A stretch of DNA of 64,000 nucleotides from an uncultured Verrucomicrobiae bacterium. GTDB lineage: Bacteria; Verrucomicrobiota; Verrucomicrobiia; Limisphaerales; Palsa-1400. The notes under the pieces were generated by a model. That model worked only from the letters and a program-made list of their open reading frames with translations. It made no database searches and was not told the DNA's origin. Position numbers and translations under genes: made by a program. The stretch's first letter is position 1. Each line of letters opens with the position of its first letter. Shown one piece after another: positions 1 through 64,000 of the stretch. Location of the stretch: positions 2,528,001 to 2,592,000 of the forward strand of contig CAVXRD010000002.1 in NCBI GenBank assembly GCA_963764165.1, read 5' to 3'.

Positions 1-2
1 TT

Positions 3-2135
3 GCCGGCTGCGTTGGCTGCGTCATTGATGAGATGGGTGACATCGCTGTCAATGGCACGGACAGCCGAGGCAATCGGCACGAGTCCTTGGTAGACGGTTC
101 CCACATAAATGGCTGCCGGATAATAGGCGCCATTGGACGATGCATAGAGTGCGCCTCCGTTATATCCGGGAAAACTTAGGAACGAGTCGGCCAGGTAAAC
201 CTCCGCGGCGGCTGAGGGTTGATCGGTGGCTTGGCGGAGGGAATTTGTTTGCGGCAAAATCTCATACATGTACCCATTGGTAATGCCAGGTTCGCCAAAC
301 TGCGACCCGTCCACGGGATAACCCACCAGCATTTTTTCGTTCGTGCTGGTCAGCCAGGGGTTCATTGGCGCGTCCGAAGCAAGATAACTGGTGCAGGCGC
401 TTCCCGCCGTGGACGAAATAAAAAACAAGGCCGCCACATCGAAGTTACGTGATCCCGGACTTGATTGCCCCGGCGCCAGGCCGGCCTGGAGATCGCCGGT
501 TCGTTGCGAAGCATAACCGCTAAGCACATACCAGCCCCGCGCCTGTAACGGGGCCGGCACGGACAGATTCGTCTCCTCCTGGGAAAACCAAGTCGCCTGG
601 CTGGCGTAAGACAACGTCTGATCATTGAACACCACGTCCGCCGCCGTCAAAACCACATTGGGCAGCACGGCCACGCCGCTGCCATAGCCTGCGTCCGTTT
701 GCAACTGCCCGTTGAACGCAAATGGAGCCTCGGCAATCTGGCCTGGGGGCACCGGCTTCGGCAGGCTAAAGTTGGCTGGCAGGTTGCTGGTCGTAACAGC
801 CGGCAGGTAAGTTACCTGCCGCACCGTCGGCGTTCCAGGCGCGACCAGGACGGAAAGATTGGCAGGCGTGGCATAATGGCTGACCGGCGCGAAACCAATG
901 AGATAGGTTCCTGGCGCCAAGCTGGCGCTGTAACCGGATGAAAAGGAAAACAGGTTGGTGGCGCCCACAAGCCCCCAGGCGGCTCCGGCCGGCGGGCTGG
1001 GGACAAAGTTTACCGTCAGCAATCCCATTGTGCTCACGTTAGTGGAGGCTATAATGGGAGAATAACAATTGGTGAGAAGCGTCGTCACCCCGCTGGTGAC
1101 GGCCACCAGTCCCGGATTGGTGGGAGCCAGGTAGCCCGGCGCCGTGCTGAATACCACGGAGTAATCCGCACCAGGAACCAGATTCGAGACGATAGAGCCG
1201 CTATTGCGCCAGGCCCCTTCCCAGGAAAATCGCCACTGTCCATTGGCGGAGGCAGGAAGAAGCGTGACCTGAATGGCGCCGGGCGCGTCCAATGGCACGG
1301 CGGGAAGACCCGCGAAAGAATTGCTCCAGCCCGTTGTTCCAAACAAATAATAGGCCGTTGCGTGATTGTCATCCGTGAAAACAGTCGCATCCGCAGCGGG
1401 CGCGCTGCCCTGAAAATAGACGCCGGACAGGCGGCCGCAGTCTTGGAACGCAGAGTCTCCAATGCTCGTGGCGCTGCTTGAGATCGTGACATTGGTCATG
1501 TTGGTGCAGCGATAAAACGCGTCGGCTCCGATGCTGGTGACGCTGTTGGGGATCACTACGCTGGCCAGGCTGTAACACTCCGTAAATGCATTGTTTCCGA
1601 TGCTGGTAACGCTGCTGGGGATAGTGATGCCGGCCAGGCTGTAGCATTCTGTAAACGCATATTCCTCAATTGTGGTGACGCCGTTGGGAATCGTGACGCT
1701 GACCAGATTGGTGCAGTCCTGAAACGTCAGTGATTGGACGCTGGTTACCAAGCTGGGGATCGCTACGCTGGTCAGACTGGAGCAGGCATAGAACGCAAGG
1801 TCTCCAATGCTGGCGATGCTGTTGGGGATCGTGACATTGGTCAGGCTGGAGCATCCATAAAACGCGTAGCCGCTGATGTTGGTGACGCCGTTCGGGATCG
1901 TGACGCTGGTTAAGCTCGTGTCATCGTAAAACGCATTCGTTCCGATGCTGATTACAGGCATGCCGCTAATGTTGGCTGGAATGACCACGGCCCAGGGAGG
2001 CCCGGCATAACCGGTGATGGTCAGGGTTCTGCCATCGGCGTTTGTCATGTACGTGAATTGGGCTTGCGCTTCCGCCGGCGATGCCAGCAGAAGCAGCAAG
2101 CCAAAAAGAACAAGCCATGTTCTTTTGACAGTCAT
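3..2135 (-). CDS. Secreted BspA-type LRR (LRR_5) surface protein with PEGA-like repeats and a degenerate trypsin-like domain; 3' end runs off the window
   Basis: Translated by hand from ATG at 2135: MTVKRTWLVLFGLLLLLASPAEAQAQFTY (signal peptide), repeats of CxxLTxVTIPNSVTxIGxxAF, then FNGQLQTDAGYGSGVAVLPNVVLTAADVV. Colinear paralog of the 10820 gene. Absent from the ORF track because no stop lies inside the window. Confidence 0.85.
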   Translation of the reverse strand, partial: MTVKRTWLVLFGLLLLLASPAEAQAQFTYMTNADGRTLTITGYAGPPWAVVIPANISGMPVISIGTNAFYDDTSLTSVTIPNGVTNISGYAFYGCSSLTNVTIPNSIASIGDLAFYACSSLTSVAIPSLVTSVQSLTFQDCTNLVSVTIPNGVTTIEEYAFTECYSLAGITIPSSVTSIGNNAFTECYSLASVVIPNSVTSIGADAFYRCTNMTNVTISSSATSIGDSAFQDCGRLSGVYFQGSAPAADATVFTDDNHATAYYLFGTTGWSNSFAGLPAVPLDAPGAIQVTLLPASANGQWRFSWEGAWRNSGSIVSNLVPGADYSVVFSTAPGYLAPTNPGLVAVTSGVTTLLTNCYSPIIASTNVSTMGLLTVNFVPSPPAGAAWGLVGATNLFSFSSGYSASLAPGTYLIGFAPVSHYATPANLSVLVAPGTPTVRQVTYLPAVTTSNLPANFSLPKPVPPGQIAEAPFAFNGQLQTDAGYGSGVAVLPNVVLTAADVVFNDQTLSYASQATWFSQEETNLSVPAPLQARGWYVLSGYASQRTGDLQAGLAPGQSSPGSRNFDVAALFFISSTAGSACTSYLASDAPMNPWLTSTNEKMLVGYPVDGSQFGEPGITNGYMYEILPQTNSLRQATDQPSAAAEVYLADSFLSFPGYNGGALYASSNGAYYPAAIYVGTVYQGLVPIASAVRAIDSDVTHLINDAANAAG

Positions 2136-2148
2136 GCTGCCGTATGTT

Positions 2149-5100
2149 TCACTGGCCCTCGATGAGAAGCAAGCCGCTTTGATTTGTTCCAAGGAAGTAG
2201 CCTTGAGCGCTGGCCTGGCTTTGCAAAATGACGCCGCCGACTTTAATTGTCTTTTTCGAAACGGCCGGATTGGCGAAGCTGCCGCTGATGACTCCCGTCG
2301 TTTTGTTGGTGGTCAATGTCAGCTTGTCCGCGTTTCTTGGCAAGGTTGGGATCGTGATCGTAAGCGGCGGATTGTCGAGCTGCAATTCCACCGTCAGTCC
2401 TGGAGGCAGCTTCTGGCCCCCAAGGTAGTTCTCTCCCACCAGCGTCGCCTCCTGATTGGTGAAGCCCGAACGGCAGACCGCTGTTTTCGACGCATTTGTC
2501 GCATTGATCCAGCTTAGCGGATAAGCACCGGTGATGGTATGATTGGTGAAATAATTCCAGCCCCACAGCGAGCCCTTGCCGCCATACAAATTCACATAGA
2601 AAGGCCACAGTCCTTCTTTTGACACTTTTGTTGATTGGCTGAGGGGGGTGCCATCGGCCAGGCTCCCGGCCAGCGTGATGTTTCCCAAACTGTCCACCTT
2701 CACGGTTCCGTAACTGGCTCCAAAAGGGCCATATAGTGAATCGTTCGTGCCGGGAATGATGAAGGTATACTGGCCTTCAAACAGAGAGGCTTTGTATGAA
2801 CTGCTGAACACGGCCCGATCACCTCTTAATTGGCTGCTGAACTCGGCGTTGCTAATGGCGCCACTGACGGATTGATCGGCAAAATCCAATTGCAGGGCCG
2901 TGGTCAGTGAAGGAATGCCGCCGATTTTCTTTGAAACAATGAGCGCCGCTCCCCCGAGGTCGAACTTGCCTGAAAGGGGCACCTTCTCGCCACTCAAATC
3001 AAGAGTGCCGGAGATGGCGCCGCCGCTGGTCACGCTGAATGAGAACGAGCCTGAGTTGGACTGCTCCCGCATGGAGCTTTCCGGGGCAAAGAGACCTCGG
3101 TAGGTTCCCTCCGCTTCAAGGAAAACATTGGTCGCGAAATTGGCCACCACGACGAGGTTGGACGCCATGGTAAACTTGTAAACAGGGCTGGTGCTCAGCA
3201 TCGAGTAGGGCGGGTTGGTTCCACCCACCCAGCCGATGAAGACGTTCCTGGCCTTGGCTCCGGCGGTGACTGTGTATTTGGTTCCGATCTTCAGCTTCTT
3301 GGACCACGTTGCGTGCTGGATGGTGCCCGATCCGTTGGTCAGAAGCACCAGTTCGGCGCTCGGGGCGTTGGACGTGTAGATGCCGCTAGCCAGGGCCGTC
3401 ACGCCGTCGGTGATCGTGACCACTTGGTTCGACGGCGCATCCCAATTGGAAACGGAGGTAAACGACAATGTGTGGCTGCCCGCCGCCAAATTGGCCACGG
3501 TCGCCCCGCTGGTCTGATTGGGTCCTCCATCCACCTGCCATTGAGCTGCGCTGCGCAGAGCGGCTGGGAGCAGATCGACAGTCAAGGCACCCGAGGTGGA
3601 CGTCCCTATCAACGTGTAAAGGACGTTGGTTGGCGTGTTCACACCGCTGGTGATCGTAACCGTTTGATCCGCAGGAATATTCCATCCGGCAATGGGTTTG
3701 AATGAAACAGAGTGCGTTCCCGGCGGCACATTCGCCATCACGGCGCCGTTGGTTTGCCATGGACCAGCGCCATCCAGTTGCCACTCGGCCCCGGCGGCGA
3801 CTGCGGCGTCTGGCAGCAGAGTAACCGTCAGACTGCCCAGCCCTCCCGACGTCAAGGTGGTATTAGAGGCGGTGCCGGAGATTTTAACCCTCAGCCCGCA
3901 TGGATTGCCCCCATCCGGCTGCGAATTATAGACAATGAAATCCAGCGTATTGGTTCCAGCGACAAAATTGCTGGATATGACATACGGTCCAAACCAGGTT
4001 TCGAAGTCCGAAGGGGCCGGAAAATTCGATATCGAGCTTATCCCATTTACTAATACATCCTCAAGTTGGTTATCAGCGATAGCTTGAAAGGTAATTTCGG
4101 CAGTGGCCGGATCGAATCCAGTAAGATCAAACGTCGTCCGAAAGTCATATGAGCCCATAGGATCCTGGCTCTCGAAGCCATAACTCGGCTGAGGGGTGAC
4201 CCAGAGTGAATACGAGTCATCATTGAGCCAGCCGCCGTCTCCGACGGGGTAACCATTTGTCTCGACCGCGTAAGCCGCGAAGGGCGTTGCCGCAGTGCCG
4301 TCGGGGGCGGAAATGATAACGTAATGCGGATCTTGGGTTCCTGTGGGCAACGGATTAAATTGGTCGTCCAGCCCTGTGCTGTAGATCGTGAAGTTCGTCA
4401 GGCCGGATTCCGTCGTGAAGATTGAGCTGGGTTCGAGCACCACCACTTGGCCCGCGCCGCTTCCGGGCGCCAGCGCAACGATGATGTCCAGGCGTCCGTC
4501 CTGGTTTAGGTCGTCGACCACCACATTCTGGATGGTTTGAGCGCCGAAATCATTCTCCCAAAGGACTTGAGTTAAAGCGCCATTGAGGATGACCAATGTG
4601 TCATTCCCGCTGGTCGGCTGATACACCGCCAGAACTTGCTGGGCGCCAGTTCCAGCCAGATCCGCCACCGCCACTGGAATGAAAAGTCCGCTGGCGCGGC
4701 TGTAGCTTGCTGTGGCCGTCAAATTTGAACCGAAGGCGAGCAGAAAAGGCGACGTGCCTTCATAAGAAGCCACAACGATCTCATCCCCAGGCACACCGTC
4801 CAAGTCGCCGAAGGCTGCGTTATCAATGTCAATGTAATGGCCCAAATTGAATTCGGCCATCTCCGCGCCATTGGTGGGATTCAACATTTGAAGGCCACCG
4901 TAACCATAGTCGCCCAGGCTCCAGCCGTGTTCCGACGTCGTCGCCACAATCTCGCGTGTTCCGTCCCCGTTCAAGTCGGGCAGATACACTCCGGAATCAA
5001 GAAATCCGCCGGAAGCGTAAGATTGCAGCCAGTTTAGCGCACCCGTGGCGGGCGCATAACTCCAGGTGTAATTGGCATTATCAACTGTGCCGTCCGCGCC

Positions 5101-5799
5101 CACGTTGTCGTTGGCCGGTCCCCACGCGGCTGCCAGCAGGTTGCTGTTGCCGCCGGCGTTGGCCCACCGCACACCGTTGGGAGCCGGGCCAATGACATTG
5201 CGCCAGATACTTTGTCCGGTGGCGTAGCTTGTCAGTTCAAATCCTCGCACGCCGCCATCGTCCACTCCGTATCCGCTCGTCAGTTGCGAGACAATCTCCA
5301 CCTGCCCGGTTCCTTCCAAGTCGGCTGCGAACATGGGAGTTACTGTTTGGTCGCCTTGCCCCGTCCCTGCCACCACGATCGTTTTCAGCAAGGTGCCGTC
5401 GGCTTGATAGACAAGAATGTCAAAATTGTAATTGGTGTCCATTTGCACTGCCAGAATCTCGAGCACGCCGTCCAGGTTAACGTCAGCCAGGCAGGCCAAG
5501 GTCGCACCGGTGGCAATGAAATCCAATTCCGTTCCGATGCCGTCAAATACGCCGATGCCGCCAGGTACGCTGGCCACCAATTGAGACGTTCCGCTGCCCA
5601 GCACATCACCCGTCAGCGGCAGACTCGCCCCTGCCAGCGACCATGCGTTCGTGTAGGTGCTGACGTTCACGCGGCTGCTGGAGTAGCCGCCATTGCGGGA
5701 GCCATAAACGTCCTTGTCGCGCATCGGCCATTGGGCCTGCACCGCTGCCGGTGCGGCTAGGATTAGACTGCTTAAAAGGAGGAAGAGTGTTCGTTTCAT
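2149..5799 (-). CDS. Secreted FG-GAP/VCBS beta-propeller protein with PEGA-like repeats and a conserved beta-rich C-terminal domain
   Basis: Signal peptide MKRTLFLLLSSLILAAPAAVQA; repeated ADVNLDGVLEI/DLNGDGTREI/DLDGVPGDEI/DLNQDGRLDI motifs; two GxLTVxLLPxA..AxWQxDG repeats. Start moved to ATG 5799. Confidence 0.8.
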   Translation of the reverse strand: MKRTLFLLLSSLILAAPAAVQAQWPMRDKDVYGSRNGGYSSSRVNVSTYTNAWSLAGASLPLTGDVLGSGTSQLVASVPGGIGVFDGIGTELDFIATGATLACLADVNLDGVLEILAVQMDTNYNFDILVYQADGTLLKTIVVAGTGQGDQTVTPMFAADLEGTGQVEIVSQLTSGYGVDDGGVRGFELTSYATGQSIWRNVIGPAPNGVRWANAGGNSNLLAAAWGPANDNVGADGTVDNANYTWSYAPATGALNWLQSYASGGFLDSGVYLPDLNGDGTREIVATTSEHGWSLGDYGYGGLQMLNPTNGAEMAEFNLGHYIDIDNAAFGDLDGVPGDEIVVASYEGTSPFLLAFGSNLTATASYSRASGLFIPVAVADLAGTGAQQVLAVYQPTSGNDTLVILNGALTQVLWENDFGAQTIQNVVVDDLNQDGRLDIIVALAPGSGAGQVVVLEPSSIFTTESGLTNFTIYSTGLDDQFNPLPTGTQDPHYVIISAPDGTAATPFAAYAVETNGYPVGDGGWLNDDSYSLWVTPQPSYGFESQDPMGSYDFRTTFDLTGFDPATAEITFQAIADNQLEDVLVNGISSISNFPAPSDFETWFGPYVISSNFVAGTNTLDFIVYNSQPDGGNPCGLRVKISGTASNTTLTSGGLGSLTVTLLPDAAVAAGAEWQLDGAGPWQTNGAVMANVPPGTHSVSFKPIAGWNIPADQTVTITSGVNTPTNVLYTLIGTSTSGALTVDLLPAALRSAAQWQVDGGPNQTSGATVANLAAGSHTLSFTSVSNWDAPSNQVVTITDGVTALASGIYTSNAPSAELVLLTNGSGTIQHATWSKKLKIGTKYTVTAGAKARNVFIGWVGGTNPPYSMLSTSPVYKFTMASNLVVVANFATNVFLEAEGTYRGLFAPESSMREQSNSGSFSFSVTSGGAISGTLDLSGEKVPLSGKFDLGGAALIVSKKIGGIPSLTTALQLDFADQSVSGAISNAEFSSQLRGDRAVFSSSYKASLFEGQYTFIIPGTNDSLYGPFGASYGTVKVDSLGNITLAGSLADGTPLSQSTKVSKEGLWPFYVNLYGGKGSLWGWNYFTNHTITGAYPLSWINATNASKTAVCRSGFTNQEATLVGENYLGGQKLPPGLTVELQLDNPPLTITIPTLPRNADKLTLTTNKTTGVISGSFANPAVSKKTIKVGGVILQSQASAQGYFLGTNQSGLLLIEGQ

Positions 5800-6042
5800 A
5801 GCTATAAATACGGCTGATTTTCCAGAATCTGACAAAAATCTGCCACTGGCCCGCCATCGCCCACGCAACCCGCCTATGCTGTAGCTTTCGATTGCGGAGA
5901 AGCGGCAATCAATAAAAAGTGCGTGCTGTCATACATATGCGCGGAGGACCGCAAGCGCAAGACAATTCGCTTCCCCTGGCGCAAAAAGCTTGCACACTGC
6001 CACCCCCATGCTAATCATCTATCAAGCAAACCGGAACGGGAT

Positions 6043-7185
6043 ATGATGTCGCCACGAATAAATCCAAAATGGCTGTGGTTGGGCTTGGCTGGCTTGGCTC
6101 TTATCCTGGCGCTTGCTATCCACCGCCCGATTCAAACCAAGCCGGATGCTGGTCCGTCCCAGTCTTCCGCATCGGGGCAAAATTTCCCTCAAACCACGGT
6201 GTCTCTGGCGCCGCATGTTTCCGTTCTGCAAGCTGCTTGTGACGCGTTGCGCTCGGCTTCCAATGCCGCCAACACACGACAACAATTGGCGGCGCTGCGC
6301 CAGTCGCTGGGCGCCATGCCTGTCAAAGAAGCGGTGGCTACCATCAAGCAGTTTCTGGATTCCAAGTCGGACGCGCCGACCCATCTCGGTTTCAGGCTCG
6401 CGTCCGGCGGTTTGCTGGACGAAGCGCCAACACTCCGAACCTTTTTGCTGGATGAATGGTCCCGGCTCGATCCCGCCACCGCCGCCGAGTATTCGAAAAT
6501 CATCCTGGCTGGCATGGATTCCGCCGATGAATGGGCGGTGGCCTTGCGCAATCTGGCCTCGGGTGACGCCAGCGCCGATGGCCGCGCGCTTCTGGAGCAA
6601 AAAATAGCCCTGATGCTGCAATATGCGCCATGGCAGCAAAATCCATCGACCGGTTATCTGGAGGCATTCGATGTGCCGGTTTATTTGGGCGGGACGGGTT
6701 TCGTGCCAACGCTGTCGGGCCTGGTGCAAAGCCAGGACAATTCCGCCGTGGCGCACGCCGCCTTCCTGGCGCTGGACCGATTGGTCATCAACAACCCGGC
6801 GACAGTGCTGCAGGCGCTGGAAGCTCAGCCGGGTTTGATGACGGGCCGGGAATCGACGCGGGCGGACTACTTCGCCCGCGCGGACGTGCGGGATCCGCAA
6901 CAGCAGCAAATCCTGCAAAGCTACCTGCTCAACCCCTCCATTAGCGCGGCGGAGCTGCAAACGTTTGCCGGCATCTATCCCAACGCCAATTTCATGATCT
7001 CGCCCAACCTTCTCACTCAGGCGGCCACCCCCGACCATGACTCATTGATGAGCCGCGACGCGGAATCGCTGGCCGTTGCGCAGCAGTGGCTGGGCGATTC
7101 GCGTTTTGCCAATGTGGCTCCCGAGTTGCGGACGATCATTCAGCGGCTGCAGGGATTCGCGGCGCAGGCGCAGCAGCGGCCGTGA
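6043..7185 (+). CDS. N-terminally membrane-anchored, alpha-helical (HEAT-like) periplasmic protein of unknown function
   Basis: Hydrophobic KWLWLGLAGLALILALAIH, Pro/Ser linker, then Ala/Leu-rich helical sequence; first gene of the rightward operon. Confidence 0.7.
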   Translation: MMSPRINPKWLWLGLAGLALILALAIHRPIQTKPDAGPSQSSASGQNFPQTTVSLAPHVSVLQAACDALRSASNAANTRQQLAALRQSLGAMPVKEAVATIKQFLDSKSDAPTHLGFRLASGGLLDEAPTLRTFLLDEWSRLDPATAAEYSKIILAGMDSADEWAVALRNLASGDASADGRALLEQKIALMLQYAPWQQNPSTGYLEAFDVPVYLGGTGFVPTLSGLVQSQDNSAVAHAAFLALDRLVINNPATVLQALEAQPGLMTGRESTRADYFARADVRDPQQQQILQSYLLNPSISAAELQTFAGIYPNANFMISPNLLTQAATPDHDSLMSRDAESLAVAQQWLGDSRFANVAPELRTIIQRLQGFAAQAQQRP

Positions 7186-7278
7186 GCCCTGTTTAAGGCG
7201 AACTCCAGGTCAAGACGGATTCCGCGCGGCCTCTCTTTCAGAGCCTCTACGGAGGCGGTGTGTTGGCGACTTGAAACT

Positions 7279-10200
7279 ATGTGGCGAACCATTATTGTCA
7301 CCCTGTTTTGCGCGTTTGAACTGCCGGCGCAAACAACCAATCTGGCGGCGCTCGCCAAGGGGCAGGCGCTCGTGCTGTTTGTGGAAAACCGCGCGGAGGT
7401 GCTGCGCAGCGGCGCCACCTCATGGGATCCGGCCACCACCAACGCCCCGTATAATATTCTCAAGCACGGGGATCAGCTGCGCACCCAGACTAACAGCAGG
7501 GCTGTCATCTGGTATCCCGATGGCAGAGGCGCAGTCACCTTGGGGCAGTCAACCCGTGTCCAGCTTCCGCTTGACTCGGAGGATGAGTCCACCCTTCAGA
7601 TTTGGCTGGGCAAGGTGTTCAATTTTCATCGCGGCCCGCCCGGCAAGCTGCGCTTTAATACGCCCACCACCCCCGCCATTGTTCGCGGCACGGAGTTTGT
7701 GCTGCAAGTGGACGCCGACAGCACGAGCATCACCGTTTTCAATGGTGAAGTGGATATGGAAAACAAGTGGGGGCAGTTGACTCTTGCCAGCGGCCAGTCC
7801 GGCGTGGCCCGGCTCGGAGCGCCTCCGGCCCGCACTGCCGTAGTCGCGACGATGGATTTGATTCAGTGGTGCATGTATTATCCGGGGGTGCTGTGCCTGG
7901 ACGACGTGGCCCCGGGCGGATTGGGCGGCGACTTGCAGGACTCGGTGAATGCCTATCGCAGTGGCAACCTTATTGAAGCTCTCAAGCTATGGCCGGCCCA
8001 ACGGGTTCCAGTATCAGACGATGAACGCGTCTATAAAGCGGCTTTGTTGCTGAGTGTTGGAAACGTCGACGGAGCATGGGACTTGCTGGCTGGGTTGAGC
8101 CCTGGCACATCCGCCCCAGGGGAAGGGGCTGCGCCGCGCAGGCTGGGCCGCGCGCTGGAACGGTTTGTCACGCTGGTCAAAACCAACAACATAGCCACTC
8201 TGGCTGGCGCGGACACCAGCCATTTTTGTGCGACGGAGTGGCTGGTTGAATCTTACTATTTGCAGGCGCAATTCCGTTTGGAGGCGGCCCGGGAGGCGGC
8301 CCGCCAGGCGGTGGCGCGCGCGCCTGACTTTGCCTTTGCGTGGGAGCGCTTGGCTGAATTGGAGTTCGGATTTGGGCGTGTCAACCAATCGCAGGAGGAT
8401 TTGGCCAGGAGCTTGGAGCTGGCGCCGCGAAATGCCCAGGCGGTCGCCTTGCGCGGCTTTCTTCTGTCCGCGCAGAATCGAATCAAGCCAGCCATCGCTG
8501 AGTTTGATCGCGCCATTTCCCTGGATGGCAGTCTTGGCAATGCCTGGCTTGGGCGCGGCTTGTGCTGGATTCGCCTGGGGCGGACGAGCCAGGGCCTCGA
8601 CGATATTGAAGTGGCGGCTGCCGTGGAACCGCAACGGGCTTTGTTCCGCAGTTACTTGGGCAAGGCGTTTAGCCAGGCGGGGCTGGATGAAAAAGCCACA
8701 AAGGAGCTAAAGCTGGCCCGAGAATTCGATCCTCGCGATCCAACGGCGCGGCTCTACTCGGCGCTGCTGGAACAGCAGGAGAATCAAATCAACACTGCCA
8801 TTTCAGATCTGCAGTCCGCCGAGGCCGATAATACAAACCGCAGCGTGTTCCGCTCGCGTCTGCTGCTGGACCAGGATCACGCCGTGACCAGCGCCAACCT
8901 GGCTTCCGTTTACCGCGACGCAGGCATGACCGATGTCAGCGTCCGGGAAGCGGCACGGGCGGTCAACGACGATTACGGCAACGCCGCCGCGCATTTGTTC
9001 CTATCCGACAGCTACTACTCACTGCTTGATCCCACGCAGTTCAACCTGCGTTACGACACGGTTTGGTTTAACGAATTGCTCCTGGCCAACATTCTGGCTC
9101 CTGTGGGCTCCGGGCGCCTTTCCCAGCAAGTCTCGCAACAGGATTACTCCAAGCTATTCGAGGCAGATGGCCTGGGCGTGGCAAATTCAACCGACATCCG
9201 GACTGACGGGATGATCCGCCAGACAGCATCCCAGTTCGGCGCCTACGGCGATACTGGCTACGGTTTTGACCTCGACTACACCCATAACAACGGTTTTCGA
9301 GTGAATAACACTTTGGATAATCTCAGCATGGACGCGACACTCAAGCAGCAAGTCGGGCCGCATGACACCGCCATGCTGCTGGTGGAATACGAAAATTTCC
9401 ATTCCGGCGATAATAATCAGTATTACTACCAAAGCGATGCCCTGCCCTATTACAGCTTCGCCGAGCAGCAGCAGCCCGAGCTGGTCGGCACATGGCATCA
9501 CGAGTGGGCGCCCGGCATGCATACGCTGCTTCTTCTAGGCAGGCTGGTGGACGACCAGCAATTTGCTGATAGAGCGGCGCCGCAACTGAAACTCGACGAG
9601 AGCGGCGGCGTTATTTCCGGGGGATCCGGTGCCGATGCATTCGACGCGCGCTACCGGGAAACATTTGAAATTTATTCAGCCGAACTGAACCAAATTTGCC
9701 AATGGGACAGAGTCACCCTGTCGGCCGGCGGGCGTTACCAATCAGGCGAGTTCCGCACGCAAGATCAGTATGCGAATCCATCAAGCAACCTGGCTATTTT
9801 ATTCGCGCCGTCTTACAGCGGCAATACGGTTGGTCTTTTCCAGCGAGCCACAGCTTATTCCTATCTCACCGTCCAGCCGGTGGAGCATCTGTGGCTTACC
9901 GGCGGATTGGCGGCTGACGCCGAAAAATTCCCCGACACCTTTCGCAATCCGCCCGTCAGCTCAGGCGAAGACAGCCGCTCTCAACTCGGTCCCAAAGCCG
10001 CCCTGGTCTGGAGTCCTGCTCCGGAAGCGACCGTGCGCGGGATCTACACCCGGTCGCTCGGCGGCGCCAGTCTGGACGAAAGCTACCGCCTGGAGCCGAC
10101 CGAATTGGCGGGCTTTCCGCAAGCCTTCCGCAGCCTTATTCCCGAGTCGGCCCAAGGCGTCGCTTCCCAATCGGCCCCGACCTTGGAAACCATGGGCGGG

Positions 10201-10806
10201 GCTCTCGATCTTAAATTTGGCGGCCGCACCTATTTGGGATTCCAGGCCGAGCGCCTGGCCTCGCGGGTGAATCAAGGCCAGGGCGATTTCGTCGTGAGCG
10301 AGGACAGCTCGGGCGATATTGAGGGGCCAGCCGCGGTTTCCTCCACGCCGGAACAATTCAATTACGTCGAGCACGACGGTTCAGTCAGCCTCAACCAGCT
10401 TCTGGGCGGCGGATTCGCTCTCGGCGCCGCCTATAAAGTCACCCAATCCGACCTTCACCAAATGTATCCCGCCATTCCGGCTTTTGTCATCGCGCCCAAC
10501 CACTTTCAATCGACCCTGCAGGAAATTGACAATTACATCCTGTTCAACGACCGCTCTGGCTTCTATTGCAAGTTCGACGCGCATTGGTATGGCCAGAAGA
10601 ATTCCGGCTGGACGCCCATGGAGCCATACTCCAGTTTCTTCCAGGAAAACATCTACGCCGGCTACCGTTTTCTGCACCGCCGGGCCGAATTGCAGCTGGG
10701 CATCCTCAACCTTGCCGGCGGCGGCTACAATCTAAACCCGCTGACCGCCTATCAGGAATTGCCCATGAAGCGGGTGTTTGAAGCAAGGTTTAACTTCATT
10801 TTCTAA
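7279..10806 (+). CDS. Outer-membrane protein: FecR-like domain + TPR repeats + TonB-receptor-like beta-barrel
   Basis: Signal peptide; FecR motifs GDQLRT, TPTTPAIVRGTEF, VFNGEV; TPRs (AWERLAELEFGFG, AWLGRGLC, RSYLGKAF); amphipathic strands; C-terminal Phe (FEARFNFIF). Confidence 0.8.
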   Translation: MWRTIIVTLFCAFELPAQTTNLAALAKGQALVLFVENRAEVLRSGATSWDPATTNAPYNILKHGDQLRTQTNSRAVIWYPDGRGAVTLGQSTRVQLPLDSEDESTLQIWLGKVFNFHRGPPGKLRFNTPTTPAIVRGTEFVLQVDADSTSITVFNGEVDMENKWGQLTLASGQSGVARLGAPPARTAVVATMDLIQWCMYYPGVLCLDDVAPGGLGGDLQDSVNAYRSGNLIEALKLWPAQRVPVSDDERVYKAALLLSVGNVDGAWDLLAGLSPGTSAPGEGAAPRRLGRALERFVTLVKTNNIATLAGADTSHFCATEWLVESYYLQAQFRLEAAREAARQAVARAPDFAFAWERLAELEFGFGRVNQSQEDLARSLELAPRNAQAVALRGFLLSAQNRIKPAIAEFDRAISLDGSLGNAWLGRGLCWIRLGRTSQGLDDIEVAAAVEPQRALFRSYLGKAFSQAGLDEKATKELKLAREFDPRDPTARLYSALLEQQENQINTAISDLQSAEADNTNRSVFRSRLLLDQDHAVTSANLASVYRDAGMTDVSVREAARAVNDDYGNAAAHLFLSDSYYSLLDPTQFNLRYDTVWFNELLLANILAPVGSGRLSQQVSQQDYSKLFEADGLGVANSTDIRTDGMIRQTASQFGAYGDTGYGFDLDYTHNNGFRVNNTLDNLSMDATLKQQVGPHDTAMLLVEYENFHSGDNNQYYYQSDALPYYSFAEQQQPELVGTWHHEWAPGMHTLLLLGRLVDDQQFADRAAPQLKLDESGGVISGGSGADAFDARYRETFEIYSAELNQICQWDRVTLSAGGRYQSGEFRTQDQYANPSSNLAILFAPSYSGNTVGLFQRATAYSYLTVQPVEHLWLTGGLAADAEKFPDTFRNPPVSSGEDSRSQLGPKAALVWSPAPEATVRGIYTRSLGGASLDESYRLEPTELAGFPQAFRSLIPESAQGVASQSAPTLETMGGALDLKFGGRTYLGFQAERLASRVNQGQGDFVVSEDSSGDIEGPAAVSSTPEQFNYVEHDGSVSLNQLLGGGFALGAAYKVTQSDLHQMYPAIPAFVIAPNHFQSTLQEIDNYILFNDRSGFYCKFDAHWYGQKNSGWTPMEPYSSFFQENIYAGYRFLHRRAELQLGILNLAGGGYNLNPLTAYQELPMKRVFEARFNFIF

Positions 10807-10819
10807 ACTGCTTGTATCA

Positions 10820-13800
10820 ATGAAAAAAACGTGGCTCGTCATTTTTTGTTTGTTGCTGTTGGGCGTTTCAGCGCCGGCACAAGGTCAATTTACATATACC
10901 AACAGCCACGGCACTCTTGTCATCACGGGTTATAGCGGGCCGGGCGGCGCGGTGAACATTCCAGCCACCATCAATGATCTAAAGGTCACCAGCATCGGAG
11001 ATTACGCATTCGCAGGCACAGATCTAAGCAGCATCGGCATTCCTGACAGTGTCACCAACATCGGTGACGGCGCGTTCAATTACTGCACGAACTTGGCGAG
11101 TATCACGGTTCCCGGCAGTGTCGTCAAATTTGGAGAAGGTGTCTTCAACTCTTGTTCGCGGCTGGCAAGCGCGACGCTCGAAGACGGAATTGTCGATATA
11201 GGAACAAACGAATTCCAAGATTGCGCAAGCCTAGTCTATATTAGCATTCCCAACAGCGTCACCAAAATCGACGATAACGCCTTCTATTCCTGCAGCAGCC
11301 TGACCAATATCGTGATTTCATCCAGAGTCGTCAGTATCGGAGGTTACGCGTTCTCCGAATGCATCAATCTGACGAGTATTGACATCCCGAGCGGCGTCAC
11401 CAAAATTGGGGAATTCTGCTTCGATGGCTGCACAAATCTCGGAGCGATTATTGTCAGCTCAAACAACCCCTCCTACGCCAGTGAGGCAGGTGTGTTATTT
11501 AACCATAAAAAGACCACTCTTGTAGGGTATCCGCAGGGAAAACCCGGGGCCTCCTACACTATACCCAGCACCGTCTCAAGTATCGGGGATTATGGGTTCT
11601 ATTCTTGTGCGCAGCTTGCCAACGTGGCGATCCCCGATAGTGTCACCAGCATTGGAAAAAGCGCATTCGGCTTCTGCACGAACCTGTCCACCATCACGAT
11701 TCCGGGCAAGGTGGCCAGAATTGGGGAAGCAGCATTCAACGACTGCTCGCAATTGGAAACTGTAACGCTCGAAAACGGTATCAAAGATATCGGAATGAAT
11801 GCGTTCCAAGACTGTATTAGCCTGACCAACGTCAGCATTCCCGGCAGCGTCACCAACATTGAGGACGGCGCGTTCAATGACTGCGCGAACCTGTCCAACA
11901 TGGCGATTCCGGGAAAGGTCGCCAGAATTGGGGAGGCTGCGTTCTACGACTGCACGCGATTGGCAGTTTTGACGCTCGAAGACGGTATCAAAGATATCGG
12001 AACGAATGCGTTCCAAGACTGTATTAGCCTGACCAACCTCAGCATTCCCGGCAGCGTCGCCAGCATCGGGGACTCCGCATTTGAAGGTTGTTCGGGCTTG
12101 ACCAGCGTTGCTATTCCTAACGGCGTCGTCAGCATTGGAAGCTTAGCGTTCTCGGAAACCAGCTTGACCAACGTCACGATTCCTGCCAGCTTAACCAACA
12201 TGGCTGGGTCACCCTTTGCCTACTGCCCAGGCCTGGCTGCCATCGTTGTGGATTCAAACAGCCGCGCCTATACAAACGTCGGAGGGGTTTTGTTTAACAG
12301 AAGCCAAACCGTCCTTGTCGGATTCCCCGAGGGTTATGCCGCGGTTTCCTACGTTATCCCTAACAGCGTGGCTAGCATCGGACCGTGGGCGTTCGGCGGC
12401 TGCAGCGGCTTAACGAACGTTTCAATCCCAGATACTGTCACCGGCATCGGGTATGGAGCATTCGCTGGTTGCAGTGGATTGACCAGTGTTTACATCCCAG
12501 ATAGTGTCACTGCAGTCGGATGGGGCGCGTTTGAAGACTGCACCAGCCTTTCAAGTGTCTCGATAGGCAATGGCGTTGAAATCATCGCGGATGCTACGTT
12601 TGAAGACTGCGGCAGCCTTACCAACGTTACAATCGGGAGCGGCGTTCAATTCCTCGACCCAGATGCATTTTTAGAATGCTTTAACTTGAGATATGTTCTT
12701 TTCGAGGGCAATGCCCCCCGCATCGGACCAGGTATATATGAACCGCACTGGGACGAGGAGTTGACGTTTTATTATCTGGCTGGTGCTAGCGGTTGGGATT
12801 CCAGTTACTACGATTACTATTACTATTACTATGGCATTCGGATTCAAATGTTGACCGCACACGGTCAGATCGAGGTCACTCTGCTGCCATCTTCCGCCAA
12901 CGGCCGGTGGCGGTTTCCTTGGGAGACGACTTGGCGGAACAGCGGCACGGCGGCGTCGAATCTGAACGCAGGCGAGTACCCCATTGTGTTTAGCACGGTG
13001 CCGGGTTACTTGACTCCCACTCTTCCATCGCCAGGATATGTGGCGGTCATTGGGGGCACCACCTTTGTCACCAATCAGTACTCTCCGGCCACTTCCTCAA
13101 GCAACGTCAACAACGTGGGAGCGCTCACGGTTAACTTTGTGCAATCCCCTCCCGCGGAGGCCGCATGGGGCGTGGCGGGCGGCCCCGCGCCGTCTTTCAC
13201 TTCCGGCTACAGAGTCAACCTGGCCGCTGGCAAGTATCTCATCGATTTCGCATCCGTCCCCGGTTATGCCACTCCCGCTGCCATATCAGTTCTGGTTGTG
13301 CCAGATTATCCTGCTGTGCTGTCGGTCAGTTACGCGCCTGTTATTCCGTTGTCCAACCTGCCGTCCAGCTTCACCAGCTTGCCAGTGCAGGTTCCTCCCA
13401 GCGAGATCAGCACGTCTCCTTTTGAGTTCAATGGCCAATTGCAAACAGATGTTGGGTACGGAAGCGGTGTGGCTGTGGAAGCGAACGTGGTGCTGACGGC
13501 TGCGGATTTGGTGTTCAACGACCAGACTTTGTCGTACGCAAGCCAGGCCACCTGGTTTCCCCAACAGGAAACAGGTGTGACTCCGCCCTACCCGATGACG
13601 GCGCGGGGCTGGTATGTGCTCAGCGGGTATGCCAGTAACCGAATCAACGATCTTCAAGATGGCTTGGCCCCAGGGCAGTCGAGTCCAGCGTCACGGAACT
13701 CTGACGTTGCAGCGTTGTTCTTTACGTCGCCGGTTGCGGGAGGGAATTCGGCGAGTTATCTATTTTCAGACGGGACGCCGAATGTGTGGTTGACCAGCCC

Positions 13801-14512
13801 GACAAATAAAATGATGGTGGGTTATCCTGTGGACGGGTCGCAGTTTGGCGTTATCAATATTACAAATGGCGAGATGTATGAGAACTCGCCGCAGACGAAT
13901 GCTTTGAATTGGGCCACCGATGAACCATTGGCCTACGATCAGGTTTACTTGGGAGACTGGTTTTTGGGTTATCAGGGGAACGCCGGGAGTCCATTCTATG
14001 TGGAGTCCAACGGTGTTTTTTGCCCGGCTGGCGTCTATTTGGGCACGGTGTCCGATGGGCTTCTGCCATACGCATCTGCTGTGCGAGCCATCGATAGCAC
14101 TGTCGTGGAATTGATCGATTATGCAGCGGAAGCCGGTGAGGGGCGGATTATTGCCAACGACGCGAACGGCTTGGACATGCCAGCGACGGGAGGGGACGGC
14201 AACGGGAGGCGAGACTCGCCTGCAGGGGGCACTACCCCGCTGGAGATCACTCCCAGTACAGTCAGCGCGAACAATCCAGGTTACGTGCAGATACAACTGC
14301 AACCGGCCTCGGCTGTCCTTGCGGGGGCCGGTTGGCGGATTCACGGTGAGTCCAGCTATCACAGTTCGGATGCCGTGAAGCAGGTGAATTCGTCCAACAT
14401 TGTGGCCATCCAGTTTGCGCCGGTAAGCGGGTATAGTCCTCCCCGCCATTCAGACCGTCACCGTGGTGCCGAATCAGGTTTCGACTTACGTTGGGGCCTA
14501 CATTTTGACTAA
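10820..14512 (+). CDS. Secreted BspA-type LRR protein with PEGA-like repeats and a degenerate trypsin-like domain; N-terminal part of a frameshifted gene 10820..15785
   Basis: Signal peptide MKKTWLVIFCLLLLGVSAPAQG; many IPxSVTxIGxxAFxxCxxL repeats; GSGVAVEANVVLTAAD and QGNAGSP. Homology breaks at ~14440 and resumes in the next frame. Confidence 0.85.
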   Translation: MKKTWLVIFCLLLLGVSAPAQGQFTYTNSHGTLVITGYSGPGGAVNIPATINDLKVTSIGDYAFAGTDLSSIGIPDSVTNIGDGAFNYCTNLASITVPGSVVKFGEGVFNSCSRLASATLEDGIVDIGTNEFQDCASLVYISIPNSVTKIDDNAFYSCSSLTNIVISSRVVSIGGYAFSECINLTSIDIPSGVTKIGEFCFDGCTNLGAIIVSSNNPSYASEAGVLFNHKKTTLVGYPQGKPGASYTIPSTVSSIGDYGFYSCAQLANVAIPDSVTSIGKSAFGFCTNLSTITIPGKVARIGEAAFNDCSQLETVTLENGIKDIGMNAFQDCISLTNVSIPGSVTNIEDGAFNDCANLSNMAIPGKVARIGEAAFYDCTRLAVLTLEDGIKDIGTNAFQDCISLTNLSIPGSVASIGDSAFEGCSGLTSVAIPNGVVSIGSLAFSETSLTNVTIPASLTNMAGSPFAYCPGLAAIVVDSNSRAYTNVGGVLFNRSQTVLVGFPEGYAAVSYVIPNSVASIGPWAFGGCSGLTNVSIPDTVTGIGYGAFAGCSGLTSVYIPDSVTAVGWGAFEDCTSLSSVSIGNGVEIIADATFEDCGSLTNVTIGSGVQFLDPDAFLECFNLRYVLFEGNAPRIGPGIYEPHWDEELTFYYLAGASGWDSSYYDYYYYYYGIRIQMLTAHGQIEVTLLPSSANGRWRFPWETTWRNSGTAASNLNAGEYPIVFSTVPGYLTPTLPSPGYVAVIGGTTFVTNQYSPATSSSNVNNVGALTVNFVQSPPAEAAWGVAGGPAPSFTSGYRVNLAAGKYLIDFASVPGYATPAAISVLVVPDYPAVLSVSYAPVIPLSNLPSSFTSLPVQVPPSEISTSPFEFNGQLQTDVGYGSGVAVEANVVLTAADLVFNDQTLSYASQATWFPQQETGVTPPYPMTARGWYVLSGYASNRINDLQDGLAPGQSSPASRNSDVAALFFTSPVAGGNSASYLFSDGTPNVWLTSPTNKMMVGYPVDGSQFGVINITNGEMYENSPQTNALNWATDEPLAYDQVYLGDWFLGYQGNAGSPFYVESNGVFCPAGVYLGTVSDGLLPYASAVRAIDSTVVELIDYAAEAGEGRIIANDANGLDMPATGGDGNGRRDSPAGGTTPLEITPSTVSANNPGYVQIQLQPASAVLAGAGWRIHGESSYHSSDAVKQVNSSNIVAIQFAPVSGYSPPRHSDRHRGAESGFDLRWGLHFD
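11702..12060 (+). repeat. Intragenic tandem duplication of a 207-bp (three-LRR) block
   Basis: ccgggcaaggtggccagaattgggg at 11702 recurs as ccgggaaaggtcgccagaattgggg at 11909; acggtatcaaagatatcggaa and gcgttccaagactgtattagcctgaccaac are repeated at the same 207-bp offset. Confidence 0.85.
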
Positions 14513-15785
14513 CTCTAATTCTTTGCCAGCGGATTCCGCTTTGGCGGTCTTGATCAACGGCGTCGGCAAAATCACCAGTGCCGGCGGCGCAACCAACATG
14601 GCACGTTTGAAGCTCGGCAAGAGCTACGCCATCACCGCGTCCGAGTTGCCCGGACGCAACTGGATCTTCGCCAATTGGAGCAGCGGCACAAACATCGCCG
14701 ATCTGGCTTTGTATTCTACAAAGCCGGCGACGTCCTTCACCTTTTCCAGCAATTTGATTCTGGTGGCCAATTTTCAAACGAATCCCTTCCCCTCCATGGC
14801 CGGTGTTTACAATGGTCTTTTTGCCACCACAAATGGAGTGACGGAACAAACGGCAGGGATGCTTCACGGGCTGACTGTCAGCGGGAGCGGAACTTACAGT
14901 GGGACGCTCTTGATCAACGGAAAAGGCCACTCTTTCAGCGGCGCGTTTGATTTGGGCGGCCAGGCGAGCAATGTTATTTCACGCGCGATCAACCAACCTC
15001 TGACGGTTGCCATGACACTTTTGAATTTGAACCAGTCTTCCCCAGAGATAATCGGCACTGTGTCCGGAACCAGTAATGGTGTCGCTTGGGTTGCCGCTCT
15101 TTTAGCCGACCGAGCCTATCACAGTAAATCCTCGGCGGCGTACACCATGCTGATCCCGCCAGGCTCCAGCAGTGCGTCAGCCACAGTCCCTATTGGTGAC
15201 GGTTATGCCTTGATCACGAATCACGCTGGCACGGCTACCATTGCCGGCGCACTGGCCGATGGCGCCAAAATCATCCAGTCCGTTGCAGTTTCCCAGACGG
15301 GCAATGTTCCAATCTACGCCAACCTATCTGGCCAGCCGGGCCTTCTCATGGGCTGGATTAATCTGGACTCCGCCAGCGATGCCGGGGCGGGGCTGGCCTG
15401 GGTTCATCCCTCCGTCCCCAAAGGCCTATTCCCAGACGCGTTCACTAGCACCAACCCCATCGCGCTGTCTCTGTGGACCAAGACTCAGGCAATCGACGTC
15501 CTCGAACACCTGACAAATTTGTCGATTCTTGAACCGACCCATGGCGCTACTATCGAGACAAACAGCTTCGAGATAGCGATCGGCAACAATTTCAAATTGG
15601 GCAAGCTATCCGGCCCGGCCAAATTGAGTGGTTCACTCGCCTCCAAAACGGGATTGCTCAGAGTGACCAATGTCAGCGGGTCGGTCAAAGTGACCGGCCA
15701 AGGGGTGGTGCTGCTCAATACCACAAACGGCGGCGGATATATCCTGACCAAGGCCAACGCCCAAGCCATCCAGCTTGGACCATAA
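14463..15785 (+). CDS. C-terminal part of the frameshifted LRR surface protein (B-repeat-like module + conserved C-terminal domain)
   Basis: No signal peptide; colinear with the last ~400 aa of the 2149..5799 product (LKLGKSYAITA/LKIGTKYTVTA, AGVYNGLF/EGTYRGLF, AGALADG/AGSLADG, KTGLL/TTGVI). Confidence 0.75.
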   Translation: MVPNQVSTYVGAYILTNSNSLPADSALAVLINGVGKITSAGGATNMARLKLGKSYAITASELPGRNWIFANWSSGTNIADLALYSTKPATSFTFSSNLILVANFQTNPFPSMAGVYNGLFATTNGVTEQTAGMLHGLTVSGSGTYSGTLLINGKGHSFSGAFDLGGQASNVISRAINQPLTVAMTLLNLNQSSPEIIGTVSGTSNGVAWVAALLADRAYHSKSSAAYTMLIPPGSSSASATVPIGDGYALITNHAGTATIAGALADGAKIIQSVAVSQTGNVPIYANLSGQPGLLMGWINLDSASDAGAGLAWVHPSVPKGLFPDAFTSTNPIALSLWTKTQAIDVLEHLTNLSILEPTHGATIETNSFEIAIGNNFKLGKLSGPAKLSGSLASKTGLLRVTNVSGSVKVTGQGVVLLNTTNGGGYILTKANAQAIQLGP

Positions 15786-15888
15786 GCTCCCTTTTTGCAA
15801 AAAAGATGCGGCGGATACTGAAGCGCCCCTCGAATTCCGGGCGTCCAGTGACGGCATGGAACTGCTTCTCATGCGGCACATGGGGCGG

Positions 15889-16305
15889 TCAGCCCTTTCT
15901 GGAGCAAAACAGCGCAGGAATGTGCAGGACAATGGCGGCCGCCAGCACTAACGCGCTGTAACGGTGCGTCAAATAGAGAAAATGCTCGCCCGATGTTCCA
16001 AAAAGGGGCGTCATCGGCACGACGCCGGAAAGCATAACTGCCAATCCGCTCAGCAGAATGATCCAAAGCAGAAACTTGGCGGGGCCGATGAGTGGCGAAA
16101 CCGCGCCGTATCGGCAAACATCCGACCACGTTAGCGCGACGGCTGCCAGACCAAGCGCGAACAGCGGCGCCACCGCCACATGGGCCATCAAAACCCAATG
16201 GGTCATCGGCGGTTTGCCGAAAAAAAAGGTGCCGATTCCCGTGAACGCAAGAAAAAGCGCCGACGCCGCCAGCACCGCATAAAAGAATTTTGCGGACGCG
16301 CGCAT
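15889..16305 (-). CDS. Four-helix membrane protein, cytochrome b-like
   Basis: Four hydrophobic helices with His in LMAHV, LTHRY and VLHI; ATG overlaps the TGA of the upstream cytochrome gene. Confidence 0.6.
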   Translation of the reverse strand: MRASAKFFYAVLAASALFLAFTGIGTFFFGKPPMTHWVLMAHVAVAPLFALGLAAVALTWSDVCRYGAVSPLIGPAKFLLWIILLSGLAVMLSGVVPMTPLFGTSGEHFLYLTHRYSALVLAAAIVLHIPALFCSRKG

Positions 16306-18272
16306 CAGGGCCGCTCCTTCTTCGCGGATGACGCCTGCGCCGCCATTGCGCCCAATCCGCGCAATCCGAAGTTCAACAGCACACCCAGAACCACGAGAGC
16401 CGCGCCAAAGACAATCCATTTTAGCATGGGGCGAAAAATGAAGGTGTAGGCGAATAATGAGGCCGCTTTCTTGTCATCGCCGCGAAATTCCCAGTTGGCT
16501 TTTGTGATCGCATTGGTGGGATCGACCGGGCCGCGGGCGGTGATGGCGGCGAAATAGATGGGGGAATCTTTCGCGTGGCAATCGGCGCAGCCTCGCGCCC
16601 CGAGCGCTTTCGCTCTCGGCCGGACGTCATGCGCGAGCGCCCACGAGTAGGGCTGGGCGGCAGGGGATTCCGCAGAGACGAGCGCGCCGTGTTCGAGCCG
16701 ATACATCTTGCCAGACGCGATGTAAGCGGCTTCGCTTTTGGAATCTGGCGCCAACGATTCGAGGCCCTTTTGAATTTGCGCGGCGGTCAGTGGCTTTGTG
16801 TTGTACGGATCCACTCCGGCTTCGGCAGTCGAGGGGCGCGGCAGGCTGACAATTTTTGCAACTTCTGACGGAAGCATCGGCGTGACATTGGTGCCGCTGA
16901 CCCGAGCCCAATAGCTTGGCCAGACCATTTTATATGGGCCAATTTTTCCGTCCGGGCCTCGCAGAAAAATGGATTCCACGATGACCGGCGCGGTGTTCTT
17001 TCCGCGTTCCGGCGCGGGCAAGCCGAGCTTGTGGGCCATGGAGGTTTGGACTTCGACGGGCTCCGATTCGGGCAGCGGCCCGGAATGGCAGGCGGTGCAA
17101 GTGAGACGGTCGAAATGGACCGGCGGCATACCCTTATGCACTAATTTGGGGGCACCGAGCCGGCCCTCAGTGTGGCAGCCGCGGCAGGTTAGAGTCTCGA
17201 CTTTGCTGGTTTCGGCCTCAAGTTGCTGGTGGGCCAGCTTTTTCGCCTCGGGCTCTTTCAAAGTCAAATCATCGCGGCGAAGGAGGGCGGCGCGGAGGCT
17301 GACCATTGAATCACTGACCACACGGTCTTTGGCTTCGCCTTCGTATCCCCGCACGATGGCATGATCCAGGCCGTTGCGATGACAATCGACGCATAGCAGC
17401 CCCGCCTTGATGTGGACATCCAAATCCGAATGCCAGCCCGCATCGCCAGACGGCGAAACGCTCGTGTGACAATAATAACAATTATTGACGGACATCCGGT
17501 TGGCGACTTGAAAGACGACGTTGTTCTCCGTGTCAAAGCGGGCGCGGTTGTACTTGATGGCGGGCAAGGTCGAAGGCACCGGCTTGCCTGGGCTCCAGGA
17601 ATCCGCGATTGCCCCGGCGCTCTTGAAGCTGGCGAAGACTCCAAGATTTGCGCCCACGGTTGGCGCCCAGCGAAAATCCTGCGCCTTAAGGGCATTGAAG
17701 CGGCCCTCCTGGTCGTAGCGGCCGGACGTTTGGTGGCATAGGAAACAATCGATTTCCAATTTCCCGGTAATGTTCATGCGTCCCATTTCCGGGTCGCTGG
17801 GCTTGATTTTGTCGGGTTCCCCCACTCCGCCTCCTGGCAAATGGCGGGCGAAATTGGTGATGAACTGATAGTCGCTCAGGCCGATTTGCGACGGTTTGAA
17901 AGTTCCGGCCCAGCCGCGGTAAGAGAGCGGAATTTGGGTGTGCGTTTGCGGGTCGGTCAGGATCCATGGCTCACCGGGACGGCCCGGTTTGCCGCCGTTG
18001 TCAGCATTGAAATGCCAGCCCTCGCTGATGGTGTCGTAGTCGTGGCATTTGCCGCACGTCTGGGCGGGTGAGTAGGGGGGGGCTTTTGGCTCCTGCGATT
18101 TCCCATCCTCGCCCACGACGGGCGGAATGCTGATGACTTTTCCCAGGGAGTCGTGCAGCGGAATATTGTGCAGAAATGGGGTTCGGCTTCCCGTGTGGAC
18201 GTCTTCCGCTCGCGCGGAATGGCGTCCCAAGAATAAGCCGCAAACCAAAACGACTGGCAATAGAAACCGCAC
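16305..18272 (-). CDS. Multiheme c-type cytochrome (7 CxxCH) with C-terminal membrane anchor
   Basis: CGKCH, CFLCH, CYYCH, CVDCH, CRGCH, CTACH, CADCH; signal peptide from GTG 18272 (start uncertain); C-terminal TM WIVFGAALVVLGVLL. Confidence 0.85.
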   Translation of the reverse strand: MRFLLPVVLVCGLFLGRHSARAEDVHTGSRTPFLHNIPLHDSLGKVISIPPVVGEDGKSQEPKAPPYSPAQTCGKCHDYDTISEGWHFNADNGGKPGRPGEPWILTDPQTHTQIPLSYRGWAGTFKPSQIGLSDYQFITNFARHLPGGGVGEPDKIKPSDPEMGRMNITGKLEIDCFLCHQTSGRYDQEGRFNALKAQDFRWAPTVGANLGVFASFKSAGAIADSWSPGKPVPSTLPAIKYNRARFDTENNVVFQVANRMSVNNCYYCHTSVSPSGDAGWHSDLDVHIKAGLLCVDCHRNGLDHAIVRGYEGEAKDRVVSDSMVSLRAALLRRDDLTLKEPEAKKLAHQQLEAETSKVETLTCRGCHTEGRLGAPKLVHKGMPPVHFDRLTCTACHSGPLPESEPVEVQTSMAHKLGLPAPERGKNTAPVIVESIFLRGPDGKIGPYKMVWPSYWARVSGTNVTPMLPSEVAKIVSLPRPSTAEAGVDPYNTKPLTAAQIQKGLESLAPDSKSEAAYIASGKMYRLEHGALVSAESPAAQPYSWALAHDVRPRAKALGARGCADCHAKDSPIYFAAITARGPVDPTNAITKANWEFRGDDKKAASLFAYTFIFRPMLKWIVFGAALVVLGVLLNFGLRGLGAMAAQASSAKKERP

Positions 18273-18375
18273 TCTGCGGCCACGATACACAGTTCCGAAA
18301 ACTTGGAAAATCAAAATGAACGTCAAAGGCACAGCGTGAAACGTCCGTGCCTTCACTGTGACATTTGGTCTGGAA

Positions 18376-18684
18376 TCAGGCCTTGGCCGTGGCGGAAGCC
18401 GGGGACAATTTCAGGACGGATTCGCGCATTTCCTTGCCGGGTTTGAATTTCACCACGGCGCGGCGGGGAATGGGGACATCCTTTTCAGGCTGGTTTGGAT
18501 TTCGGCCAATGCGCGCCTTCCGGACTTTGACTTCAAAGACCCCGAAATTGCGGAGCTCGACGGTGGTGCCGTCGGCCAATGATTCACAGATGTGATCCAA
18601 GGTTTTCTGAACGACTTCCAAAACTTGTTGTTGGACGATACCCGTCTCTTCGCTGATACGGACTACAAGATCGCGTTTTGTCAT
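18376..18684 (-). CDS. HU/IHF family DNA-binding protein
   Basis: MTKRDLV, VELRNFGVFEV, RIGRNP, VVKFKPGK. Confidence 0.93.
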   Translation of the reverse strand: MTKRDLVVRISEETGIVQQQVLEVVQKTLDHICESLADGTTVELRNFGVFEVKVRKARIGRNPNQPEKDVPIPRRAVVKFKPGKEMRESVLKLSPASATAKA

Positions 18685-18879
18685 AAGGTTGTTACGCAAG
18701 CCATGGACCGGCTGCGTGCTCGAAAGCAGTAGGCCAAGACTCGTAAAGCTCTATAGGAACCCCCTATCTACGTCAAGCATCGAGTCTCGGAAATATGCAA
18801 GATTCTTTGTGAGGGAAACCCTTAACCAATAAATCGCTGCACAAAAGCCAAAACACGGCAGGGACGCCTCGCCGAGGGG

Positions 18880-19155
18880 CTAGCTTTCAATGACGCCGAT
18901 CTCGACTGGCTCGACTTTCACGCCGATTTTTTCCAGCCATTTGATGGCGGATTTGATGGCGTCGGCGGGCCCGCTGATTTCCAGGCACACAATGCCGATT
19001 TCGTCCGTCACACTGGCTTGGCGAACGTTTGTCTTGATCGGAAATTTATGGCCGACTTCCCAAATAATGGGATCAGTAATGTGCTTGGGCGGATACATCA
19101 GCCACAGGCGTTGCTGGACATCTTCCGAGGCTGATTTGGATTTTTTGGGCGGCAT
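18880..19155 (-). CDS. Stand-alone NIL-domain (ferredoxin-like fold) protein
   Basis: PIIWEVGHKFPIKTNVRQASV...GIVCLEISG...IKWLEKIGVKVEP matches the NIL pattern; 3 bp downstream of the MoaD-like gene. Confidence 0.75.
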   Translation of the reverse strand: MPPKKSKSASEDVQQRLWLMYPPKHITDPIIWEVGHKFPIKTNVRQASVTDEIGIVCLEISGPADAIKSAIKWLEKIGVKVEPVEIGVIES

Positions 19156-19158
19156 AAG

Positions 19159-19434
19159 TTATCCGCCGGCAATGGCGGGAATGATGCTGATTTCGTCGCC
19201 GTCGCGAAGGGCGGTCTCCTGGTTTTGCAGGAAACGAATGTCCTCTTCGTTGACGTAGACATTGACGAATCGGCGGACGCCGCCGGTTTCGTCGGTCAGG
19301 CGCTCTTTGATGCCCGGGTAGCGGGTTTGCAGTTCAGCAATGGCGCCGCCGACGGTCGTCGCGGCGACCTGAACCACTTCTTCGTCATGCGTCAATTTGC
19401 GCAGCGGCGAGGGGATGCGAACATTCACTGGCAT
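19159..19434 (-). CDS. MoaD/ThiS/CysO-family ubiquitin-like sulfur carrier
   Basis: MPVNVRIPSPLR...FVNVYVNEEDIRFLQ...GDEISIIPAIAGG, ending in GG; start ATG 19434. Confidence 0.92.
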   Translation of the reverse strand: MPVNVRIPSPLRKLTHDEEVVQVAATTVGGAIAELQTRYPGIKERLTDETGGVRRFVNVYVNEEDIRFLQNQETALRDGDEISIIPAIAGG

Positions 19435-19465
19435 AATATCAAATCGTCTTGACTGTTGTGGGGAT

Positions 19466-20728
19466 TTAAGCGCGAACCTCCGCGCGGCCTTCGGCACTGA
19501 GCAGGCTTTCGAATTCCCGCAGGCTGGGCTTGATCTCCTGGGCGCGACCGGTGTGGCCGGCGACGGCATCCAGCGTTTTCAAACCATTGCCCGTGATGCA
19601 CAACACGGCGGAATCATCCGCCGGAATGGCGCCTGAGGCAATGAGTTTCTTGGCCACGCCAACGGTCACGCCGCCAGCGGTTTCGGCGAAAATGCCTTCG
19701 CATTCCGCCAGCAATTTGATGCCTTCGCGGATTTGGTCGTCGGTGACGTCCTCGGCCCGTCCGCCCGTTTCCTTCATCACGCGCAGGGCGTAGAAACCGT
19801 CGGCGGGAGTGCCGATGGCGAGGGACTTGGCGATGGTGTTCGGCTTGACGGGTTTGAAGAAATCCAGCCCGGCCTTTTGCGCGGTGGAGATGGGCGAGCA
19901 ACCGGTCGCCTGCGCGCCGTGAATCTTGTATGTTTTTTCGGGGGCGAGGCCGAGTTTGGACGCTTCCTGGTAACTCTTGTGAATCTTCGTCAGCAACGAG
20001 CCGGAGGCCATCGGGATGACGGTGTGGTTGGGAATCTTCCAGCCCAATTGCTCGACGACTTCCAAGCCGATGCTCTTGGAGCCTTCGGCGTAATAGGGGC
20101 GCATATTGACGTTCACGAACGCCCACGGATACTTGCCCGCGATTTCCGCGCACAGGCGGTTAACCTCGTCGTAATGGCCTTTGATGCCGACAACGGTGGC
20201 GTTGTAAATCAGTGAATTCAACACCTTGCCTTCTTCGAGATCGGACGGGATGAAGACATAAGCCTTCAATCCGGCGGCGGCGGCGTTGGCGGCCACAGAG
20301 TTGGCGAGATTGCCGGTTGAAGCGCAGGCGACGGTGGTGAAGCCCAGTTCACGGGCGCGGCTCAAAGCGACACTGACGACGCGGTCCTTGAACGAAAGCG
20401 TGGGATAATTGACGGCGTCGTTCTTAATCCAAAGCTCGCGAATGCCGAGGCGGCGGGCCAAGCGATCCGCCTTAATCAAAGGTGTAAAACCAACTTCCAG
20501 CCCGACTGTCGGATCGCCCGCCACCGGCAGAAGCTCGCGGTAACGCCACATGCTTTTCGGGCGCGATTGAATGGCAGCGCGGGTCATCGATTGTTTAATG
20601 CGCTCGTAATCGTAAACGACTTCGAGCGGGCCGAAATCGAACTCGCAAACGTGGTTTGCGGTGAGCGCATATTCGCGTCCGCACTCGCGGCACTTGAGCG
20701 CCTTCATAAAGCTGGCATGTTTTTCCAT
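19466..20728 (-). CDS. thrC: Threonine synthase-like PLP enzyme (possibly O-phosphohomoserine sulfhydrylase)
   Basis: CRECG zinc ribbon, PTLSFKDR (PLP Lys), ASTGNLANS, EGSKS, PMASGSL, ITGNGLK. Confidence 0.85.
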   Translation of the reverse strand: MEKHASFMKALKCRECGREYALTANHVCEFDFGPLEVVYDYERIKQSMTRAAIQSRPKSMWRYRELLPVAGDPTVGLEVGFTPLIKADRLARRLGIRELWIKNDAVNYPTLSFKDRVVSVALSRARELGFTTVACASTGNLANSVAANAAAAGLKAYVFIPSDLEEGKVLNSLIYNATVVGIKGHYDEVNRLCAEIAGKYPWAFVNVNMRPYYAEGSKSIGLEVVEQLGWKIPNHTVIPMASGSLLTKIHKSYQEASKLGLAPEKTYKIHGAQATGCSPISTAQKAGLDFFKPVKPNTIAKSLAIGTPADGFYALRVMKETGGRAEDVTDDQIREGIKLLAECEGIFAETAGGVTVGVAKKLIASGAIPADDSAVLCITGNGLKTLDAVAGHTGRAQEIKPSLREFESLLSAEGRAEVRA

Positions 20729-20808
20729 AGTCTTCACTCGCTTTGGGGGCGCGAAATTGCCCCATCCCATATCAGGATCGGGAGAAGAGGAATCGACAGA
20801 AGACGCTC

Positions 20809-20941
20809 TTCTCATTTTTGCCCGCCGGATGGCAAGAACGGCTTGCGCGCCCTCGGGCTGGAATTGGCACCCGCCGCTGCATTGCTGCCGCCGGTTGCCG
20901 TGGTTTCATAGGGCCAGTCCCTCCACCACTCTGAATGAGAT
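20809..20941 (-). ncRNA. SAM-I (S-box) riboswitch
   Basis: Minus strand reads CTCATTCAGAGTGGTGGAGGGACTGGCCCTATGAAACCACGGCAACC...GGTGCCAATTCCAGC...AAAATGAG, matching the SAM-I P1/P2/P3/P4 consensus; lies ~80 nt upstream of the ThrC-like start. Confidence 0.93.
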
Positions 20942-21082
20942 TCGTTTTATCAACGAATGCGGATATATTGATTGAAGCATTTAATCCTGTCAACCGGGAA
21001 ATTTCGCGTTATTTTAAACGAAAGCGCTTTGAATCGGCAATTACATCGCCTAGCCTTGTACAGTGAGAAGGATGGTCGGAAA

Positions 21083-22738
21083 ATGAAACTGTGGCGCAAC
21101 CCAGGGTTGCTGATTCTTTGCCTTATTCTCACGGGCCTTCTCGTTTCCCCAAAAGCCAGCGCAAACGTGTATGCGACGGATATTCGCATCAACGGCTCGT
21201 GCCGGGCGGGAGTTGTTGTTCCTGGCAGCCCGGTCACCATCAGTTACATCCTCAATGACAATGCGAGCCGAGTCTCGCTTTCCATCCTATCGGGCACAAA
21301 TACGATCAGAACGATCACCTCGGACACGGGTGATGCGGGCACGAATGCCGGCTTTAATTCGGTGCTCTGGAACGGAACCAATGGCGCCGGCGCGGCCGCC
21401 GCCGTCGGCGAATATCAAGTGAGCATCACCGCGTCCTCGATGGGCTATGACAGCTGGACCAACATTACCGATGACAGCACGAATTTCGAGGTGTTTTTCC
21501 CTGTCAGCATTGCTGTAAACAACAACACCAACAGCCCTTTTTACGGTCGCGTTTTTGTGGGAAACGCCGCTTCCGGCCAGATCAGTGACGGAGAGGCGAT
21601 GACTCCAGGCATGCTCAAATACAACGCGGATGGCAGTCCCGCGGACGAGGGCTGGTTTGGCACCGGCGGGTATCCATGGACGGGCGGAAAGTTTTTCAAC
21701 CCCAGCCCGTGGAAAATGTGCGTCGGCCCCGATGACCGCCTCTACGTCGAGGACTGGTCAGCGGAGGGAGTGGTCATGTCTTTTGACGAGGTTTTATCGA
21801 CCAACTATGTCAACGTGCTCACCTCCTACAACTATCCAGACCCGAACGTTAATTTGAGCGGCGTGTCTGTCTGCCGATCGGGAACGAACCTTCAACTTTA
21901 CATGGCCGATTATACCCCGGACGGGGTCGGAATTGTTTCATGGGATTTCCCTGCTTGCGGGGCAATTGCCAGCAACGATATGGGAGAAATCGATGTCACC
22001 ATGACGAACGGCTCGGATCTGGATTACGCGCCGTATTCCGTTTCGGTGGGAACCAACGGAGACATTTTCACCATTCAACAGGGATGGCAGACGACTAACG
22101 ATCCCACGCCGAAAACACTCTGTTTTCCCCCGCCGCCGTCGAACGGCCCACCGGACACAACCTCCATCTGGGAGAATGGAACGAACGATTCGACGCAGGT
22201 CAATAATACGGGCGTGGCTGTGGACCCGGCCGAAACTTATGTGGCAGTCGCTTCAAGGGGTTACGGGTCGCAGGGCGACGATTTTCAGGGCGACCTCAGC
22301 ATTTTTATGGCTGGGACCGGGGATCTCGTCACGAATTTCTTCTCGGATCCTGAGGGCGATTCGCGCCAGGAGTTTATTGATGTGGCATGGGACAACGTCG
22401 GCAATCTTTACACCGTATTCGGAGCGGAATCCTTTGCCCTTGAAGGTTGGCGGGTGTATTCGCCGCCCGGCTCCAATCAAGCAACGACTGTTTCCGTGCC
22501 GTTTATCCAGGTTTACCGATCACTCACGCCACCGCAATTGAGCCAGCCGATTCTTGCGCAGGGTCAATTGAATTTCAAACTGACGGGCCAGACCAATGTG
22601 ACCTATGTCATCCAGCAATCAACGGATTTGATGAGCTGGATGCCCGTTGCCACGAACTTCAGCAAAAGGGCCGTCTCTGCAATTTCGGTGACTCCGACCG
22701 GCGCCGCTGGCTTCTACCGCGCCGCAACCGCGCCGTAA
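21083..22738 (+). CDS. Secreted protein: FlgD-like Ig domain, probable beta-propeller and Verrucomicrobia-type C-terminal module
   Basis: Signal peptide; ISYILN..ASRVSLSI..G.NSVLWNG..GEYQVSI; C-terminal YVIQQSTDLMSW..ATN..FYRA. Confidence 0.7.
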   Translation: MKLWRNPGLLILCLILTGLLVSPKASANVYATDIRINGSCRAGVVVPGSPVTISYILNDNASRVSLSILSGTNTIRTITSDTGDAGTNAGFNSVLWNGTNGAGAAAAVGEYQVSITASSMGYDSWTNITDDSTNFEVFFPVSIAVNNNTNSPFYGRVFVGNAASGQISDGEAMTPGMLKYNADGSPADEGWFGTGGYPWTGGKFFNPSPWKMCVGPDDRLYVEDWSAEGVVMSFDEVLSTNYVNVLTSYNYPDPNVNLSGVSVCRSGTNLQLYMADYTPDGVGIVSWDFPACGAIASNDMGEIDVTMTNGSDLDYAPYSVSVGTNGDIFTIQQGWQTTNDPTPKTLCFPPPPSNGPPDTTSIWENGTNDSTQVNNTGVAVDPAETYVAVASRGYGSQGDDFQGDLSIFMAGTGDLVTNFFSDPEGDSRQEFIDVAWDNVGNLYTVFGAESFALEGWRVYSPPGSNQATTVSVPFIQVYRSLTPPQLSQPILAQGQLNFKLTGQTNVTYVIQQSTDLMSWMPVATNFSKRAVSAISVTPTGAAGFYRAATAP

Positions 22739-22879
22739 AGCCTTTTGGATGGGAGCCGCGGAAGGATTTCCATCTCCGTTCCAAAGGGCTTCCTGCTGTT
22801 CAAATTTTCATGTGGGCCCGCCGCCGCCGGGAAGCATAAGGCGGCTGAACCCGGCAATTGTCCGCCCCACCCAAGGAAA

Positions 22880-24211
22880 TCAAGGCGTGACGAGCTTGGC
22901 GGAAGCGACACGCGACGGGGACGGCGCGCGCTGGGAATAAAGAAGGATTCCTTTAAGAAGATCCATGGCGCGATTAAGCTGGCGATCCTGCACGGCGAGC
23001 ACTTTGATCCGATCCTTTTCGTCGAGGGCTTCCAATGCGCCGCTCATGTGCCTGAGCATCAGACTCTGCTCATCTTCCTGCGACATCGGGACGACAATGT
23101 CCGGCGTGATGCCATGCTGGTGGATGACTTTGTTGCTCGGCGTGTAATACTTCGCCGTTGTCAAACGAAGGGCGGAACCATCCGCCAGCGGCAGGATGCT
23201 CTGCACGGAGCCTTTGCCGAACGTTTGCTCGCCGACGATGATCGCGTGGGTCGTCGATTGCAGATCCTGCATGCAGCCCGCCACGATTTCCGACGCGCTG
23301 GCGCTGTCGCCGTTGACGAGAATCACGATGGGCAACTCGAAGCGTTTGCCATGATAATTGGCCCGGTATTCCGAACGCGCCGCCGGGCCGCGCCCGATGG
23401 TCGACACCACGAGTTGGCCCCGCGGCAGAAATTTCTCGCAAACCTGCCCGGCCTGCTCCAAAAGGCCGCCCGGATTCTCGCGCAAATCCATGATGAGCGC
23501 GCGCATGCCCTGGTCGCTCAATTTATGAAGCGCCTTGTCCAATTCGTCCGACGTCTTTTCGCCAAATTGCGTCAGGCGGACATAACCAATGTTGTCCGGC
23601 CCGAGGGGGAACTCTTCCTTGTCGTTGATGTCTTTGACGGTGTCTACTTTGATGATGGCGCGGGCGAGGTCGTACTCCTTGACCTGGCCGGTGGACGGGC
23701 GCCGGATCGTGAGTTTCACCGTCGTCCCCGGCTCGCCGCGAAGCTGTTTCACCGCGTCATCGATGTCATAGCGAGTGGCGGCTTTGCCATTGATTTTGAG
23801 AAGCTGGTCAAGCGGCAAAATGCCCGCCTTGCTGCCGGGGCTGTCCTCCATCGGCGTGATAACCGTCAGGACGCCCGCTTTCATTTGCACTATGATTCCG
23901 ACGCCGCCGAATTCGCCCTCGGTATCCTTTTTCAACTCGTCGAATTTCTGGAGATCCATGAACTCGCTGTGTGGATCCAGGCTGTTGAGCATCCCTTTGA
24001 GCGCGCCGTGGATCAGATCCTGATAGGTGAGCTTGTCGCCGTCGACATACTCGGCGCGAACCTTTTCGAGGACGTCGGCCAGCAATTTGTAATTTTCGTA
24101 CGGATCATCCTTTTCCGAGGCGCGGGCGCTGTAGACATAAATCTCGGCCCCGAAGAAGAAATTGACACAAAGCGCGGCCACGAGGATCCCAAAGAAAATG
24201 CGGCGATTCAT
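22880..24211 (-). CDS. ctpA: Carboxyl-terminal processing protease (S41, PDZ)
   Basis: LDPHS, FGGVGI, DLRENPGGLL, SASASEIVAG, TFGKGSVQ, GITPD. Confidence 0.93.
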   Translation of the reverse strand: MNRRIFFGILVAALCVNFFFGAEIYVYSARASEKDDPYENYKLLADVLEKVRAEYVDGDKLTYQDLIHGALKGMLNSLDPHSEFMDLQKFDELKKDTEGEFGGVGIIVQMKAGVLTVITPMEDSPGSKAGILPLDQLLKINGKAATRYDIDDAVKQLRGEPGTTVKLTIRRPSTGQVKEYDLARAIIKVDTVKDINDKEEFPLGPDNIGYVRLTQFGEKTSDELDKALHKLSDQGMRALIMDLRENPGGLLEQAGQVCEKFLPRGQLVVSTIGRGPAARSEYRANYHGKRFELPIVILVNGDSASASEIVAGCMQDLQSTTHAIIVGEQTFGKGSVQSILPLADGSALRLTTAKYYTPSNKVIHQHGITPDIVVPMSQEDEQSLMLRHMSGALEALDEKDRIKVLAVQDRQLNRAMDLLKGILLYSQRAPSPSRVASAKLVTP

Positions 24212-24289
24212 AAAGCTGATCGAATAAACTGCGCCGCAGTATAACGGCGACCATCCGCTTTGGCAAGAAAGGAGCGATTAATAATCGCG

Positions 24290-25105
24290 TCAAACCGTCA
24301 TCGACAAATAACCGCCGTCTACCCGCAAGTCCGAACCGGTGACGAAACTGCTCGCTTCCGTGCTGGCCAGGAACACAACGGCGCCGATCAATTCATCCGG
24401 CTTGCCAAACCGTCCCATCGGCGTGTGCGCGAGAATGCTCCTGGCTCGCGTGGTCGGGGCGCCGTTTTCGTCAAATAAAAGGCGGCGGTTTTGTTCCGCC
24501 GGAAAAAAGCCGGGCGTGATCGTGTTCACGCGCACCTGGTGCGGCGCCCATTCCCGGGCCAGGAATTGGGAAAGATTCAGCACCGCTGCCTTGGAAGCGG
24601 AATAGGCAGCCACGCGGGAGAGCGGCACATGCGAGGCGATGCTGGCAACGTTAATAATGCTGCCACGCTTGCGTTTCACCATGCCCGGCCCAAAAACCTG
24701 GCAGGGCAAAAGAACGCCGCCGACTAGATTGAGATCGAAATTCGCCTGCCAATCACCCAGCGCGATCTGGTCGAATTTAAGTTCGTCGGTGACGGTTACC
24801 TTCGGATCGTTTCCGCCCGCCGCATTGAGAAGAACGGTCGGAATCCCCAGCTCCACTTCAACCTGCCGGAGCGCCTGTTCCAAACTTGCGCGGGAAACGG
24901 CGTCCGCGAAGAAAAATTTCGCGGTGCCATGCGCTTCGGCAATGCGTTTGACACAAGCCGCGCCGCGTTCGGCGCTGCGGCCAAGGATGGCAACCTTCGC
25001 GCCCGCCCGCGCCAGGCCTTCGGCCATCGCGCCGCCCAAGGCGCCCGTGCCTCCAATGACCACCGCGACGTCGCCAAAAAGATCGAACAACATAGATGCG
25101 CTCAT
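24290..25105 (-). CDS. SDR oxidoreductase (D-mannonate/gluconate oxidoreductase-like)
   Basis: GGTGALG, NAAGGN, YSASK, PGFFPAEQNR, HTPMGRFG, VDGG. Confidence 0.88.
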   Translation of the reverse strand: MSASMLFDLFGDVAVVIGGTGALGGAMAEGLARAGAKVAILGRSAERGAACVKRIAEAHGTAKFFFADAVSRASLEQALRQVEVELGIPTVLLNAAGGNDPKVTVTDELKFDQIALGDWQANFDLNLVGGVLLPCQVFGPGMVKRKRGSIINVASIASHVPLSRVAAYSASKAAVLNLSQFLAREWAPHQVRVNTITPGFFPAEQNRRLLFDENGAPTTRARSILAHTPMGRFGKPDELIGAVVFLASTEASSFVTGSDLRVDGGYLSMTV

Positions 25106-25145
25106 GGTTAGATCCTTCGCCCCCGGTTCAAAAGCCAAAAGCTTT

Positions 25146-25598
25146 TTACTGGCCACTGGGCAGACCTGGCGTGGCCAGCATTTGGCGGGCTTCCTCGGCG
25201 TGCTTGCCGTTTGGGAAATGTTCGAGATACAAATTGTAATCCGCCACCGTGTTGGCGCCTTTGGCCCGGCGCCAGAAAAATTCATCCTGCTTCGATTGCC
25301 GCTCCAATTTGCTTTCGGCTTTTGACTTGGCGGTATTGTGCGGGGCCATCGCGTAAAGTCTTTCCGCTTGCGCTTCCTCCGCCTTGGTTTCCTCGTGCCT
25401 CCGGCTCATGGCAAGCCCGATCCTGGCCAATTCAGCGTGGCTGCCGTCTGGCCATCTGCCGAGGTAATTCAGATAGCTGTCAGAATGCCTCTCCGCATTG
25501 GTCCAAGTCCAATCGACCCGCTCGCGCGTAAACGGGAGCAGCGTGGCCGCCAAAATCAGCGCCAGCAGCGCGAGGACAATTTTTCTGCTGCAACTCAT
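25146..25598 (-). CDS. Hypothetical exported/membrane protein with two YLxxxPxGxHA repeats
   Basis: Hydrophobic N-terminus; YLGRWPDGSHAELA and YLEHFPNGKHAEEA. Confidence 0.6.
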   Translation of the reverse strand: MSCSRKIVLALLALILAATLLPFTRERVDWTWTNAERHSDSYLNYLGRWPDGSHAELARIGLAMSRRHEETKAEEAQAERLYAMAPHNTAKSKAESKLERQSKQDEFFWRRAKGANTVADYNLYLEHFPNGKHAEEARQMLATPGLPSGQ

Positions 25599-25647
25599 CG
25601 CCAAACTCTTTATCAATTCCGCTCGCGCAAAGCAACTGCCATCGTTC

Positions 25648-26670
25648 TCAAGCGCTCCGTTCCGCGCCCGGCGCATCATTAAGGTCGGCAAAGATAATGA
25701 TTCCCGCCCCGGTTTGCAGGAGGCTCAAGACTTTGATCGTGACCTGCTGGCCAATCATAGTCTGGGCGCGGTTGATGACCACCATCGTGCCATCGTTCAA
25801 GTAGCCGATGCCCTGGCCCTTGTCTTTGCCTTCGCGCACGACCCGCAGGGTGAAAACCTCGCCGGGCAGGATGACGGGCTTCAGCGCGTTGGACAATTCG
25901 TTTAAATTCACATAGGGCACCGATTGCAATTCCGCCACTTTGCCAAGGTTGTAATCGTTGGTGTAAAGTTTTGCCCCGAGCACGTGCGCCAGCCGCACCA
26001 GCTTGGAATCGACTTCCGTTTCCTCGGGAAAATCGGCGTCGTGAATGCGGACTTCGTTCTGCTTGTTCTGGCGCAGCCGCGTCAGCATTTCCAGGCCGCG
26101 GCGGCCGCGGGCGCGGATGACCGGGTCGTTGGAGTCGGCGATTTTTTGCAGCTCGTTCAGGACAAATCGAGGCACGATCAGGGTACCCTGGACGAAATTC
26201 GCCTCGATCAAATCCGCGATGCGCCCGTCAATGATAACGCTCGTGTCCAGCAGCAGCGGAGTTTCCGAGCCGGTTTGCGGCGCGAACCGCACATATGGGA
26301 TAATCAGCGAGAAATCCTCCTTGTTGCTGCGCATGGCCAGCACCATGCCGAGGTAGCTGAAAGACAGGAAAAGGGACAGCCGGACGACGCGCCGCTGCGC
26401 CGTGTCCGAATTGTCAAGCAAAGCGGAATGGTCGATGAGCCACGCCACCACCGAGCCGAGAAAAAGCCCGAAGGTCGCCGCCGAAAAGGCGCGCAGGGAA
26501 AAGCCCTTCAGCATCTCATCCAGCGCAATGCAAAGCCCCCCCAGGCCGAACCCGATCACCATCCCGCGCGTCGCGTTATCCACCCATTCAGGCCGGACCT
26601 GGCTGATTTCATAACCCCCGACCACGCACAGGGAGAGAAAAAGAATTCGGATGACCCAGAGTGGTCTCAT
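25648..26670 (-). CDS. Membrane PIN/TRAM-domain protein (YacL-like)
   Basis: Four TMs; LLDTSVIIDGRI, RGRRGL, TNDYNL, GYLNDGTMVV. Confidence 0.92.
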   Translation of the reverse strand: MRPLWVIRILFLSLCVVGGYEISQVRPEWVDNATRGMVIGFGLGGLCIALDEMLKGFSLRAFSAATFGLFLGSVVAWLIDHSALLDNSDTAQRRVVRLSLFLSFSYLGMVLAMRSNKEDFSLIIPYVRFAPQTGSETPLLLDTSVIIDGRIADLIEANFVQGTLIVPRFVLNELQKIADSNDPVIRARGRRGLEMLTRLRQNKQNEVRIHDADFPEETEVDSKLVRLAHVLGAKLYTNDYNLGKVAELQSVPYVNLNELSNALKPVILPGEVFTLRVVREGKDKGQGIGYLNDGTMVVINRAQTMIGQQVTIKVLSLLQTGAGIIIFADLNDAPGAERSA

Positions 26671-26699
26671 GAAGGTAATTCGCGCGGCGGGCTAATGAT

Positions 26700-27698
26700 C
26701 TAGGGTGAAGCCGCCGCGCCCGAATTGTCTAGCTTTTTGTCCGTGTGTTTCGGTTTCCAGAGCATTGACCAAAAACCCCTCTGATTGATGTTGCTGGCGA
26801 GCGTTCCGAACGAGACAATCGTGGCATTCGCGTTGCTGATCGCCGCCGCGGCCTCCATTTTCATGCTCTCGTCCTTCAACAATCCACCCACCAGGCCCTT
26901 CCCTGCCTGCAAATCTGCTGCTACTTGCTTAATCGAAGCGGAGGAGTCCCGCAAGTTTTGAATGGCGGCGTCCACTCCTGGCCCGTTGGTGGCAATGATG
27001 CGATCCAGGTCGGCTACCGTCGAGTTGAGCTTCTCGGAGAAGGTCTTCAAGTTTGCCACCGCCTGGTCCACCGCCGGGCCGTTGGAATGAACCAAATACT
27101 CCGCCTCCTCCGCCGCCTTGAGCCCCGCCGCGCTGATTTTTTGCAGATTGGCCAGCGCCGCGCCGAGGTTGGTCAGGCTGTGCTCGGAGAGAATGGTGCT
27201 GTTCAAATTATTGACTGACCGGTCGGCGTCCTTCACCAGCACTTGGGCGTGCTCCAGCAAGCCGGACACGGACCGAATGGCCTCCTGCATGTTGAACGGC
27301 GTCCTCCCCAGCACTATGTCTCCATCCTTGAGAAACTGCGTGGCCACGTTCGTGGGCGGCGTGACGGAAATGTATTCGTCGCCCAGGAATCCGAGCGCGT
27401 CGATCTGAAAATCGGAGTTTGTCCGGATGGGATATCTCGAGAGCACCGTCATGTTGACAATCACCGAACGCCCGTCTGGCAGCAACTCCATGCTGGTCGC
27501 CTTGCCAATGGGGATGCCGGCCATCATGATGTCGGCGGTGGGTTTCAGGCCGGCGGCGTTTGGGAGCAGGAGCCTGATTTTGTAAGTGCTCGCGAACAGC
27601 GTCGTGCCGCGGCTGAAACTCAGGATCAGCACGGCTAGCAGCGCCAGCCCGACCGCCACGAAAAAGCCCACTTTGAGTTCAATGCGAGTATCTTTCAT
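26700..27698 (-). CDS. mlaD: MCE/MlaD lipid-transport substrate-binding protein
   Basis: N-terminal TM, AAGLKPTADIMMAGIPIG, GFLGDEYI, helical tail; coupled to mlaF. Confidence 0.88.
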   Translation of the reverse strand: MKDTRIELKVGFFVAVGLALLAVLILSFSRGTTLFASTYKIRLLLPNAAGLKPTADIMMAGIPIGKATSMELLPDGRSVIVNMTVLSRYPIRTNSDFQIDALGFLGDEYISVTPPTNVATQFLKDGDIVLGRTPFNMQEAIRSVSGLLEHAQVLVKDADRSVNNLNSTILSEHSLTNLGAALANLQKISAAGLKAAEEAEYLVHSNGPAVDQAVANLKTFSEKLNSTVADLDRIIATNGPGVDAAIQNLRDSSASIKQVAADLQAGKGLVGGLLKDESMKMEAAAAISNANATIVSFGTLASNINQRGFWSMLWKPKHTDKKLDNSGAAASP

Positions 27699-28447
27699 AA
27701 TTCAAATTCATCCCGGATTTCCGAGATGCCGTTGACAAATTGATGGATGACCGGGTCTTCCGACCGGAAAATTTCCTCCGGCGTCGTGTCCGCGTAAATC
27801 CGGCCCTGGTAAAGCATTAAAATCCTCTTTCCAATGCGGCGCGCGCTCCGCATGTCGTGTGTCACCGCAATCGAGGTGACCTTGAGCTTTTGCACGACCC
27901 GGATAATCAAGTGATCGATGGCATCCGAGGCAATCGGGTCCAGGCCGGTCGTCGGCTCGTCGTAAAGCAGAATGTCCGGCCGATATACAATGGCGCGGGC
28001 CAGTCCGACGCGTTTGCGCATGCCGCCGGAAAGTTCGGACGGCCATTTCTTCTGGATGCCATTCAAACCGACCATGTCCAGCACTTCCTCCACCCGGCAG
28101 GCGATTTCCTTGGCCGAATATTTTCTCTCCCGATTCAGCACGAAGGCGATGTTTTCCTCCACGTTGAGCGAATCAAACAGCGCCGCCCCTTGGAACAGCA
28201 TTCCGAATTGCCGCCGCACCGGCATCAATTGCCGTTCATCCAGGCACGCGATATCCGTTCCGCCAATAAAAATTTCACCTTCGTCCGGCGTCAGCAAGCC
28301 GACGATGTGCTTGAGCAGCACGCTCTTGCCGCCGCCACTGGCTCCAATGATCGTGACCGCCTCGCCCCGCTCAACTGAAAACGAAACGCCCTGAAGCACA
28401 GGAATGCCGCCAAAGCTCTTCTTGACGTCACGAGCCTCGATAATCAT
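27695..28447 (-). CDS. mlaF: MlaF-family ABC ATPase
   Basis: GASGGGKS, FQGAALFDSL, LSGGMRKR, LLYDEPT, VTHD. Confidence 0.92.
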   Translation of the reverse strand: MIIEARDVKKSFGGIPVLQGVSFSVERGEAVTIIGASGGGKSVLLKHIVGLLTPDEGEIFIGGTDIACLDERQLMPVRRQFGMLFQGAALFDSLNVEENIAFVLNRERKYSAKEIACRVEEVLDMVGLNGIQKKWPSELSGGMRKRVGLARAIVYRPDILLYDEPTTGLDPIASDAIDHLIIRVVQKLKVTSIAVTHDMRSARRIGKRILMLYQGRIYADTTPEEIFRSEDPVIHQFVNGISEIRDEFEL

Positions 28448-29217
28448 GGCAGCAGCCGTGTGAGAATGAGCGTCAGGAAGAAATTGCAGACCAAAATCGT
28501 GATGGAAGAATAAACGACCGCCTCGGTGGTGGCCCGGCCCACGCCTTCCGCGCCCTGCGGGCAGTTAAGCCCCTTGTCACACGCAATCAGGGCGATAATT
28601 CCTCCAAAAACGAGAGTCTTGATCATGCCAACCGAAATGTCGTGCAAATCGGTGTGATGCAGCATGTTATACCAAAGATAAGTCGGGTTGATTCCAAGCA
28701 GGCCGGCTCCGAGCAAAAAGCCCGCAAAAATGCCCACGCAGACGGACTCCGCAGTCAGGAGCGGCATGACCAAAAACATCGCCAGGAACCGGGGCACCAC
28801 CAGATAATCGATCGGATGCGCGGCCAGAGTGCGAAGGGCGTCGATCTGCTCGGTTACCCGCATGGTCCCCAATTCCGCCGCCACCGCCGCGCCGACGCGG
28901 CCGGCCACCATCAAACTGGTCAGCACCGGCCCCAGTTGGCTGACCATGCCGACACTAACGACCGCCAGGGTGGCGGTATCCATTTTGACCCTGTGAAATT
29001 GGTTGTAAGTCTGCGCCGCCAGAACCATTCCAGTGAAAGCCCCCGTGATGGTAACGACCGATTGGGATTTCACCCCGATGAAATACATCTGATAGACGAC
29101 ATCGTGCCAGGCGGGTTTGACCTTGGCGAGGGACGCGGCGACATCGCGGCACAAAATGGTGCCGCGCCCCAGCCCATTAAACCACTCCAGAGCAAACTGT
29201 TTAGCCGTTCTCGTCAT
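28444..29217 (-). CDS. mlaE: MlaE-family ABC permease
   Basis: LGPVLTSLMVAGRVGAAVAAELGTMRVTEQIDAL, GAEGVGRATT. Confidence 0.92.
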   Translation of the reverse strand: MTRTAKQFALEWFNGLGRGTILCRDVAASLAKVKPAWHDVVYQMYFIGVKSQSVVTITGAFTGMVLAAQTYNQFHRVKMDTATLAVVSVGMVSQLGPVLTSLMVAGRVGAAVAAELGTMRVTEQIDALRTLAAHPIDYLVVPRFLAMFLVMPLLTAESVCVGIFAGFLLGAGLLGINPTYLWYNMLHHTDLHDISVGMIKTLVFGGIIALIACDKGLNCPQGAEGVGRATTEAVVYSSITILVCNFFLTLILTRLLP

Positions 29218-29378
29218 TCCGACAGGGCACACACTAAATCGCATCCCGGTCAAACGCCAGTGGAGAAAAAGTGGGGGCGGTCAGTGCAACGCCCTCTTTT
29301 TAGCGCGTCGCAAGCCTGCGTCCCATGCTTCGCATCACTCGCATCGCTCCCCTTTCTTTCAGAACCGCGCGACCGCCG

Positions 29379-29555
29379 TCAGTGAGGATTCGGACGGGTC
29401 GCCAGCCACATCGAATAACGAAACATGATATAGACGATCACACCGGGCACGCCGACTGCAATGCCTCGTTCGCGGCGATTGCCGAAGCAAAGCGCCAATG
29501 CGCCGATGATGGCGAAGGGAAGGATAAACAGGAGGAAGGGAAACGCGGACTTCAT
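29379..29555 (-). CDS. Small two-TM membrane protein (58 aa), not in the ORF track
   Basis: Translated by hand: MKSAFPFLLFILPFAIIGALALCFGNRRERGIAVGVPGVIVYIMFRYSMWLATRPNPH*. Confidence 0.45.
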   Translation of the reverse strand: MKSAFPFLLFILPFAIIGALALCFGNRRERGIAVGVPGVIVYIMFRYSMWLATRPNPH

Positions 29556-29614
29556 CGCTGGATATCAAAGCGAACATTCCACGTCGCCAACATCGGCTTG
29601 GAAAGCCAAGAAAA

Positions 29615-29708
29615 TTAAACAGGAGGAAAACCGGGAGAACAGAGAAAAATGCCCTTTTCCCAATGATGATTTTTTCACCTCCGTTCCCTCGGTCCGCCTC
29701 CCGTTCAA
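29615..29708. repeat. Imperfect inverted-repeat (REP-like) doublet
   Basis: aacaggaggaaaaccgggagaacagag ... ctccgttccctcggtccgcctcccgtt. Confidence 0.55.
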
Positions 29709-29761
29709 ATTCTTGTTTTATTCGTCGGCGCCGGCAAGAATGTTGGGGCTTTATAGAAAGC

Positions 29762-30163
29762 TCAGCGCCACTGGCCACGGGCCCAAGTGATGGTGCCGCC
29801 GTTATTGACCCAGTGGGCTTGCGACCATTTTGCGCCGGGGTGCGTTGGTTTATCCCACACACCTGGAATCCATTTCCAGTCGGTTCCAGTCCAATCCCAA
29901 TATCCACCCACCCAAAAATAGTCTGGTCCGGGTGCGGCGACCGCCACCTCGGTGCGCGCCGGAGGTTGGAACTGGAAATCGGACGAATTCCCGCCGCCGG
30001 GGCTCAAGTCGGCTTGCGATATGCCTTCGGGCGGCTGGACATTGCCCGCGTGCCTGGGTTGAGCATTGGGAGTGCTGGAATCTCCGGGTTGATGAGCGCA
30101 TCCGCTCAAAACGAGGCCAGCCAGGCCGGCTAATGCGGTGATGGAATATAATTTGAATTTCAT
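29762..30163 (-). CDS. Lipoprotein with YXWGXW/WXXGXW repeats
   Basis: Lipobox VLSGC; YFWVGGYWDW, WIPGVW, WSQAHW, WARGQW. Confidence 0.8.
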   Translation of the reverse strand: MKFKLYSITALAGLAGLVLSGCAHQPGDSSTPNAQPRHAGNVQPPEGISQADLSPGGGNSSDFQFQPPARTEVAVAAPGPDYFWVGGYWDWTGTDWKWIPGVWDKPTHPGAKWSQAHWVNNGGTITWARGQWR

Positions 30164-30376
30164 GCTGTCAGATTAACAGTGGCTTCCGTCACTTAACAGA
30201 GGGGTGAAGTTCTGATTAGGTGTTCACCTGAGGCGGATGGGGAATCAAATAATCTGGAACTCGGGAAATCAGGAAATGAGGATTAAACGGTAAACATAGG
30301 CAAACAAAGGCAAAAATTGATAAAATGCGCAATTTACGAAAGGGCGGAATTCGAGTATCGTTCATCAAGAGCCTCC

Positions 30377-31465
30377 ATGGAGTCTTTATCCTCGTCATTG
30401 CGCGCCTTTATGCGCGGAAGCCTCGCCGCGGACTTCCCGCCGACGGAGGCGGACTCCGAATTCAACCGCCTGGCGCTGGCGTTGTTTGTTTTTCAGCGGG
30501 AGAATGTTCCCATTTACCGCCAGCTTTGCGAACGGCGAAAGGTGGATGCGGCTTTAGTGCGCCATTGGATGGACATCCCGGCCTTGCCAACCAGCGCGTT
30601 CAAGGAATTTGAACTTTCCAGCATTCCAGAAAGCGAACGAACACGCGTGTTTCATTCCAGCGGAACAACGGGACAGGCCCACAGCCGGCACTTTCACAGC
30701 GCGGAAACTTTGGCGGTCTATGAAGCCTCGCTGGAGCCCTGGTTTGAGCGCCATTTCTTCAAATTTTCTCCCGCGCCTGTGCGGATGATTTTTCTGACGC
30801 CGGAAAGCGCTCCAAATTCCTCGCTCATCCACATGTTCGAGACGGTGCGCGGACGATTCGGCGCGGAAGGCTCGGCTTTTACCGGTCGCATCGGCGCGGA
30901 TGGCGGATGGGAATTGGATCTGGAAAAAACGATGGCTGCGCTCGAATCCGCCGTGGCGGAAAAGCAGCCGATCGGGCTTCTTGGGACCGCGTTTTCATTT
31001 GTGCATCTGCTCGATCATTTGCAGGCGGCGGGCAGGCGCATTGCGCTGCCGAAGAACTCACGAATCATGGAAACCGGTGGATACAAGGGCCGCTCACGCG
31101 AAGTCCCCAAGGCGGCACTGCGCAAGTTGATTACGAAATTTCTAAATGTCCCCACAACGCACATCCTCGCCGAATACGGCATGAGCGAATCAAGCTCGCA
31201 AGCCTACGACGACGAGGCGGGGGTGTTTCATTTTCCGCCGTGGGCGAGGGCGGTGGCGATTTCACCTGAAAACGGCAAGCCCGTTGAATCCGGCGAAACA
31301 GGATTGCTCCGTATATTTGACTTGGCCAACGTCGGTTCCATCATGGCGATGCAAACGGAAGATCTCGCCATCCAGCGTGCTAACGGCTTTGAATTGCTCG
31401 GACGCGCGCCTGCCGCCGAGCCGCGCGGATGTTCGCTGATGCCGTCCGCCACTTTCGCACCATGA
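30377..31465 (+). CDS. LuxE/PaaK-family acyl-protein synthetase
   Basis: IPALPTSAFK, FHSSGTTG, METGGYKGR, EYGMSE, DLAN, QTEDL, LLGR, EPRGCSL. Confidence 0.88.
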   Translation: MESLSSSLRAFMRGSLAADFPPTEADSEFNRLALALFVFQRENVPIYRQLCERRKVDAALVRHWMDIPALPTSAFKEFELSSIPESERTRVFHSSGTTGQAHSRHFHSAETLAVYEASLEPWFERHFFKFSPAPVRMIFLTPESAPNSSLIHMFETVRGRFGAEGSAFTGRIGADGGWELDLEKTMAALESAVAEKQPIGLLGTAFSFVHLLDHLQAAGRRIALPKNSRIMETGGYKGRSREVPKAALRKLITKFLNVPTTHILAEYGMSESSSQAYDDEAGVFHFPPWARAVAISPENGKPVESGETGLLRIFDLANVGSIMAMQTEDLAIQRANGFELLGRAPAAEPRGCSLMPSATFAP

Positions 31466-32829
31466 ATTTGCCAAGCTATTTCCTGGCGGACCTGCCGGCC
31501 GAGGCCGAACTCAGCCCGAGCTTGATCACCGAGGCGTGCCAGACCCTTAAGCGCAACAGTGCGCAATATCTCGAAGGCCGCTCGACGGACAGCATCATCC
31601 GCATTCTGGATCGCCTTGGACGCGAATGGTTGCAGGACAATTTCCCGTTCCGAGAAGCGGTGCTCGACGCCTCGCCCATTTCCACCGGTTTTTCCGCTGA
31701 GGTTCTGGCGGCGGGACTCGACCAGTTCTTCCAACAGTTGACGATGGAAAATCTGGAATCGCTCGTGCGCGATGAGCTCGGCCATGACCGGCGGCTCGAT
31801 GAATTTTCGCACTCCGACGCGGAAGCGCAGGCGCATCGGGCTTCGATGGTCGTCGGACCGCGCCTTCTGGCGCATTTTGCCCCTGGCAATATTCCGATCC
31901 CGGCGCTAATGGAGATGGTGCTGGGCTTGCTGGTGCGCTCGGCGCAATTCGTCAAATGCGCCTCGGGCCATTCGTTTCTGCCGCGGATGTTCGCGCATTC
32001 GCTTTACGAGGCGGATCACAAACTTGGCGCGTGCCTGGAAGTTGCTTCGTGGAAGGGAGGCGCGGCGCATTTGGAATCCGCTTTGCTCGCGGAAACGGAT
32101 TGCGTCATCGCCACCGGCAGCGACGAGACGCTAACCGCCATCCGCCACAAAATTCCCATCACCGCCCGCTTCATCGGCCACGGCGAGAAAGTCAGCTTCG
32201 GATACATTTCGCGGGAGGCGCTGGAACGAAATTCCCGCGACGTCGCCGAGCGCGCGGCGACCGATGTCGCGGCCTGGAACCAGCGCGGATGCCTTTCGCC
32301 GCATGTCTTTTACGTCGAGGAAACCTTCGATGGCACGGGCGAGGAATTCTGCAATGTGCTGGCGCAGCAATTGGAATTGCGCGAGCGCACGCATCCGCGC
32401 GGCGGATTGAGCGTGCGCGACGCGGCGGCGATTTCCAGCCGGCGCGCTTTTTACGAGGTGCGCGCGGCCCATTCGATGGCCACAAAAATGTGGACCAGCC
32501 CGGAATCAACCGCCTGGACAATCGTCCTCGAAAACGAGCCGCGGTTTCAAATTTCCTGTCAGAACCGGTTTATATATGTCAAAGTCGTCTCTGGGGTGGA
32601 GCAGGCATTGCAGGGCGCGGACACCTTGAGCCATCAAGTTTCGACGGTGGGCCTGGCCTGCGCGCCGTCGCAAACAGCGGCCCTGGCGCGGCGCTTCGCT
32701 CTATGGGGCGCAAAACGGATTTGCCCGCTGGGCCAGATGCAGCATCCGCCACTTGGCTGGCATCACGACGGCCGCCCGCCGCTGGCCGATTTGGTGACTT
32801 GGATCGATTGGGAAAAGCACAGCAAATAA
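31462..32829 (+). CDS. LuxC-family acyl-CoA reductase
   Basis: [31 protein letters not shown] (catalytic Cys), [11 protein letters not shown] overlap with the luxE-like gene. Confidence 0.88.
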
Positions 32830-32833
32830 CGAC

Positions 32834-33208
32834 ATGGAACTGAGGAAGACATTTCAATTCGAGGCCGCGCACCTGCTGCCTCATTTGCCGGAAACCCACA
32901 AATGCCGCCGCCTGCACGGCCACAGCTTCAAAGTGGAAGTCGCCGTCGAAGGCCCGTGCGATCCCGTGCTGGGCTGGGTGATTGATTACGCGGAAATCGG
33001 CGACGCCTTCCGCCCGATTTGGGAACGGCTCGATCATTTTTATCTCAACGAAGTTCCCGGTCTGGAAAACCCAACCAGCGAAAACGTCGCGCTCTGGATT
33101 TGGGCCCAGCTCAAGCCGCGATTGCCGCTGCTGTCGGAAATCGTGGTGGCCGAGACCTGCACGGCGCGCTGCGTGTATAGAGGAACGCACTCTTCGCCAA
33201 CCTTCTGA
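32834..33208 (+). CDS. queD: 6-carboxy-5,6,7,8-tetrahydropterin synthase
   Basis: [26 protein letters not shown]. Confidence 0.93.
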
Positions 33209-33267
33209 TTAAGCGAAATGGGCGATTCCCCGTTTTCCTCCGTGCGCTCCGCAGTACAGATAACCTC

Positions 33268-33390
33268 GGTAGGGCGAGGCTCCTGCCGAGCCGTCCCATT
33301 ATTCCTATAATTCCCATTGCTCCCATCTTTATGCGAAGACTGGGAAGAATGCGAATCATGGGAACGGCTCGGCAGGAGCCTCGCCCTACC
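33268..33390. repeat. GTAG-type REP doublet (REPIN-like)
   Basis: 27-bp perfect inverted repeat GGTAGGGCGAGGCTCCTGCCGAGCCGT at 33268-33294 and 33364-33390, between convergent genes; the same REP occurs at 39636-39725. Confidence 0.85.
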
Positions 33391-33398
33391 ATGGTTCG

Positions 33399-34403
33399 CT
33401 AAGGATTCGGGGGTTTCTCCGGCTCGCCTAAAATCTTGCGAGCTGCGGCGGCAACGCTTTCCGCCAATTCGGCGGGCTTGATGACGCGCGCGTTTCCGCC
33501 CCAGCCCAGAATCCAGCGCTCCACCTCGACCAGGCTTGAAAGTTTCATCCGCAGCTCCAAACCGCCGTCCTTCATTTCTGTCAATACTTGGGATTCGTGC
33601 CACTTTTTTTCGCGAATGTAGTCGGCCACGATTTCGTTGAACTGCAGGACGACTTCAAAATTCCCGTGGCCGGATTGCACGCCGAAGCTGTCGCGCAGCC
33701 GTTTTTCGAGAGAGAATTTCTGCGGACGGGCGAATATCTTGCCAGTGGGCTCCGCCGCCAGAATTCGCGCCGGAACAAAGGTGCGGATGTCTTTCCGCAA
33801 ATGGCACCAGGCAAAGAGATACCATTCTCCGTTGATGTTGGCCAAATGGTAGGGATCGACGATGCGCAATTCTGTGGCGCGCTGGCCGGGCTTGCGATAC
33901 GTCAACTGCAATTGTTTCCGCTGGCCGGAAGCCTTTGACAGGGCGTCGAAAATCTCCAGGTTCAAAATCGGCTCTGCCCGCGTGCGAAACGAAATCGTCT
34001 GCTCCCAATCCGCGATGCTGAGGGAAACGGTGTCGGGCAGCGAGGCGGCCATCTTTTTGAACGCGCTGATCAACGGGCGCTCGAAAGTTGTGCCGCGATA
34101 TTGCTGCAGCGCTTTTTCCGCCACCAGCAGCGCAAACAGTTCGCCTTCTGTGATCTGCAGAGTTGGAAAAGTGCCGACTTCCTGGGTGTAATGATAACCC
34201 TTGTGCGCCGCGTCGTAATCCAGCGGCAGCTCCATCCTGTCACGCATAAATTCCAAATCCCGATGAATGGATTTGGTGCTCACTTCCATCTCCGCGGCGA
34301 GGGAGGTGGCGTTGGGATAGCGGCCGGACTGAATCGCGTGATGAATCTTGAGCATCCGCTCCAGCGGCGGACGGGAACCCGGCATTGTTCTAGCTTTGGG
34401 CAT
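33399..34403 (-). CDS. HTH-WYL-WCX transcriptional regulator (PafB/C-like)
   Basis: HTH LAAEMEVSTKSIHRDLEFMRD; VDPYHL..GEWYLFAWCHLRKDIRTF; WILGWG..P.EL; start uncertain (34385/34403/34412). Confidence 0.9.
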   Translation of the reverse strand: MPKARTMPGSRPPLERMLKIHHAIQSGRYPNATSLAAEMEVSTKSIHRDLEFMRDRMELPLDYDAAHKGYHYTQEVGTFPTLQITEGELFALLVAEKALQQYRGTTFERPLISAFKKMAASLPDTVSLSIADWEQTISFRTRAEPILNLEIFDALSKASGQRKQLQLTYRKPGQRATELRIVDPYHLANINGEWYLFAWCHLRKDIRTFVPARILAAEPTGKIFARPQKFSLEKRLRDSFGVQSGHGNFEVVLQFNEIVADYIREKKWHESQVLTEMKDGGLELRMKLSSLVEVERWILGWGGNARVIKPAELAESVAAAARKILGEPEKPPNP

Positions 34404-34513
34404 GAGCGTCATTTGGCGTCTGCCAGCCCTTATGCCCGATAAAATGGGATTTGCCAAGGGCGCGGTAGCGTGGCGCATGATTAAAAGCGCATGACGAACG
34501 AAGATCTTTGGAC

Positions 34514-34632
34514 GGAGCACGACTGTGCCGCAGACCAGTCGCAGCACGTTGAAGCGAAAGGCGCGTCGATGGATGGCAACGCGCTGCGGCTGATTCTCCG
34601 TCGCTCCGCTCCGTCGAACACAGCTGCGCTCC
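34514..34632. repeat. Imperfect REP-like doublet
   Basis: ggagcacgactgtgccgcagaccagtcgcagcacgtt ... aacgcgctgcggctg...cacagctgcgctcc; related half copy at 56241-56270. Confidence 0.6.
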
Positions 34633-34645
34633 AATTGCGGCGCGG

Positions 34646-35773
34646 TCAGGTAATCTTGGAAAGAAGCTCTTCGTTGGTCTTGTGCTTCTTCAGCGCGGCG
34701 AGAATCGTCTCCATGGCCTCGATGGGATTCAGGTCGACCATCATGCGGCGGAGCTTGCGGATGGATTCCATGTTCTTGGGCGGGAAAAGTTTTTCTTCTT
34801 TACGCGTGCCGCTCTTCGGAATGTCCAGGGCCGGGAACAAACGGCGCTCCGACAATTTGCGGTCCAGGATCAACTCCATGTTGCCGGTGCCTTTGAACTC
34901 CTGGAAAATCAGTTCATCCATGCGCGAACCGGTGTCCACCAGCGCGGTGGCAATGATGGTCAGCGAGCCGCCTTCTTCAATCTTGCGGGCCGAGGCGAAC
35001 ATTTTGCGCGGGATTTCCAGCGCGCGGGCATCGACGCCGCCGGTCATGGTGCGCCCGCTGCCCCCGTGGACGCTGTTGTAGGCGCGGGCCACGCGGGTGA
35101 TTGAGTCAAGCAAAACAAAAACATCCTTGCCGCTTTCCACCATCCGGCGGCAGCGCTCGATCATGAACCGGGAGAGGCGCACATGCGTTTCCAAATCCTG
35201 GTCGTTCGAGGAGGCAACCACTTCCGCTTTGACGGAGCGCTGGAAATCCGTGACTTCCTCGGGGCGTTCGTCAATAAGAAGAACCATCACGTAGACTTCC
35301 GGATGATTCTGGGTCACGGCATTGGCAATCTGCTTGAGAATCGTCGTCTTGCCCGTGCGCGGCGGGGCCACGATCAAGCCGCGGGTTCCCTTTCCGATGG
35401 GCGTCACGAGGTCGATGATGCGCGTTTCGAGAAGGTCGGGAGAGGTTTCAAGATTGATCTTTTCGATGGGATCAATCGTCGTCAGGTTCTCGAAACGCAC
35501 GTTCTTGGTGTAATCGGCGAAAGGCTGGTCGTTGACCTTGTCCACTGAACGGAGCTGCGGACTGTTGCCGCGATGGGGCGGCTGAGTTTCGCCGGCCACC
35601 AGGCAGCCCTCGCGCAGGAAGCTGCGCTTGATAGTGTCAGGCGTAACAAAAATGTCGCTGGGCTTGGGGTGGTAGTTGTTTTCGCGGGTGCGAAGGAAGC
35701 CGAAACCCTTTTCAGAAATCTCGAGGTAGCCCGAACCATAGTCGGGCGCGGAGGCGCTGGGCGCATTACTCAT
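34646..35773 (-). CDS. rho: Transcription termination factor Rho (short form)
   Basis: GFGFLR, PIGKGTRGLIVAPPRTGKT, LLIDERPEE, LDSITR, FKGTGNMEL, SGTRKEE. Confidence 0.95.
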   Translation of the reverse strand: MSNAPSASAPDYGSGYLEISEKGFGFLRTRENNYHPKPSDIFVTPDTIKRSFLREGCLVAGETQPPHRGNSPQLRSVDKVNDQPFADYTKNVRFENLTTIDPIEKINLETSPDLLETRIIDLVTPIGKGTRGLIVAPPRTGKTTILKQIANAVTQNHPEVYVMVLLIDERPEEVTDFQRSVKAEVVASSNDQDLETHVRLSRFMIERCRRMVESGKDVFVLLDSITRVARAYNSVHGGSGRTMTGGVDARALEIPRKMFASARKIEEGGSLTIIATALVDTGSRMDELIFQEFKGTGNMELILDRKLSERRLFPALDIPKSGTRKEEKLFPPKNMESIRKLRRMMVDLNPIEAMETILAALKKHKTNEELLSKIT

Positions 35774-35962
35774 AAGTTGATTCTTTGTGCAAAAATGTGC
35801 TGAGGCCTTTTCCTGAAAAACTACCCCGAAAAAATCAGATTCTTAAGAACTTAGAATTTTTTGGAGGACCGCCGCGCCTCAGAATACGGACTGGCGCGAG
35901 TACGGTCAGACCTTCAACAACTCAAAATCTAGGCGAAGAATGGATTAATGCAACTACTTTTT

Positions 35963-36946
35963 TTAGCCGCCCACCTCAGCCTTTGCCTCGGCGGCGAGCG
36001 GAGTGCTCAAGTAGCGTTCGCCGGTGGAGCAGGCGACTGTCACTATAACCTTGCCTTTATTCTCCGGCCGCTTCGCCACTTCAATCGCGGCGGTGACGTT
36101 CGCGCCGGTCGAAATGCCCACCAGCAATCCTTCCTCCTTGGCCAGCCGCCGCGCCATGGAAAATGAATCGTCATTGCTTACCTGGATGCATTCCACAATC
36201 TGCGGATTTCCCTTGCTGTCCTTCAAATGCAGGTTTTTGGGAATGAACCCGGCGCCGGTGCCTTGAATCTTGTGCGGGCCGGGCTTCAATGGCTGCCCCG
36301 CCAAACACTGCGAAATCACCGGCGAATCCTTCGGCTCCACCGCGATGGCGGTGAAGGAAGGCTTGCGCGCCTTGAGCACTTCCGTGCAGCCCGTGATGGT
36401 GCCGCCGGTCCCTACCGCCGCGACGAGAATATCGACCGTGCCATCGGTGTCCTTCCAGATTTCCTCAGCCGTGGTCTTGCGATGAATTTCAGGATTGGCG
36501 GGATTTTCAAATTGCTGTGGAATCCAAGAATTTGGCGTTTCGCGGGCCAGTTGCTCCGCGCGCGCGATGGCGCCCTTCATTCCTTCCGTTCCAGGCGTCA
36601 ACACCAATTTCGCCCCGAGCATGGCCAGCAGCGTGCGCCGTTCCACCGACATCGTTTCCGGCATGGTCAAAATCAGCTTGTAGCCCTTGGCCGCCGCCAC
36701 AAAGGCCAGCGCAATGCCGGTGTTGCCGCTCGTCGGCTCAATGATGACCGTCTCTTTTTTCAAGATGCCGCGGCGTTCCGCGTCTTCGATCATGGCCATG
36801 CCAATGCGATCTTTGACGCTGCCCAGCGGATTGAAATACTCGCACTTCAGCAGCACGGTGGCGTCAAGCCCTTCAGTGACACGGTTCAAGCGGACGAGCG
36901 GAGTGCCGCCAACGGTTTCGACAATGTTATTGAAAATCCTGCCCAT
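35963..36946 (-). CDS. cysK: Cysteine synthase A
   Basis: [44 protein letters not shown]. Confidence 0.95.
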
Positions 36947-37070
36947 AAAAAAAGATGTTGATGTAAACTAACGCCGATATTGTCCCAAAGGTCAACAGCG
37001 GCAAGAACATTTTTGACCAGTCATTGAGATAATGTTTGATGACAAATCCGATTGCCTGTAAATTTGCCCT

Positions 37071-37277
37071 ATGACATTCAAAGTGGTCATCCATCCTGAA
37101 CTGACCGGCGGATACTGGGGAGAAGTGCCTGCCCTGCCGGGCTGTTACTCCCAAGGCGATACGGTGGAGGAATTGCTGGCCAACCTGCGCGAGGCCGCTG
37201 CTGGATGTCTCGAAGTTCTGTCCGAAGAAGGCCGGTCTCCAGAACCGGAAGTGCAGCTCGCCGAACTTGCGATATGA
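37071..37277 (+). CDS. hicB: HicB-family antitoxin (short, no DNA-binding domain)
   Basis: GYWGEVPALPGCYSQGDTVEELLANLREA. Confidence 0.9.
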   Translation: MTFKVVIHPELTGGYWGEVPALPGCYSQGDTVEELLANLREAAAGCLEVLSEEGRSPEPEVQLAELAI

Positions 37278-37471
37278 GGCCCATCACCGGCAAGGAACTC
37301 TGCCGGTTATTGAGAGAGGCGGATTGGGCGCTTAAGCGCATCAACGGGAGCCACCACATTTTCGGCAAATCGGGAGAGCGCAAAATCATTGTCGTACCCG
37401 TCCATGGGAATCAAACCATCAAGCCCGGATTAGCCCTCCGAATCGCCAAGGATGCCGGAATTTCGTGGTAG
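37274..37471 (+). CDS. hicA: HicA-family mRNase toxin
   Basis: MRPITGKELCRLL..W..KRINGSHHIF..VPVHGN..IKPG; ATGA overlap with hicB. Confidence 0.9.
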   Translation: MRPITGKELCRLLREADWALKRINGSHHIFGKSGERKIIVVPVHGNQTIKPGLALRIAKDAGISW

Positions 37472-37553
37472 TGTCTTCCGTCCCCATGTCCGATATTATC
37501 CGCCGAAGCACGAAGCTGGGACGGCCCAAACCGCGCGAGCAGTTACGTCCGGG

Positions 37554-38927
37554 CTAAGCCCGCGAAGCCTTCAGCACAACCTCTTCGCCTTCCCGCGCGC
37601 CGTCCACCATCAACGTCTCTCCCAGCGCGGCCACGAATTGCCGCGCCCACTCTACCATGGAATCCACCTTCTGGTCATCGTGCATGGGATCGTGGTGAAA
37701 CAAATAAAGGCGTTTGACATTGGCGTTCAAGGCCAGCGCCACCACGTCATCGACACATCCGTGCCCCCAGCCCACCCGCGTTTCGTACTCCGTCGCGTCG
37801 TATTGCGCGTCGATGACCAGCACGTCGGCGTTTCGGATGAAATCGATCAGCTTTTCGTCCATCCGGCGCGCGAAAGCGAGGATTTCCGTGGAACCGGCCT
37901 GTGCTTTGGGATCGGCATGATATTTGTAGCGTTGAAACGGCTCGTTATCCGGCAGGTAGGCGATGATTCCGGCGCTCGTGTGCAATCGATAGCCCACGCA
38001 AATCCCCGGATGGTTCAGATACATCGATTCGACCCGGATAGGGCCGATGCAAAACTCAGGCTGTTTAAGCTCCTGCAGCAAAAGGTGGCTCGGCAGCTTC
38101 TGCCAGCCGACAGGAAAGTAAGGGCTTTCCATCTGGCTGGAAAGGGCGCCCAGCAATCCGTCGCGCGCGCCTTCGTAACCGAGAATGCGCAAACGGTTTT
38201 TTGGATCGTAGGCGGCGGCGAAAAACGGAAAACCTTGAATATGGTCCCAATGCGTGTGGGAAATCAGCACGGTCAATGACAGCGGCACTCCCTTGAATTC
38301 CTCCGCAAGGCGCATGCCCAGCGGCCGAATGCCCGTGCCGGCGTCCAGAACGATCAATTGGCCGTCGGCGCGAACCTCGATGCACGAAGTGTTGCCGCCG
38401 TAACGCAAGGTGGACGGCCCCGGCGTGGCGATCGAGCCGCGCACTCCCCAAAATCGCACGATGGCCTGCCCTTCGGGAACGGCGCCGGCGGGCAGCGGCG
38501 GAAAATCTTCGCCATCGCCTTCGGCCGTCCTCTGCCGCGCGACGGCTTGGGCGCCGCCGGCCGCCTCCGGAACGGCGCGCAGCAAGCGCAAAAGATGCGA
38601 TTGCAAAATCGGTTTGACAATGCATTCGTCCGCGCCCTCCTGAAGCGCCGTCTCGCGATCCACCCCATAGCCGCCACGGGCAGTCAGGATGATTCTTGTG
38701 CCGGGGAGTTTTTCCGGCTTGGTTTTGAGGAAACGGCACAGTTGAAATCCGTTGAACCGCTGCGCTTGCAGGTCGCAAAGGATGAGGGCCGGCTTTTGTT
38801 CCAGAGCGATGGAAAGTCCGGTCGCTCCTTCATCGGCCTCCAGCACACCCCACCCCGCCTGGCGCAACCACGTGGCCAGTGCATGACGCAGCACCCGATC
38901 CTCGTCGATCAGCAAGGCGGTCTTCAT
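37554..38927 (-). CDS. Response-regulator receiver fused to an MBL-fold metallo-hydrolase
   Basis: REC (LLIDED, ILCD, KP) followed by FWGVRGS, YGGNTSC, DAGTG, SHTHWDHIQGFPFF, GWGH, FHHDP. Confidence 0.88.
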   Translation of the reverse strand: MKTALLIDEDRVLRHALATWLRQAGWGVLEADEGATGLSIALEQKPALILCDLQAQRFNGFQLCRFLKTKPEKLPGTRIILTARGGYGVDRETALQEGADECIVKPILQSHLLRLLRAVPEAAGGAQAVARQRTAEGDGEDFPPLPAGAVPEGQAIVRFWGVRGSIATPGPSTLRYGGNTSCIEVRADGQLIVLDAGTGIRPLGMRLAEEFKGVPLSLTVLISHTHWDHIQGFPFFAAAYDPKNRLRILGYEGARDGLLGALSSQMESPYFPVGWQKLPSHLLLQELKQPEFCIGPIRVESMYLNHPGICVGYRLHTSAGIIAYLPDNEPFQRYKYHADPKAQAGSTEILAFARRMDEKLIDFIRNADVLVIDAQYDATEYETRVGWGHGCVDDVVALALNANVKRLYLFHHDPMHDDQKVDSMVEWARQFVAALGETLMVDGAREGEEVVLKASRA

Positions 38928-39015
38928 CAATGAGCGCCGCCATGATGGGACTCCCGCCAAAAAACACAACTGTTTTCACCGGCGCGCAAAGTTCTTATTG
39001 CTGAGACGGGTCTTA

Positions 39016-39201
39016 GCCGTAACGATGCTCCTGACCGGGGAGCGCACGCGCCTCGCGTGCAGTGTTCCGCGCCCTCGCGGAACACATTCGGCGGACGAAC
39101 CGATTGGTGCGCTGATTCTTCGAAGGGCGACTGGCGGGGCGCCAGTCGTCTACACCCGAGGGCGGGTGTGCTCCCCGTGAAACGAACTGCATCGTTACGG
39201 C
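39016..39201. mobile_element. MITE with 13-bp TIRs and TA duplication (IS630-like), carrying a REP-like doublet
   Basis: GCCGTAACGATGC...GCATCGTTACGGC flanked by TA on each side; empty site TCTTAAGA is palindromic; internal ggggagcgcac...gtgtgctcccc. Confidence 0.7.
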
Positions 39202-39584
39202 TAAGAGATAAACCGCCGCAACAAAGATGCCTGGGGCGAAAATCAGCGAGGCGCACCATTTTTGGGATGATTCGGCCAGCCGCGCAAGCGCCATTCGGAT
39301 CACCGGCGACTGACCCTTTTTCGACAAGCCCCAGCGGGGCGAAATCTTTGTAGTGACGGGAACCATTTGGGATTAAGCCCCGTAGCGGGCGGCATAGGCC
39401 AGCGTGAGTGCAAAATTGAGATGGAGCCAGCCCCACTCTGCATAGAAAGGCGCACAAAATCAGGATCGCTCAGATGCTTTCCGAACCAGCCTCGTCGAAA
39501 GCGCAAAGGCGGCGCAACGAATGTATAGTTATTTGTGAGACACTACGCTTGCCCGTGATCTTGGCGTAAAGCCCGCTTTGAATT

Positions 39585-39771
39585 GGGCGCATCTCAATTT
39601 ATTGCAACAGTTGATGAAGTACAAGGGCAAATTGTGGTAGGGCGAGGCTCCTGCCGAGCCGTTCTTTGCTTGTGCTTTGCCCTCGGCTCCGACCCGAAGC
39701 GGCTCGGCAGGAGCCTCGCCCTACCGTGCTTTAGGTAAGTCCCATGTCTTGCAAGAAAGTGAGATGCGCCC
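39585..39771. mobile_element. MITE with GGGCGCATCTCA TIRs and 9-bp TSD, carrying a GTAG REP doublet
   Basis: GGGCGCATCTCAATTT...AAAGTGAGATGCGCCC; flanks CTTTGAATT/CGTTGAATT (8/9 match). Confidence 0.75.
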
Positions 39772-39833
39772 CGTTGAATTGCTAAACAACGAATGAACTC
39801 GCATTTTTCCGAACGGCAAGGCATTTTTCAGTT

Positions 39834-40136
39834 ATGGGCATGACCGCTTTCCCAGAATGGGTTCAGTCGCAGAAGTTGGTCGCCAAGCTGGCGGATCAAT
39901 TGGGTGGCACGTTGAACGCGAACAGCGCGCGAGCGATTATCGCGCTTAAGGTGCAGGCGCCCACGATGGCCCGGCGGCGCCTCCTCGCGGCGAAAGCCAA
40001 TGATGGATTGTTGAGCGCTGAAGAGTTTGCCGAATACGAGACATATGCCCAATTGCGCGGACTTTTGTCCATTTTGCAATCCAAGGCCCGCCTCTACCTA
40101 AAGCAATCCCGGGCGCATGGCCAGTCGGCAGCGTGA
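39834..40136 (+). CDS. Small helical hypothetical protein overlapping the HNH gene (possible antitoxin)
   Basis: 100-aa ORF with LAAKANDGLLSAEEFAEYETY..LLSILQSKAR; overlaps the HNH start at 40117. Confidence 0.6.
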   Translation: MGMTAFPEWVQSQKLVAKLADQLGGTLNANSARAIIALKVQAPTMARRRLLAAKANDGLLSAEEFAEYETYAQLRGLLSILQSKARLYLKQSRAHGQSAA

Positions 40137-40514
40137 GGCGGTCAGGCGGCGCGCCAACCGCCGCTGCGAAATATTGCCGGCTGCCCGACGGCGCGATGAA
40201 TTCGTCGGATTTCCATGTTGAGCACATCGTCGCGCGCAAGCACGGCGGCAAAAGCTCAATGGATAACCTCGCTTGGTCTTGCATCTACTGCAATCTCTAC
40301 AAAGGCCCGAATCTTGCCAGCTTTGACCCCGACGGGCAAATTAACGCCATTGTTCAACCCTCGTGCCAACCGTTGGGATGAGCATTTCCGCCCGAATGGC
40401 GCGAGCATCATTGGCCTTACGCCAATTGGACAAACCTCCGTTTGGCTGCTTGAGATGAATTCCGATATTCTTGTCGCTTTGCGAGCATGCCTCATTCGGG
40501 AAGGCCGGTGGTGA
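40117..40514 (+). pseudogene. HNH endonuclease with two frameshifts
   Basis: Joined frames give MASRQREAVRRRANRRCEYCRLP..FHVEHIVARKHGG..NLAWSCIYCNLYKG..DP/TGKLTPLFNPR..WDEHF; shifts at AAA 40169-40171 and CCCC 40327-40330. Confidence 0.8.
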
Positions 40515-40753
40515 TGCGCGAACCCTCCGAAATGTTTGCGAAAGAGGACTTGTCGCACCGTAGCCTCGGCGCAGGCGGAAACTCGTTTTGGAGTCGCCGG
40601 AATTCCTGCCAGTTTCATTCAGTGCAAAAAGTGAGTGACACCTGCACTGGTTGTGTCGCTTTCGCATATCCGTTAGACCGAAATATAAAATGGAAAATTG
40701 CGTTGCCTAAGCCCCATGGAGTCAATCATACTCCTCGTGAGTAATTGGGCAAT

Positions 40754-42007
40754 ATGAGAATCAGAATCCAGAAATTCTCCATCACGAATTATCGTTCGTG
40801 CGTAAACGCTTCGATCGAGCCACATCCTGACCTTTCTGCGCTTATCGGAAAAAACGCCTCTGGCAAGAGTAGCGTCTTGAACGGGATTCTCTTGCTAAAA
40901 TCGCTGTTCAGCCAATCGGGGCGACCAATCCGCTCCGACCGGATCAGCGCACGTTCAAGGATCAACGCAGAACTGCAGTGCGGTAAAACTGTGATTCTTC
41001 TAAGAGCAGACGTTTTATACTCTGCAACGGAGACAAGCAGAGATGAGGTTTTCGGAGGGAATATTTCATGGAATTTTAAGAATCTATCTGGCGTAGATGA
41101 GTGGATTTCAATTCCAATTCAATTTGCATATGATATGTTTAGGCACCATCCAACCGGAGCTAAGATACACATAAATAAATATGCTTTAAAATCTGAAATT
41201 CAATTTCGCTTTAATCTACCAAAAAAACTCCAAAAGCAATGGCAATATTTTGTGCAGTTCTCGCAACCGCTATATCAATTCTTTCTGGGTATCAGTTATT
41301 ATAGTGCCTCTCAATTTACCGATCCAACACGATGTCCTGTTTCTGTCGAAATTGAAGACGAACGAATACAACGTCGAGCCTTTCGCCCCATGGAACACAC
41401 CAGGTTCTTGCACGACCTCTATAAAATTTGGAAAGCGCGGTCCCGAGATTACGAAGAATTCCTAAGCATAGTTGGTCAAAATGGGTTAAGGCTGGTTGAC
41501 CGGATTGACTTTCGAGAATTGGAGCTGCCTCAGAGCCGCTATGAAGTGCGCGCTGGCGGAAGGGTTGTTCGAGAAAAGTCACAACGGCGGTTACTTATTC
41601 CTTCATTTCAAGTTGACAGTAATCGATTGTCTCCAAACCAACTTTCAGAGGGCACTTTCAAAACCATCGCTTTATTGTTCTATCTAGTTATTGATAAAGG
41701 CAGTTTGCTCTTAATTGAAGAACCTGAAGTTTGTATTCATCACGGTTTGTTGAAAAGCATAATGGGTCTCGTAAAATCTTACTCGACTTCAAAACAGATA
41801 ATTATTTCGACCCATTCTGATTTTGTGCTTGATATGCTCGTGCCCGAAAATGTTTTTTTAGTACGCAAGGAAAAGAAGCTTGGAACAAAGGTTAAGCCTG
41901 TAACAAAAGCCCTTTCTGCACGTGACTTTGCTGCGTTAAAGACCTATTTGGCAGATACTGGAAACCTCGGGGAATTTTGGCGTCACGGAGGATTGGCACA
42001 TGATTAG
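40754..42007 (+). CDS. ABC-type AAA ATPase (AAA_21/AAA_15, OLD/PARIS-like)
   Basis: ITNYRS, Walker A GKNASGKS, signature LSEGT, Walker B LLIEEPE, H-loop STHS; visibly AT-rich. Confidence 0.88.
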   Translation: MRIRIQKFSITNYRSCVNASIEPHPDLSALIGKNASGKSSVLNGILLLKSLFSQSGRPIRSDRISARSRINAELQCGKTVILLRADVLYSATETSRDEVFGGNISWNFKNLSGVDEWISIPIQFAYDMFRHHPTGAKIHINKYALKSEIQFRFNLPKKLQKQWQYFVQFSQPLYQFFLGISYYSASQFTDPTRCPVSVEIEDERIQRRAFRPMEHTRFLHDLYKIWKARSRDYEEFLSIVGQNGLRLVDRIDFRELELPQSRYEVRAGGRVVREKSQRRLLIPSFQVDSNRLSPNQLSEGTFKTIALLFYLVIDKGSLLLIEEPEVCIHHGLLKSIMGLVKSYSTSKQIIISTHSDFVLDMLVPENVFLVRKEKKLGTKVKPVTKALSARDFAALKTYLADTGNLGEFWRHGGLAHD

Positions 42008-42566
42008 AATCGGAGTAATTGCAGAAGATATTAGTGACATCGATGTTGTTAAGGCGCTATTGCTGAAGCTAATAACGCGCAACAGTTTTTGCGTTCGGCA
42101 CTTTGTAGGAGATGGATGTGGCAAGTTGCGTAACAAATGTCATGCCTGGGCCAATCAACTTCGCCTTATGGGATGTTCTTCGCTTTTATTCGTTCATGAC
42201 TTGGATAGACACAGGGTAGAGCAGCTTCGTCGCGATTTGGTCGAAGCATTGAGCCCCTGCCCAATCGCCAAAAACGCGATTGTAATTCCAGTAGAAGAAA
42301 TCGAGGCGTGGCTTATGTCCGATTCGGAAGCGATCAAGCGTGTGTTTTCCCTAAAGAGAGCGCCTAATCTAACGGGTAATCCTGAGTCTATTGTTAGCCC
42401 GAAAGAGAAGCTCGAATCATTGGTCTGGCGCCTTTCGGGGAAGAGAAGGCGATACATAAATACCGTCCATAATGCAGAAATTGCTAAGTTAACTGCAATT
42501 TCTTCCCTGCGCCGATGTTCTGCGTTTCATGAGTTTGAGCGTTTTGTGAGAACTGATTTATCGTAA
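42000..42566 (+). CDS. DUF4276/RloB-like TOPRIM-fold protein
   Basis: IGVIAEDISD (TOPRIM Glu), VHDLD (DxD), EEIEAWL, PKEKL, CSAF; overlaps the ATPase stop. Confidence 0.78.
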   Translation: MIRIGVIAEDISDIDVVKALLLKLITRNSFCVRHFVGDGCGKLRNKCHAWANQLRLMGCSSLLFVHDLDRHRVEQLRRDLVEALSPCPIAKNAIVIPVEEIEAWLMSDSEAIKRVFSLKRAPNLTGNPESIVSPKEKLESLVWRLSGKRRRYINTVHNAEIAKLTAISSLRRCSAFHEFERFVRTDLS

Positions 42567-42605
42567 GCCTTTTACTATTTATATAAGCCCTGCGCCTGCG
42601 CTCAG

Positions 42606-43214
42606 ACCGGCGTCAGTCGCTCACTTTTGACGTTTTTGTATTCGTAAATGGGAATTTGTATTCGTCGGCTGCCATTTCCGCCGCTCGCGCCGGGGACGTG
42701 AAAACCGCGTCGTATTACTAGCGCTCCCAACGGGATTGAAATCATGCAGCCCAGGGTTGCCCCGATTCCAAGAGGGCTACCCTGGGTTAACCGCAAAAGA
42801 AGGATCCCAACCCAGAATGGGTTGAATCAAACTCGCCTATTGCGCATCCTGCCGCCACACCGCAATCACCGGCCAAGATGCATGGCAGAATGGCTACGGC
42901 TTTTTTCCAGCGGCTTTTCACAAATCGAGTCGGTGCGGGCATCCATTGCCGGGCAGGAGGAGCATCATCGGAAGATTTCGTTTCAGGATGAGTTCAGGCA
43001 ATTGTTGCGACGTTACGAAATCGCGTTTGACGAACGGTATCTGTGAAAGGGTCAGGCCTAGAAAAATGACGGTCTTGCTTTCCCATCCGGTCCCTTCTGT
43101 TGATAAAAGGCGTTACCGGCGTCCTCACTTTTGACACTTTTTTATACGGAAATGGGAATCAGTCTTCATCCGCCGCAATTCCCGCCGCTCGCGCCGGGGA
43201 CGTAAAAAGCTGCG
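42606..43214 (+). repeat. Two diverged ~100-bp direct repeats (42606-42709 and 43115-43214)
   Basis: Both read accggcgtc..ctcacttttgac..aaatgggaat..ccgccgctcgcgccggggacgt.aaaa. Confidence 0.75.
42882..43046 (+). pseudogene. IS200/IS605 TnpA (Y1 transposase) C-terminal remnant
   Basis: WQNGYG/..SQIESVRASIAGQEEHHRKISFQDEFRQLLRRYEIAFDERYL; preceded by the palindrome cccagggttgcc..ggctaccctggg (42750-42787). Confidence 0.75.
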
Positions 43215-43254
43215 CCCGCCGGGCGAATATCAAGTTTTGACACTTTCTCTGAAA

Positions 43255-43355
43255 GGTAGGGACGCCTCGCCGAGGCGTCCGGTTGCGCGTGGATATGCAA
43301 AGGGTCGCTCGTGAATAATGCCTCACCCCGGACGCCTCGGCGAGGCGTCTCTACC
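43255..43355. repeat. GTAG-type REP doublet (second family)
   Basis: GGTAGGGACGCCTCGCCGAGGCGTCCGG...CCGGACGCCTCGGCGAGGCGTCTCTACC; sister copy at 59207-59283, half copy at 18857-18877. Confidence 0.85.
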
Positions 43356-43474
43356 AAAACATGATTTGCGCCCGTGCCCGTTCCATGCGCCCAAGGCAGA
43401 CGCATCTAGTTTTCGGGGTTTCCGTCCGTGATGCCAGAGGCATCCGAGATTGTAGCCGGTGGTTGAGCGAAGCG

Positions 43475-44774
43475 CATGCGTGTCCAGTTATAAGTGAAAC
43501 AAAGGCAATGTGTTACGACTTTCCGAATCGTTTTCGGAAATGGCGTTTGTTGCAAGCAGCTCACCCAGAGGGGTTTGCTCAAACGCGCTGACGCTGAAAA
43601 TTTGCAGGATTTCATACAGACTTTTCTCCAATTTCCAATGCTTTTTGGCGATGGCCACCAAGAGGTAAGTGCAAATGGCGCACCATATCTGGCATTGAAT
43701 GGCGTTGCGGGAATGGCCGATGAAGCGGCGGATCCGCAGGTGCTGCTTGATCCATTTGAAGAACAGCTCCACCCTCCATCGCTTTTTGTATAATTCACAA
43801 ATGGTCAGAGGAGGCAGTTCGAAATCATTGGTCAGAAACACCAGCGTGCGCTCTTCCAGCGCGTCCCGAAAAACCACTCGCCTGAGCGGAACCGGATACC
43901 GGCCTTTGGAGTCTTCGCCAGTCAAGCGAATGGTTTGATCGCACCGCAAACCGCCATCCTTGTCAACGACGCGAGATGCCTTCACCCTGAATTTGATCTG
44001 CCGCTTGTTGCGCACGACGAATTTGGCCTCGGCGGTTTCCACATTCATCAGCCTGGCGAAATCCAAATAGGCCCGGTCCATCACATGGAAGGCGCCGCGC
44101 TCCAAGGGAATCTGGTCGAGCATTTTCACGTCGGGAACAGAGGCTTCCGTGAGCGCCGCCCACACCGGCAGGTCCCCCCGGAAGGACAGCATCGTGTGGA
44201 GCTTCATCGCGCCGGCGCGGGACCGTCCCCAATAGGCCCAAGGAAAGATTTTGATGCTCAGATGAATGATGGAGCTGTCCAAAGCCAGCGCGACGGCGGG
44301 AAAATCCGGGTCTGCGTTTTCAGGCTGGTAAAGCGCGCGGGCGCGCCGCATCAGCACTTCGGCCACTCCGGCAAAGACCCGCCAATCCCGGTTTTCGTTG
44401 GAGTAAGCCAGATTGGTCCGTGTGATCCTTCCCCGAAAGCCCAAATGATACTGCATGCGTGGACGGGCCTGCAGGCAGGCAACAATGTCGCGCAGACTCT
44501 CACGGTAAGTCAATTGTCCGAAACACAGAGCCAGGAAATGGTCGTAGGCGCTGAACGAGCGCGAGGAGCGCTTCATGGGAAAGGCCTCAGCGCAACGCCG
44601 AAATTCGGACGGATAAAGGAGATCGGTTAATTGGGAAAACACGTTTTGGTGGGAAGGCATTTGCCCAGCAAACCCGCTTCCAAACTGGATATCGAGAACA
44701 AACCCCAAATTCCCCAACCCTGCGATAATCAACGACTTTGGGCGCGTTGGCAACGCCTTAACTGGACACGAGTG
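43475..44774 (-). mobile_element. IS4-family insertion sequence, 1300 bp
   Basis: 16-bp IRs CATGCGTGTCCAGTTA / rc CACTCGTGTCCAGTTA; 9-bp TSD AGCGAAGCG at 43466-43474 and 44775-44783. Confidence 0.93.
43488..44660 (-). CDS. IS4-family DDE transposase (DUF4372 + DDE_Tnp_1)
   Basis: FGQLTYRESLRDI, LALDSSII, KLH, VMDRAY, YKKRWRVELFFKWIKQ (YREK motif). Confidence 0.93.
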   Translation of the reverse strand: MPSHQNVFSQLTDLLYPSEFRRCAEAFPMKRSSRSFSAYDHFLALCFGQLTYRESLRDIVACLQARPRMQYHLGFRGRITRTNLAYSNENRDWRVFAGVAEVLMRRARALYQPENADPDFPAVALALDSSIIHLSIKIFPWAYWGRSRAGAMKLHTMLSFRGDLPVWAALTEASVPDVKMLDQIPLERGAFHVMDRAYLDFARLMNVETAEAKFVVRNKRQIKFRVKASRVVDKDGGLRCDQTIRLTGEDSKGRYPVPLRRVVFRDALEERTLVFLTNDFELPPLTICELYKKRWRVELFFKWIKQHLRIRRFIGHSRNAIQCQIWCAICTYLLVAIAKKHWKLEKSLYEILQIFSVSAFEQTPLGELLATNAISENDSESRNTLPLFHL

Positions 44775-44938
44775 AGCGAAGCGACACCACCGGACAACAA
44801 TTTAGAAATCGGAATGCACCCCGGAAGTGGGTGCCAGCATCGGGTGTCAAATGCGACGCCGTTGTTCGGACGGTGCTGGGACGCCTTTCAGGGTCCGAGG
44901 GGATTTTTGGCATTTGTTTCCGGTGGTGTCGCTGCCGC

Positions 44939-46048
44939 TCAACCACCGGCTACAATCTGGCATCCCTCCGGGATTCGGTTTAGATGCGTCTGCCCGCCCC
45001 CATCCCCGCGCGTCATCGTGACAATGTGTTCATTTGCCGCTTGCCGCCCAACATCCACTCGTGCTGGCCCCTGTTCCGTCTGTTCCCTTGGGGCGGATGC
45101 ACGTTCCTCGTTCCCAACGGGATTGTTGGGCGGGCTATCGCTATCGCTGCGCGCTGGAATACTAGGCTTCTGCTCTGAATGATTGACGCTCTTTGGGCTG
45201 TCAACGGGCTTCGGATAAACCGGCAACGGATCGCCGTAGGGAGGGCGGTAGCCTTCCGGGAAACCATTGGGATAGCGCCGCTTCATTTCCGTCCGCACCT
45301 GGAGGGTGACTTCCTCCTCCTTATACCGCATCGCCGCTCCCGGCCCTTCCCATTGTCTTGTGTTGTTGTTCCAGTTGGCGGCGAAGCGGCCTGTGCCCAG
45401 GATTTTGTTGGTGCGGTCCTCCTGTTCCTCGGGCGAGCGCTTGCGGTTTTTTTCCGCCTCTTGCCGCAGGCGCTCCTCCAGCATTTTCAGCTTCTCCCGG
45501 TCGAGCCGCACCTTCTCGCCATAATACTCCGCCCGCCGCAACAGGGTGTAGGACATCACCAATTGGTGCAGCGACGCCGTTTTGTCCGGCCCTTCGGGCA
45601 TGGCCCCGCAGCGCTGCATCTCCACGAACAGCCGCGCGCTCAGCACGACCGCCAGATGCCGGTTGAGATTTTCCGCCGCCGGACCTTCCACCCCGGCGGC
45701 GGCCGTCGCCACGGCTTCCACCGCCTCCTGCGTGTTCCGCTGCTCCAGCCACCCGGCGTAACCGCCCTGGCGCCAGCGCGAGAGGTTGACTTCCGTGATG
45801 GGCTGGGAGTCAAAAGATTGCGCCAGCACGCGCTGCACCTCCGGCAGGGCGTTGAGCCATTCCAGAATGGCGGCAGGCGGCTCCGCTTCCAAAAGCCGCT
45901 CGTTCAATTCAGCCCGGATATCGGCGGGCAGACGCGCGATCTTGCTGGTGCGGGCGCGGCCGGTCGGCCCGCAGCACTCCTGCCCCGGCGCCCCCGCCGC
46001 TGTTTTCGCCTCCGGCTCCGAATGAACAATCGATGATTCATTTGTCAT
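44939..46048 (-). CDS. Hypothetical protein with DUF3486/Mu gp27-like HTH N-terminus
   Basis: SKIARLPADIRAELNERL..ILEWLN..ITEVNLSRWRQGGY; low-complexity tail ending inside a repeat. Confidence 0.6.
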   Translation of the reverse strand: MTNESSIVHSEPEAKTAAGAPGQECCGPTGRARTSKIARLPADIRAELNERLLEAEPPAAILEWLNALPEVQRVLAQSFDSQPITEVNLSRWRQGGYAGWLEQRNTQEAVEAVATAAAGVEGPAAENLNRHLAVVLSARLFVEMQRCGAMPEGPDKTASLHQLVMSYTLLRRAEYYGEKVRLDREKLKMLEERLRQEAEKNRKRSPEEQEDRTNKILGTGRFAANWNNNTRQWEGPGAAMRYKEEEVTLQVRTEMKRRYPNGFPEGYRPPYGDPLPVYPKPVDSPKSVNHSEQKPSIPARSDSDSPPNNPVGNEERASAPREQTEQGPARVDVGRQAANEHIVTMTRGDGGGQTHLNRIPEGCQIVAGG

Positions 46049-46591
46049 ACACTTACAACATACCACAAAAGCGTGGAACTGCAAGCATAATTGACAAAAG
46101 AGATTTTTGGGCTTATTTTTCCCCTGTCGCCGTCAGGGCATGTTCTTTGAAATTTTGCGGAAGGAAATGAACTCGCGCGCAGAGAGGAAGAGTGCGCAGA
46201 GGAGCGCAACGACAAATTCTCGCCTGCTTGAAACAGGGCGCCATGAGGTGCCTAAAGGATAATTTGGGCGGACACGCAGGTCCGCCCTACCGAATTGGGG
46301 CAGGGCGGTGTGCGCCCGCCCAGAGACTCCTGGAACCTCACGGTGACCGGCCCGTTGCATGCTATTGCACCCTATTGCACCCTTCGTTTTGAATCGGGCG
46401 GATTTCTTCGCGTCCTTTGTTTCCTTGGTGCAGCCCTCCTATTTTCTGAAAATGTAGCGGGTTTGTAGCCCCTGTGTTGCCCTTTGTGTAGCGGCTTAAG
46501 TGACTAGCCATCAACAGTGTAGCGGGTGTTGCCCCTTTTTGGAGATCATATAATATCATCTGGAATACCCAACCTCAGGAAAAGAGGGCAA

Positions 46592-46728
46592 GCCGCAGAT
46601 GGACGCACATCAACGCAGATAGGAATGCCTCCGGCGAACCTGAAACGGTCGAAGCTGACGAAACTTGCAGGTGGTTGGAACACCAATGCCTTTTCCCAAA
46701 TCTGCGTTGGTCTGCGTCCATCTGCGGC
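46592..46728. repeat. Inverted-repeat doublet (CGCAGAT type)
   Basis: gccgcagatggacgcacatcaacgcagat ... atctgcgttggtctgcgtccatctgcggc. Confidence 0.75.
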
Positions 46729-46820
46729 CAGTTCCGCCTTCCCGACTCAATTTTCGGCATTATTCGTGCGGTTGGTCTTTGGCACAGCCGCGCCGTTTGT
46801 CGGGCTGTGTCCGTGGCGCT

Positions 46821-47085
46821 GGGCGCATCTCAGTTTTTGTGAGGGCGGTCTTCTGCAAAAAGCTCCGCCGGTCGACAAAGTGATCGCTCTCTCCCCGCCA
46901 AGCTTGGCGGGGAGAGAGAAGGAGAGAGGGGCAACTCATTAAAACCGGGCGAGGCGAGGGGCATTGAGGGCCGATGGATTTCAGTCGTTTCCTAATCGCC
47001 CCTCTCCCTAACCCTCTCCCCGCTGCGCAGGGCGAGGGAATCCGCGTTTCGTCGGCAAGGGATTGCCAAAAAGTGAGATGTGCCC
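46821..47085. mobile_element. MITE with GGGC(G/A)CATCTCA TIRs and perfect 9-bp TSD, carrying a CCCTCTCCC doublet
   Basis: GGGCGCATCTCAGTTTTTG...CAAAAAGTGAGATGTGCCC; TSD CGTGGCGCT at 46812-46820 and 47086-47094. Confidence 0.85.
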
Positions 47086-47147
47086 CGTGGCGCTGAGACC
47101 CGCAAGCCTTCCTTGACCGCGCGCGCGCCTGCTTCCATTATGGTGGC

Positions 47148-48497
47148 ATGAATCGTCGAAGCTTTTTGAAAATGTCTTCTGCCGCCGGCTTGGCGATGGC
47201 GGCGGCCGGGCCCGCCGCGGCGCACGCGGATGGCGATGTCAAACGCGTCGGTCTCATCGGTTGCGGCTGGTATGGCAAGAGCGACTTGTGCCGATTGATT
47301 CAAGTGGCGCCGGTGGAAGTTGTTTCGTTGTGCGATGTGGACAGCAACACCTTGTCAGAGGCGGCCGATCTTTTCGCCGTGCGCCAGAAATCCAAAAAGA
47401 AACCGCGCACCTATCACGATTACCGGGACATGCTCAAGGAGAAGGACCTTGATGTCGTGCTGGTGGGAACGCCGGATCATTGGCATGCGCTGGCGATGAT
47501 CGCCGCCGTCGAAGCCGGGGCGGATGTCTATGTGCAAAAGCCGATCAGCGTCGATGTGGCGGAAGGGCAGGCGATGGTGGCCGCCGCGCGCAAACACAAG
47601 CGCGTCGTCCAAGTGGGGCTTGAGCGCCGCACGACTCCGCATTTGATCGAGGCCAAAAAGGAAATTATCGATTCCGGCAAATTGGGAACAATCGGGCTGG
47701 TGGAGATTTATTGTTACTTTTCAGGACGCGCCGGAAACCCGCCGGACTCCAAGCCGCCCGAAGGTTTTGATTATGACCTGTGGACGGGGCCGGCGCCGAT
47801 GCGCCCTTACAACAATCTTGTGCATTCGCGGGGCTGGCGGAATTTCATGGAATACGGCAACGGCATACTTGGCGACATGGGTGTCCATATGCTTGACGTC
47901 GCCCGTTGGATGCTGAACCTCGGCTGGCCCATTTCCATCGACTCTTCCGGCGGCATTCTCCTGGACGTCGGCGGCAAAGCGAATACGCCCGACACGCAGA
48001 CCGCTGTTTTCGATTTCGGCAAGCTTCAAGTGGTCTGGCAGCACCGCTGCTGGGGGAGCCCGCCTGATCCGAATTACTTTTGGGGCGCAAATTTTTATGG
48101 CGACAAGGGCACGTTGAAAGCGGGTGTTTTTTCCTACGATTTCATTCCGCGCGCCATGCACGACCCGAAGATTCACCGCGACTGTGTGATCGAGACCGAC
48201 AAGTATCCGGAAGACAAAACAGAGAAGGGGATCGAGGATTTCGCCGCCCCCGGCAATCGCGGCAACATGCGCAATTTCATGGATTGCGTGGCATCCCGCG
48301 AAAAGCCGGTGTCGGACATCGAGGAAGGCCACATTTCCACCGCCTCGTGCATTCTGGGAAATATGTCCTTGAAGCTCGGCCGCCGGCTGAAATGGGACAG
48401 CCAGGCCGGACAAGTCGTCGGCGACCCTGAAGCCAATGCCTTGCTGCGCCGGCCCTACCGGTCCCCGTGGGTTCATCCCGAAGCGGGCGCGGTTTGA
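47148..48497 (+). CDS. Tat-exported Gfo/Idh/MocA oxidoreductase
   Basis: MNRRSFLK; IGCGWYG, TPDHWH, YVQKP, DLWTGPAP, DMGVH. Confidence 0.9.
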   Translation: MNRRSFLKMSSAAGLAMAAAGPAAAHADGDVKRVGLIGCGWYGKSDLCRLIQVAPVEVVSLCDVDSNTLSEAADLFAVRQKSKKKPRTYHDYRDMLKEKDLDVVLVGTPDHWHALAMIAAVEAGADVYVQKPISVDVAEGQAMVAAARKHKRVVQVGLERRTTPHLIEAKKEIIDSGKLGTIGLVEIYCYFSGRAGNPPDSKPPEGFDYDLWTGPAPMRPYNNLVHSRGWRNFMEYGNGILGDMGVHMLDVARWMLNLGWPISIDSSGGILLDVGGKANTPDTQTAVFDFGKLQVVWQHRCWGSPPDPNYFWGANFYGDKGTLKAGVFSYDFIPRAMHDPKIHRDCVIETDKYPEDKTEKGIEDFAAPGNRGNMRNFMDCVASREKPVSDIEEGHISTASCILGNMSLKLGRRLKWDSQAGQVVGDPEANALLRRPYRSPWVHPEAGAV

Positions 48498-48610
48498 GAG
48501 TTGGCAGCGCAAGAAATGGTGGGAAAATATTAAAATTTGTTAGGAGACAACGCAAGTTTCGTGATTAGATTGGGCCGGGAGCGGTGTGCGCTGCCGCATC
48601 CGGATGTCAA

Positions 48611-49831
48611 ATGAAACGACGCATTTATGTAGTTGACGATCAGGTGGCTGTGATGGAAACAGCCGTCTTGATTCTGCGTGGAATCGAAAGCCAGTGGGAG
48701 GTTGAAGGCTTCAGCGACCCTTTTACGGCGCTGGCGGCGGTCAAGGCTACCCCTCCCGATCTCGTGCTCTCGGACCAGCTTATGCCGGGCATGCAAGGCA
48801 GCCAGCTTCTGGAGGAAATCCGCAACATCGCGCCTGGCGCCATCCGGATTATCATGTCGGGTTATGTGTCGCTCAACCGGCTGACCCTCATTACTTCAGC
48901 CCATCAGTACATCGCCAAGCCATTTGACATCGGGCGCCTGCGCGAGGTGCTCCGCCGCAGCTTCGCCGCGCAGGAGCGTATCCAAAATTGCGGCCTGCAA
49001 AAGCTGGCGGCCTCGCTGCGCTCGATTCCCTCGCTGCCACAGGTTCATCAAACACTCTTGCAGGAGTTGAACGACAATCACACCGCCGGCACCGTCATTG
49101 CGCGGACCTTGGCGGAAGATCCGGGGCTTTCCATCAAAGTGCTCCAGTTGGCGAACTCCCCGCTTTTCGGGCGGGGGAATCTCATCACGAATCCCTCGGA
49201 GGCCGTCATGTGCCTTGGCACGGAGATGATCGCGGCCATTGTTCTTTCACAATGCCTGCTCCGGCACTACGAGCCCATGAGCCACGCTGAGTTTGATCCC
49301 AAGCGCGTTTGGGCGCATTGCTGGGAGACGGCCTGCCTCTCGCAGGTGTTGTGCCGGGAGAAGAAGCTTTCGCGGCGGGTGGCGGAAGAAGCGTTTCTGG
49401 CCGGGCTGCTGCATGAAGCGGGCCGCTATATTCTCATCGACAATTTTCCGGGAAAATATGGCGCCGCCTGCGCCCGGGCGCGCGAAGCGAAGTCTCCTCT
49501 TGTCCCGCACCTCGTCGAGGAGTTCAAATCGACTCCCGTTCAATTGACGGCTTATCTCATGGAACTCTGGGGCATGCCGGCCGAAGTGGTTGCCGCCTTG
49601 TCGCTGCTGGACCACCCGCAACAGGAGCCGGGCGGCGCGTTTTCGCTGGCTTCCGCCCTTTATCTGGCCGACCATCTGGCTTCGCGCGCAGCGCCGGCGG
49701 ATGATTTTCCCCAGGAACCATGGAATATGGATTACCTTCGTTCCATTGGATGCGAGGCCGACCTCGCTGAATGGGAAAAGCGTCCTATCCGCCGAAGCCC
49801 GTCCGCGCTTAACGAAAGCAAATTATGTTGA
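48611..49831 (+). CDS. Response regulator with HDOD domain
   Basis: VVDD, SDQLMPGMQG, KP; IPSLP, DPGLSIKVLQLANSPLF, AGLLHEAG, WGMP. Confidence 0.88.
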   Translation: MKRRIYVVDDQVAVMETAVLILRGIESQWEVEGFSDPFTALAAVKATPPDLVLSDQLMPGMQGSQLLEEIRNIAPGAIRIIMSGYVSLNRLTLITSAHQYIAKPFDIGRLREVLRRSFAAQERIQNCGLQKLAASLRSIPSLPQVHQTLLQELNDNHTAGTVIARTLAEDPGLSIKVLQLANSPLFGRGNLITNPSEAVMCLGTEMIAAIVLSQCLLRHYEPMSHAEFDPKRVWAHCWETACLSQVLCREKKLSRRVAEEAFLAGLLHEAGRYILIDNFPGKYGAACARAREAKSPLVPHLVEEFKSTPVQLTAYLMELWGMPAEVVAALSLLDHPQQEPGGAFSLASALYLADHLASRAAPADDFPQEPWNMDYLRSIGCEADLAEWEKRPIRRSPSALNESKLC

Positions 49832-50709
49832 CAGGAACCTATACCGCCATCGTCACGCCCTTTCGCGGCGGCCAGTTTGACGCCGTTGCCTTCAAGAAGC
49901 TCGTCGAGCTTCAGGTCAAAGGCGGGGTGGATGGCATTGTGCCGGTGGGCACCACCGGCGAATCGCCGACGCTGGATTACAAGGAGCATATTGAGGTGAT
50001 CGGCCACGCGGTCGAATACGCCGCGGGAAGGCTGCATGTCATGGCTGGAACCGGCGGCAATTCCACCAGCGAGGCCGTCTACTTGACGCGCGAGGCCGAG
50101 AAAGCCGGAGCCGACTCGACCCTGCAAGTGGCGCCGTATTACAACAAGCCGACGCAGGAGGGATTGTTCCAGCATTTTCTGGAGGTCAGCCGAGCGACCA
50201 AATTGCCCATCGTGCTCTACAGCGTTCCCTCGCGCTGCGGAGTGGAGATCGCGCCGGAAACCGTCCGGCGCCTCGCGACGGCCACTCCCAGAGTGGTGAG
50301 CATCAAGGAGGCCGGCGGCAATGCGGACCGCGTGAGCCAATTGCGCGCCGCCCTCGGCCCAAAATTCTCCATACTTTCCGGCGACGATGCGCTCATCGTG
50401 CCGTTCATGGCGCTCGGGGCGTGCGGCGTGGTAAGCGTGGCCTCGAATGTGGTGCCGCGCGAAGTGTCGAAGCTGGTGAAATTATTCCAATCCGGCAAAA
50501 CCGCGGCCGCGCTCAAAGTGCATGAACAGTTTTATCCGCTCTTCAAGGATTTGTTCATTGAATCCAATCCGCAACCGGTGAAAACCGCGCTCGCGATGAT
50601 GGGCTTGATTCAGGAAGAATTTCGCCTGCCGCTGGTCCCGATGAGCGCGAAAAATCGCGCCACACTTAAAGCGACATTGATCCAATGTGGAGTGCTGAAA
50701 CATGACTAG
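49825..50709 (+). CDS. dapA: 4-hydroxy-tetrahydrodipicolinate synthase
   Basis: GTTGESPTL, PYYNKP, IKEA, LSGDD, SNPQPVK. Confidence 0.95.
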   Translation: MLTGTYTAIVTPFRGGQFDAVAFKKLVELQVKGGVDGIVPVGTTGESPTLDYKEHIEVIGHAVEYAAGRLHVMAGTGGNSTSEAVYLTREAEKAGADSTLQVAPYYNKPTQEGLFQHFLEVSRATKLPIVLYSVPSRCGVEIAPETVRRLATATPRVVSIKEAGGNADRVSQLRAALGPKFSILSGDDALIVPFMALGACGVVSVASNVVPREVSKLVKLFQSGKTAAALKVHEQFYPLFKDLFIESNPQPVKTALAMMGLIQEEFRLPLVPMSAKNRATLKATLIQCGVLKHD

Positions 50710-51436
50710 AGTAATCATCGCCGGAGCCAAGGGCCGCATGGGAACCGCGCTGTTGCGCTGCGCGGAATCGACCTCGGGAATGACAGTAGCCGGCCGCCTC
50801 GATTCGGGGGACGATCTCGCGTCCATCATTTCCGCCACCGACGTCGTGGTGGATTTTACCGCTCACGACGCGACCATTGGGTTCGCAAAAATTTGCGCGG
50901 CGAACAAGAAACCCATGGTTATCGGCACCACCGGGCATTGCCCCGAGGATCGCGCGGCGCTGGCCAAATTTGCCTCGGAAATTCCAATCGTCCTTAGCTC
51001 GAATTATTCGACAGGAGTCAACGCCCTGTTTTGGTTGACACACAAGGCGGCGGAAATCCTCGGGCCGGGTTTTGATTTGGAGGTCGTCGAAATGCATCAC
51101 CGCCTGAAAAAAGACGCGCCCAGCGGCACGGCCGCCTCCCTCGCAAAAATCCTGGCCGACGCGCGATTCGTGTCGCTCGAAAAAGAAGCGCGGCATGGGC
51201 GCGAAGGATTGGTTGGGGAGCGCACGCCCTCGGAAATCGGCATTCATTCCATTCGTGGCGGAGATGTGGTGGGCGACCATACGGTTATTTTTGCGTCGAC
51301 CGGTGAGCGCGTGGAATTGACCCACAAAGCGTCGAGCCGCGACACCTTTGCCATCGGCGCGCTCCGGGCTGCGCGCTGGGTGGCCGGAAAGCCGCCCGGG
51401 CTATACGACATGCAGGATGTCCTCGGACTCAGATGA
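50702..51436 (+). CDS. dapB: 4-hydroxy-tetrahydrodipicolinate reductase
   Basis: GAKGRMG, GTTG, EMHHRLKKDAPSGTA, RGGDVVGDH. Confidence 0.95.
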   Translation: MTRVIIAGAKGRMGTALLRCAESTSGMTVAGRLDSGDDLASIISATDVVVDFTAHDATIGFAKICAANKKPMVIGTTGHCPEDRAALAKFASEIPIVLSSNYSTGVNALFWLTHKAAEILGPGFDLEVVEMHHRLKKDAPSGTAASLAKILADARFVSLEKEARHGREGLVGERTPSEIGIHSIRGGDVVGDHTVIFASTGERVELTHKASSRDTFAIGALRAARWVAGKPPGLYDMQDVLGLR

Positions 51437-51939
51437 GCGAGAGCGCGGACGACTTCGTGTTGGTTGCCTTGGGATCGAACCTGGGCGACCGCGCCGAACT
51501 CATCCGCCGGGCGTTCGATTCCCTGCAAGGGCTGGCGCGCTCGCCGATTCTGCGATCCTCGCTATGGCAAAGCTCCCCGGTGGATTGCCCGCCGGATTCA
51601 CCGCTCTTCGTGAACGCCGCCGCCGGATTTATCCCGCGCCCGGGGGAAACGCCGCATTCGCTATTGCGTCAACTGCAATTTATCGAAGCGTCCTTCGGGC
51701 GCCGCCGCCGCTCTGTTGTGAACGCGCCTCGCCCGCTCGATCTCGATTTAATCGCCTTCGGCCAGCGCATCGTCAATTCTCCCGGCCTGACCCTTCCCCA
51801 CCCACGCGCCCACACCCGCCGCTTCGTGTTGCAGCCGCTCTCCGAAATCGCCTCGGGTTTCACGCTCCCCGGCGCCAATCAAACCATCGCCGACCTACTC
51901 CGGGGATTATCCTGCGATGAAGCGGTGATGCGGATATAG
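51433..51939 (+). CDS. folK: 6-hydroxymethyl-7,8-dihydropterin pyrophosphokinase
   Basis: ALGSNLGDR, FVNA, PRPLDLDLI, LPHPR, FVLQPL. Confidence 0.93.
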   Translation: MSESADDFVLVALGSNLGDRAELIRRAFDSLQGLARSPILRSSLWQSSPVDCPPDSPLFVNAAAGFIPRPGETPHSLLRQLQFIEASFGRRRRSVVNAPRPLDLDLIAFGQRIVNSPGLTLPHPRAHTRRFVLQPLSEIASGFTLPGANQTIADLLRGLSCDEAVMRI

Positions 51940-51945
51940 TGACGC

Positions 51946-54900
51946 CTAATCCCATTGGCAGAGCGATTCCACATAGGCGGCGGAGCCGTCGCGGAGCCAG
52001 CCGTCGAGCTGGGCTTGGTCTTTCAACTGCTGGCCGCGCAGGCGCGGGACGACGAAGAAACGGCAATTCACTTCCGGCAACGCGCTCATGTCGCCCCAGA
52101 GTTTCTCGAATTGCGCGACGGGGAAAATATCTTCTTGACCGTGGCCCCACCGCTTTTTCACTTCTTTAAGAGTGATATAAGTCGGCATCCGCGCGGACAC
52201 TTTGCGAATGGCGGCGGATACCTTTTCGCCATCGGCAAGATCGTCGGCGGACAATTCGAACAGGGCGAGCAATTGCTGGATGTCAATCCATGTGCTCATT
52301 GAGTTGTAATAGGAAAGCGCGAATTCATCCTCTTCGCGCGGCATGGAGAGGCCCTCCAAAATTCGCGGGCGCCCCTGCACGCGAGCGAGGCCGCCGCCAC
52401 GATCCTCAAGGCGGCGCGTGATCACCTCGAACGACAGACAGGCGCCCTCGCGAATGTGCAATCCCAGCAAACCGGGATCAAGATCGACGCCGAGGCAGTC
52501 AATATTATGCAGCAGCAGGTAACGCAAATTGGGACGATCCTTGAGCAATTGGAGAAGGACGCCGTTGCGCATCATGTTCGACACCTCGTACCAGTGGCCG
52601 ACGGGATGCAGGCATTGCGCGGGGACGTTGTCCGTGTAATCGCTGCCTTCGCCAGTTTGTTTCGCCCAGCCGATCAGCGCGGCGCGCAAGCTCAGGCGGA
52701 CTTTTTGCGCCTGCTCATCCAGCATTTGCTGGGGCATTTCCTCCCAGAGAAATCGCAAATCGCGCTCCATCGGCACGAGGCGCAAACCAATGGCGCGGCC
52801 AGGCGAAAGCACGAGCGGCCCGGGGTAATTGTAATTTTTTCGGCGTTCCAAAAACTCCTCAATCGGCGCATGTGTCAAATAGCTGGTGGTCACCACATGC
52901 GGAATTTCGAGCTCGTATTCGCGGCCCGCGCGCCTGCTCTTGGCCAGGTGCGCCTCCAGAAACGTGCGATGCCGGCCGCCGAGTTTGCAGAACGGATGCA
53001 GCGCCTTGACCACACCCGCGCCCTGCGTCCAGCGGCTTCCCACGCCAGCGGCAAGCGTCACCACCGCGACCGAGCCGCGGGCAATCGCCTCCGCGCCGAG
53101 CGCCGTGCAATCGCGCGGCAGCGCACCGGTTGCGTCAATAATATCTTCAGGCTGGACGTCGGAAATCACCGCGCTGGCGGGCAGCCGGTTTTGCGCCAGG
53201 CCGATGCGGCCATTCTTCAAATCCGCCCGGATGTGCTCGTGCTCGGCCCTGTCAAAACCATTTTCCACCAGCATGGCCTCCAGCGTGCGCTCCTTGTCCG
53301 ATTTTCGCGCGGCTTGGGGCAGCAAACGGTCGACGATTTTTTGCATCGCAACTCCCCATTCCGATTGCGTCTTGGCCGCGGCGGCCAGCTTGTCGATTTC
53401 GGCGCGCCGGGACGGAATCAGGCTTTGCAAATCCAATTTCAGCAGCGGCGGCACAATCATCTCATAGTAGGATGGCGGCAGCAGCGCGGTCTCTCCTGTC
53501 AATAATACTGACCAGGTCCCGCGCTCGTTGATGGCGAAATCGTAGACCACCGGCTCCATCGCGAACGGAAGCGCGTTCTCCAATTCGCGCTTGGTTGCCA
53601 GCATGATCGATTGCAGGCGGTCCTGCGCCTCCTGCTTGCGTTCCGGCGCAAAAATGAATCCCATGCCGCCGCCCGACATGCCGCCCAGCATCCAGAATCC
53701 CCAAAAATCACCGCCAAATTCCGCCCGCGCTTTGTCAATCAAAACTTCCGTGTAATGCGTGCCGGCCCAGGGAATAATGGTTTGCAGCGGCCCGGAGAAA
53801 TTCCGCCAGGTGGCCGCGCCAATGCGGCGGACATCCTCGTCCCGCAATGCGGCGAGCACTTCGTCGAGCACCCCGAGAGCTTCTCCGCGCGCATCCCATT
53901 CCGGCTGGCTGCGGAGCAGATATTTCTCGGTGACCATTTCCAAGATAGGCCCGACGTTTTGCGCCATGCCGCCATGCACCAGCACAAGGCTGTCCTGCAA
54001 TTTGCGGCGGACCGTTTCAGACGCATCGGCTGGGCCAAACACCTTGTGCGTCGGCATGAGGCGGCCGCGGCTGAGGCCAAATTCCGCATCGCCCTCGGCG
54101 GCAGCCGCGCCCTGGATCAATTTGAGCCCGGGCCAGACGCCGCCGGAATCCTGCCAGCCGCCGCCTGATCCGCCGATCCATTCGCCGAGAATCGCACGGG
54201 CCAGAACCAATCGCCGCTCCGGCTCGGCCAGTCCGCCTTCCAGCGAATGCGCCTGGCCGGTCGCCCGCATGCAGGCGGAAATGAGCGCGGCCAGCAAATT
54301 CGTTGAGACGGCGAGGCGCGAGCCTTTAGGAATATTATTGACGCTGCTGACCATCTCGATTCCGCGCCCCGGGCCGAGAATGTGCGCCAGCAAATCAGCC
54401 AGGCTTTGGCCCGAACCTTCAATGCCCGGCGGCACAATGCCCGCCGCAATGATGGCTGCTTTCAACAACCCGAGATAATCGCGCGCAAAATCGAAAACTT
54501 CCGCCAGGCTGCTGATGTCGGCCGACGCCCCCAGGTCAATGCTGGCCAGGCGAAGCACCGGTTCGTCAATGACGCGCAGGTAAACTTCGATAGGCGGCTT
54601 GGGCGCGCGGTCACGCCCGCGCACACCGAGATTCACCGAAACATTCAGCACTTTCGCGCCCTCGGGATAATCCATGCCGAGGAAGAAAATATCGCTCCAT
54701 GCGCTGTGCGTGAGATCCATTCGAACCGGAGTTTCCTCGCGCAGCACAGGATAGCAGCCATCCGGCCCGCGTTGCAAAAGTTCCGGGCGGAATCGCAGCG
54801 GCTGGTCCGCCGGGTGGCCCATGCGAAACATCCATTGATTGCCCGGGACAGACCGCACGCTCCGGCGCACCTGGTCCGCCAGCGTTTGGATGCCGAGCCG

Positions 54901-55266
54901 GTAATACGCCGAAGCGAGCGCGCTCGAGATGGCGTCGCTGGGGCCGTCTTTGCGCTGGGCGTCAAGAAACGTTTTGATCGCTTCCTCGAACCGGCGCTGG
55001 AGCAAATGATTCCAGCCCGTAAATGGAATCAGCCCTCGGCGCTGCAAGCCGGCGCGAGCGGGCAAATGAAAGCGATGCAACGCATACAGAAAAATCAATG
55101 CCCTGACCCGCTCGTATAAACTTTCGCTGACGCGGCGGAATTGTTCCAAATCTTCGCATTCCGCCAAAAGCTCACCGAGGGACGCGTCCGCGCAAGCCGA
55201 GTCAAGCGATTGATGGCGAACCGAGGGCTCCGCCGACGTTATGATGTCGCGCAGGCGCAATCTCAT
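51946..55266 (-). CDS. Fusion of a GHMP sugar kinase and a UDPGP-family (USP/UAP-type) nucleotidyltransferase
   Basis: [37 protein letters not shown]-terminal [21 protein letters not shown]. Confidence 0.78.
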
Positions 55267-56117
55267 GGCGCCGGGGCCGATGCGCCTTTCACCGCCAGCA
55301 TTTCGACCAGGTTCGAAAGCACCTCGTCCCGGTCTTTTCCGTCGAGGGCGAGCGCCATTTGAGCTGTCAACAATCCGTATTTCAAGCCGATGTCATAGCG
55401 GCGGCCCTCCAATTCCAGTGCGAGATAACGCTCGCGCGCGGCCAGCGAATGCAGCACCGCGCTGAGCGTGACTCCGTTCCACTGGCCGGCGCCCATTTCA
55501 TCCAATCGTTCCATGACCATCGGCGTCAGCACGTGCATTCCGAAAAAGCACAGGTAACGCCCGGCCCGCAAGCCGGGAACAAGCAGGCGCTGCTCGGCTT
55601 CGGTCGGCGTCGGTTTTTCGAGAACGGTGTCGATTTGATAAAGCCTCTGCCGCCCCGGCGCCAATCGTCCGCCCACCGCCCCATAATGCGGCAGTTTGCT
55701 TTCGTGCGTGGCTTGGACAGCGGAGACCGCGCACGCCTCGGCGCTCGCGACACCCACAAGCTGCTGGGCGCAATTTTTCCCGCCGCTGCTGACGTAAAGA
55801 TGATCGCCGACCAACAGCAGAAACGGGTCCTGCCCGGTGAAACTCGCGGCGCAATGAACCGCATGGCCGTAACCCAGCGGCGCGGCTTGCTCGACAAATT
55901 GCAGTCGTCCCGCCAGCGCTCCCGCCGCAGTGCGGTATGCCTCGCGATCACCCGGCCAAATGACGATGCAGACTTCTTCGACGCCCGCCTTAAGCACTTC
56001 CGCGACGACAATGGCCAGCGCGGTCTTGGGGCATCCGTCGGGGTCCACCAACGATTGAAGCGGGAGCGTGCGCTGATTTTTTCCAGCGGCGGTTATGACG
56101 GCTTTCTTGATTTGCAC
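55263..56117 (-). CDS. Sugar-phosphate nucleotidyltransferase (GalU-like)
   Basis: [35 protein letters not shown] start; overlaps the fusion gene. Confidence 0.82.
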
Positions 56118-56291
56118 AGGGCTTTGATGTTTGACGATAGAATCTCCGAGGCCCGGATTTTTTCAACGTTAAACAGATCAATTGGCCTATCCGGGGTGTG
56201 ATTGAAAGTGGGGGGAGGCGCGCGAGGTCGCTTTGTGCGAAGCGCGGCTGTGTCGAAGACCGGCCGCAGCCACGTGGAAACCAGTGGCGCC

Positions 56292-57779
56292 TCAGTGCGC
56301 TGACAACGGCTCCGCCAAAGTTTCCAAGCTTTGCTGTTCGGCCTTCACGCCGCAGGTGGCTTCGATGGCGGCGGCGGCGAGCATGAGTCCGGCGCTGGCG
56401 AGATAGCCGCAAAGGAGGTTCACGCGCGATCCTGTCGCAACCAGCGCGCCGAATAACCACGGCGCAACCACTCCGCCAATCCCCGTCCCGACGGCGAAGA
56501 AAAACGCTATGGCCAGCCCCCGCGTTTCCAATGGAAATATTTCGCTGACCGTCAAATAGGCCGAGCTGGCCGCGGGCGACGCAAAGAAGAAAATCACCGT
56601 CCAGAGAACCGTTTGCTGCGTGGCTGAGATCGAGCCCCGGCTGAATAACCATGCCGTCACAGCCAGCAGGATGGCGGAAATTGTGTAGGTGCCGGAAATC
56701 ATTTTTCGCCGGCCAATCGTGTCAAAGAAATGCCCCAGCACAATTGGACCCAGAAAATTTCCCAAGGCAAAGGGCAGAAGATAAAGGCCAGTTTTTTCGC
56801 CGGGGATGTTGTAAAATTTTGTCAATACTAACGCGTAAGTGAAAAACACCGCGTTGTAAAAAAATGCCTGCGACACCATCAGCGCCAACCCGAGCAGCGC
56901 TCGCGCTCGATACTGGAGAAACATGGCCTTCGCGATCATGCCGAAACCGTATTTTGTCTGCGGCCGGATCTTCAGCGGTTCGCCGGTTGGCGCCGGCAAA
57001 TCGCCGCCATGGGACTCTTTGACGCGATCTTCAATTTCCGCCGTGATGCGCTCGGCTTCTTCCGGATGCCCGTGTGTCAGCAGCCAGCGCGGGCTTTCCG
57101 GGACAAATCGCCGCAGGTATAAAACGCAAAGCCCAATGACCCCTCCAATGGCAAAGCCCAATCTCCAGCCGACATTCACTCCGAAATGTTGAGGGTCCAA
57201 AATAACGAGGGTCGAAAGCGATCCCGCCGCCGCGCCGAGCCAATAACTCCCGTTCACAATCAAATCCACGCGGCCGCGCAGCCGGGCTGGAATCAATTCG
57301 TCGATGGCGGAATTGATCGCGGAATACTCGCCCCCGATTCCAGCGCCTGTTAGAAATCGGAAGAGGCAAAAGCTCCAAAGATTCCAAGAGATCGCGGAAA
57401 GAATGACGCCGCACAAATAAATGATGAGTGTCACAAAGAATAATTTGCGCCGCCCGTAGCGGTCCGTGGCCCACCCGAATACGAGCGAGCCCAGCACCGC
57501 GCCGACAAGGTACCAGGACGCCAGCACGCCGATTTGCGCCGGTTTCAAAGCGAGCGTGTGCGGATTTCCCAGCACGCCGCTGATCGCGCCCACCAGTGTC
57601 ACTTCGAGCCCGTCAAGAATCCAAGTGACGCCAAGCGACATGATGACCAGCCAATGGAAACGGCTCCACGGCAGACGATCGATGCGCTGCGGAATGTGGG
57701 TTTCGATGGTGCCGGAAGCGGTTGAAGCCGAGCTTGAGTTTGGCTCGTTTGGGACTGCGTTTGTCGTGTGATCCGGCAT
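56292..57779 (-). CDS. MFS transporter (sugar/organic-acid type)
   Basis: DRYGRR, GAGIGGEY, ELIPARLRG, PESPRWL, DTIGRR, SEIFP. Confidence 0.9.
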   Translation of the reverse strand: MPDHTTNAVPNEPNSSSASTASGTIETHIPQRIDRLPWSRFHWLVIMSLGVTWILDGLEVTLVGAISGVLGNPHTLALKPAQIGVLASWYLVGAVLGSLVFGWATDRYGRRKLFFVTLIIYLCGVILSAISWNLWSFCLFRFLTGAGIGGEYSAINSAIDELIPARLRGRVDLIVNGSYWLGAAAGSLSTLVILDPQHFGVNVGWRLGFAIGGVIGLCVLYLRRFVPESPRWLLTHGHPEEAERITAEIEDRVKESHGGDLPAPTGEPLKIRPQTKYGFGMIAKAMFLQYRARALLGLALMVSQAFFYNAVFFTYALVLTKFYNIPGEKTGLYLLPFALGNFLGPIVLGHFFDTIGRRKMISGTYTISAILLAVTAWLFSRGSISATQQTVLWTVIFFFASPAASSAYLTVSEIFPLETRGLAIAFFFAVGTGIGGVVAPWLFGALVATGSRVNLLCGYLASAGLMLAAAAIEATCGVKAEQQSLETLAEPLSAH

Positions 57780-57880
57780 CCGTTCCTCCGTTGCAGTCAC
57801 ATTAATGGCCGCTCGGCCGGATTCAATTCGGTGGCGGCATGAAATGGTTATCGGGTATTCCCCTTTTGGGCGGGCAAGAA

Positions 57881-58043
57881 TTTAATCTGGAACCTAGGAA
57901 ATCAGGAAAAGAGGCCGGAGTTGGTTTTCACGCGCAGACAAATTCGTATCCGGTTCAAATATTCTTCCCATTATTCACATTACTCCCATCGCGAAGAAAA
58001 TGCCCCCGGCCTCGTTTCCTGATTTCTTGAGTTCCAGATTAAA
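57881..58043. repeat. Inverted-repeat doublet (GGAAATCAGGAA type)
   Basis: tttaatctggaacctaggaaatcaggaaa ... tttcctgatttcttgagttccagattaaa; single arm also at 30250-30276. Confidence 0.75.
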
Positions 58044-58080
58044 TAATTCCCATTTCTTTCCTGCCGTCGCAAACTGCGGT

Positions 58081-59190
58081 GTGCGTTTGCTGGATCGTTA
58101 CTTATTGCGCGAGCTGCTCGTGCCTTTGGGATATTGCCTGGGTGGGTTCCTGATTTTTTACGTCGCGTTTGACCTGATTTTTCAGATCAACCGTTTTCTC
58201 GATGCGCACCTGCTTTTTGTTGACATTGTCGAGTATTATGTTGTCACGCTGCCGGAGTTGCTGGCGGAACAGGTTTTGCCCGTCTCGCTGCTGCTCGCAC
58301 TGCTCTACGCGACCACCAATCACAGCCGCTACAACGAACTGACCGCTATTCGCGCCGCTGGTGTCAGCTTGTGGCGGCTGTCCGTGCCGTATTTTGCGAC
58401 TGGCGCGGCTTTCGGCGTCGTCATTTTTTTGATCGGCGAATTCTGGCTGTCCTCTGCGGATGAGCGCGCGAAGATCATTTTGGATCGCCACCAGGAGGTC
58501 GCCACCGAGCGCAGCCAGGCCACGCGCCTGACGTTTCACAACGACGCCACCCATCGCGATTGGACCATCAGCCGCTTCAACCGCGCGACCGGCGAACTGT
58601 TCCATCCGGTGATTCAATCGCACATGCCGGACGGCTCCGCGCAGACGCTCGCCTCTGAGCGCGCCGAGTACCACGAGGGCAAATGGAGTTTTTACAACGT
58701 CACGAATTGGGTTAAGGCAACCAATTCTGACTTTCCAAACTCGACGAACTACGCCAAGGTCACGCTTGAGCTGCCGGAGACGCCTGCCTGGATTCGGAGC
58801 GAAATCAAATTCCACTCGTTCCGCACCGCGGATGCCGCCAAAGGCCCGAAATTTTCAATGGGCGAAATCCGCAATTTTTTGAAGCTCCACCCGCAAATCG
58901 AAAAAGATAAAAAGGACAGGTTGTTGACACAATTTCAGGCGCGGCTGGCTGCGCCTTTTACGTGCCTGGCGGTGGTGCTGATCGCGCTCCCTTTCGGCGC
59001 GCGAACCGGGCGGCATAATGTGTTCGTCGGCGTAGCCAGCAGCATCTTCATTTGCTTCGCCTACTTCATCATGCAGAAGATCTCTTACGGACTTGGGCTG
59101 GGAGGATTTCTGCCGCCCTTCCTTGCGGCCTGGCTTCCGAATATCGTGTGCGGCGGAACCGGGCTGATCCTGCTCACGCGTGTCAGATAA
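58081..59190 (+). CDS. LptF/LptG-family LPS export permease
   Basis: RLLDRYLLRE, NELTAIRAAGVS, AAWLPN; GTG start. Confidence 0.9.
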   Translation: MRLLDRYLLRELLVPLGYCLGGFLIFYVAFDLIFQINRFLDAHLLFVDIVEYYVVTLPELLAEQVLPVSLLLALLYATTNHSRYNELTAIRAAGVSLWRLSVPYFATGAAFGVVIFLIGEFWLSSADERAKIILDRHQEVATERSQATRLTFHNDATHRDWTISRFNRATGELFHPVIQSHMPDGSAQTLASERAEYHEGKWSFYNVTNWVKATNSDFPNSTNYAKVTLELPETPAWIRSEIKFHSFRTADAAKGPKFSMGEIRNFLKLHPQIEKDKKDRLLTQFQARLAAPFTCLAVVLIALPFGARTGRHNVFVGVASSIFICFAYFIMQKISYGLGLGGFLPPFLAAWLPNIVCGGTGLILLTRVR

Positions 59191-59206
59191 ATGCGCTTGG
59201 CTCCAG

Positions 59207-59283
59207 GGCAGGGACGCCTCGCCGAGGCGTCCGGTTGCGCTTGAATCATGCCTCACCCCGGACGCCTCGGCGAGGCGTCTACC
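59207..59283. repeat. REP doublet; internally deleted sister of 43255-43355
   Basis: Identical arms and spacer ends (ccggttgcgc..tgaat.atgcctcaccccgg); lies between convergent genes. Confidence 0.8.
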
Positions 59284-59304
59284 TTAAAAGATGCGTGGGC
59301 GAGC

Positions 59305-60132
59305 TTACTTTCCCGGCTCTGCAAACAGCACCGTGAAAGCTTTCAGGAAACGCGCCATTTCGTCCTTCTTGCTTTCGCCCATGGCCAGCACTTCCTTGTG
59401 GGCGAGGATGCCGGCTTTTTCGTCGCCGCCAGCTTTGTTGGTGACGCAGGAAATTCCAGCCACTGCCAACCCGCATTGGCGGGCCACGATGGCCTCGGGG
59501 ACGGTGCTCATGCCGATGGCGTCCGCTCCCAGCGTTCGGAAGGCGCGGATTTCGGCTGGCGTTTCGTAATTCGGACCCGACACCGCCATATAAACGCCGA
59601 CGTGCAGGCGCAGCTTGCTTTTCTTGGCCGCCTTCCTGGCGACCTTGATCAACCGCCGGTCGTAGACGCGTGTCAAATCCACGAATCGCGGCAAGCCAGG
59701 CAGGGCCGGGCCGCGCAAGGGGTTCGCGCCCATCAAATTAATATGATCATCCAGCGCCATGAAATCGCCGGAGCGATAATTCTTGTTTATGGCCCCAGCA
59801 GCGTTCGTCAACAACAGCGTTTTCACTCCGAATTCCGCCAGCACGCGAACCGGGAATGTCAGCCGCTCCATTTCAACGCCTTCGTAATAATGAACGCGCC
59901 CCTTCAGCACGAGCACCGGAATTCCGTCAAAGGTGCCGACGACCAATTTGCCCGCGTGGCCCGTCACACCGACCGTTGGGAAGCCCGGCAATTGGCCATA
60001 TGCAATTTCCCGGGCGACATCGAGGTGAGTCAAGGCCTGCTGAAAACCGCTGCCGAGAACCATCCCCAGAACGGGGCGGAGGCTGGTTTCCTTGCGGAGC
60101 GTCGCGGCGGTGATTTTTGGATCAAACATCAT
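59305..60132 (-). CDS. punA: Purine nucleoside phosphorylase (trimeric type)
   Basis: VLGSG, GHAGKL, GRVHYYEG, TNAAG, GPNYETPAE, GMSTVPE. Confidence 0.92.
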   Translation of the reverse strand: MMFDPKITAATLRKETSLRPVLGMVLGSGFQQALTHLDVAREIAYGQLPGFPTVGVTGHAGKLVVGTFDGIPVLVLKGRVHYYEGVEMERLTFPVRVLAEFGVKTLLLTNAAGAINKNYRSGDFMALDDHINLMGANPLRGPALPGLPRFVDLTRVYDRRLIKVARKAAKKSKLRLHVGVYMAVSGPNYETPAEIRAFRTLGADAIGMSTVPEAIVARQCGLAVAGISCVTNKAGGDEKAGILAHKEVLAMGESKKDEMARFLKAFTVLFAEPGK

Positions 60133-60212
60133 GAACCAACATTCTTGGGGCATTGGGCGCCGCCATTCAATTCTTTTCCTTTGGCCGGTTCGTCTTACTC
60201 TGCTGCGCGATC

Positions 60213-61106
60213 ATGAAGCCGCTGCACCTGGTGTTGCTCATTCTGATGAATTGTCTTTGGGCCGTATCTTATGCGGCTTTCAAAGCACTCAGCCCATGGC
60301 TCGATTCGGGCGGCATTGCGACGCTCCGTTTTGGCGTGGCAGGGCTAATTTTGATTTTCTGCTGGCCGCTTCTGCCGGGAGAAAATCCTCGCGGACACGA
60401 TTGGCTCCGCTGCGTCGGGCTCGGCATCATTGTGTTTGTCGGCGCGCCGCGCCTCCAAGTGGCTGGTGTGCAAATGGGCAGCGCGGTCGCGGCCTCGCTT
60501 CTCATCGCGCTGGACTCACTTGTAACATCCGTCGCCGCCGCAATTTTTCTGCGTGAACGTATTGCGCCGCGACGCTGGATTGGTTTTCTGCTCGGCGTGA
60601 CGGGCGCGGTGTTGATGGCGGAAATGTGGAAGCCGGATTTCCGATTGCCCGCGCTGACCGGCAATATATTGGTCGTGCTTTCCTTCTTTTGCGAGGCCGC
60701 CTACTCCGTGCTTGGCAAGCCAATGCTGGGCCGGGTGGGATTATTCAAAATCCTCGGCGTCGCACTCACCATCGGAACCATCATCAACTTATCCATCGAT
60801 GGCCGCGCCACACTCCATGCCATTCCAGCGATGACGGCTTATGCGTGGACCACTTTGCTGTACTTGTCACTGATCTGCACGCTGGCCGGCTACTCGCTGT
60901 GGTTCGAGGTGATCAAGGACGTGGACGTCAACATCGCCGCCCTCACCATTTTCGCGCAACCAGTCGTCGGCGCGCTGGTGGCGGTGGTGTGGCTTGGCGA
61001 AACACTCCGCTGGGGCCAGCTTTGGGGAAGCCTGGCAATCATCGCGGGACTTGTGATCGGGTTTTATCGGCGAAAATCCCGTCGGCTGGAAGCATCGAGC
61101 GCTTAA
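60213..61106 (+). CDS. EamA/DMT-family transporter
   Basis: Ten hydrophobic helices; LRFGVAG, FLRERI, QPVVG..WLGE. Confidence 0.88.
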   Translation: MKPLHLVLLILMNCLWAVSYAAFKALSPWLDSGGIATLRFGVAGLILIFCWPLLPGENPRGHDWLRCVGLGIIVFVGAPRLQVAGVQMGSAVAASLLIALDSLVTSVAAAIFLRERIAPRRWIGFLLGVTGAVLMAEMWKPDFRLPALTGNILVVLSFFCEAAYSVLGKPMLGRVGLFKILGVALTIGTIINLSIDGRATLHAIPAMTAYAWTTLLYLSLICTLAGYSLWFEVIKDVDVNIAALTIFAQPVVGALVAVVWLGETLRWGQLWGSLAIIAGLVIGFYRRKSRRLEASSA

Positions 61107-61173
61107 ATGCCTCGAGAATTTATTGCTGCCACGTTATGATGCGCTCCATCGGAAACATGGCGACTTCGGATCG

Positions 61174-62220
61174 ATGTCGACAAATATGACAAATACACAA
61201 GCGGCAGGCTGCATTTTCGAACCAAGGTCCGAGGCTGATTGCGATTTGGCCTCTTTCGTGCCGGAATCGATTCGTAAACTTGAAAATCCTCAACTGGACC
61301 TCCCGCGGATTGCAAAGGACCCGTCGTTGATCGCAAAGATCGAAAGATCGATTCAAAAAATTCCGACGCAACACACGCTGATACATAATGACTCAAGACG
61401 CCTTGGCTCCTTGCCGCCATCGAGCGTTCACCTCATTTTGACATCGCCGCCATATTGGACACTCAAGGAGTATCGAGATCATCCTGGGCAAATGGGGCAT
61501 GTTTCAGACTATGACGAGTTTCTGAGCGATCTGGATCGGATTTGGAGAATTTGTTTTGACGCACTTGTGCCAGGGGGGCGTTTAATTTGCGTCGTTGGCG
61601 ATGTTTGTTTGTCTCGGCGCAAGAATGGAGGCCGCCACACCGTTGTGCCGTTGCACGCATCTATACAAGAGCATTGCCGGGTGATTGGCTTTGATAATTT
61701 GTCTCCCATCATTTGGCACAAAATTGCTAACGCAGCTTACGAAGTGGAAGGCGGCGGCGGTTTTTTGGGAAAGCCCTTTGAGCCAAATTCGGTAATCAAG
61801 AATGATATTGAATTTATCCTCATGCAACGAAAGCCGGGAGGCTACCGAACACCGACCGTCTCCGAGCGCGTTCTCAGCGTCATTTCGGCTGAAAACCATA
61901 AGAAATGGTTTCAGCAGATTTGGAGCGGAGTGACTGGAGCCTCGACGAAGAACCATCCCGCACCGTACCCTGTCGAACTCGCTGAGCGGTTAGTGCGAAT
62001 GTTCAGTTTTGTTGGTGATACCGTTCTCGATCCATTCGCGGGAACCGGCACAACAAACCTTGCGGCTGCAAGGTGGGGACGCAATAGCATTGGCGTAGAA
62101 GTCGACCCTGTTTATTTTGCACAAGCAGAGGAAAGGCTTTCGATTCGGGCCTCTGATCTCTTCTCAGTCGTGACCGTGAAATCATTACGGATGTCGAACC
62201 AAAACCATGCCCGATCATAG
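61174..62220 (+). CDS. Beta-class amino DNA methyltransferase (SPPY, likely m4C)
   Basis: ILTSPPYW precedes HPAPYP and VLDPFAGTGTT; start uncertain. Confidence 0.9.
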   Translation: MSTNMTNTQAAGCIFEPRSEADCDLASFVPESIRKLENPQLDLPRIAKDPSLIAKIERSIQKIPTQHTLIHNDSRRLGSLPPSSVHLILTSPPYWTLKEYRDHPGQMGHVSDYDEFLSDLDRIWRICFDALVPGGRLICVVGDVCLSRRKNGGRHTVVPLHASIQEHCRVIGFDNLSPIIWHKIANAAYEVEGGGGFLGKPFEPNSVIKNDIEFILMQRKPGGYRTPTVSERVLSVISAENHKKWFQQIWSGVTGASTKNHPAPYPVELAERLVRMFSFVGDTVLDPFAGTGTTNLAAARWGRNSIGVEVDPVYFAQAEERLSIRASDLFSVVTVKSLRMSNQNHARS

Positions 62221-62929
62221 CAAGCAACTGAAAGCTGCGATACGGCGTTTTTGGGCCACGCGAGAAAGCCAAGCCTTGAAACAGGGCGCGAAAACAGGCC
62301 AAAGAGACGCCGGCGCGAGGGCTGCTGTCACGGGCGGTGCTCAAATGAACGGATTCGTTCATCTGATCCGAAGCCTGCTGTTGGAGGCAGGAATTCCCCA
62401 ACCGTCGATTCACGTTGAAAAACGAATTGAACTGCCGGGTTATTTTCGGCCCGAAAAGAAATGGGACTTGCTTGTGATTGTTGATAACTGCCTCGTTGCT
62501 TCCATCGAGTTTAAGTCTCAGATCGGCCCGTCGTTTGGGAACAATTACAATAATCGCACTGAGGAAGCGCTTGGCAGCGCAACGGACATTTGGGCTGCGT
62601 ACCGGGAAGGGGCGTTTAAGCCCTCGGCTCGACCATGGCTCGGCTATCTCATGCTTCTGGAGGAAATCGATGGATCGACCCGGCCTGTTCGAGCAAAGGA
62701 ACCGCATTTCAAAGTTTTTCCAGAGTTTAAGAATGCTTCTTATGCGAAGCGCTATGAACTGCTTTTGACAAAATTGCTCCGGGAGCGGCTATATGACGCG
62801 ACATGCTTGCTTTTATCTGACAGGGTTAATGGACCTAAAGGGCGTTATGCCGAACCAAATACCGAACTAAACTTCGAAAAATTCGCCCAGTCCTTGATCG
62901 CCCGGGCATCAGTCGTCAAAAATTCCTGA
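62207..62929 (+). CDS. Type II restriction endonuclease, PaeR7I/XhoI family
   Basis: FWATR, RAAVTGG, LPGYFRPEKKWD, IEFKSQ, SFGNNYNNRTEEALGSA, SYAKRY. Confidence 0.88.
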   Translation: MPDHSKQLKAAIRRFWATRESQALKQGAKTGQRDAGARAAVTGGAQMNGFVHLIRSLLLEAGIPQPSIHVEKRIELPGYFRPEKKWDLLVIVDNCLVASIEFKSQIGPSFGNNYNNRTEEALGSATDIWAAYREGAFKPSARPWLGYLMLLEEIDGSTRPVRAKEPHFKVFPEFKNASYAKRYELLLTKLLRERLYDATCLLLSDRVNGPKGRYAEPNTELNFEKFAQSLIARASVVKNS

Positions 62930-63049
62930 TCACAAAACCGGCACGAATTCGATTCGTGCTCCCATGGCGCACGGACTTGAATGTCGCCAGTGGTTTCTTG
63001 ATTTATTGACGAGGTCTCGTAATCTCTCAGAACGTTAGATTGAACCGTT

Positions 63050-64000
63050 ATGCAACTGGACAATGATGAGATTCGCCGATATTCGCGCCACTTGATTTTG
63101 CCCGAGGTCGGCATGGCCGGACAAAAGAGAATTTGTTCGACCAGCGTCCTTTGCATCGGCGCAGGGGGGCTTGGCTCGCCCATTGCGATGTACCTCGCGG
63201 CGGCGGGGATCGGAAAGATCGGCATTGTGGATTTCGACACGGTCGATTTTTCCAACCTCCAACGCCAGATCATCCATACCACCGCCGACGTCGGGCGTCC
63301 CAAATCGGAATCGGCCAAGGAAACCATCGAGGCCATCAATCCCAACGTCGAGGTCGTACTACACAAGACGCGCATCAGCAGCGAGAACGCGCTCGACATC
63401 ATCGCGCCCTACGACATTGTTGTCGACGGCACGGACAATTTTCCGACCCGCTACCTGACCAACGACGCTTGTGTGCTGCTGAAAAAACCGAATGTCTACG
63501 GCTCGATCTTCCGCTTTGACGGGCAAGCCAGCGTTTTTGCGCCGCACTTGAACGGGCCGTGTTACCGTTGTTTGTATCCCGAACCGCCTCCACCCGGCAT
63601 GGTGCCGAGTTGCGCCGAAGGCGGCGTTTTGGGAGTGCTGCCGGGAATCGTCGGCACGATTCAGGCCACCGAAATTTTGAAATTGGCGCTGGGCAAAGGC
63701 AGTTCGCTCATCGGGCGGCTGCTGTTGTTCAATGCGCTGGAAATGAAATTCCGCGAGGTCCGTCTGCGGCGCGATCCGAAGTGCCCGTTGTGCGGAGAAA
63801 ATCCGACCATCACCCAACTCATCGATTACGAAATGTTCTGCGGCATCACACCTCCGCCGGCCGTTCCGACCGAGGATCCGGACGAAGTCACAGTCCAGGA
63901 AATGAAAAAGGCGCTCGACGACGCCTCGCTCGGCATTCAGGTGATCGATGTGCGCGAGCAGGACGAGCACGACATCGCGCACGTCGAAGGCGTGCCGCTG
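63050..64000 (+). CDS. moeB: MoeB/MoeZ sulfur-carrier adenylyltransferase with rhodanese domain (partial)
   Basis: Translated by hand: RYSRHLILPEVG, GAGGLGSP, SNLQRQ, DGTDNF, PCYRC, CAEGGVLG, CPLCG, IDVRE; open to the window end. Confidence 0.92.
   Translation, partial: MQLDNDEIRRYSRHLILPEVGMAGQKRICSTSVLCIGAGGLGSPIAMYLAAAGIGKIGIVDFDTVDFSNLQRQIIHTTADVGRPKSESAKETIEAINPNVEVVLHKTRISSENALDIIAPYDIVVDGTDNFPTRYLTNDACVLLKKPNVYGSIFRFDGQASVFAPHLNGPCYRCLYPEPPPPGMVPSCAEGGVLGVLPGIVGTIQATEILKLALGKGSSLIGRLLLFNALEMKFREVRLRRDPKCPLCGENPTITQLIDYEMFCGITPPPAVPTEDPDEVTVQEMKKALDDASLGIQVIDVREQDEHDIAHVEGVPL

Follow-up and report, generated by a model that had tools for sequence, protein, structure and literature searches.

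A putative chaperone-protease pair encoded beside an NsrA-like outer-membrane protein and a CHASE2 kinase in a Verrucomicrobiae bacterium

Introduction

Membrane-bound chaperones of secreted enzymes are exemplified by Lif/LipB with lipase and by CpaB with CpaA, as outlined in sections of the corresponding articles (PMC4713064, PMC7046727, PMC13381987). In a different context, parts of two reports on Sinorhizobium meliloti describe NsrA as an outer-membrane barrel protein of ~1200 aa that works with the CHASE2 receptors CyaK, CyaD1 and CyaD2, and the signal reported for NsrA is a protein (PMC7529298, PMC13001267). A third type, Slam (type XI secretion), combines TPR with an outer-membrane barrel and exports secreted proteins, according to portions of the source (PMC8406197).

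Here, we examine a locus at the start of the window, that is, the whole analysed stretch of 64,000 nucleotides from an uncultured Verrucomicrobiae bacterium, which resembles each of these systems in some respects. We suggest, with a probability of roughly 0.6, that it joins a Lif/CpaB-like chaperone-protease pair to an NsrA-type receptor-CHASE2 relay. A literature search over mostly non-subscription articles, supplements excluded, found no published description of the pair or the module.

Organization of the locus

The features of the locus are listed in Table 1. The divergent layout proposed in the initial annotation is confirmed, with the FG-GAP gene beginning at ATG 5799 and the helical gene at ATG 6043, and so are the two 13-bp gaps (10807-10819 and 2136-2148). 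Scans of the locus for sigma-70 promoters and terminators stayed at chance level.

Table 1. Features identified at the divergent locus (positions in the window).
Feature	Coordinates	Strand	Start codon	Length	Remark
Left secreted LRR protein	3..2135	-	ATG 2135		runs on past window edge
Secreted FG-GAP protein	2149..5799	-		1216 aa	
6043 protein	6043..7185	+		380 aa	without family name
NsrA-like outer-membrane FecR-TPR-barrel protein	7279..10806	+		1175 aa	
Right secreted LRR protein	10820..14512	+	ATG 10820	1230 aa	as assembled
Trypsin-like (S1) domain of right secreted protein	13418..14134	+			
Out-of-frame tail of right secreted protein	14463..15785	+			

The last open frame in Table 1 is no gene of its own; it is the end of the right LRR gene, put out of frame by a break near 14440. 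The left LRR gene is broken likewise near G000:C2:2527640, just outside the window, before its Flg_new-like and C-terminal domains. An intact homolog of the LRR-protease gene, of 1397 aa, occurs at locus L033. The earlier statement that CHASE2 is missing holds for the window itself, but a CHASE2-Ser/Thr kinase gene and an ECF sigma gene are located 1.7-4.6 kb to the left of base 1 (G000:C2:2523428-2526300), so the seeming absence is an effect of where the window begins. The CHASE2-kinase gene is also frameshifted, which makes three such genes as assembled, namely this gene and both LRR-protease genes; a split-gene scan recovered the breaks in the two secreted-protein genes and missed that in the CHASE2 gene. 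Judging from the assembled sequence, the locus is probably decaying in this genome.

Secreted proteins

The left LRR protein consists of a signal peptide, a BspA-type LRR head, two stalk domains (from 1280) and a trypsin-like domain (725-9). The right one has a signal peptide, a long BspA-type LRR head, two stalk domains (from 12863) and a protease-like domain, followed by a linker and a third stalk domain, after which the frame breaks. In the FG-GAP protein, the head is followed by two stalk domains (3846-3361), a Flg_new_2 repeat and a ~340-aa C-terminal domain (3144-2152). The heads described initially were recovered by profile matches, the two outer genes matching LRR_5 and the gene at 2149-5799 matching FG-GAP, and the stalk repeats are indeed common to all three proteins (tblastn E ~1e-6 to the FG-GAP stalk). 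Their description as PEGA-like fails, since 0 of 19 stalk segments match PEGA at E<=1.

The ~340-aa C-terminal domain is also common to the three proteins, being found at 14748-15785 on the tail of the right one after a Flg_new-like repeat. It occurs on 25 proteins genome-wide, only 3 of them near the barrel gene. Six genomes that lack the barrel have it, and in three that have the barrel it was not found. An Atlas search with this domain returned one unnamed Verrucomicrobiota cluster only, and its single-sequence fold model (pLDDT 31.8) is too poor for a comparison with the eight-stranded barrel at the C-terminus of type XI cargo. A general role in sorting or anchoring is likely. The genome encodes five secretins, and no PorV (type IX secretion) was detected in it, with a positive control.

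The trypsin-like domain, which the earlier reading lacked, is present in both LRR proteins. It is this domain that is conserved among the secreted relatives, rather than the LRR or FG-GAP head; heads vary between related loci, and the proposal that heads or stalks are the conserved cargo feature is not upheld. The FG-GAP protein has no protease domain, its marker is restricted to this genome (G000) among loci L033-L101, and it is likely a passenger.

The S1 assignment is based on matches to Pfam Trypsin_2 in 13 of 15 aligned homologs (best E 3e-6, mostly under the curated cut-off) and on His-Asp-Ser motifs that are intact in 41 of 47 protease homologs, as in glutamyl endopeptidases and other trypsin-like S1 enzymes. 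The Pfam profile search gave no Trypsin_2 match on the right window copy itself, and the nearest solved sequence to the domain is 1P3C (E 0.028). The window domains differ from such proteases in being set between stalks behind variable heads and in being catalytically dead. In the right copy, the triad reads Asp-Asp-Ala, with Asp at the His position (13505-13507), the Asp retained (13703-13705) and Ala at the Ser position (13982-13984); in the left copy, it reads Asp-Asp-Asn, His being replaced by Asp and Ser by Asn. By these residues, both window proteases are pseudo-enzymes that have lost their triads.

Across the family, the protease domain lies between stalk domains and behind NHL, LRR, RCC1, DUF5122 or Ig heads, in modular proteins of 350-4300 aa. 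Outside the order, 5 of 6 copies lack a pro-region and have the protease domain immediately behind the signal peptide, which fits a foldase acting in trans. Behind the domain, a conserved linker, Asn-x-Ser/Thr-Gly-Gly-Gly, is found in 31 of 36 intact copies and 1 of 5 triad-broken copies, a correlation that depends on about three independent triad losses in a quick protease tree.

The 6043 protein and its predicted complex with the protease

The 6043 protein comprises an N-terminal hydrophobic anchor, a Pro/Ser/Thr linker and a helical domain (aa ~60-380) that is termed HEAT-like on the basis of Atlas features. The anchor is read from the alignment, across which the hydrophobic N-terminal stretch is kept. 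The gene is single copy in the genome, and the family contains 842 clusters at 50% identity. There was no Pfam or NCBIfam match to 6043, no solved relative by sequence (best E 0.054), and no lipase chaperone or SRPBCC domain in 6043 or 11 homologs. One database ORF (P0189) joins a 6043-type partner to the protease; it is the only such record, its partner portion is clipped and its tail resembles a frameshift product. A weak search, which missed P0189 itself, found no longer 6043 forms.

The association of protease, partner and barrel protein runs through one bacterial order. The partner and the protease are present in the same 9 of 41 genomes. Among 251 genomes, 18 have both, 5 the protease only, 6 the partner only and 222 neither; once six genomes known to feed the alignments were dropped, the counts became 12, 5, 6 and 222, and in 9 of those 12 two-gene genomes both genes are on one contig within ~15 kb. 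Of 250 genomes sampled separately from the phylum, 5 are protease-positive; all 5 have the partner, which is adjacent in 3. One member of the pair stands alone in 11 of 29 positive genomes, of which one is explained by a split protease gene and one is a weak match.

Modelling of 6043 with the protease domain gave an ipSAE of 0.90, the best of 3 controls reaching 0.00; the mark used for this score is attained by 116 of 157 solved pairs and 2 of 215 mismatched pairs. The runs share at least 83% of contacts, with a partner pLDDT of at least 92. The model thus predicts that 6043 binds the protease domain, and it implies a part in this binding for the invariant Tyr71 of the protease and for strand 314-322 of the partner. 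Despite its lost triad, the right copy keeps the face predicted for this binding. Conservation of interface residues showed no excess over the rest (0.61 vs 0.62; 0.54 vs 0.49, p 0.07). The predicted interface takes in 32-43, the loop that directly follows the catalytic His, and 102-104, next to the catalytic Asp; these segments flank the cleft in the trypsin-like fold.

The confidence of the model by itself would be compatible with 6043 as a chaperone, inhibitor, activator or tether. Were 6043 an inhibitor, an allosteric activator or a tether in the periplasm that times the cuts of the protease, with the receptor relay unchanged, this would agree with the predicted coverage of 32-43 and 102-104 and with the retention of the pair where the triad is dead. 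We consider such a role unlikely, since the region of the catalytic Ser (187-190) is outside the predicted interface, and the single N-terminal anchor, the adjacency to the client and the lack of a pro-region are those of the Lif/CpaB class, as far as the relevant part of PMC4713064 describes it. The initial suggestion of a periplasmic chaperone or adaptor gains support from the co-occurrence, the adjacency and the strong predicted complex, and 6043 is likely a dedicated periplasmic folding chaperone of the protease. Like Lif and CpaB, it has a single N-terminal anchor, a periplasmic domain, a gene beside that of a secreted enzyme and a predicted binding to it. However, it shares no sequence family with them and is HEAT-like, and it would serve a serine protease domain of the S1 type embedded in modular proteins.

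The putative FecR-TPR-barrel receptor

The domain reading of the barrel protein proved correct, with matches to FecR (E 8.6e-10), TPR and, weakly, TonB-receptor barrels. The protein, which is single copy in the genome, is composed of FecR (aa ~30-186), TPR helices (191-606) and a 22-strand barrel (631-1174), and in the model (pLDDT 87.3) the barrel is preceded by helices, with no beta plug. An hhalign comparison matched its family to an S. meliloti megaplasmid protein of 1190 aa (987 aligned columns, 20% identity, probability 99.7). This FecR-TPR-barrel record carries no NsrA label and is taken as NsrA by size and place. The similarity of the barrel half alone to this probable NsrA is weak (E 1.8e-5, single comparison). 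The window protein thus shares the FecR-TPR-barrel architecture of the probable NsrA and has a CHASE2 gene at its locus, but here the output is a Ser/Thr kinase with an ECF sigma, and genes for a secreted protease and for its anchored partner stand alongside.

TonB-dependent transporters have a 22-strand barrel in common with the window protein, and FrpB, PqqU and OprC are its top Foldseek matches (E 1e-14, TM ~0.5 by target). They differ from it by the beta plug, while FecR and TPR are fused N-terminally in the window protein. A canonical plugged transporter can be rejected, as plug PF07715 has no match at E<=0.1 and residues 191-606 are helical. With Slam, the protein has in common TPR, an outer-membrane barrel and a gene beside those of secreted proteins. 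The Slam barrel has 14 strands. By contrast, the window barrel has 22, as well as an extra FecR domain and a CHASE2 partner, and DUF560 (PF04575) has no match on it at E<=0.1, which speaks against membership in Slam/type XI; DUF560 gave no match in the whole genome, nor did it in the control genomes.

CHASE2 is in view at 37 of 59 barrel loci, or 18 of 25 uncut ones, with a cyclase, kinase, TIR or histidine kinase as output. One clade of the barrel tree (36 rows, support 100) shows neither protease nor partner in view. Of the remaining 24 rows, 21 show protease or partner, a proportion inflated by loci near the pair that were fetched on purpose. The idea that one barrel subfamily is specifically linked with neighbouring secreted proteins is borne out by this tree. 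Gene order and the barrel tree are what suggest the protease-receptor link. The CHASE2 kinase and the ECF sigma are the likely recipients of a surface signal that the NsrA-like protein passes on.

Could the barrel instead export the cargo, as first proposed? This subfamily would then be a dedicated exporter or display platform, with 6043 passing cargo to the TPR domain. One subfamily is retained with the pair, its 22-strand barrel is wide and without a beta plug, and all protease-positive genomes of the order sample except G115 also have a barrel. We nevertheless regard export as quite improbable, because the pair exists without any barrel match in five of five genomes (96-100% complete) outside the order and because the C-terminal domain, with its 25 copies, is interchangeable and distributed independently of the barrel, as described above. 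In addition, most barrels accompany CHASE2 without the protease, and the secretins are available.

It is less probable still, and very unlikely in our view, that the receptor-CHASE2 relay and the protease with its partner form two separate modules with no functional coupling, which became neighbours once and have been co-inherited since. Each module is found without the other, but the pair-receptor linkage is kept across at least 10 families with order, orientation, heads and CHASE2 outputs shuffled, and some genomes carry several pair and receptor loci.

Proposed mechanism and implications

For the chaperone-protease pair joined to the receptor relay, the following course may be envisaged. 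The protease would cross the inner membrane by Sec, be folded or held by 6043, and exit by a general pathway via its interchangeable C-terminal domain, not by this barrel. Intact relatives may also cleave themselves at the Asn-x-Ser/Thr-Gly-Gly-Gly linker. The receptor subfamily that accompanies the protease would sense the protease or its products, or would turn the protease gene on. A more specific version, which we put forward only tentatively and think doubtful, is a protease-gated surface sensor, in which a chaperoned protease is aimed by a swappable head and its product is the ligand of the co-encoded receptor. The protease would free itself at the Gly-rich linker or cut a captured target, and the ligand-bound 22-strand FecR-TPR receptor would drive a CHASE2 kinase, cyclase or TIR output.

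The analysis names a small set of parts, namely the protease domain, the partner, the receptor and the CHASE2 output, for which the intact loci L036, L040 and L102-L103 are better study subjects than the window copy. An unnamed family of 842 clusters gains a specific, strongly predicted partner and likely represents a structurally new kind of membrane-anchored chaperone, with an S1 protease as its client, and a secreted protease is tied to NsrA/CHASE2 receptors. If the surface-sensor version were true, an NsrA-type receptor would for the first time have a genetically encoded source of its ligand.

Gene content of the locus

The window spans G000:C2:2528001-2592000 of the source genome (7.0 Mb, 97% complete). 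The five genes, their divergence and both 13-bp gaps were present as the initial annotation had described them. Pfam likewise identified FecR, TPR and weak TonB-receptor barrel matches in the barrel protein, and BspA leucine-rich repeats on both outer genes, plus FG-GAP repeats, while no Pfam family was assigned to the anchored helical partner, 6043. The stalk repeats, which had been called PEGA-like, are indeed common to the secreted proteins, but PEGA matches were found in 0 of 19 stalk segments. No CHASE2 gene lies inside the window, as had been noted, but a CHASE2-Ser/Thr kinase gene is located just beyond its left edge. The features are listed in the table below.

Features of the window and of related loci (G000, source genome; L numbers, fetched loci)
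Feature	Location	Strand	Remarks
CHASE2-Ser/Thr kinase gene	just left of window		converges on left LRR gene; split by a frameshift within CHASE2
ECF sigma gene	just left of window, with the CHASE2 kinase gene		converges on left LRR gene
Left LRR gene	window 3..2135	-	protease domain
6043	window 6043..7185	+	380 aa
Barrel gene	window 7279..10806	+	1175 aa
Right LRR gene	window 10820..14512	+	protease domain
Out-of-frame ORF	window 14463-15785		tail of right LRR gene
Frame losses in the protease-like genes	window ~14440; G000:C2:2527640
340-aa C-terminal domains near the barrel (examples)	window 2152-3144; window 14748-15785
Cytochrome genes	window 15889-18356	-	immediately behind the locus: a multiheme cytochrome c plus a small cytochrome b-like membrane protein; not recurrent neighbours
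Gene ending in 70-aa domain	window 20972-22738
Low-GC segment (45-47%)	window 40745-44753		AbiEii-like AAA ATPase, DUF4276, DDE transposase
Two more CHASE2 genes	G000:C2:2142652-2143389; C2:3559555-3560748		single barrel could serve them
Type VI secretion-like cluster	L001:1-8437 (G000:C2:2508001-2516437)		Clp ATPase, VgrG, pesticin-like lysozyme, weak Ntox46 match, DUF6931
CHASE2-TIR fusions	L033:14880-16493; L110:9470-11128; L042		adjoin close barrel homologs

A protease as the conserved cargo

The conserved cargo of the locus is a protease. The heads of the secreted neighbours differ (NHL, RCC1, LRR, DUF5122, Ig and Calx-beta among 25 scanned); what they have in common is the stalk domains and a 240-aa domain bearing trypsin-type motifs. 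Trypsin_2 matches 13 of 15 members of this domain, and the closest solved sequence is, weakly, a glutamyl endopeptidase (E 0.028). The catalytic triad is complete in 41 of 47 copies; the two in the window read Asp-Asp-Ala and Asp-Asp-Asn, and the window copy is catalytically dead. Among the 41 rows that could be placed by pattern, an Asn-x-Ser/Thr-Gly-Gly-Gly linker follows the protease domain in 31 of 36 copies with an intact triad versus one of five with a broken one. Its retention alongside an intact triad suggests that the linker may be a self-cleavage site, the triad losses being few and partly related.

The frame is lost in both protease-like genes at relative positions no more than about 16 codons apart, in each case immediately before the C-terminal domain, and the whole LRR-protease protein occupies a single 1397-aa frame in one relative. 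Elsewhere in the genome, a split-gene scan found six splits at 241 reference-matched places (~294 kb intact); in the control, for which a copy of the genome was given a deletion per 6 kb, it found 54. The locus has three breaks in ~20 kb of coding sequence, which exceeds the scan rate (Poisson p 0.008, post hoc). Decay is thus more probable than error as the origin of the breaks, and the window copy of the module is probably decaying. For the coincidence of the break points, selection to lose the domain, a hotspot and error are all candidates.

6043 as a predicted partner of the protease

The gene for 6043 is single-copy in the genome. Its family comprises 842 clusters at 50% identity; a homolog is HEAT-like by Atlas features, and no solved relative was found. 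6043 and the protease are present in the identical nine of 41 genomes. Among 251 genomes of the order Limisphaerales, 18 have both, five the protease only, six the partner only and 222 neither; without the six genomes known to feed the alignments, the counts are 12, 5, 6 and 222, and four alignment source loci lacking a handle may still sit in this sample. In nine of the 12 remaining pair-positive genomes both genes lie on one contig within ~15 kb. Upon rechecking five genomes of each one-sided class, one partner-only genome proved to have a split protease gene adjoining the partner, and one protease-only genome gave a weak partner match. In a separate phylum sample of 250 genomes, the partner occurs in six and the protease in five, all within those six, with the pair adjacent in three. 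One database ORF, P0189, joins partner and protease, possibly as an artefact.

The window's protease domain modelled with 6043 residues 60-380 gave an ipSAE of 0.90, whereas the highest-scoring of three controls gave 0.00; 116 of 157 solved pairs attain this mark versus 2 of 215 mismatched ones, a calibration only roughly valid for custom alignments. At least 83% of contacts agree between runs, with a pLDDT of 92 or more for the partner. In the model, partner segment 314-322 pairs with protease 64-67, the invariant protease Tyr71 is buried and the Ser region stays free; conservation of interface columns was not significantly higher than that of other columns. Like the membrane-bound chaperones Lif and CpaB, as portrayed in an excerpt of PMC4713064, 6043 combines an anchor, adjacency and predicted client binding, although no sequence is held in common.

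The barrel and its relatives

The barrel model (pLDDT 87.3, pTM 0.84, folded with a 60-row alignment) runs from a FecR beta region through helices from 191 to 606 to 22 strands. Its top Foldseek matches are TonB-dependent transporters, yet Pfam finds no plug family. The barrel is not a Slam, because PF04575 had no match in the protein or the genome. The family aligned over 987 columns (probability 99.7) with a 1190-aa Sinorhizobium meliloti megaplasmid protein. This protein is equated with NsrA because of its size and because an excerpt of PMC7529298 places the barrel at 600-1200; the record itself does not give that name. According to excerpts, CHASE2 cyclases receive a protein signal via NsrA (PMC7529298, PMC13001267), and FecR and TPR genes cluster with CHASE2 cyclases elsewhere (PMC9239204, PMC5498481).

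Strong homologs of the barrel were found in 29 of 40 relatives and in 133 of the 251 genomes. Counting 1140-1300-aa barrels only, with split or partial ones left out, 37 of 59 aligned loci show CHASE2, as do 18 of the 25 uncut by contig or region ends; its fusion partners are cyclase, kinase, TIR and histidine kinase. The TIR fusions possibly provide an NADase-type output for the relay. In other barrel clades the accessory genes differ: kinase/ECF loci (L059, L070, L085, L092; cluster c11) encode a ~240-260-aa Ig-domain lipoprotein-like protein, and cyclase loci (L068-L090; cluster c5) an unnamed 188-aa membrane protein.

Export or signalling

The proposal that the barrel exports the cargo is disfavoured, since the pair occurs without a barrel match and the C-terminal domains are not tied to it. 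In five pair-bearing genomes outside the order, a search run without positive control gave no barrel match, and neither CHASE2 nor a barrel lies beside the pair. The unnamed ~340-aa C-terminal domain is found on 25 proteins of the source genome, three of them near the sole barrel, and in 24 of 24 family genomes (6-25 matches each); it is present in six barrel-less genomes and had no match in three barrel-bearing ones. Therefore, a general route is likely for protease export. The genome has five secretins and no PorV match. The 340-aa domain, carried by diverse secreted proteins, is a candidate sorting signal of a putative Verrucomicrobiota export route. Most homologous proteases end in another domain, of 70 aa, which interchanges with it. 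The triad is broken in four of five proteases with the 340-aa domain (L033/L044, L132, L125 and the two window genes) versus two of 42 others, a combination with two separate origins in a quick tree.

Neither protease nor partner is in view in one 36-row clade of the barrel tree, while 21 of the 24 rows outside it do show them; a contig end or a protease lying 16 kb off accounts for two of the three exceptions. Because pair-adjacent loci were fetched deliberately, the absence across 36 rows is the less biased part of the comparison. Judged from tree and neighbourhoods, the receptor-protease link is specific, and its simplest reading is a functional tie in which the protease is the signal source or a regulated output.

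The literature searched, with subscription journals mostly outside its coverage, reports neither the 6043 family nor the module. The module is built from known kinds of component. One of them, a chaperone-like protein that accompanies a modular secreted S1 protease, is previously undescribed; within a single order, the two are joined to an NsrA-type relay.
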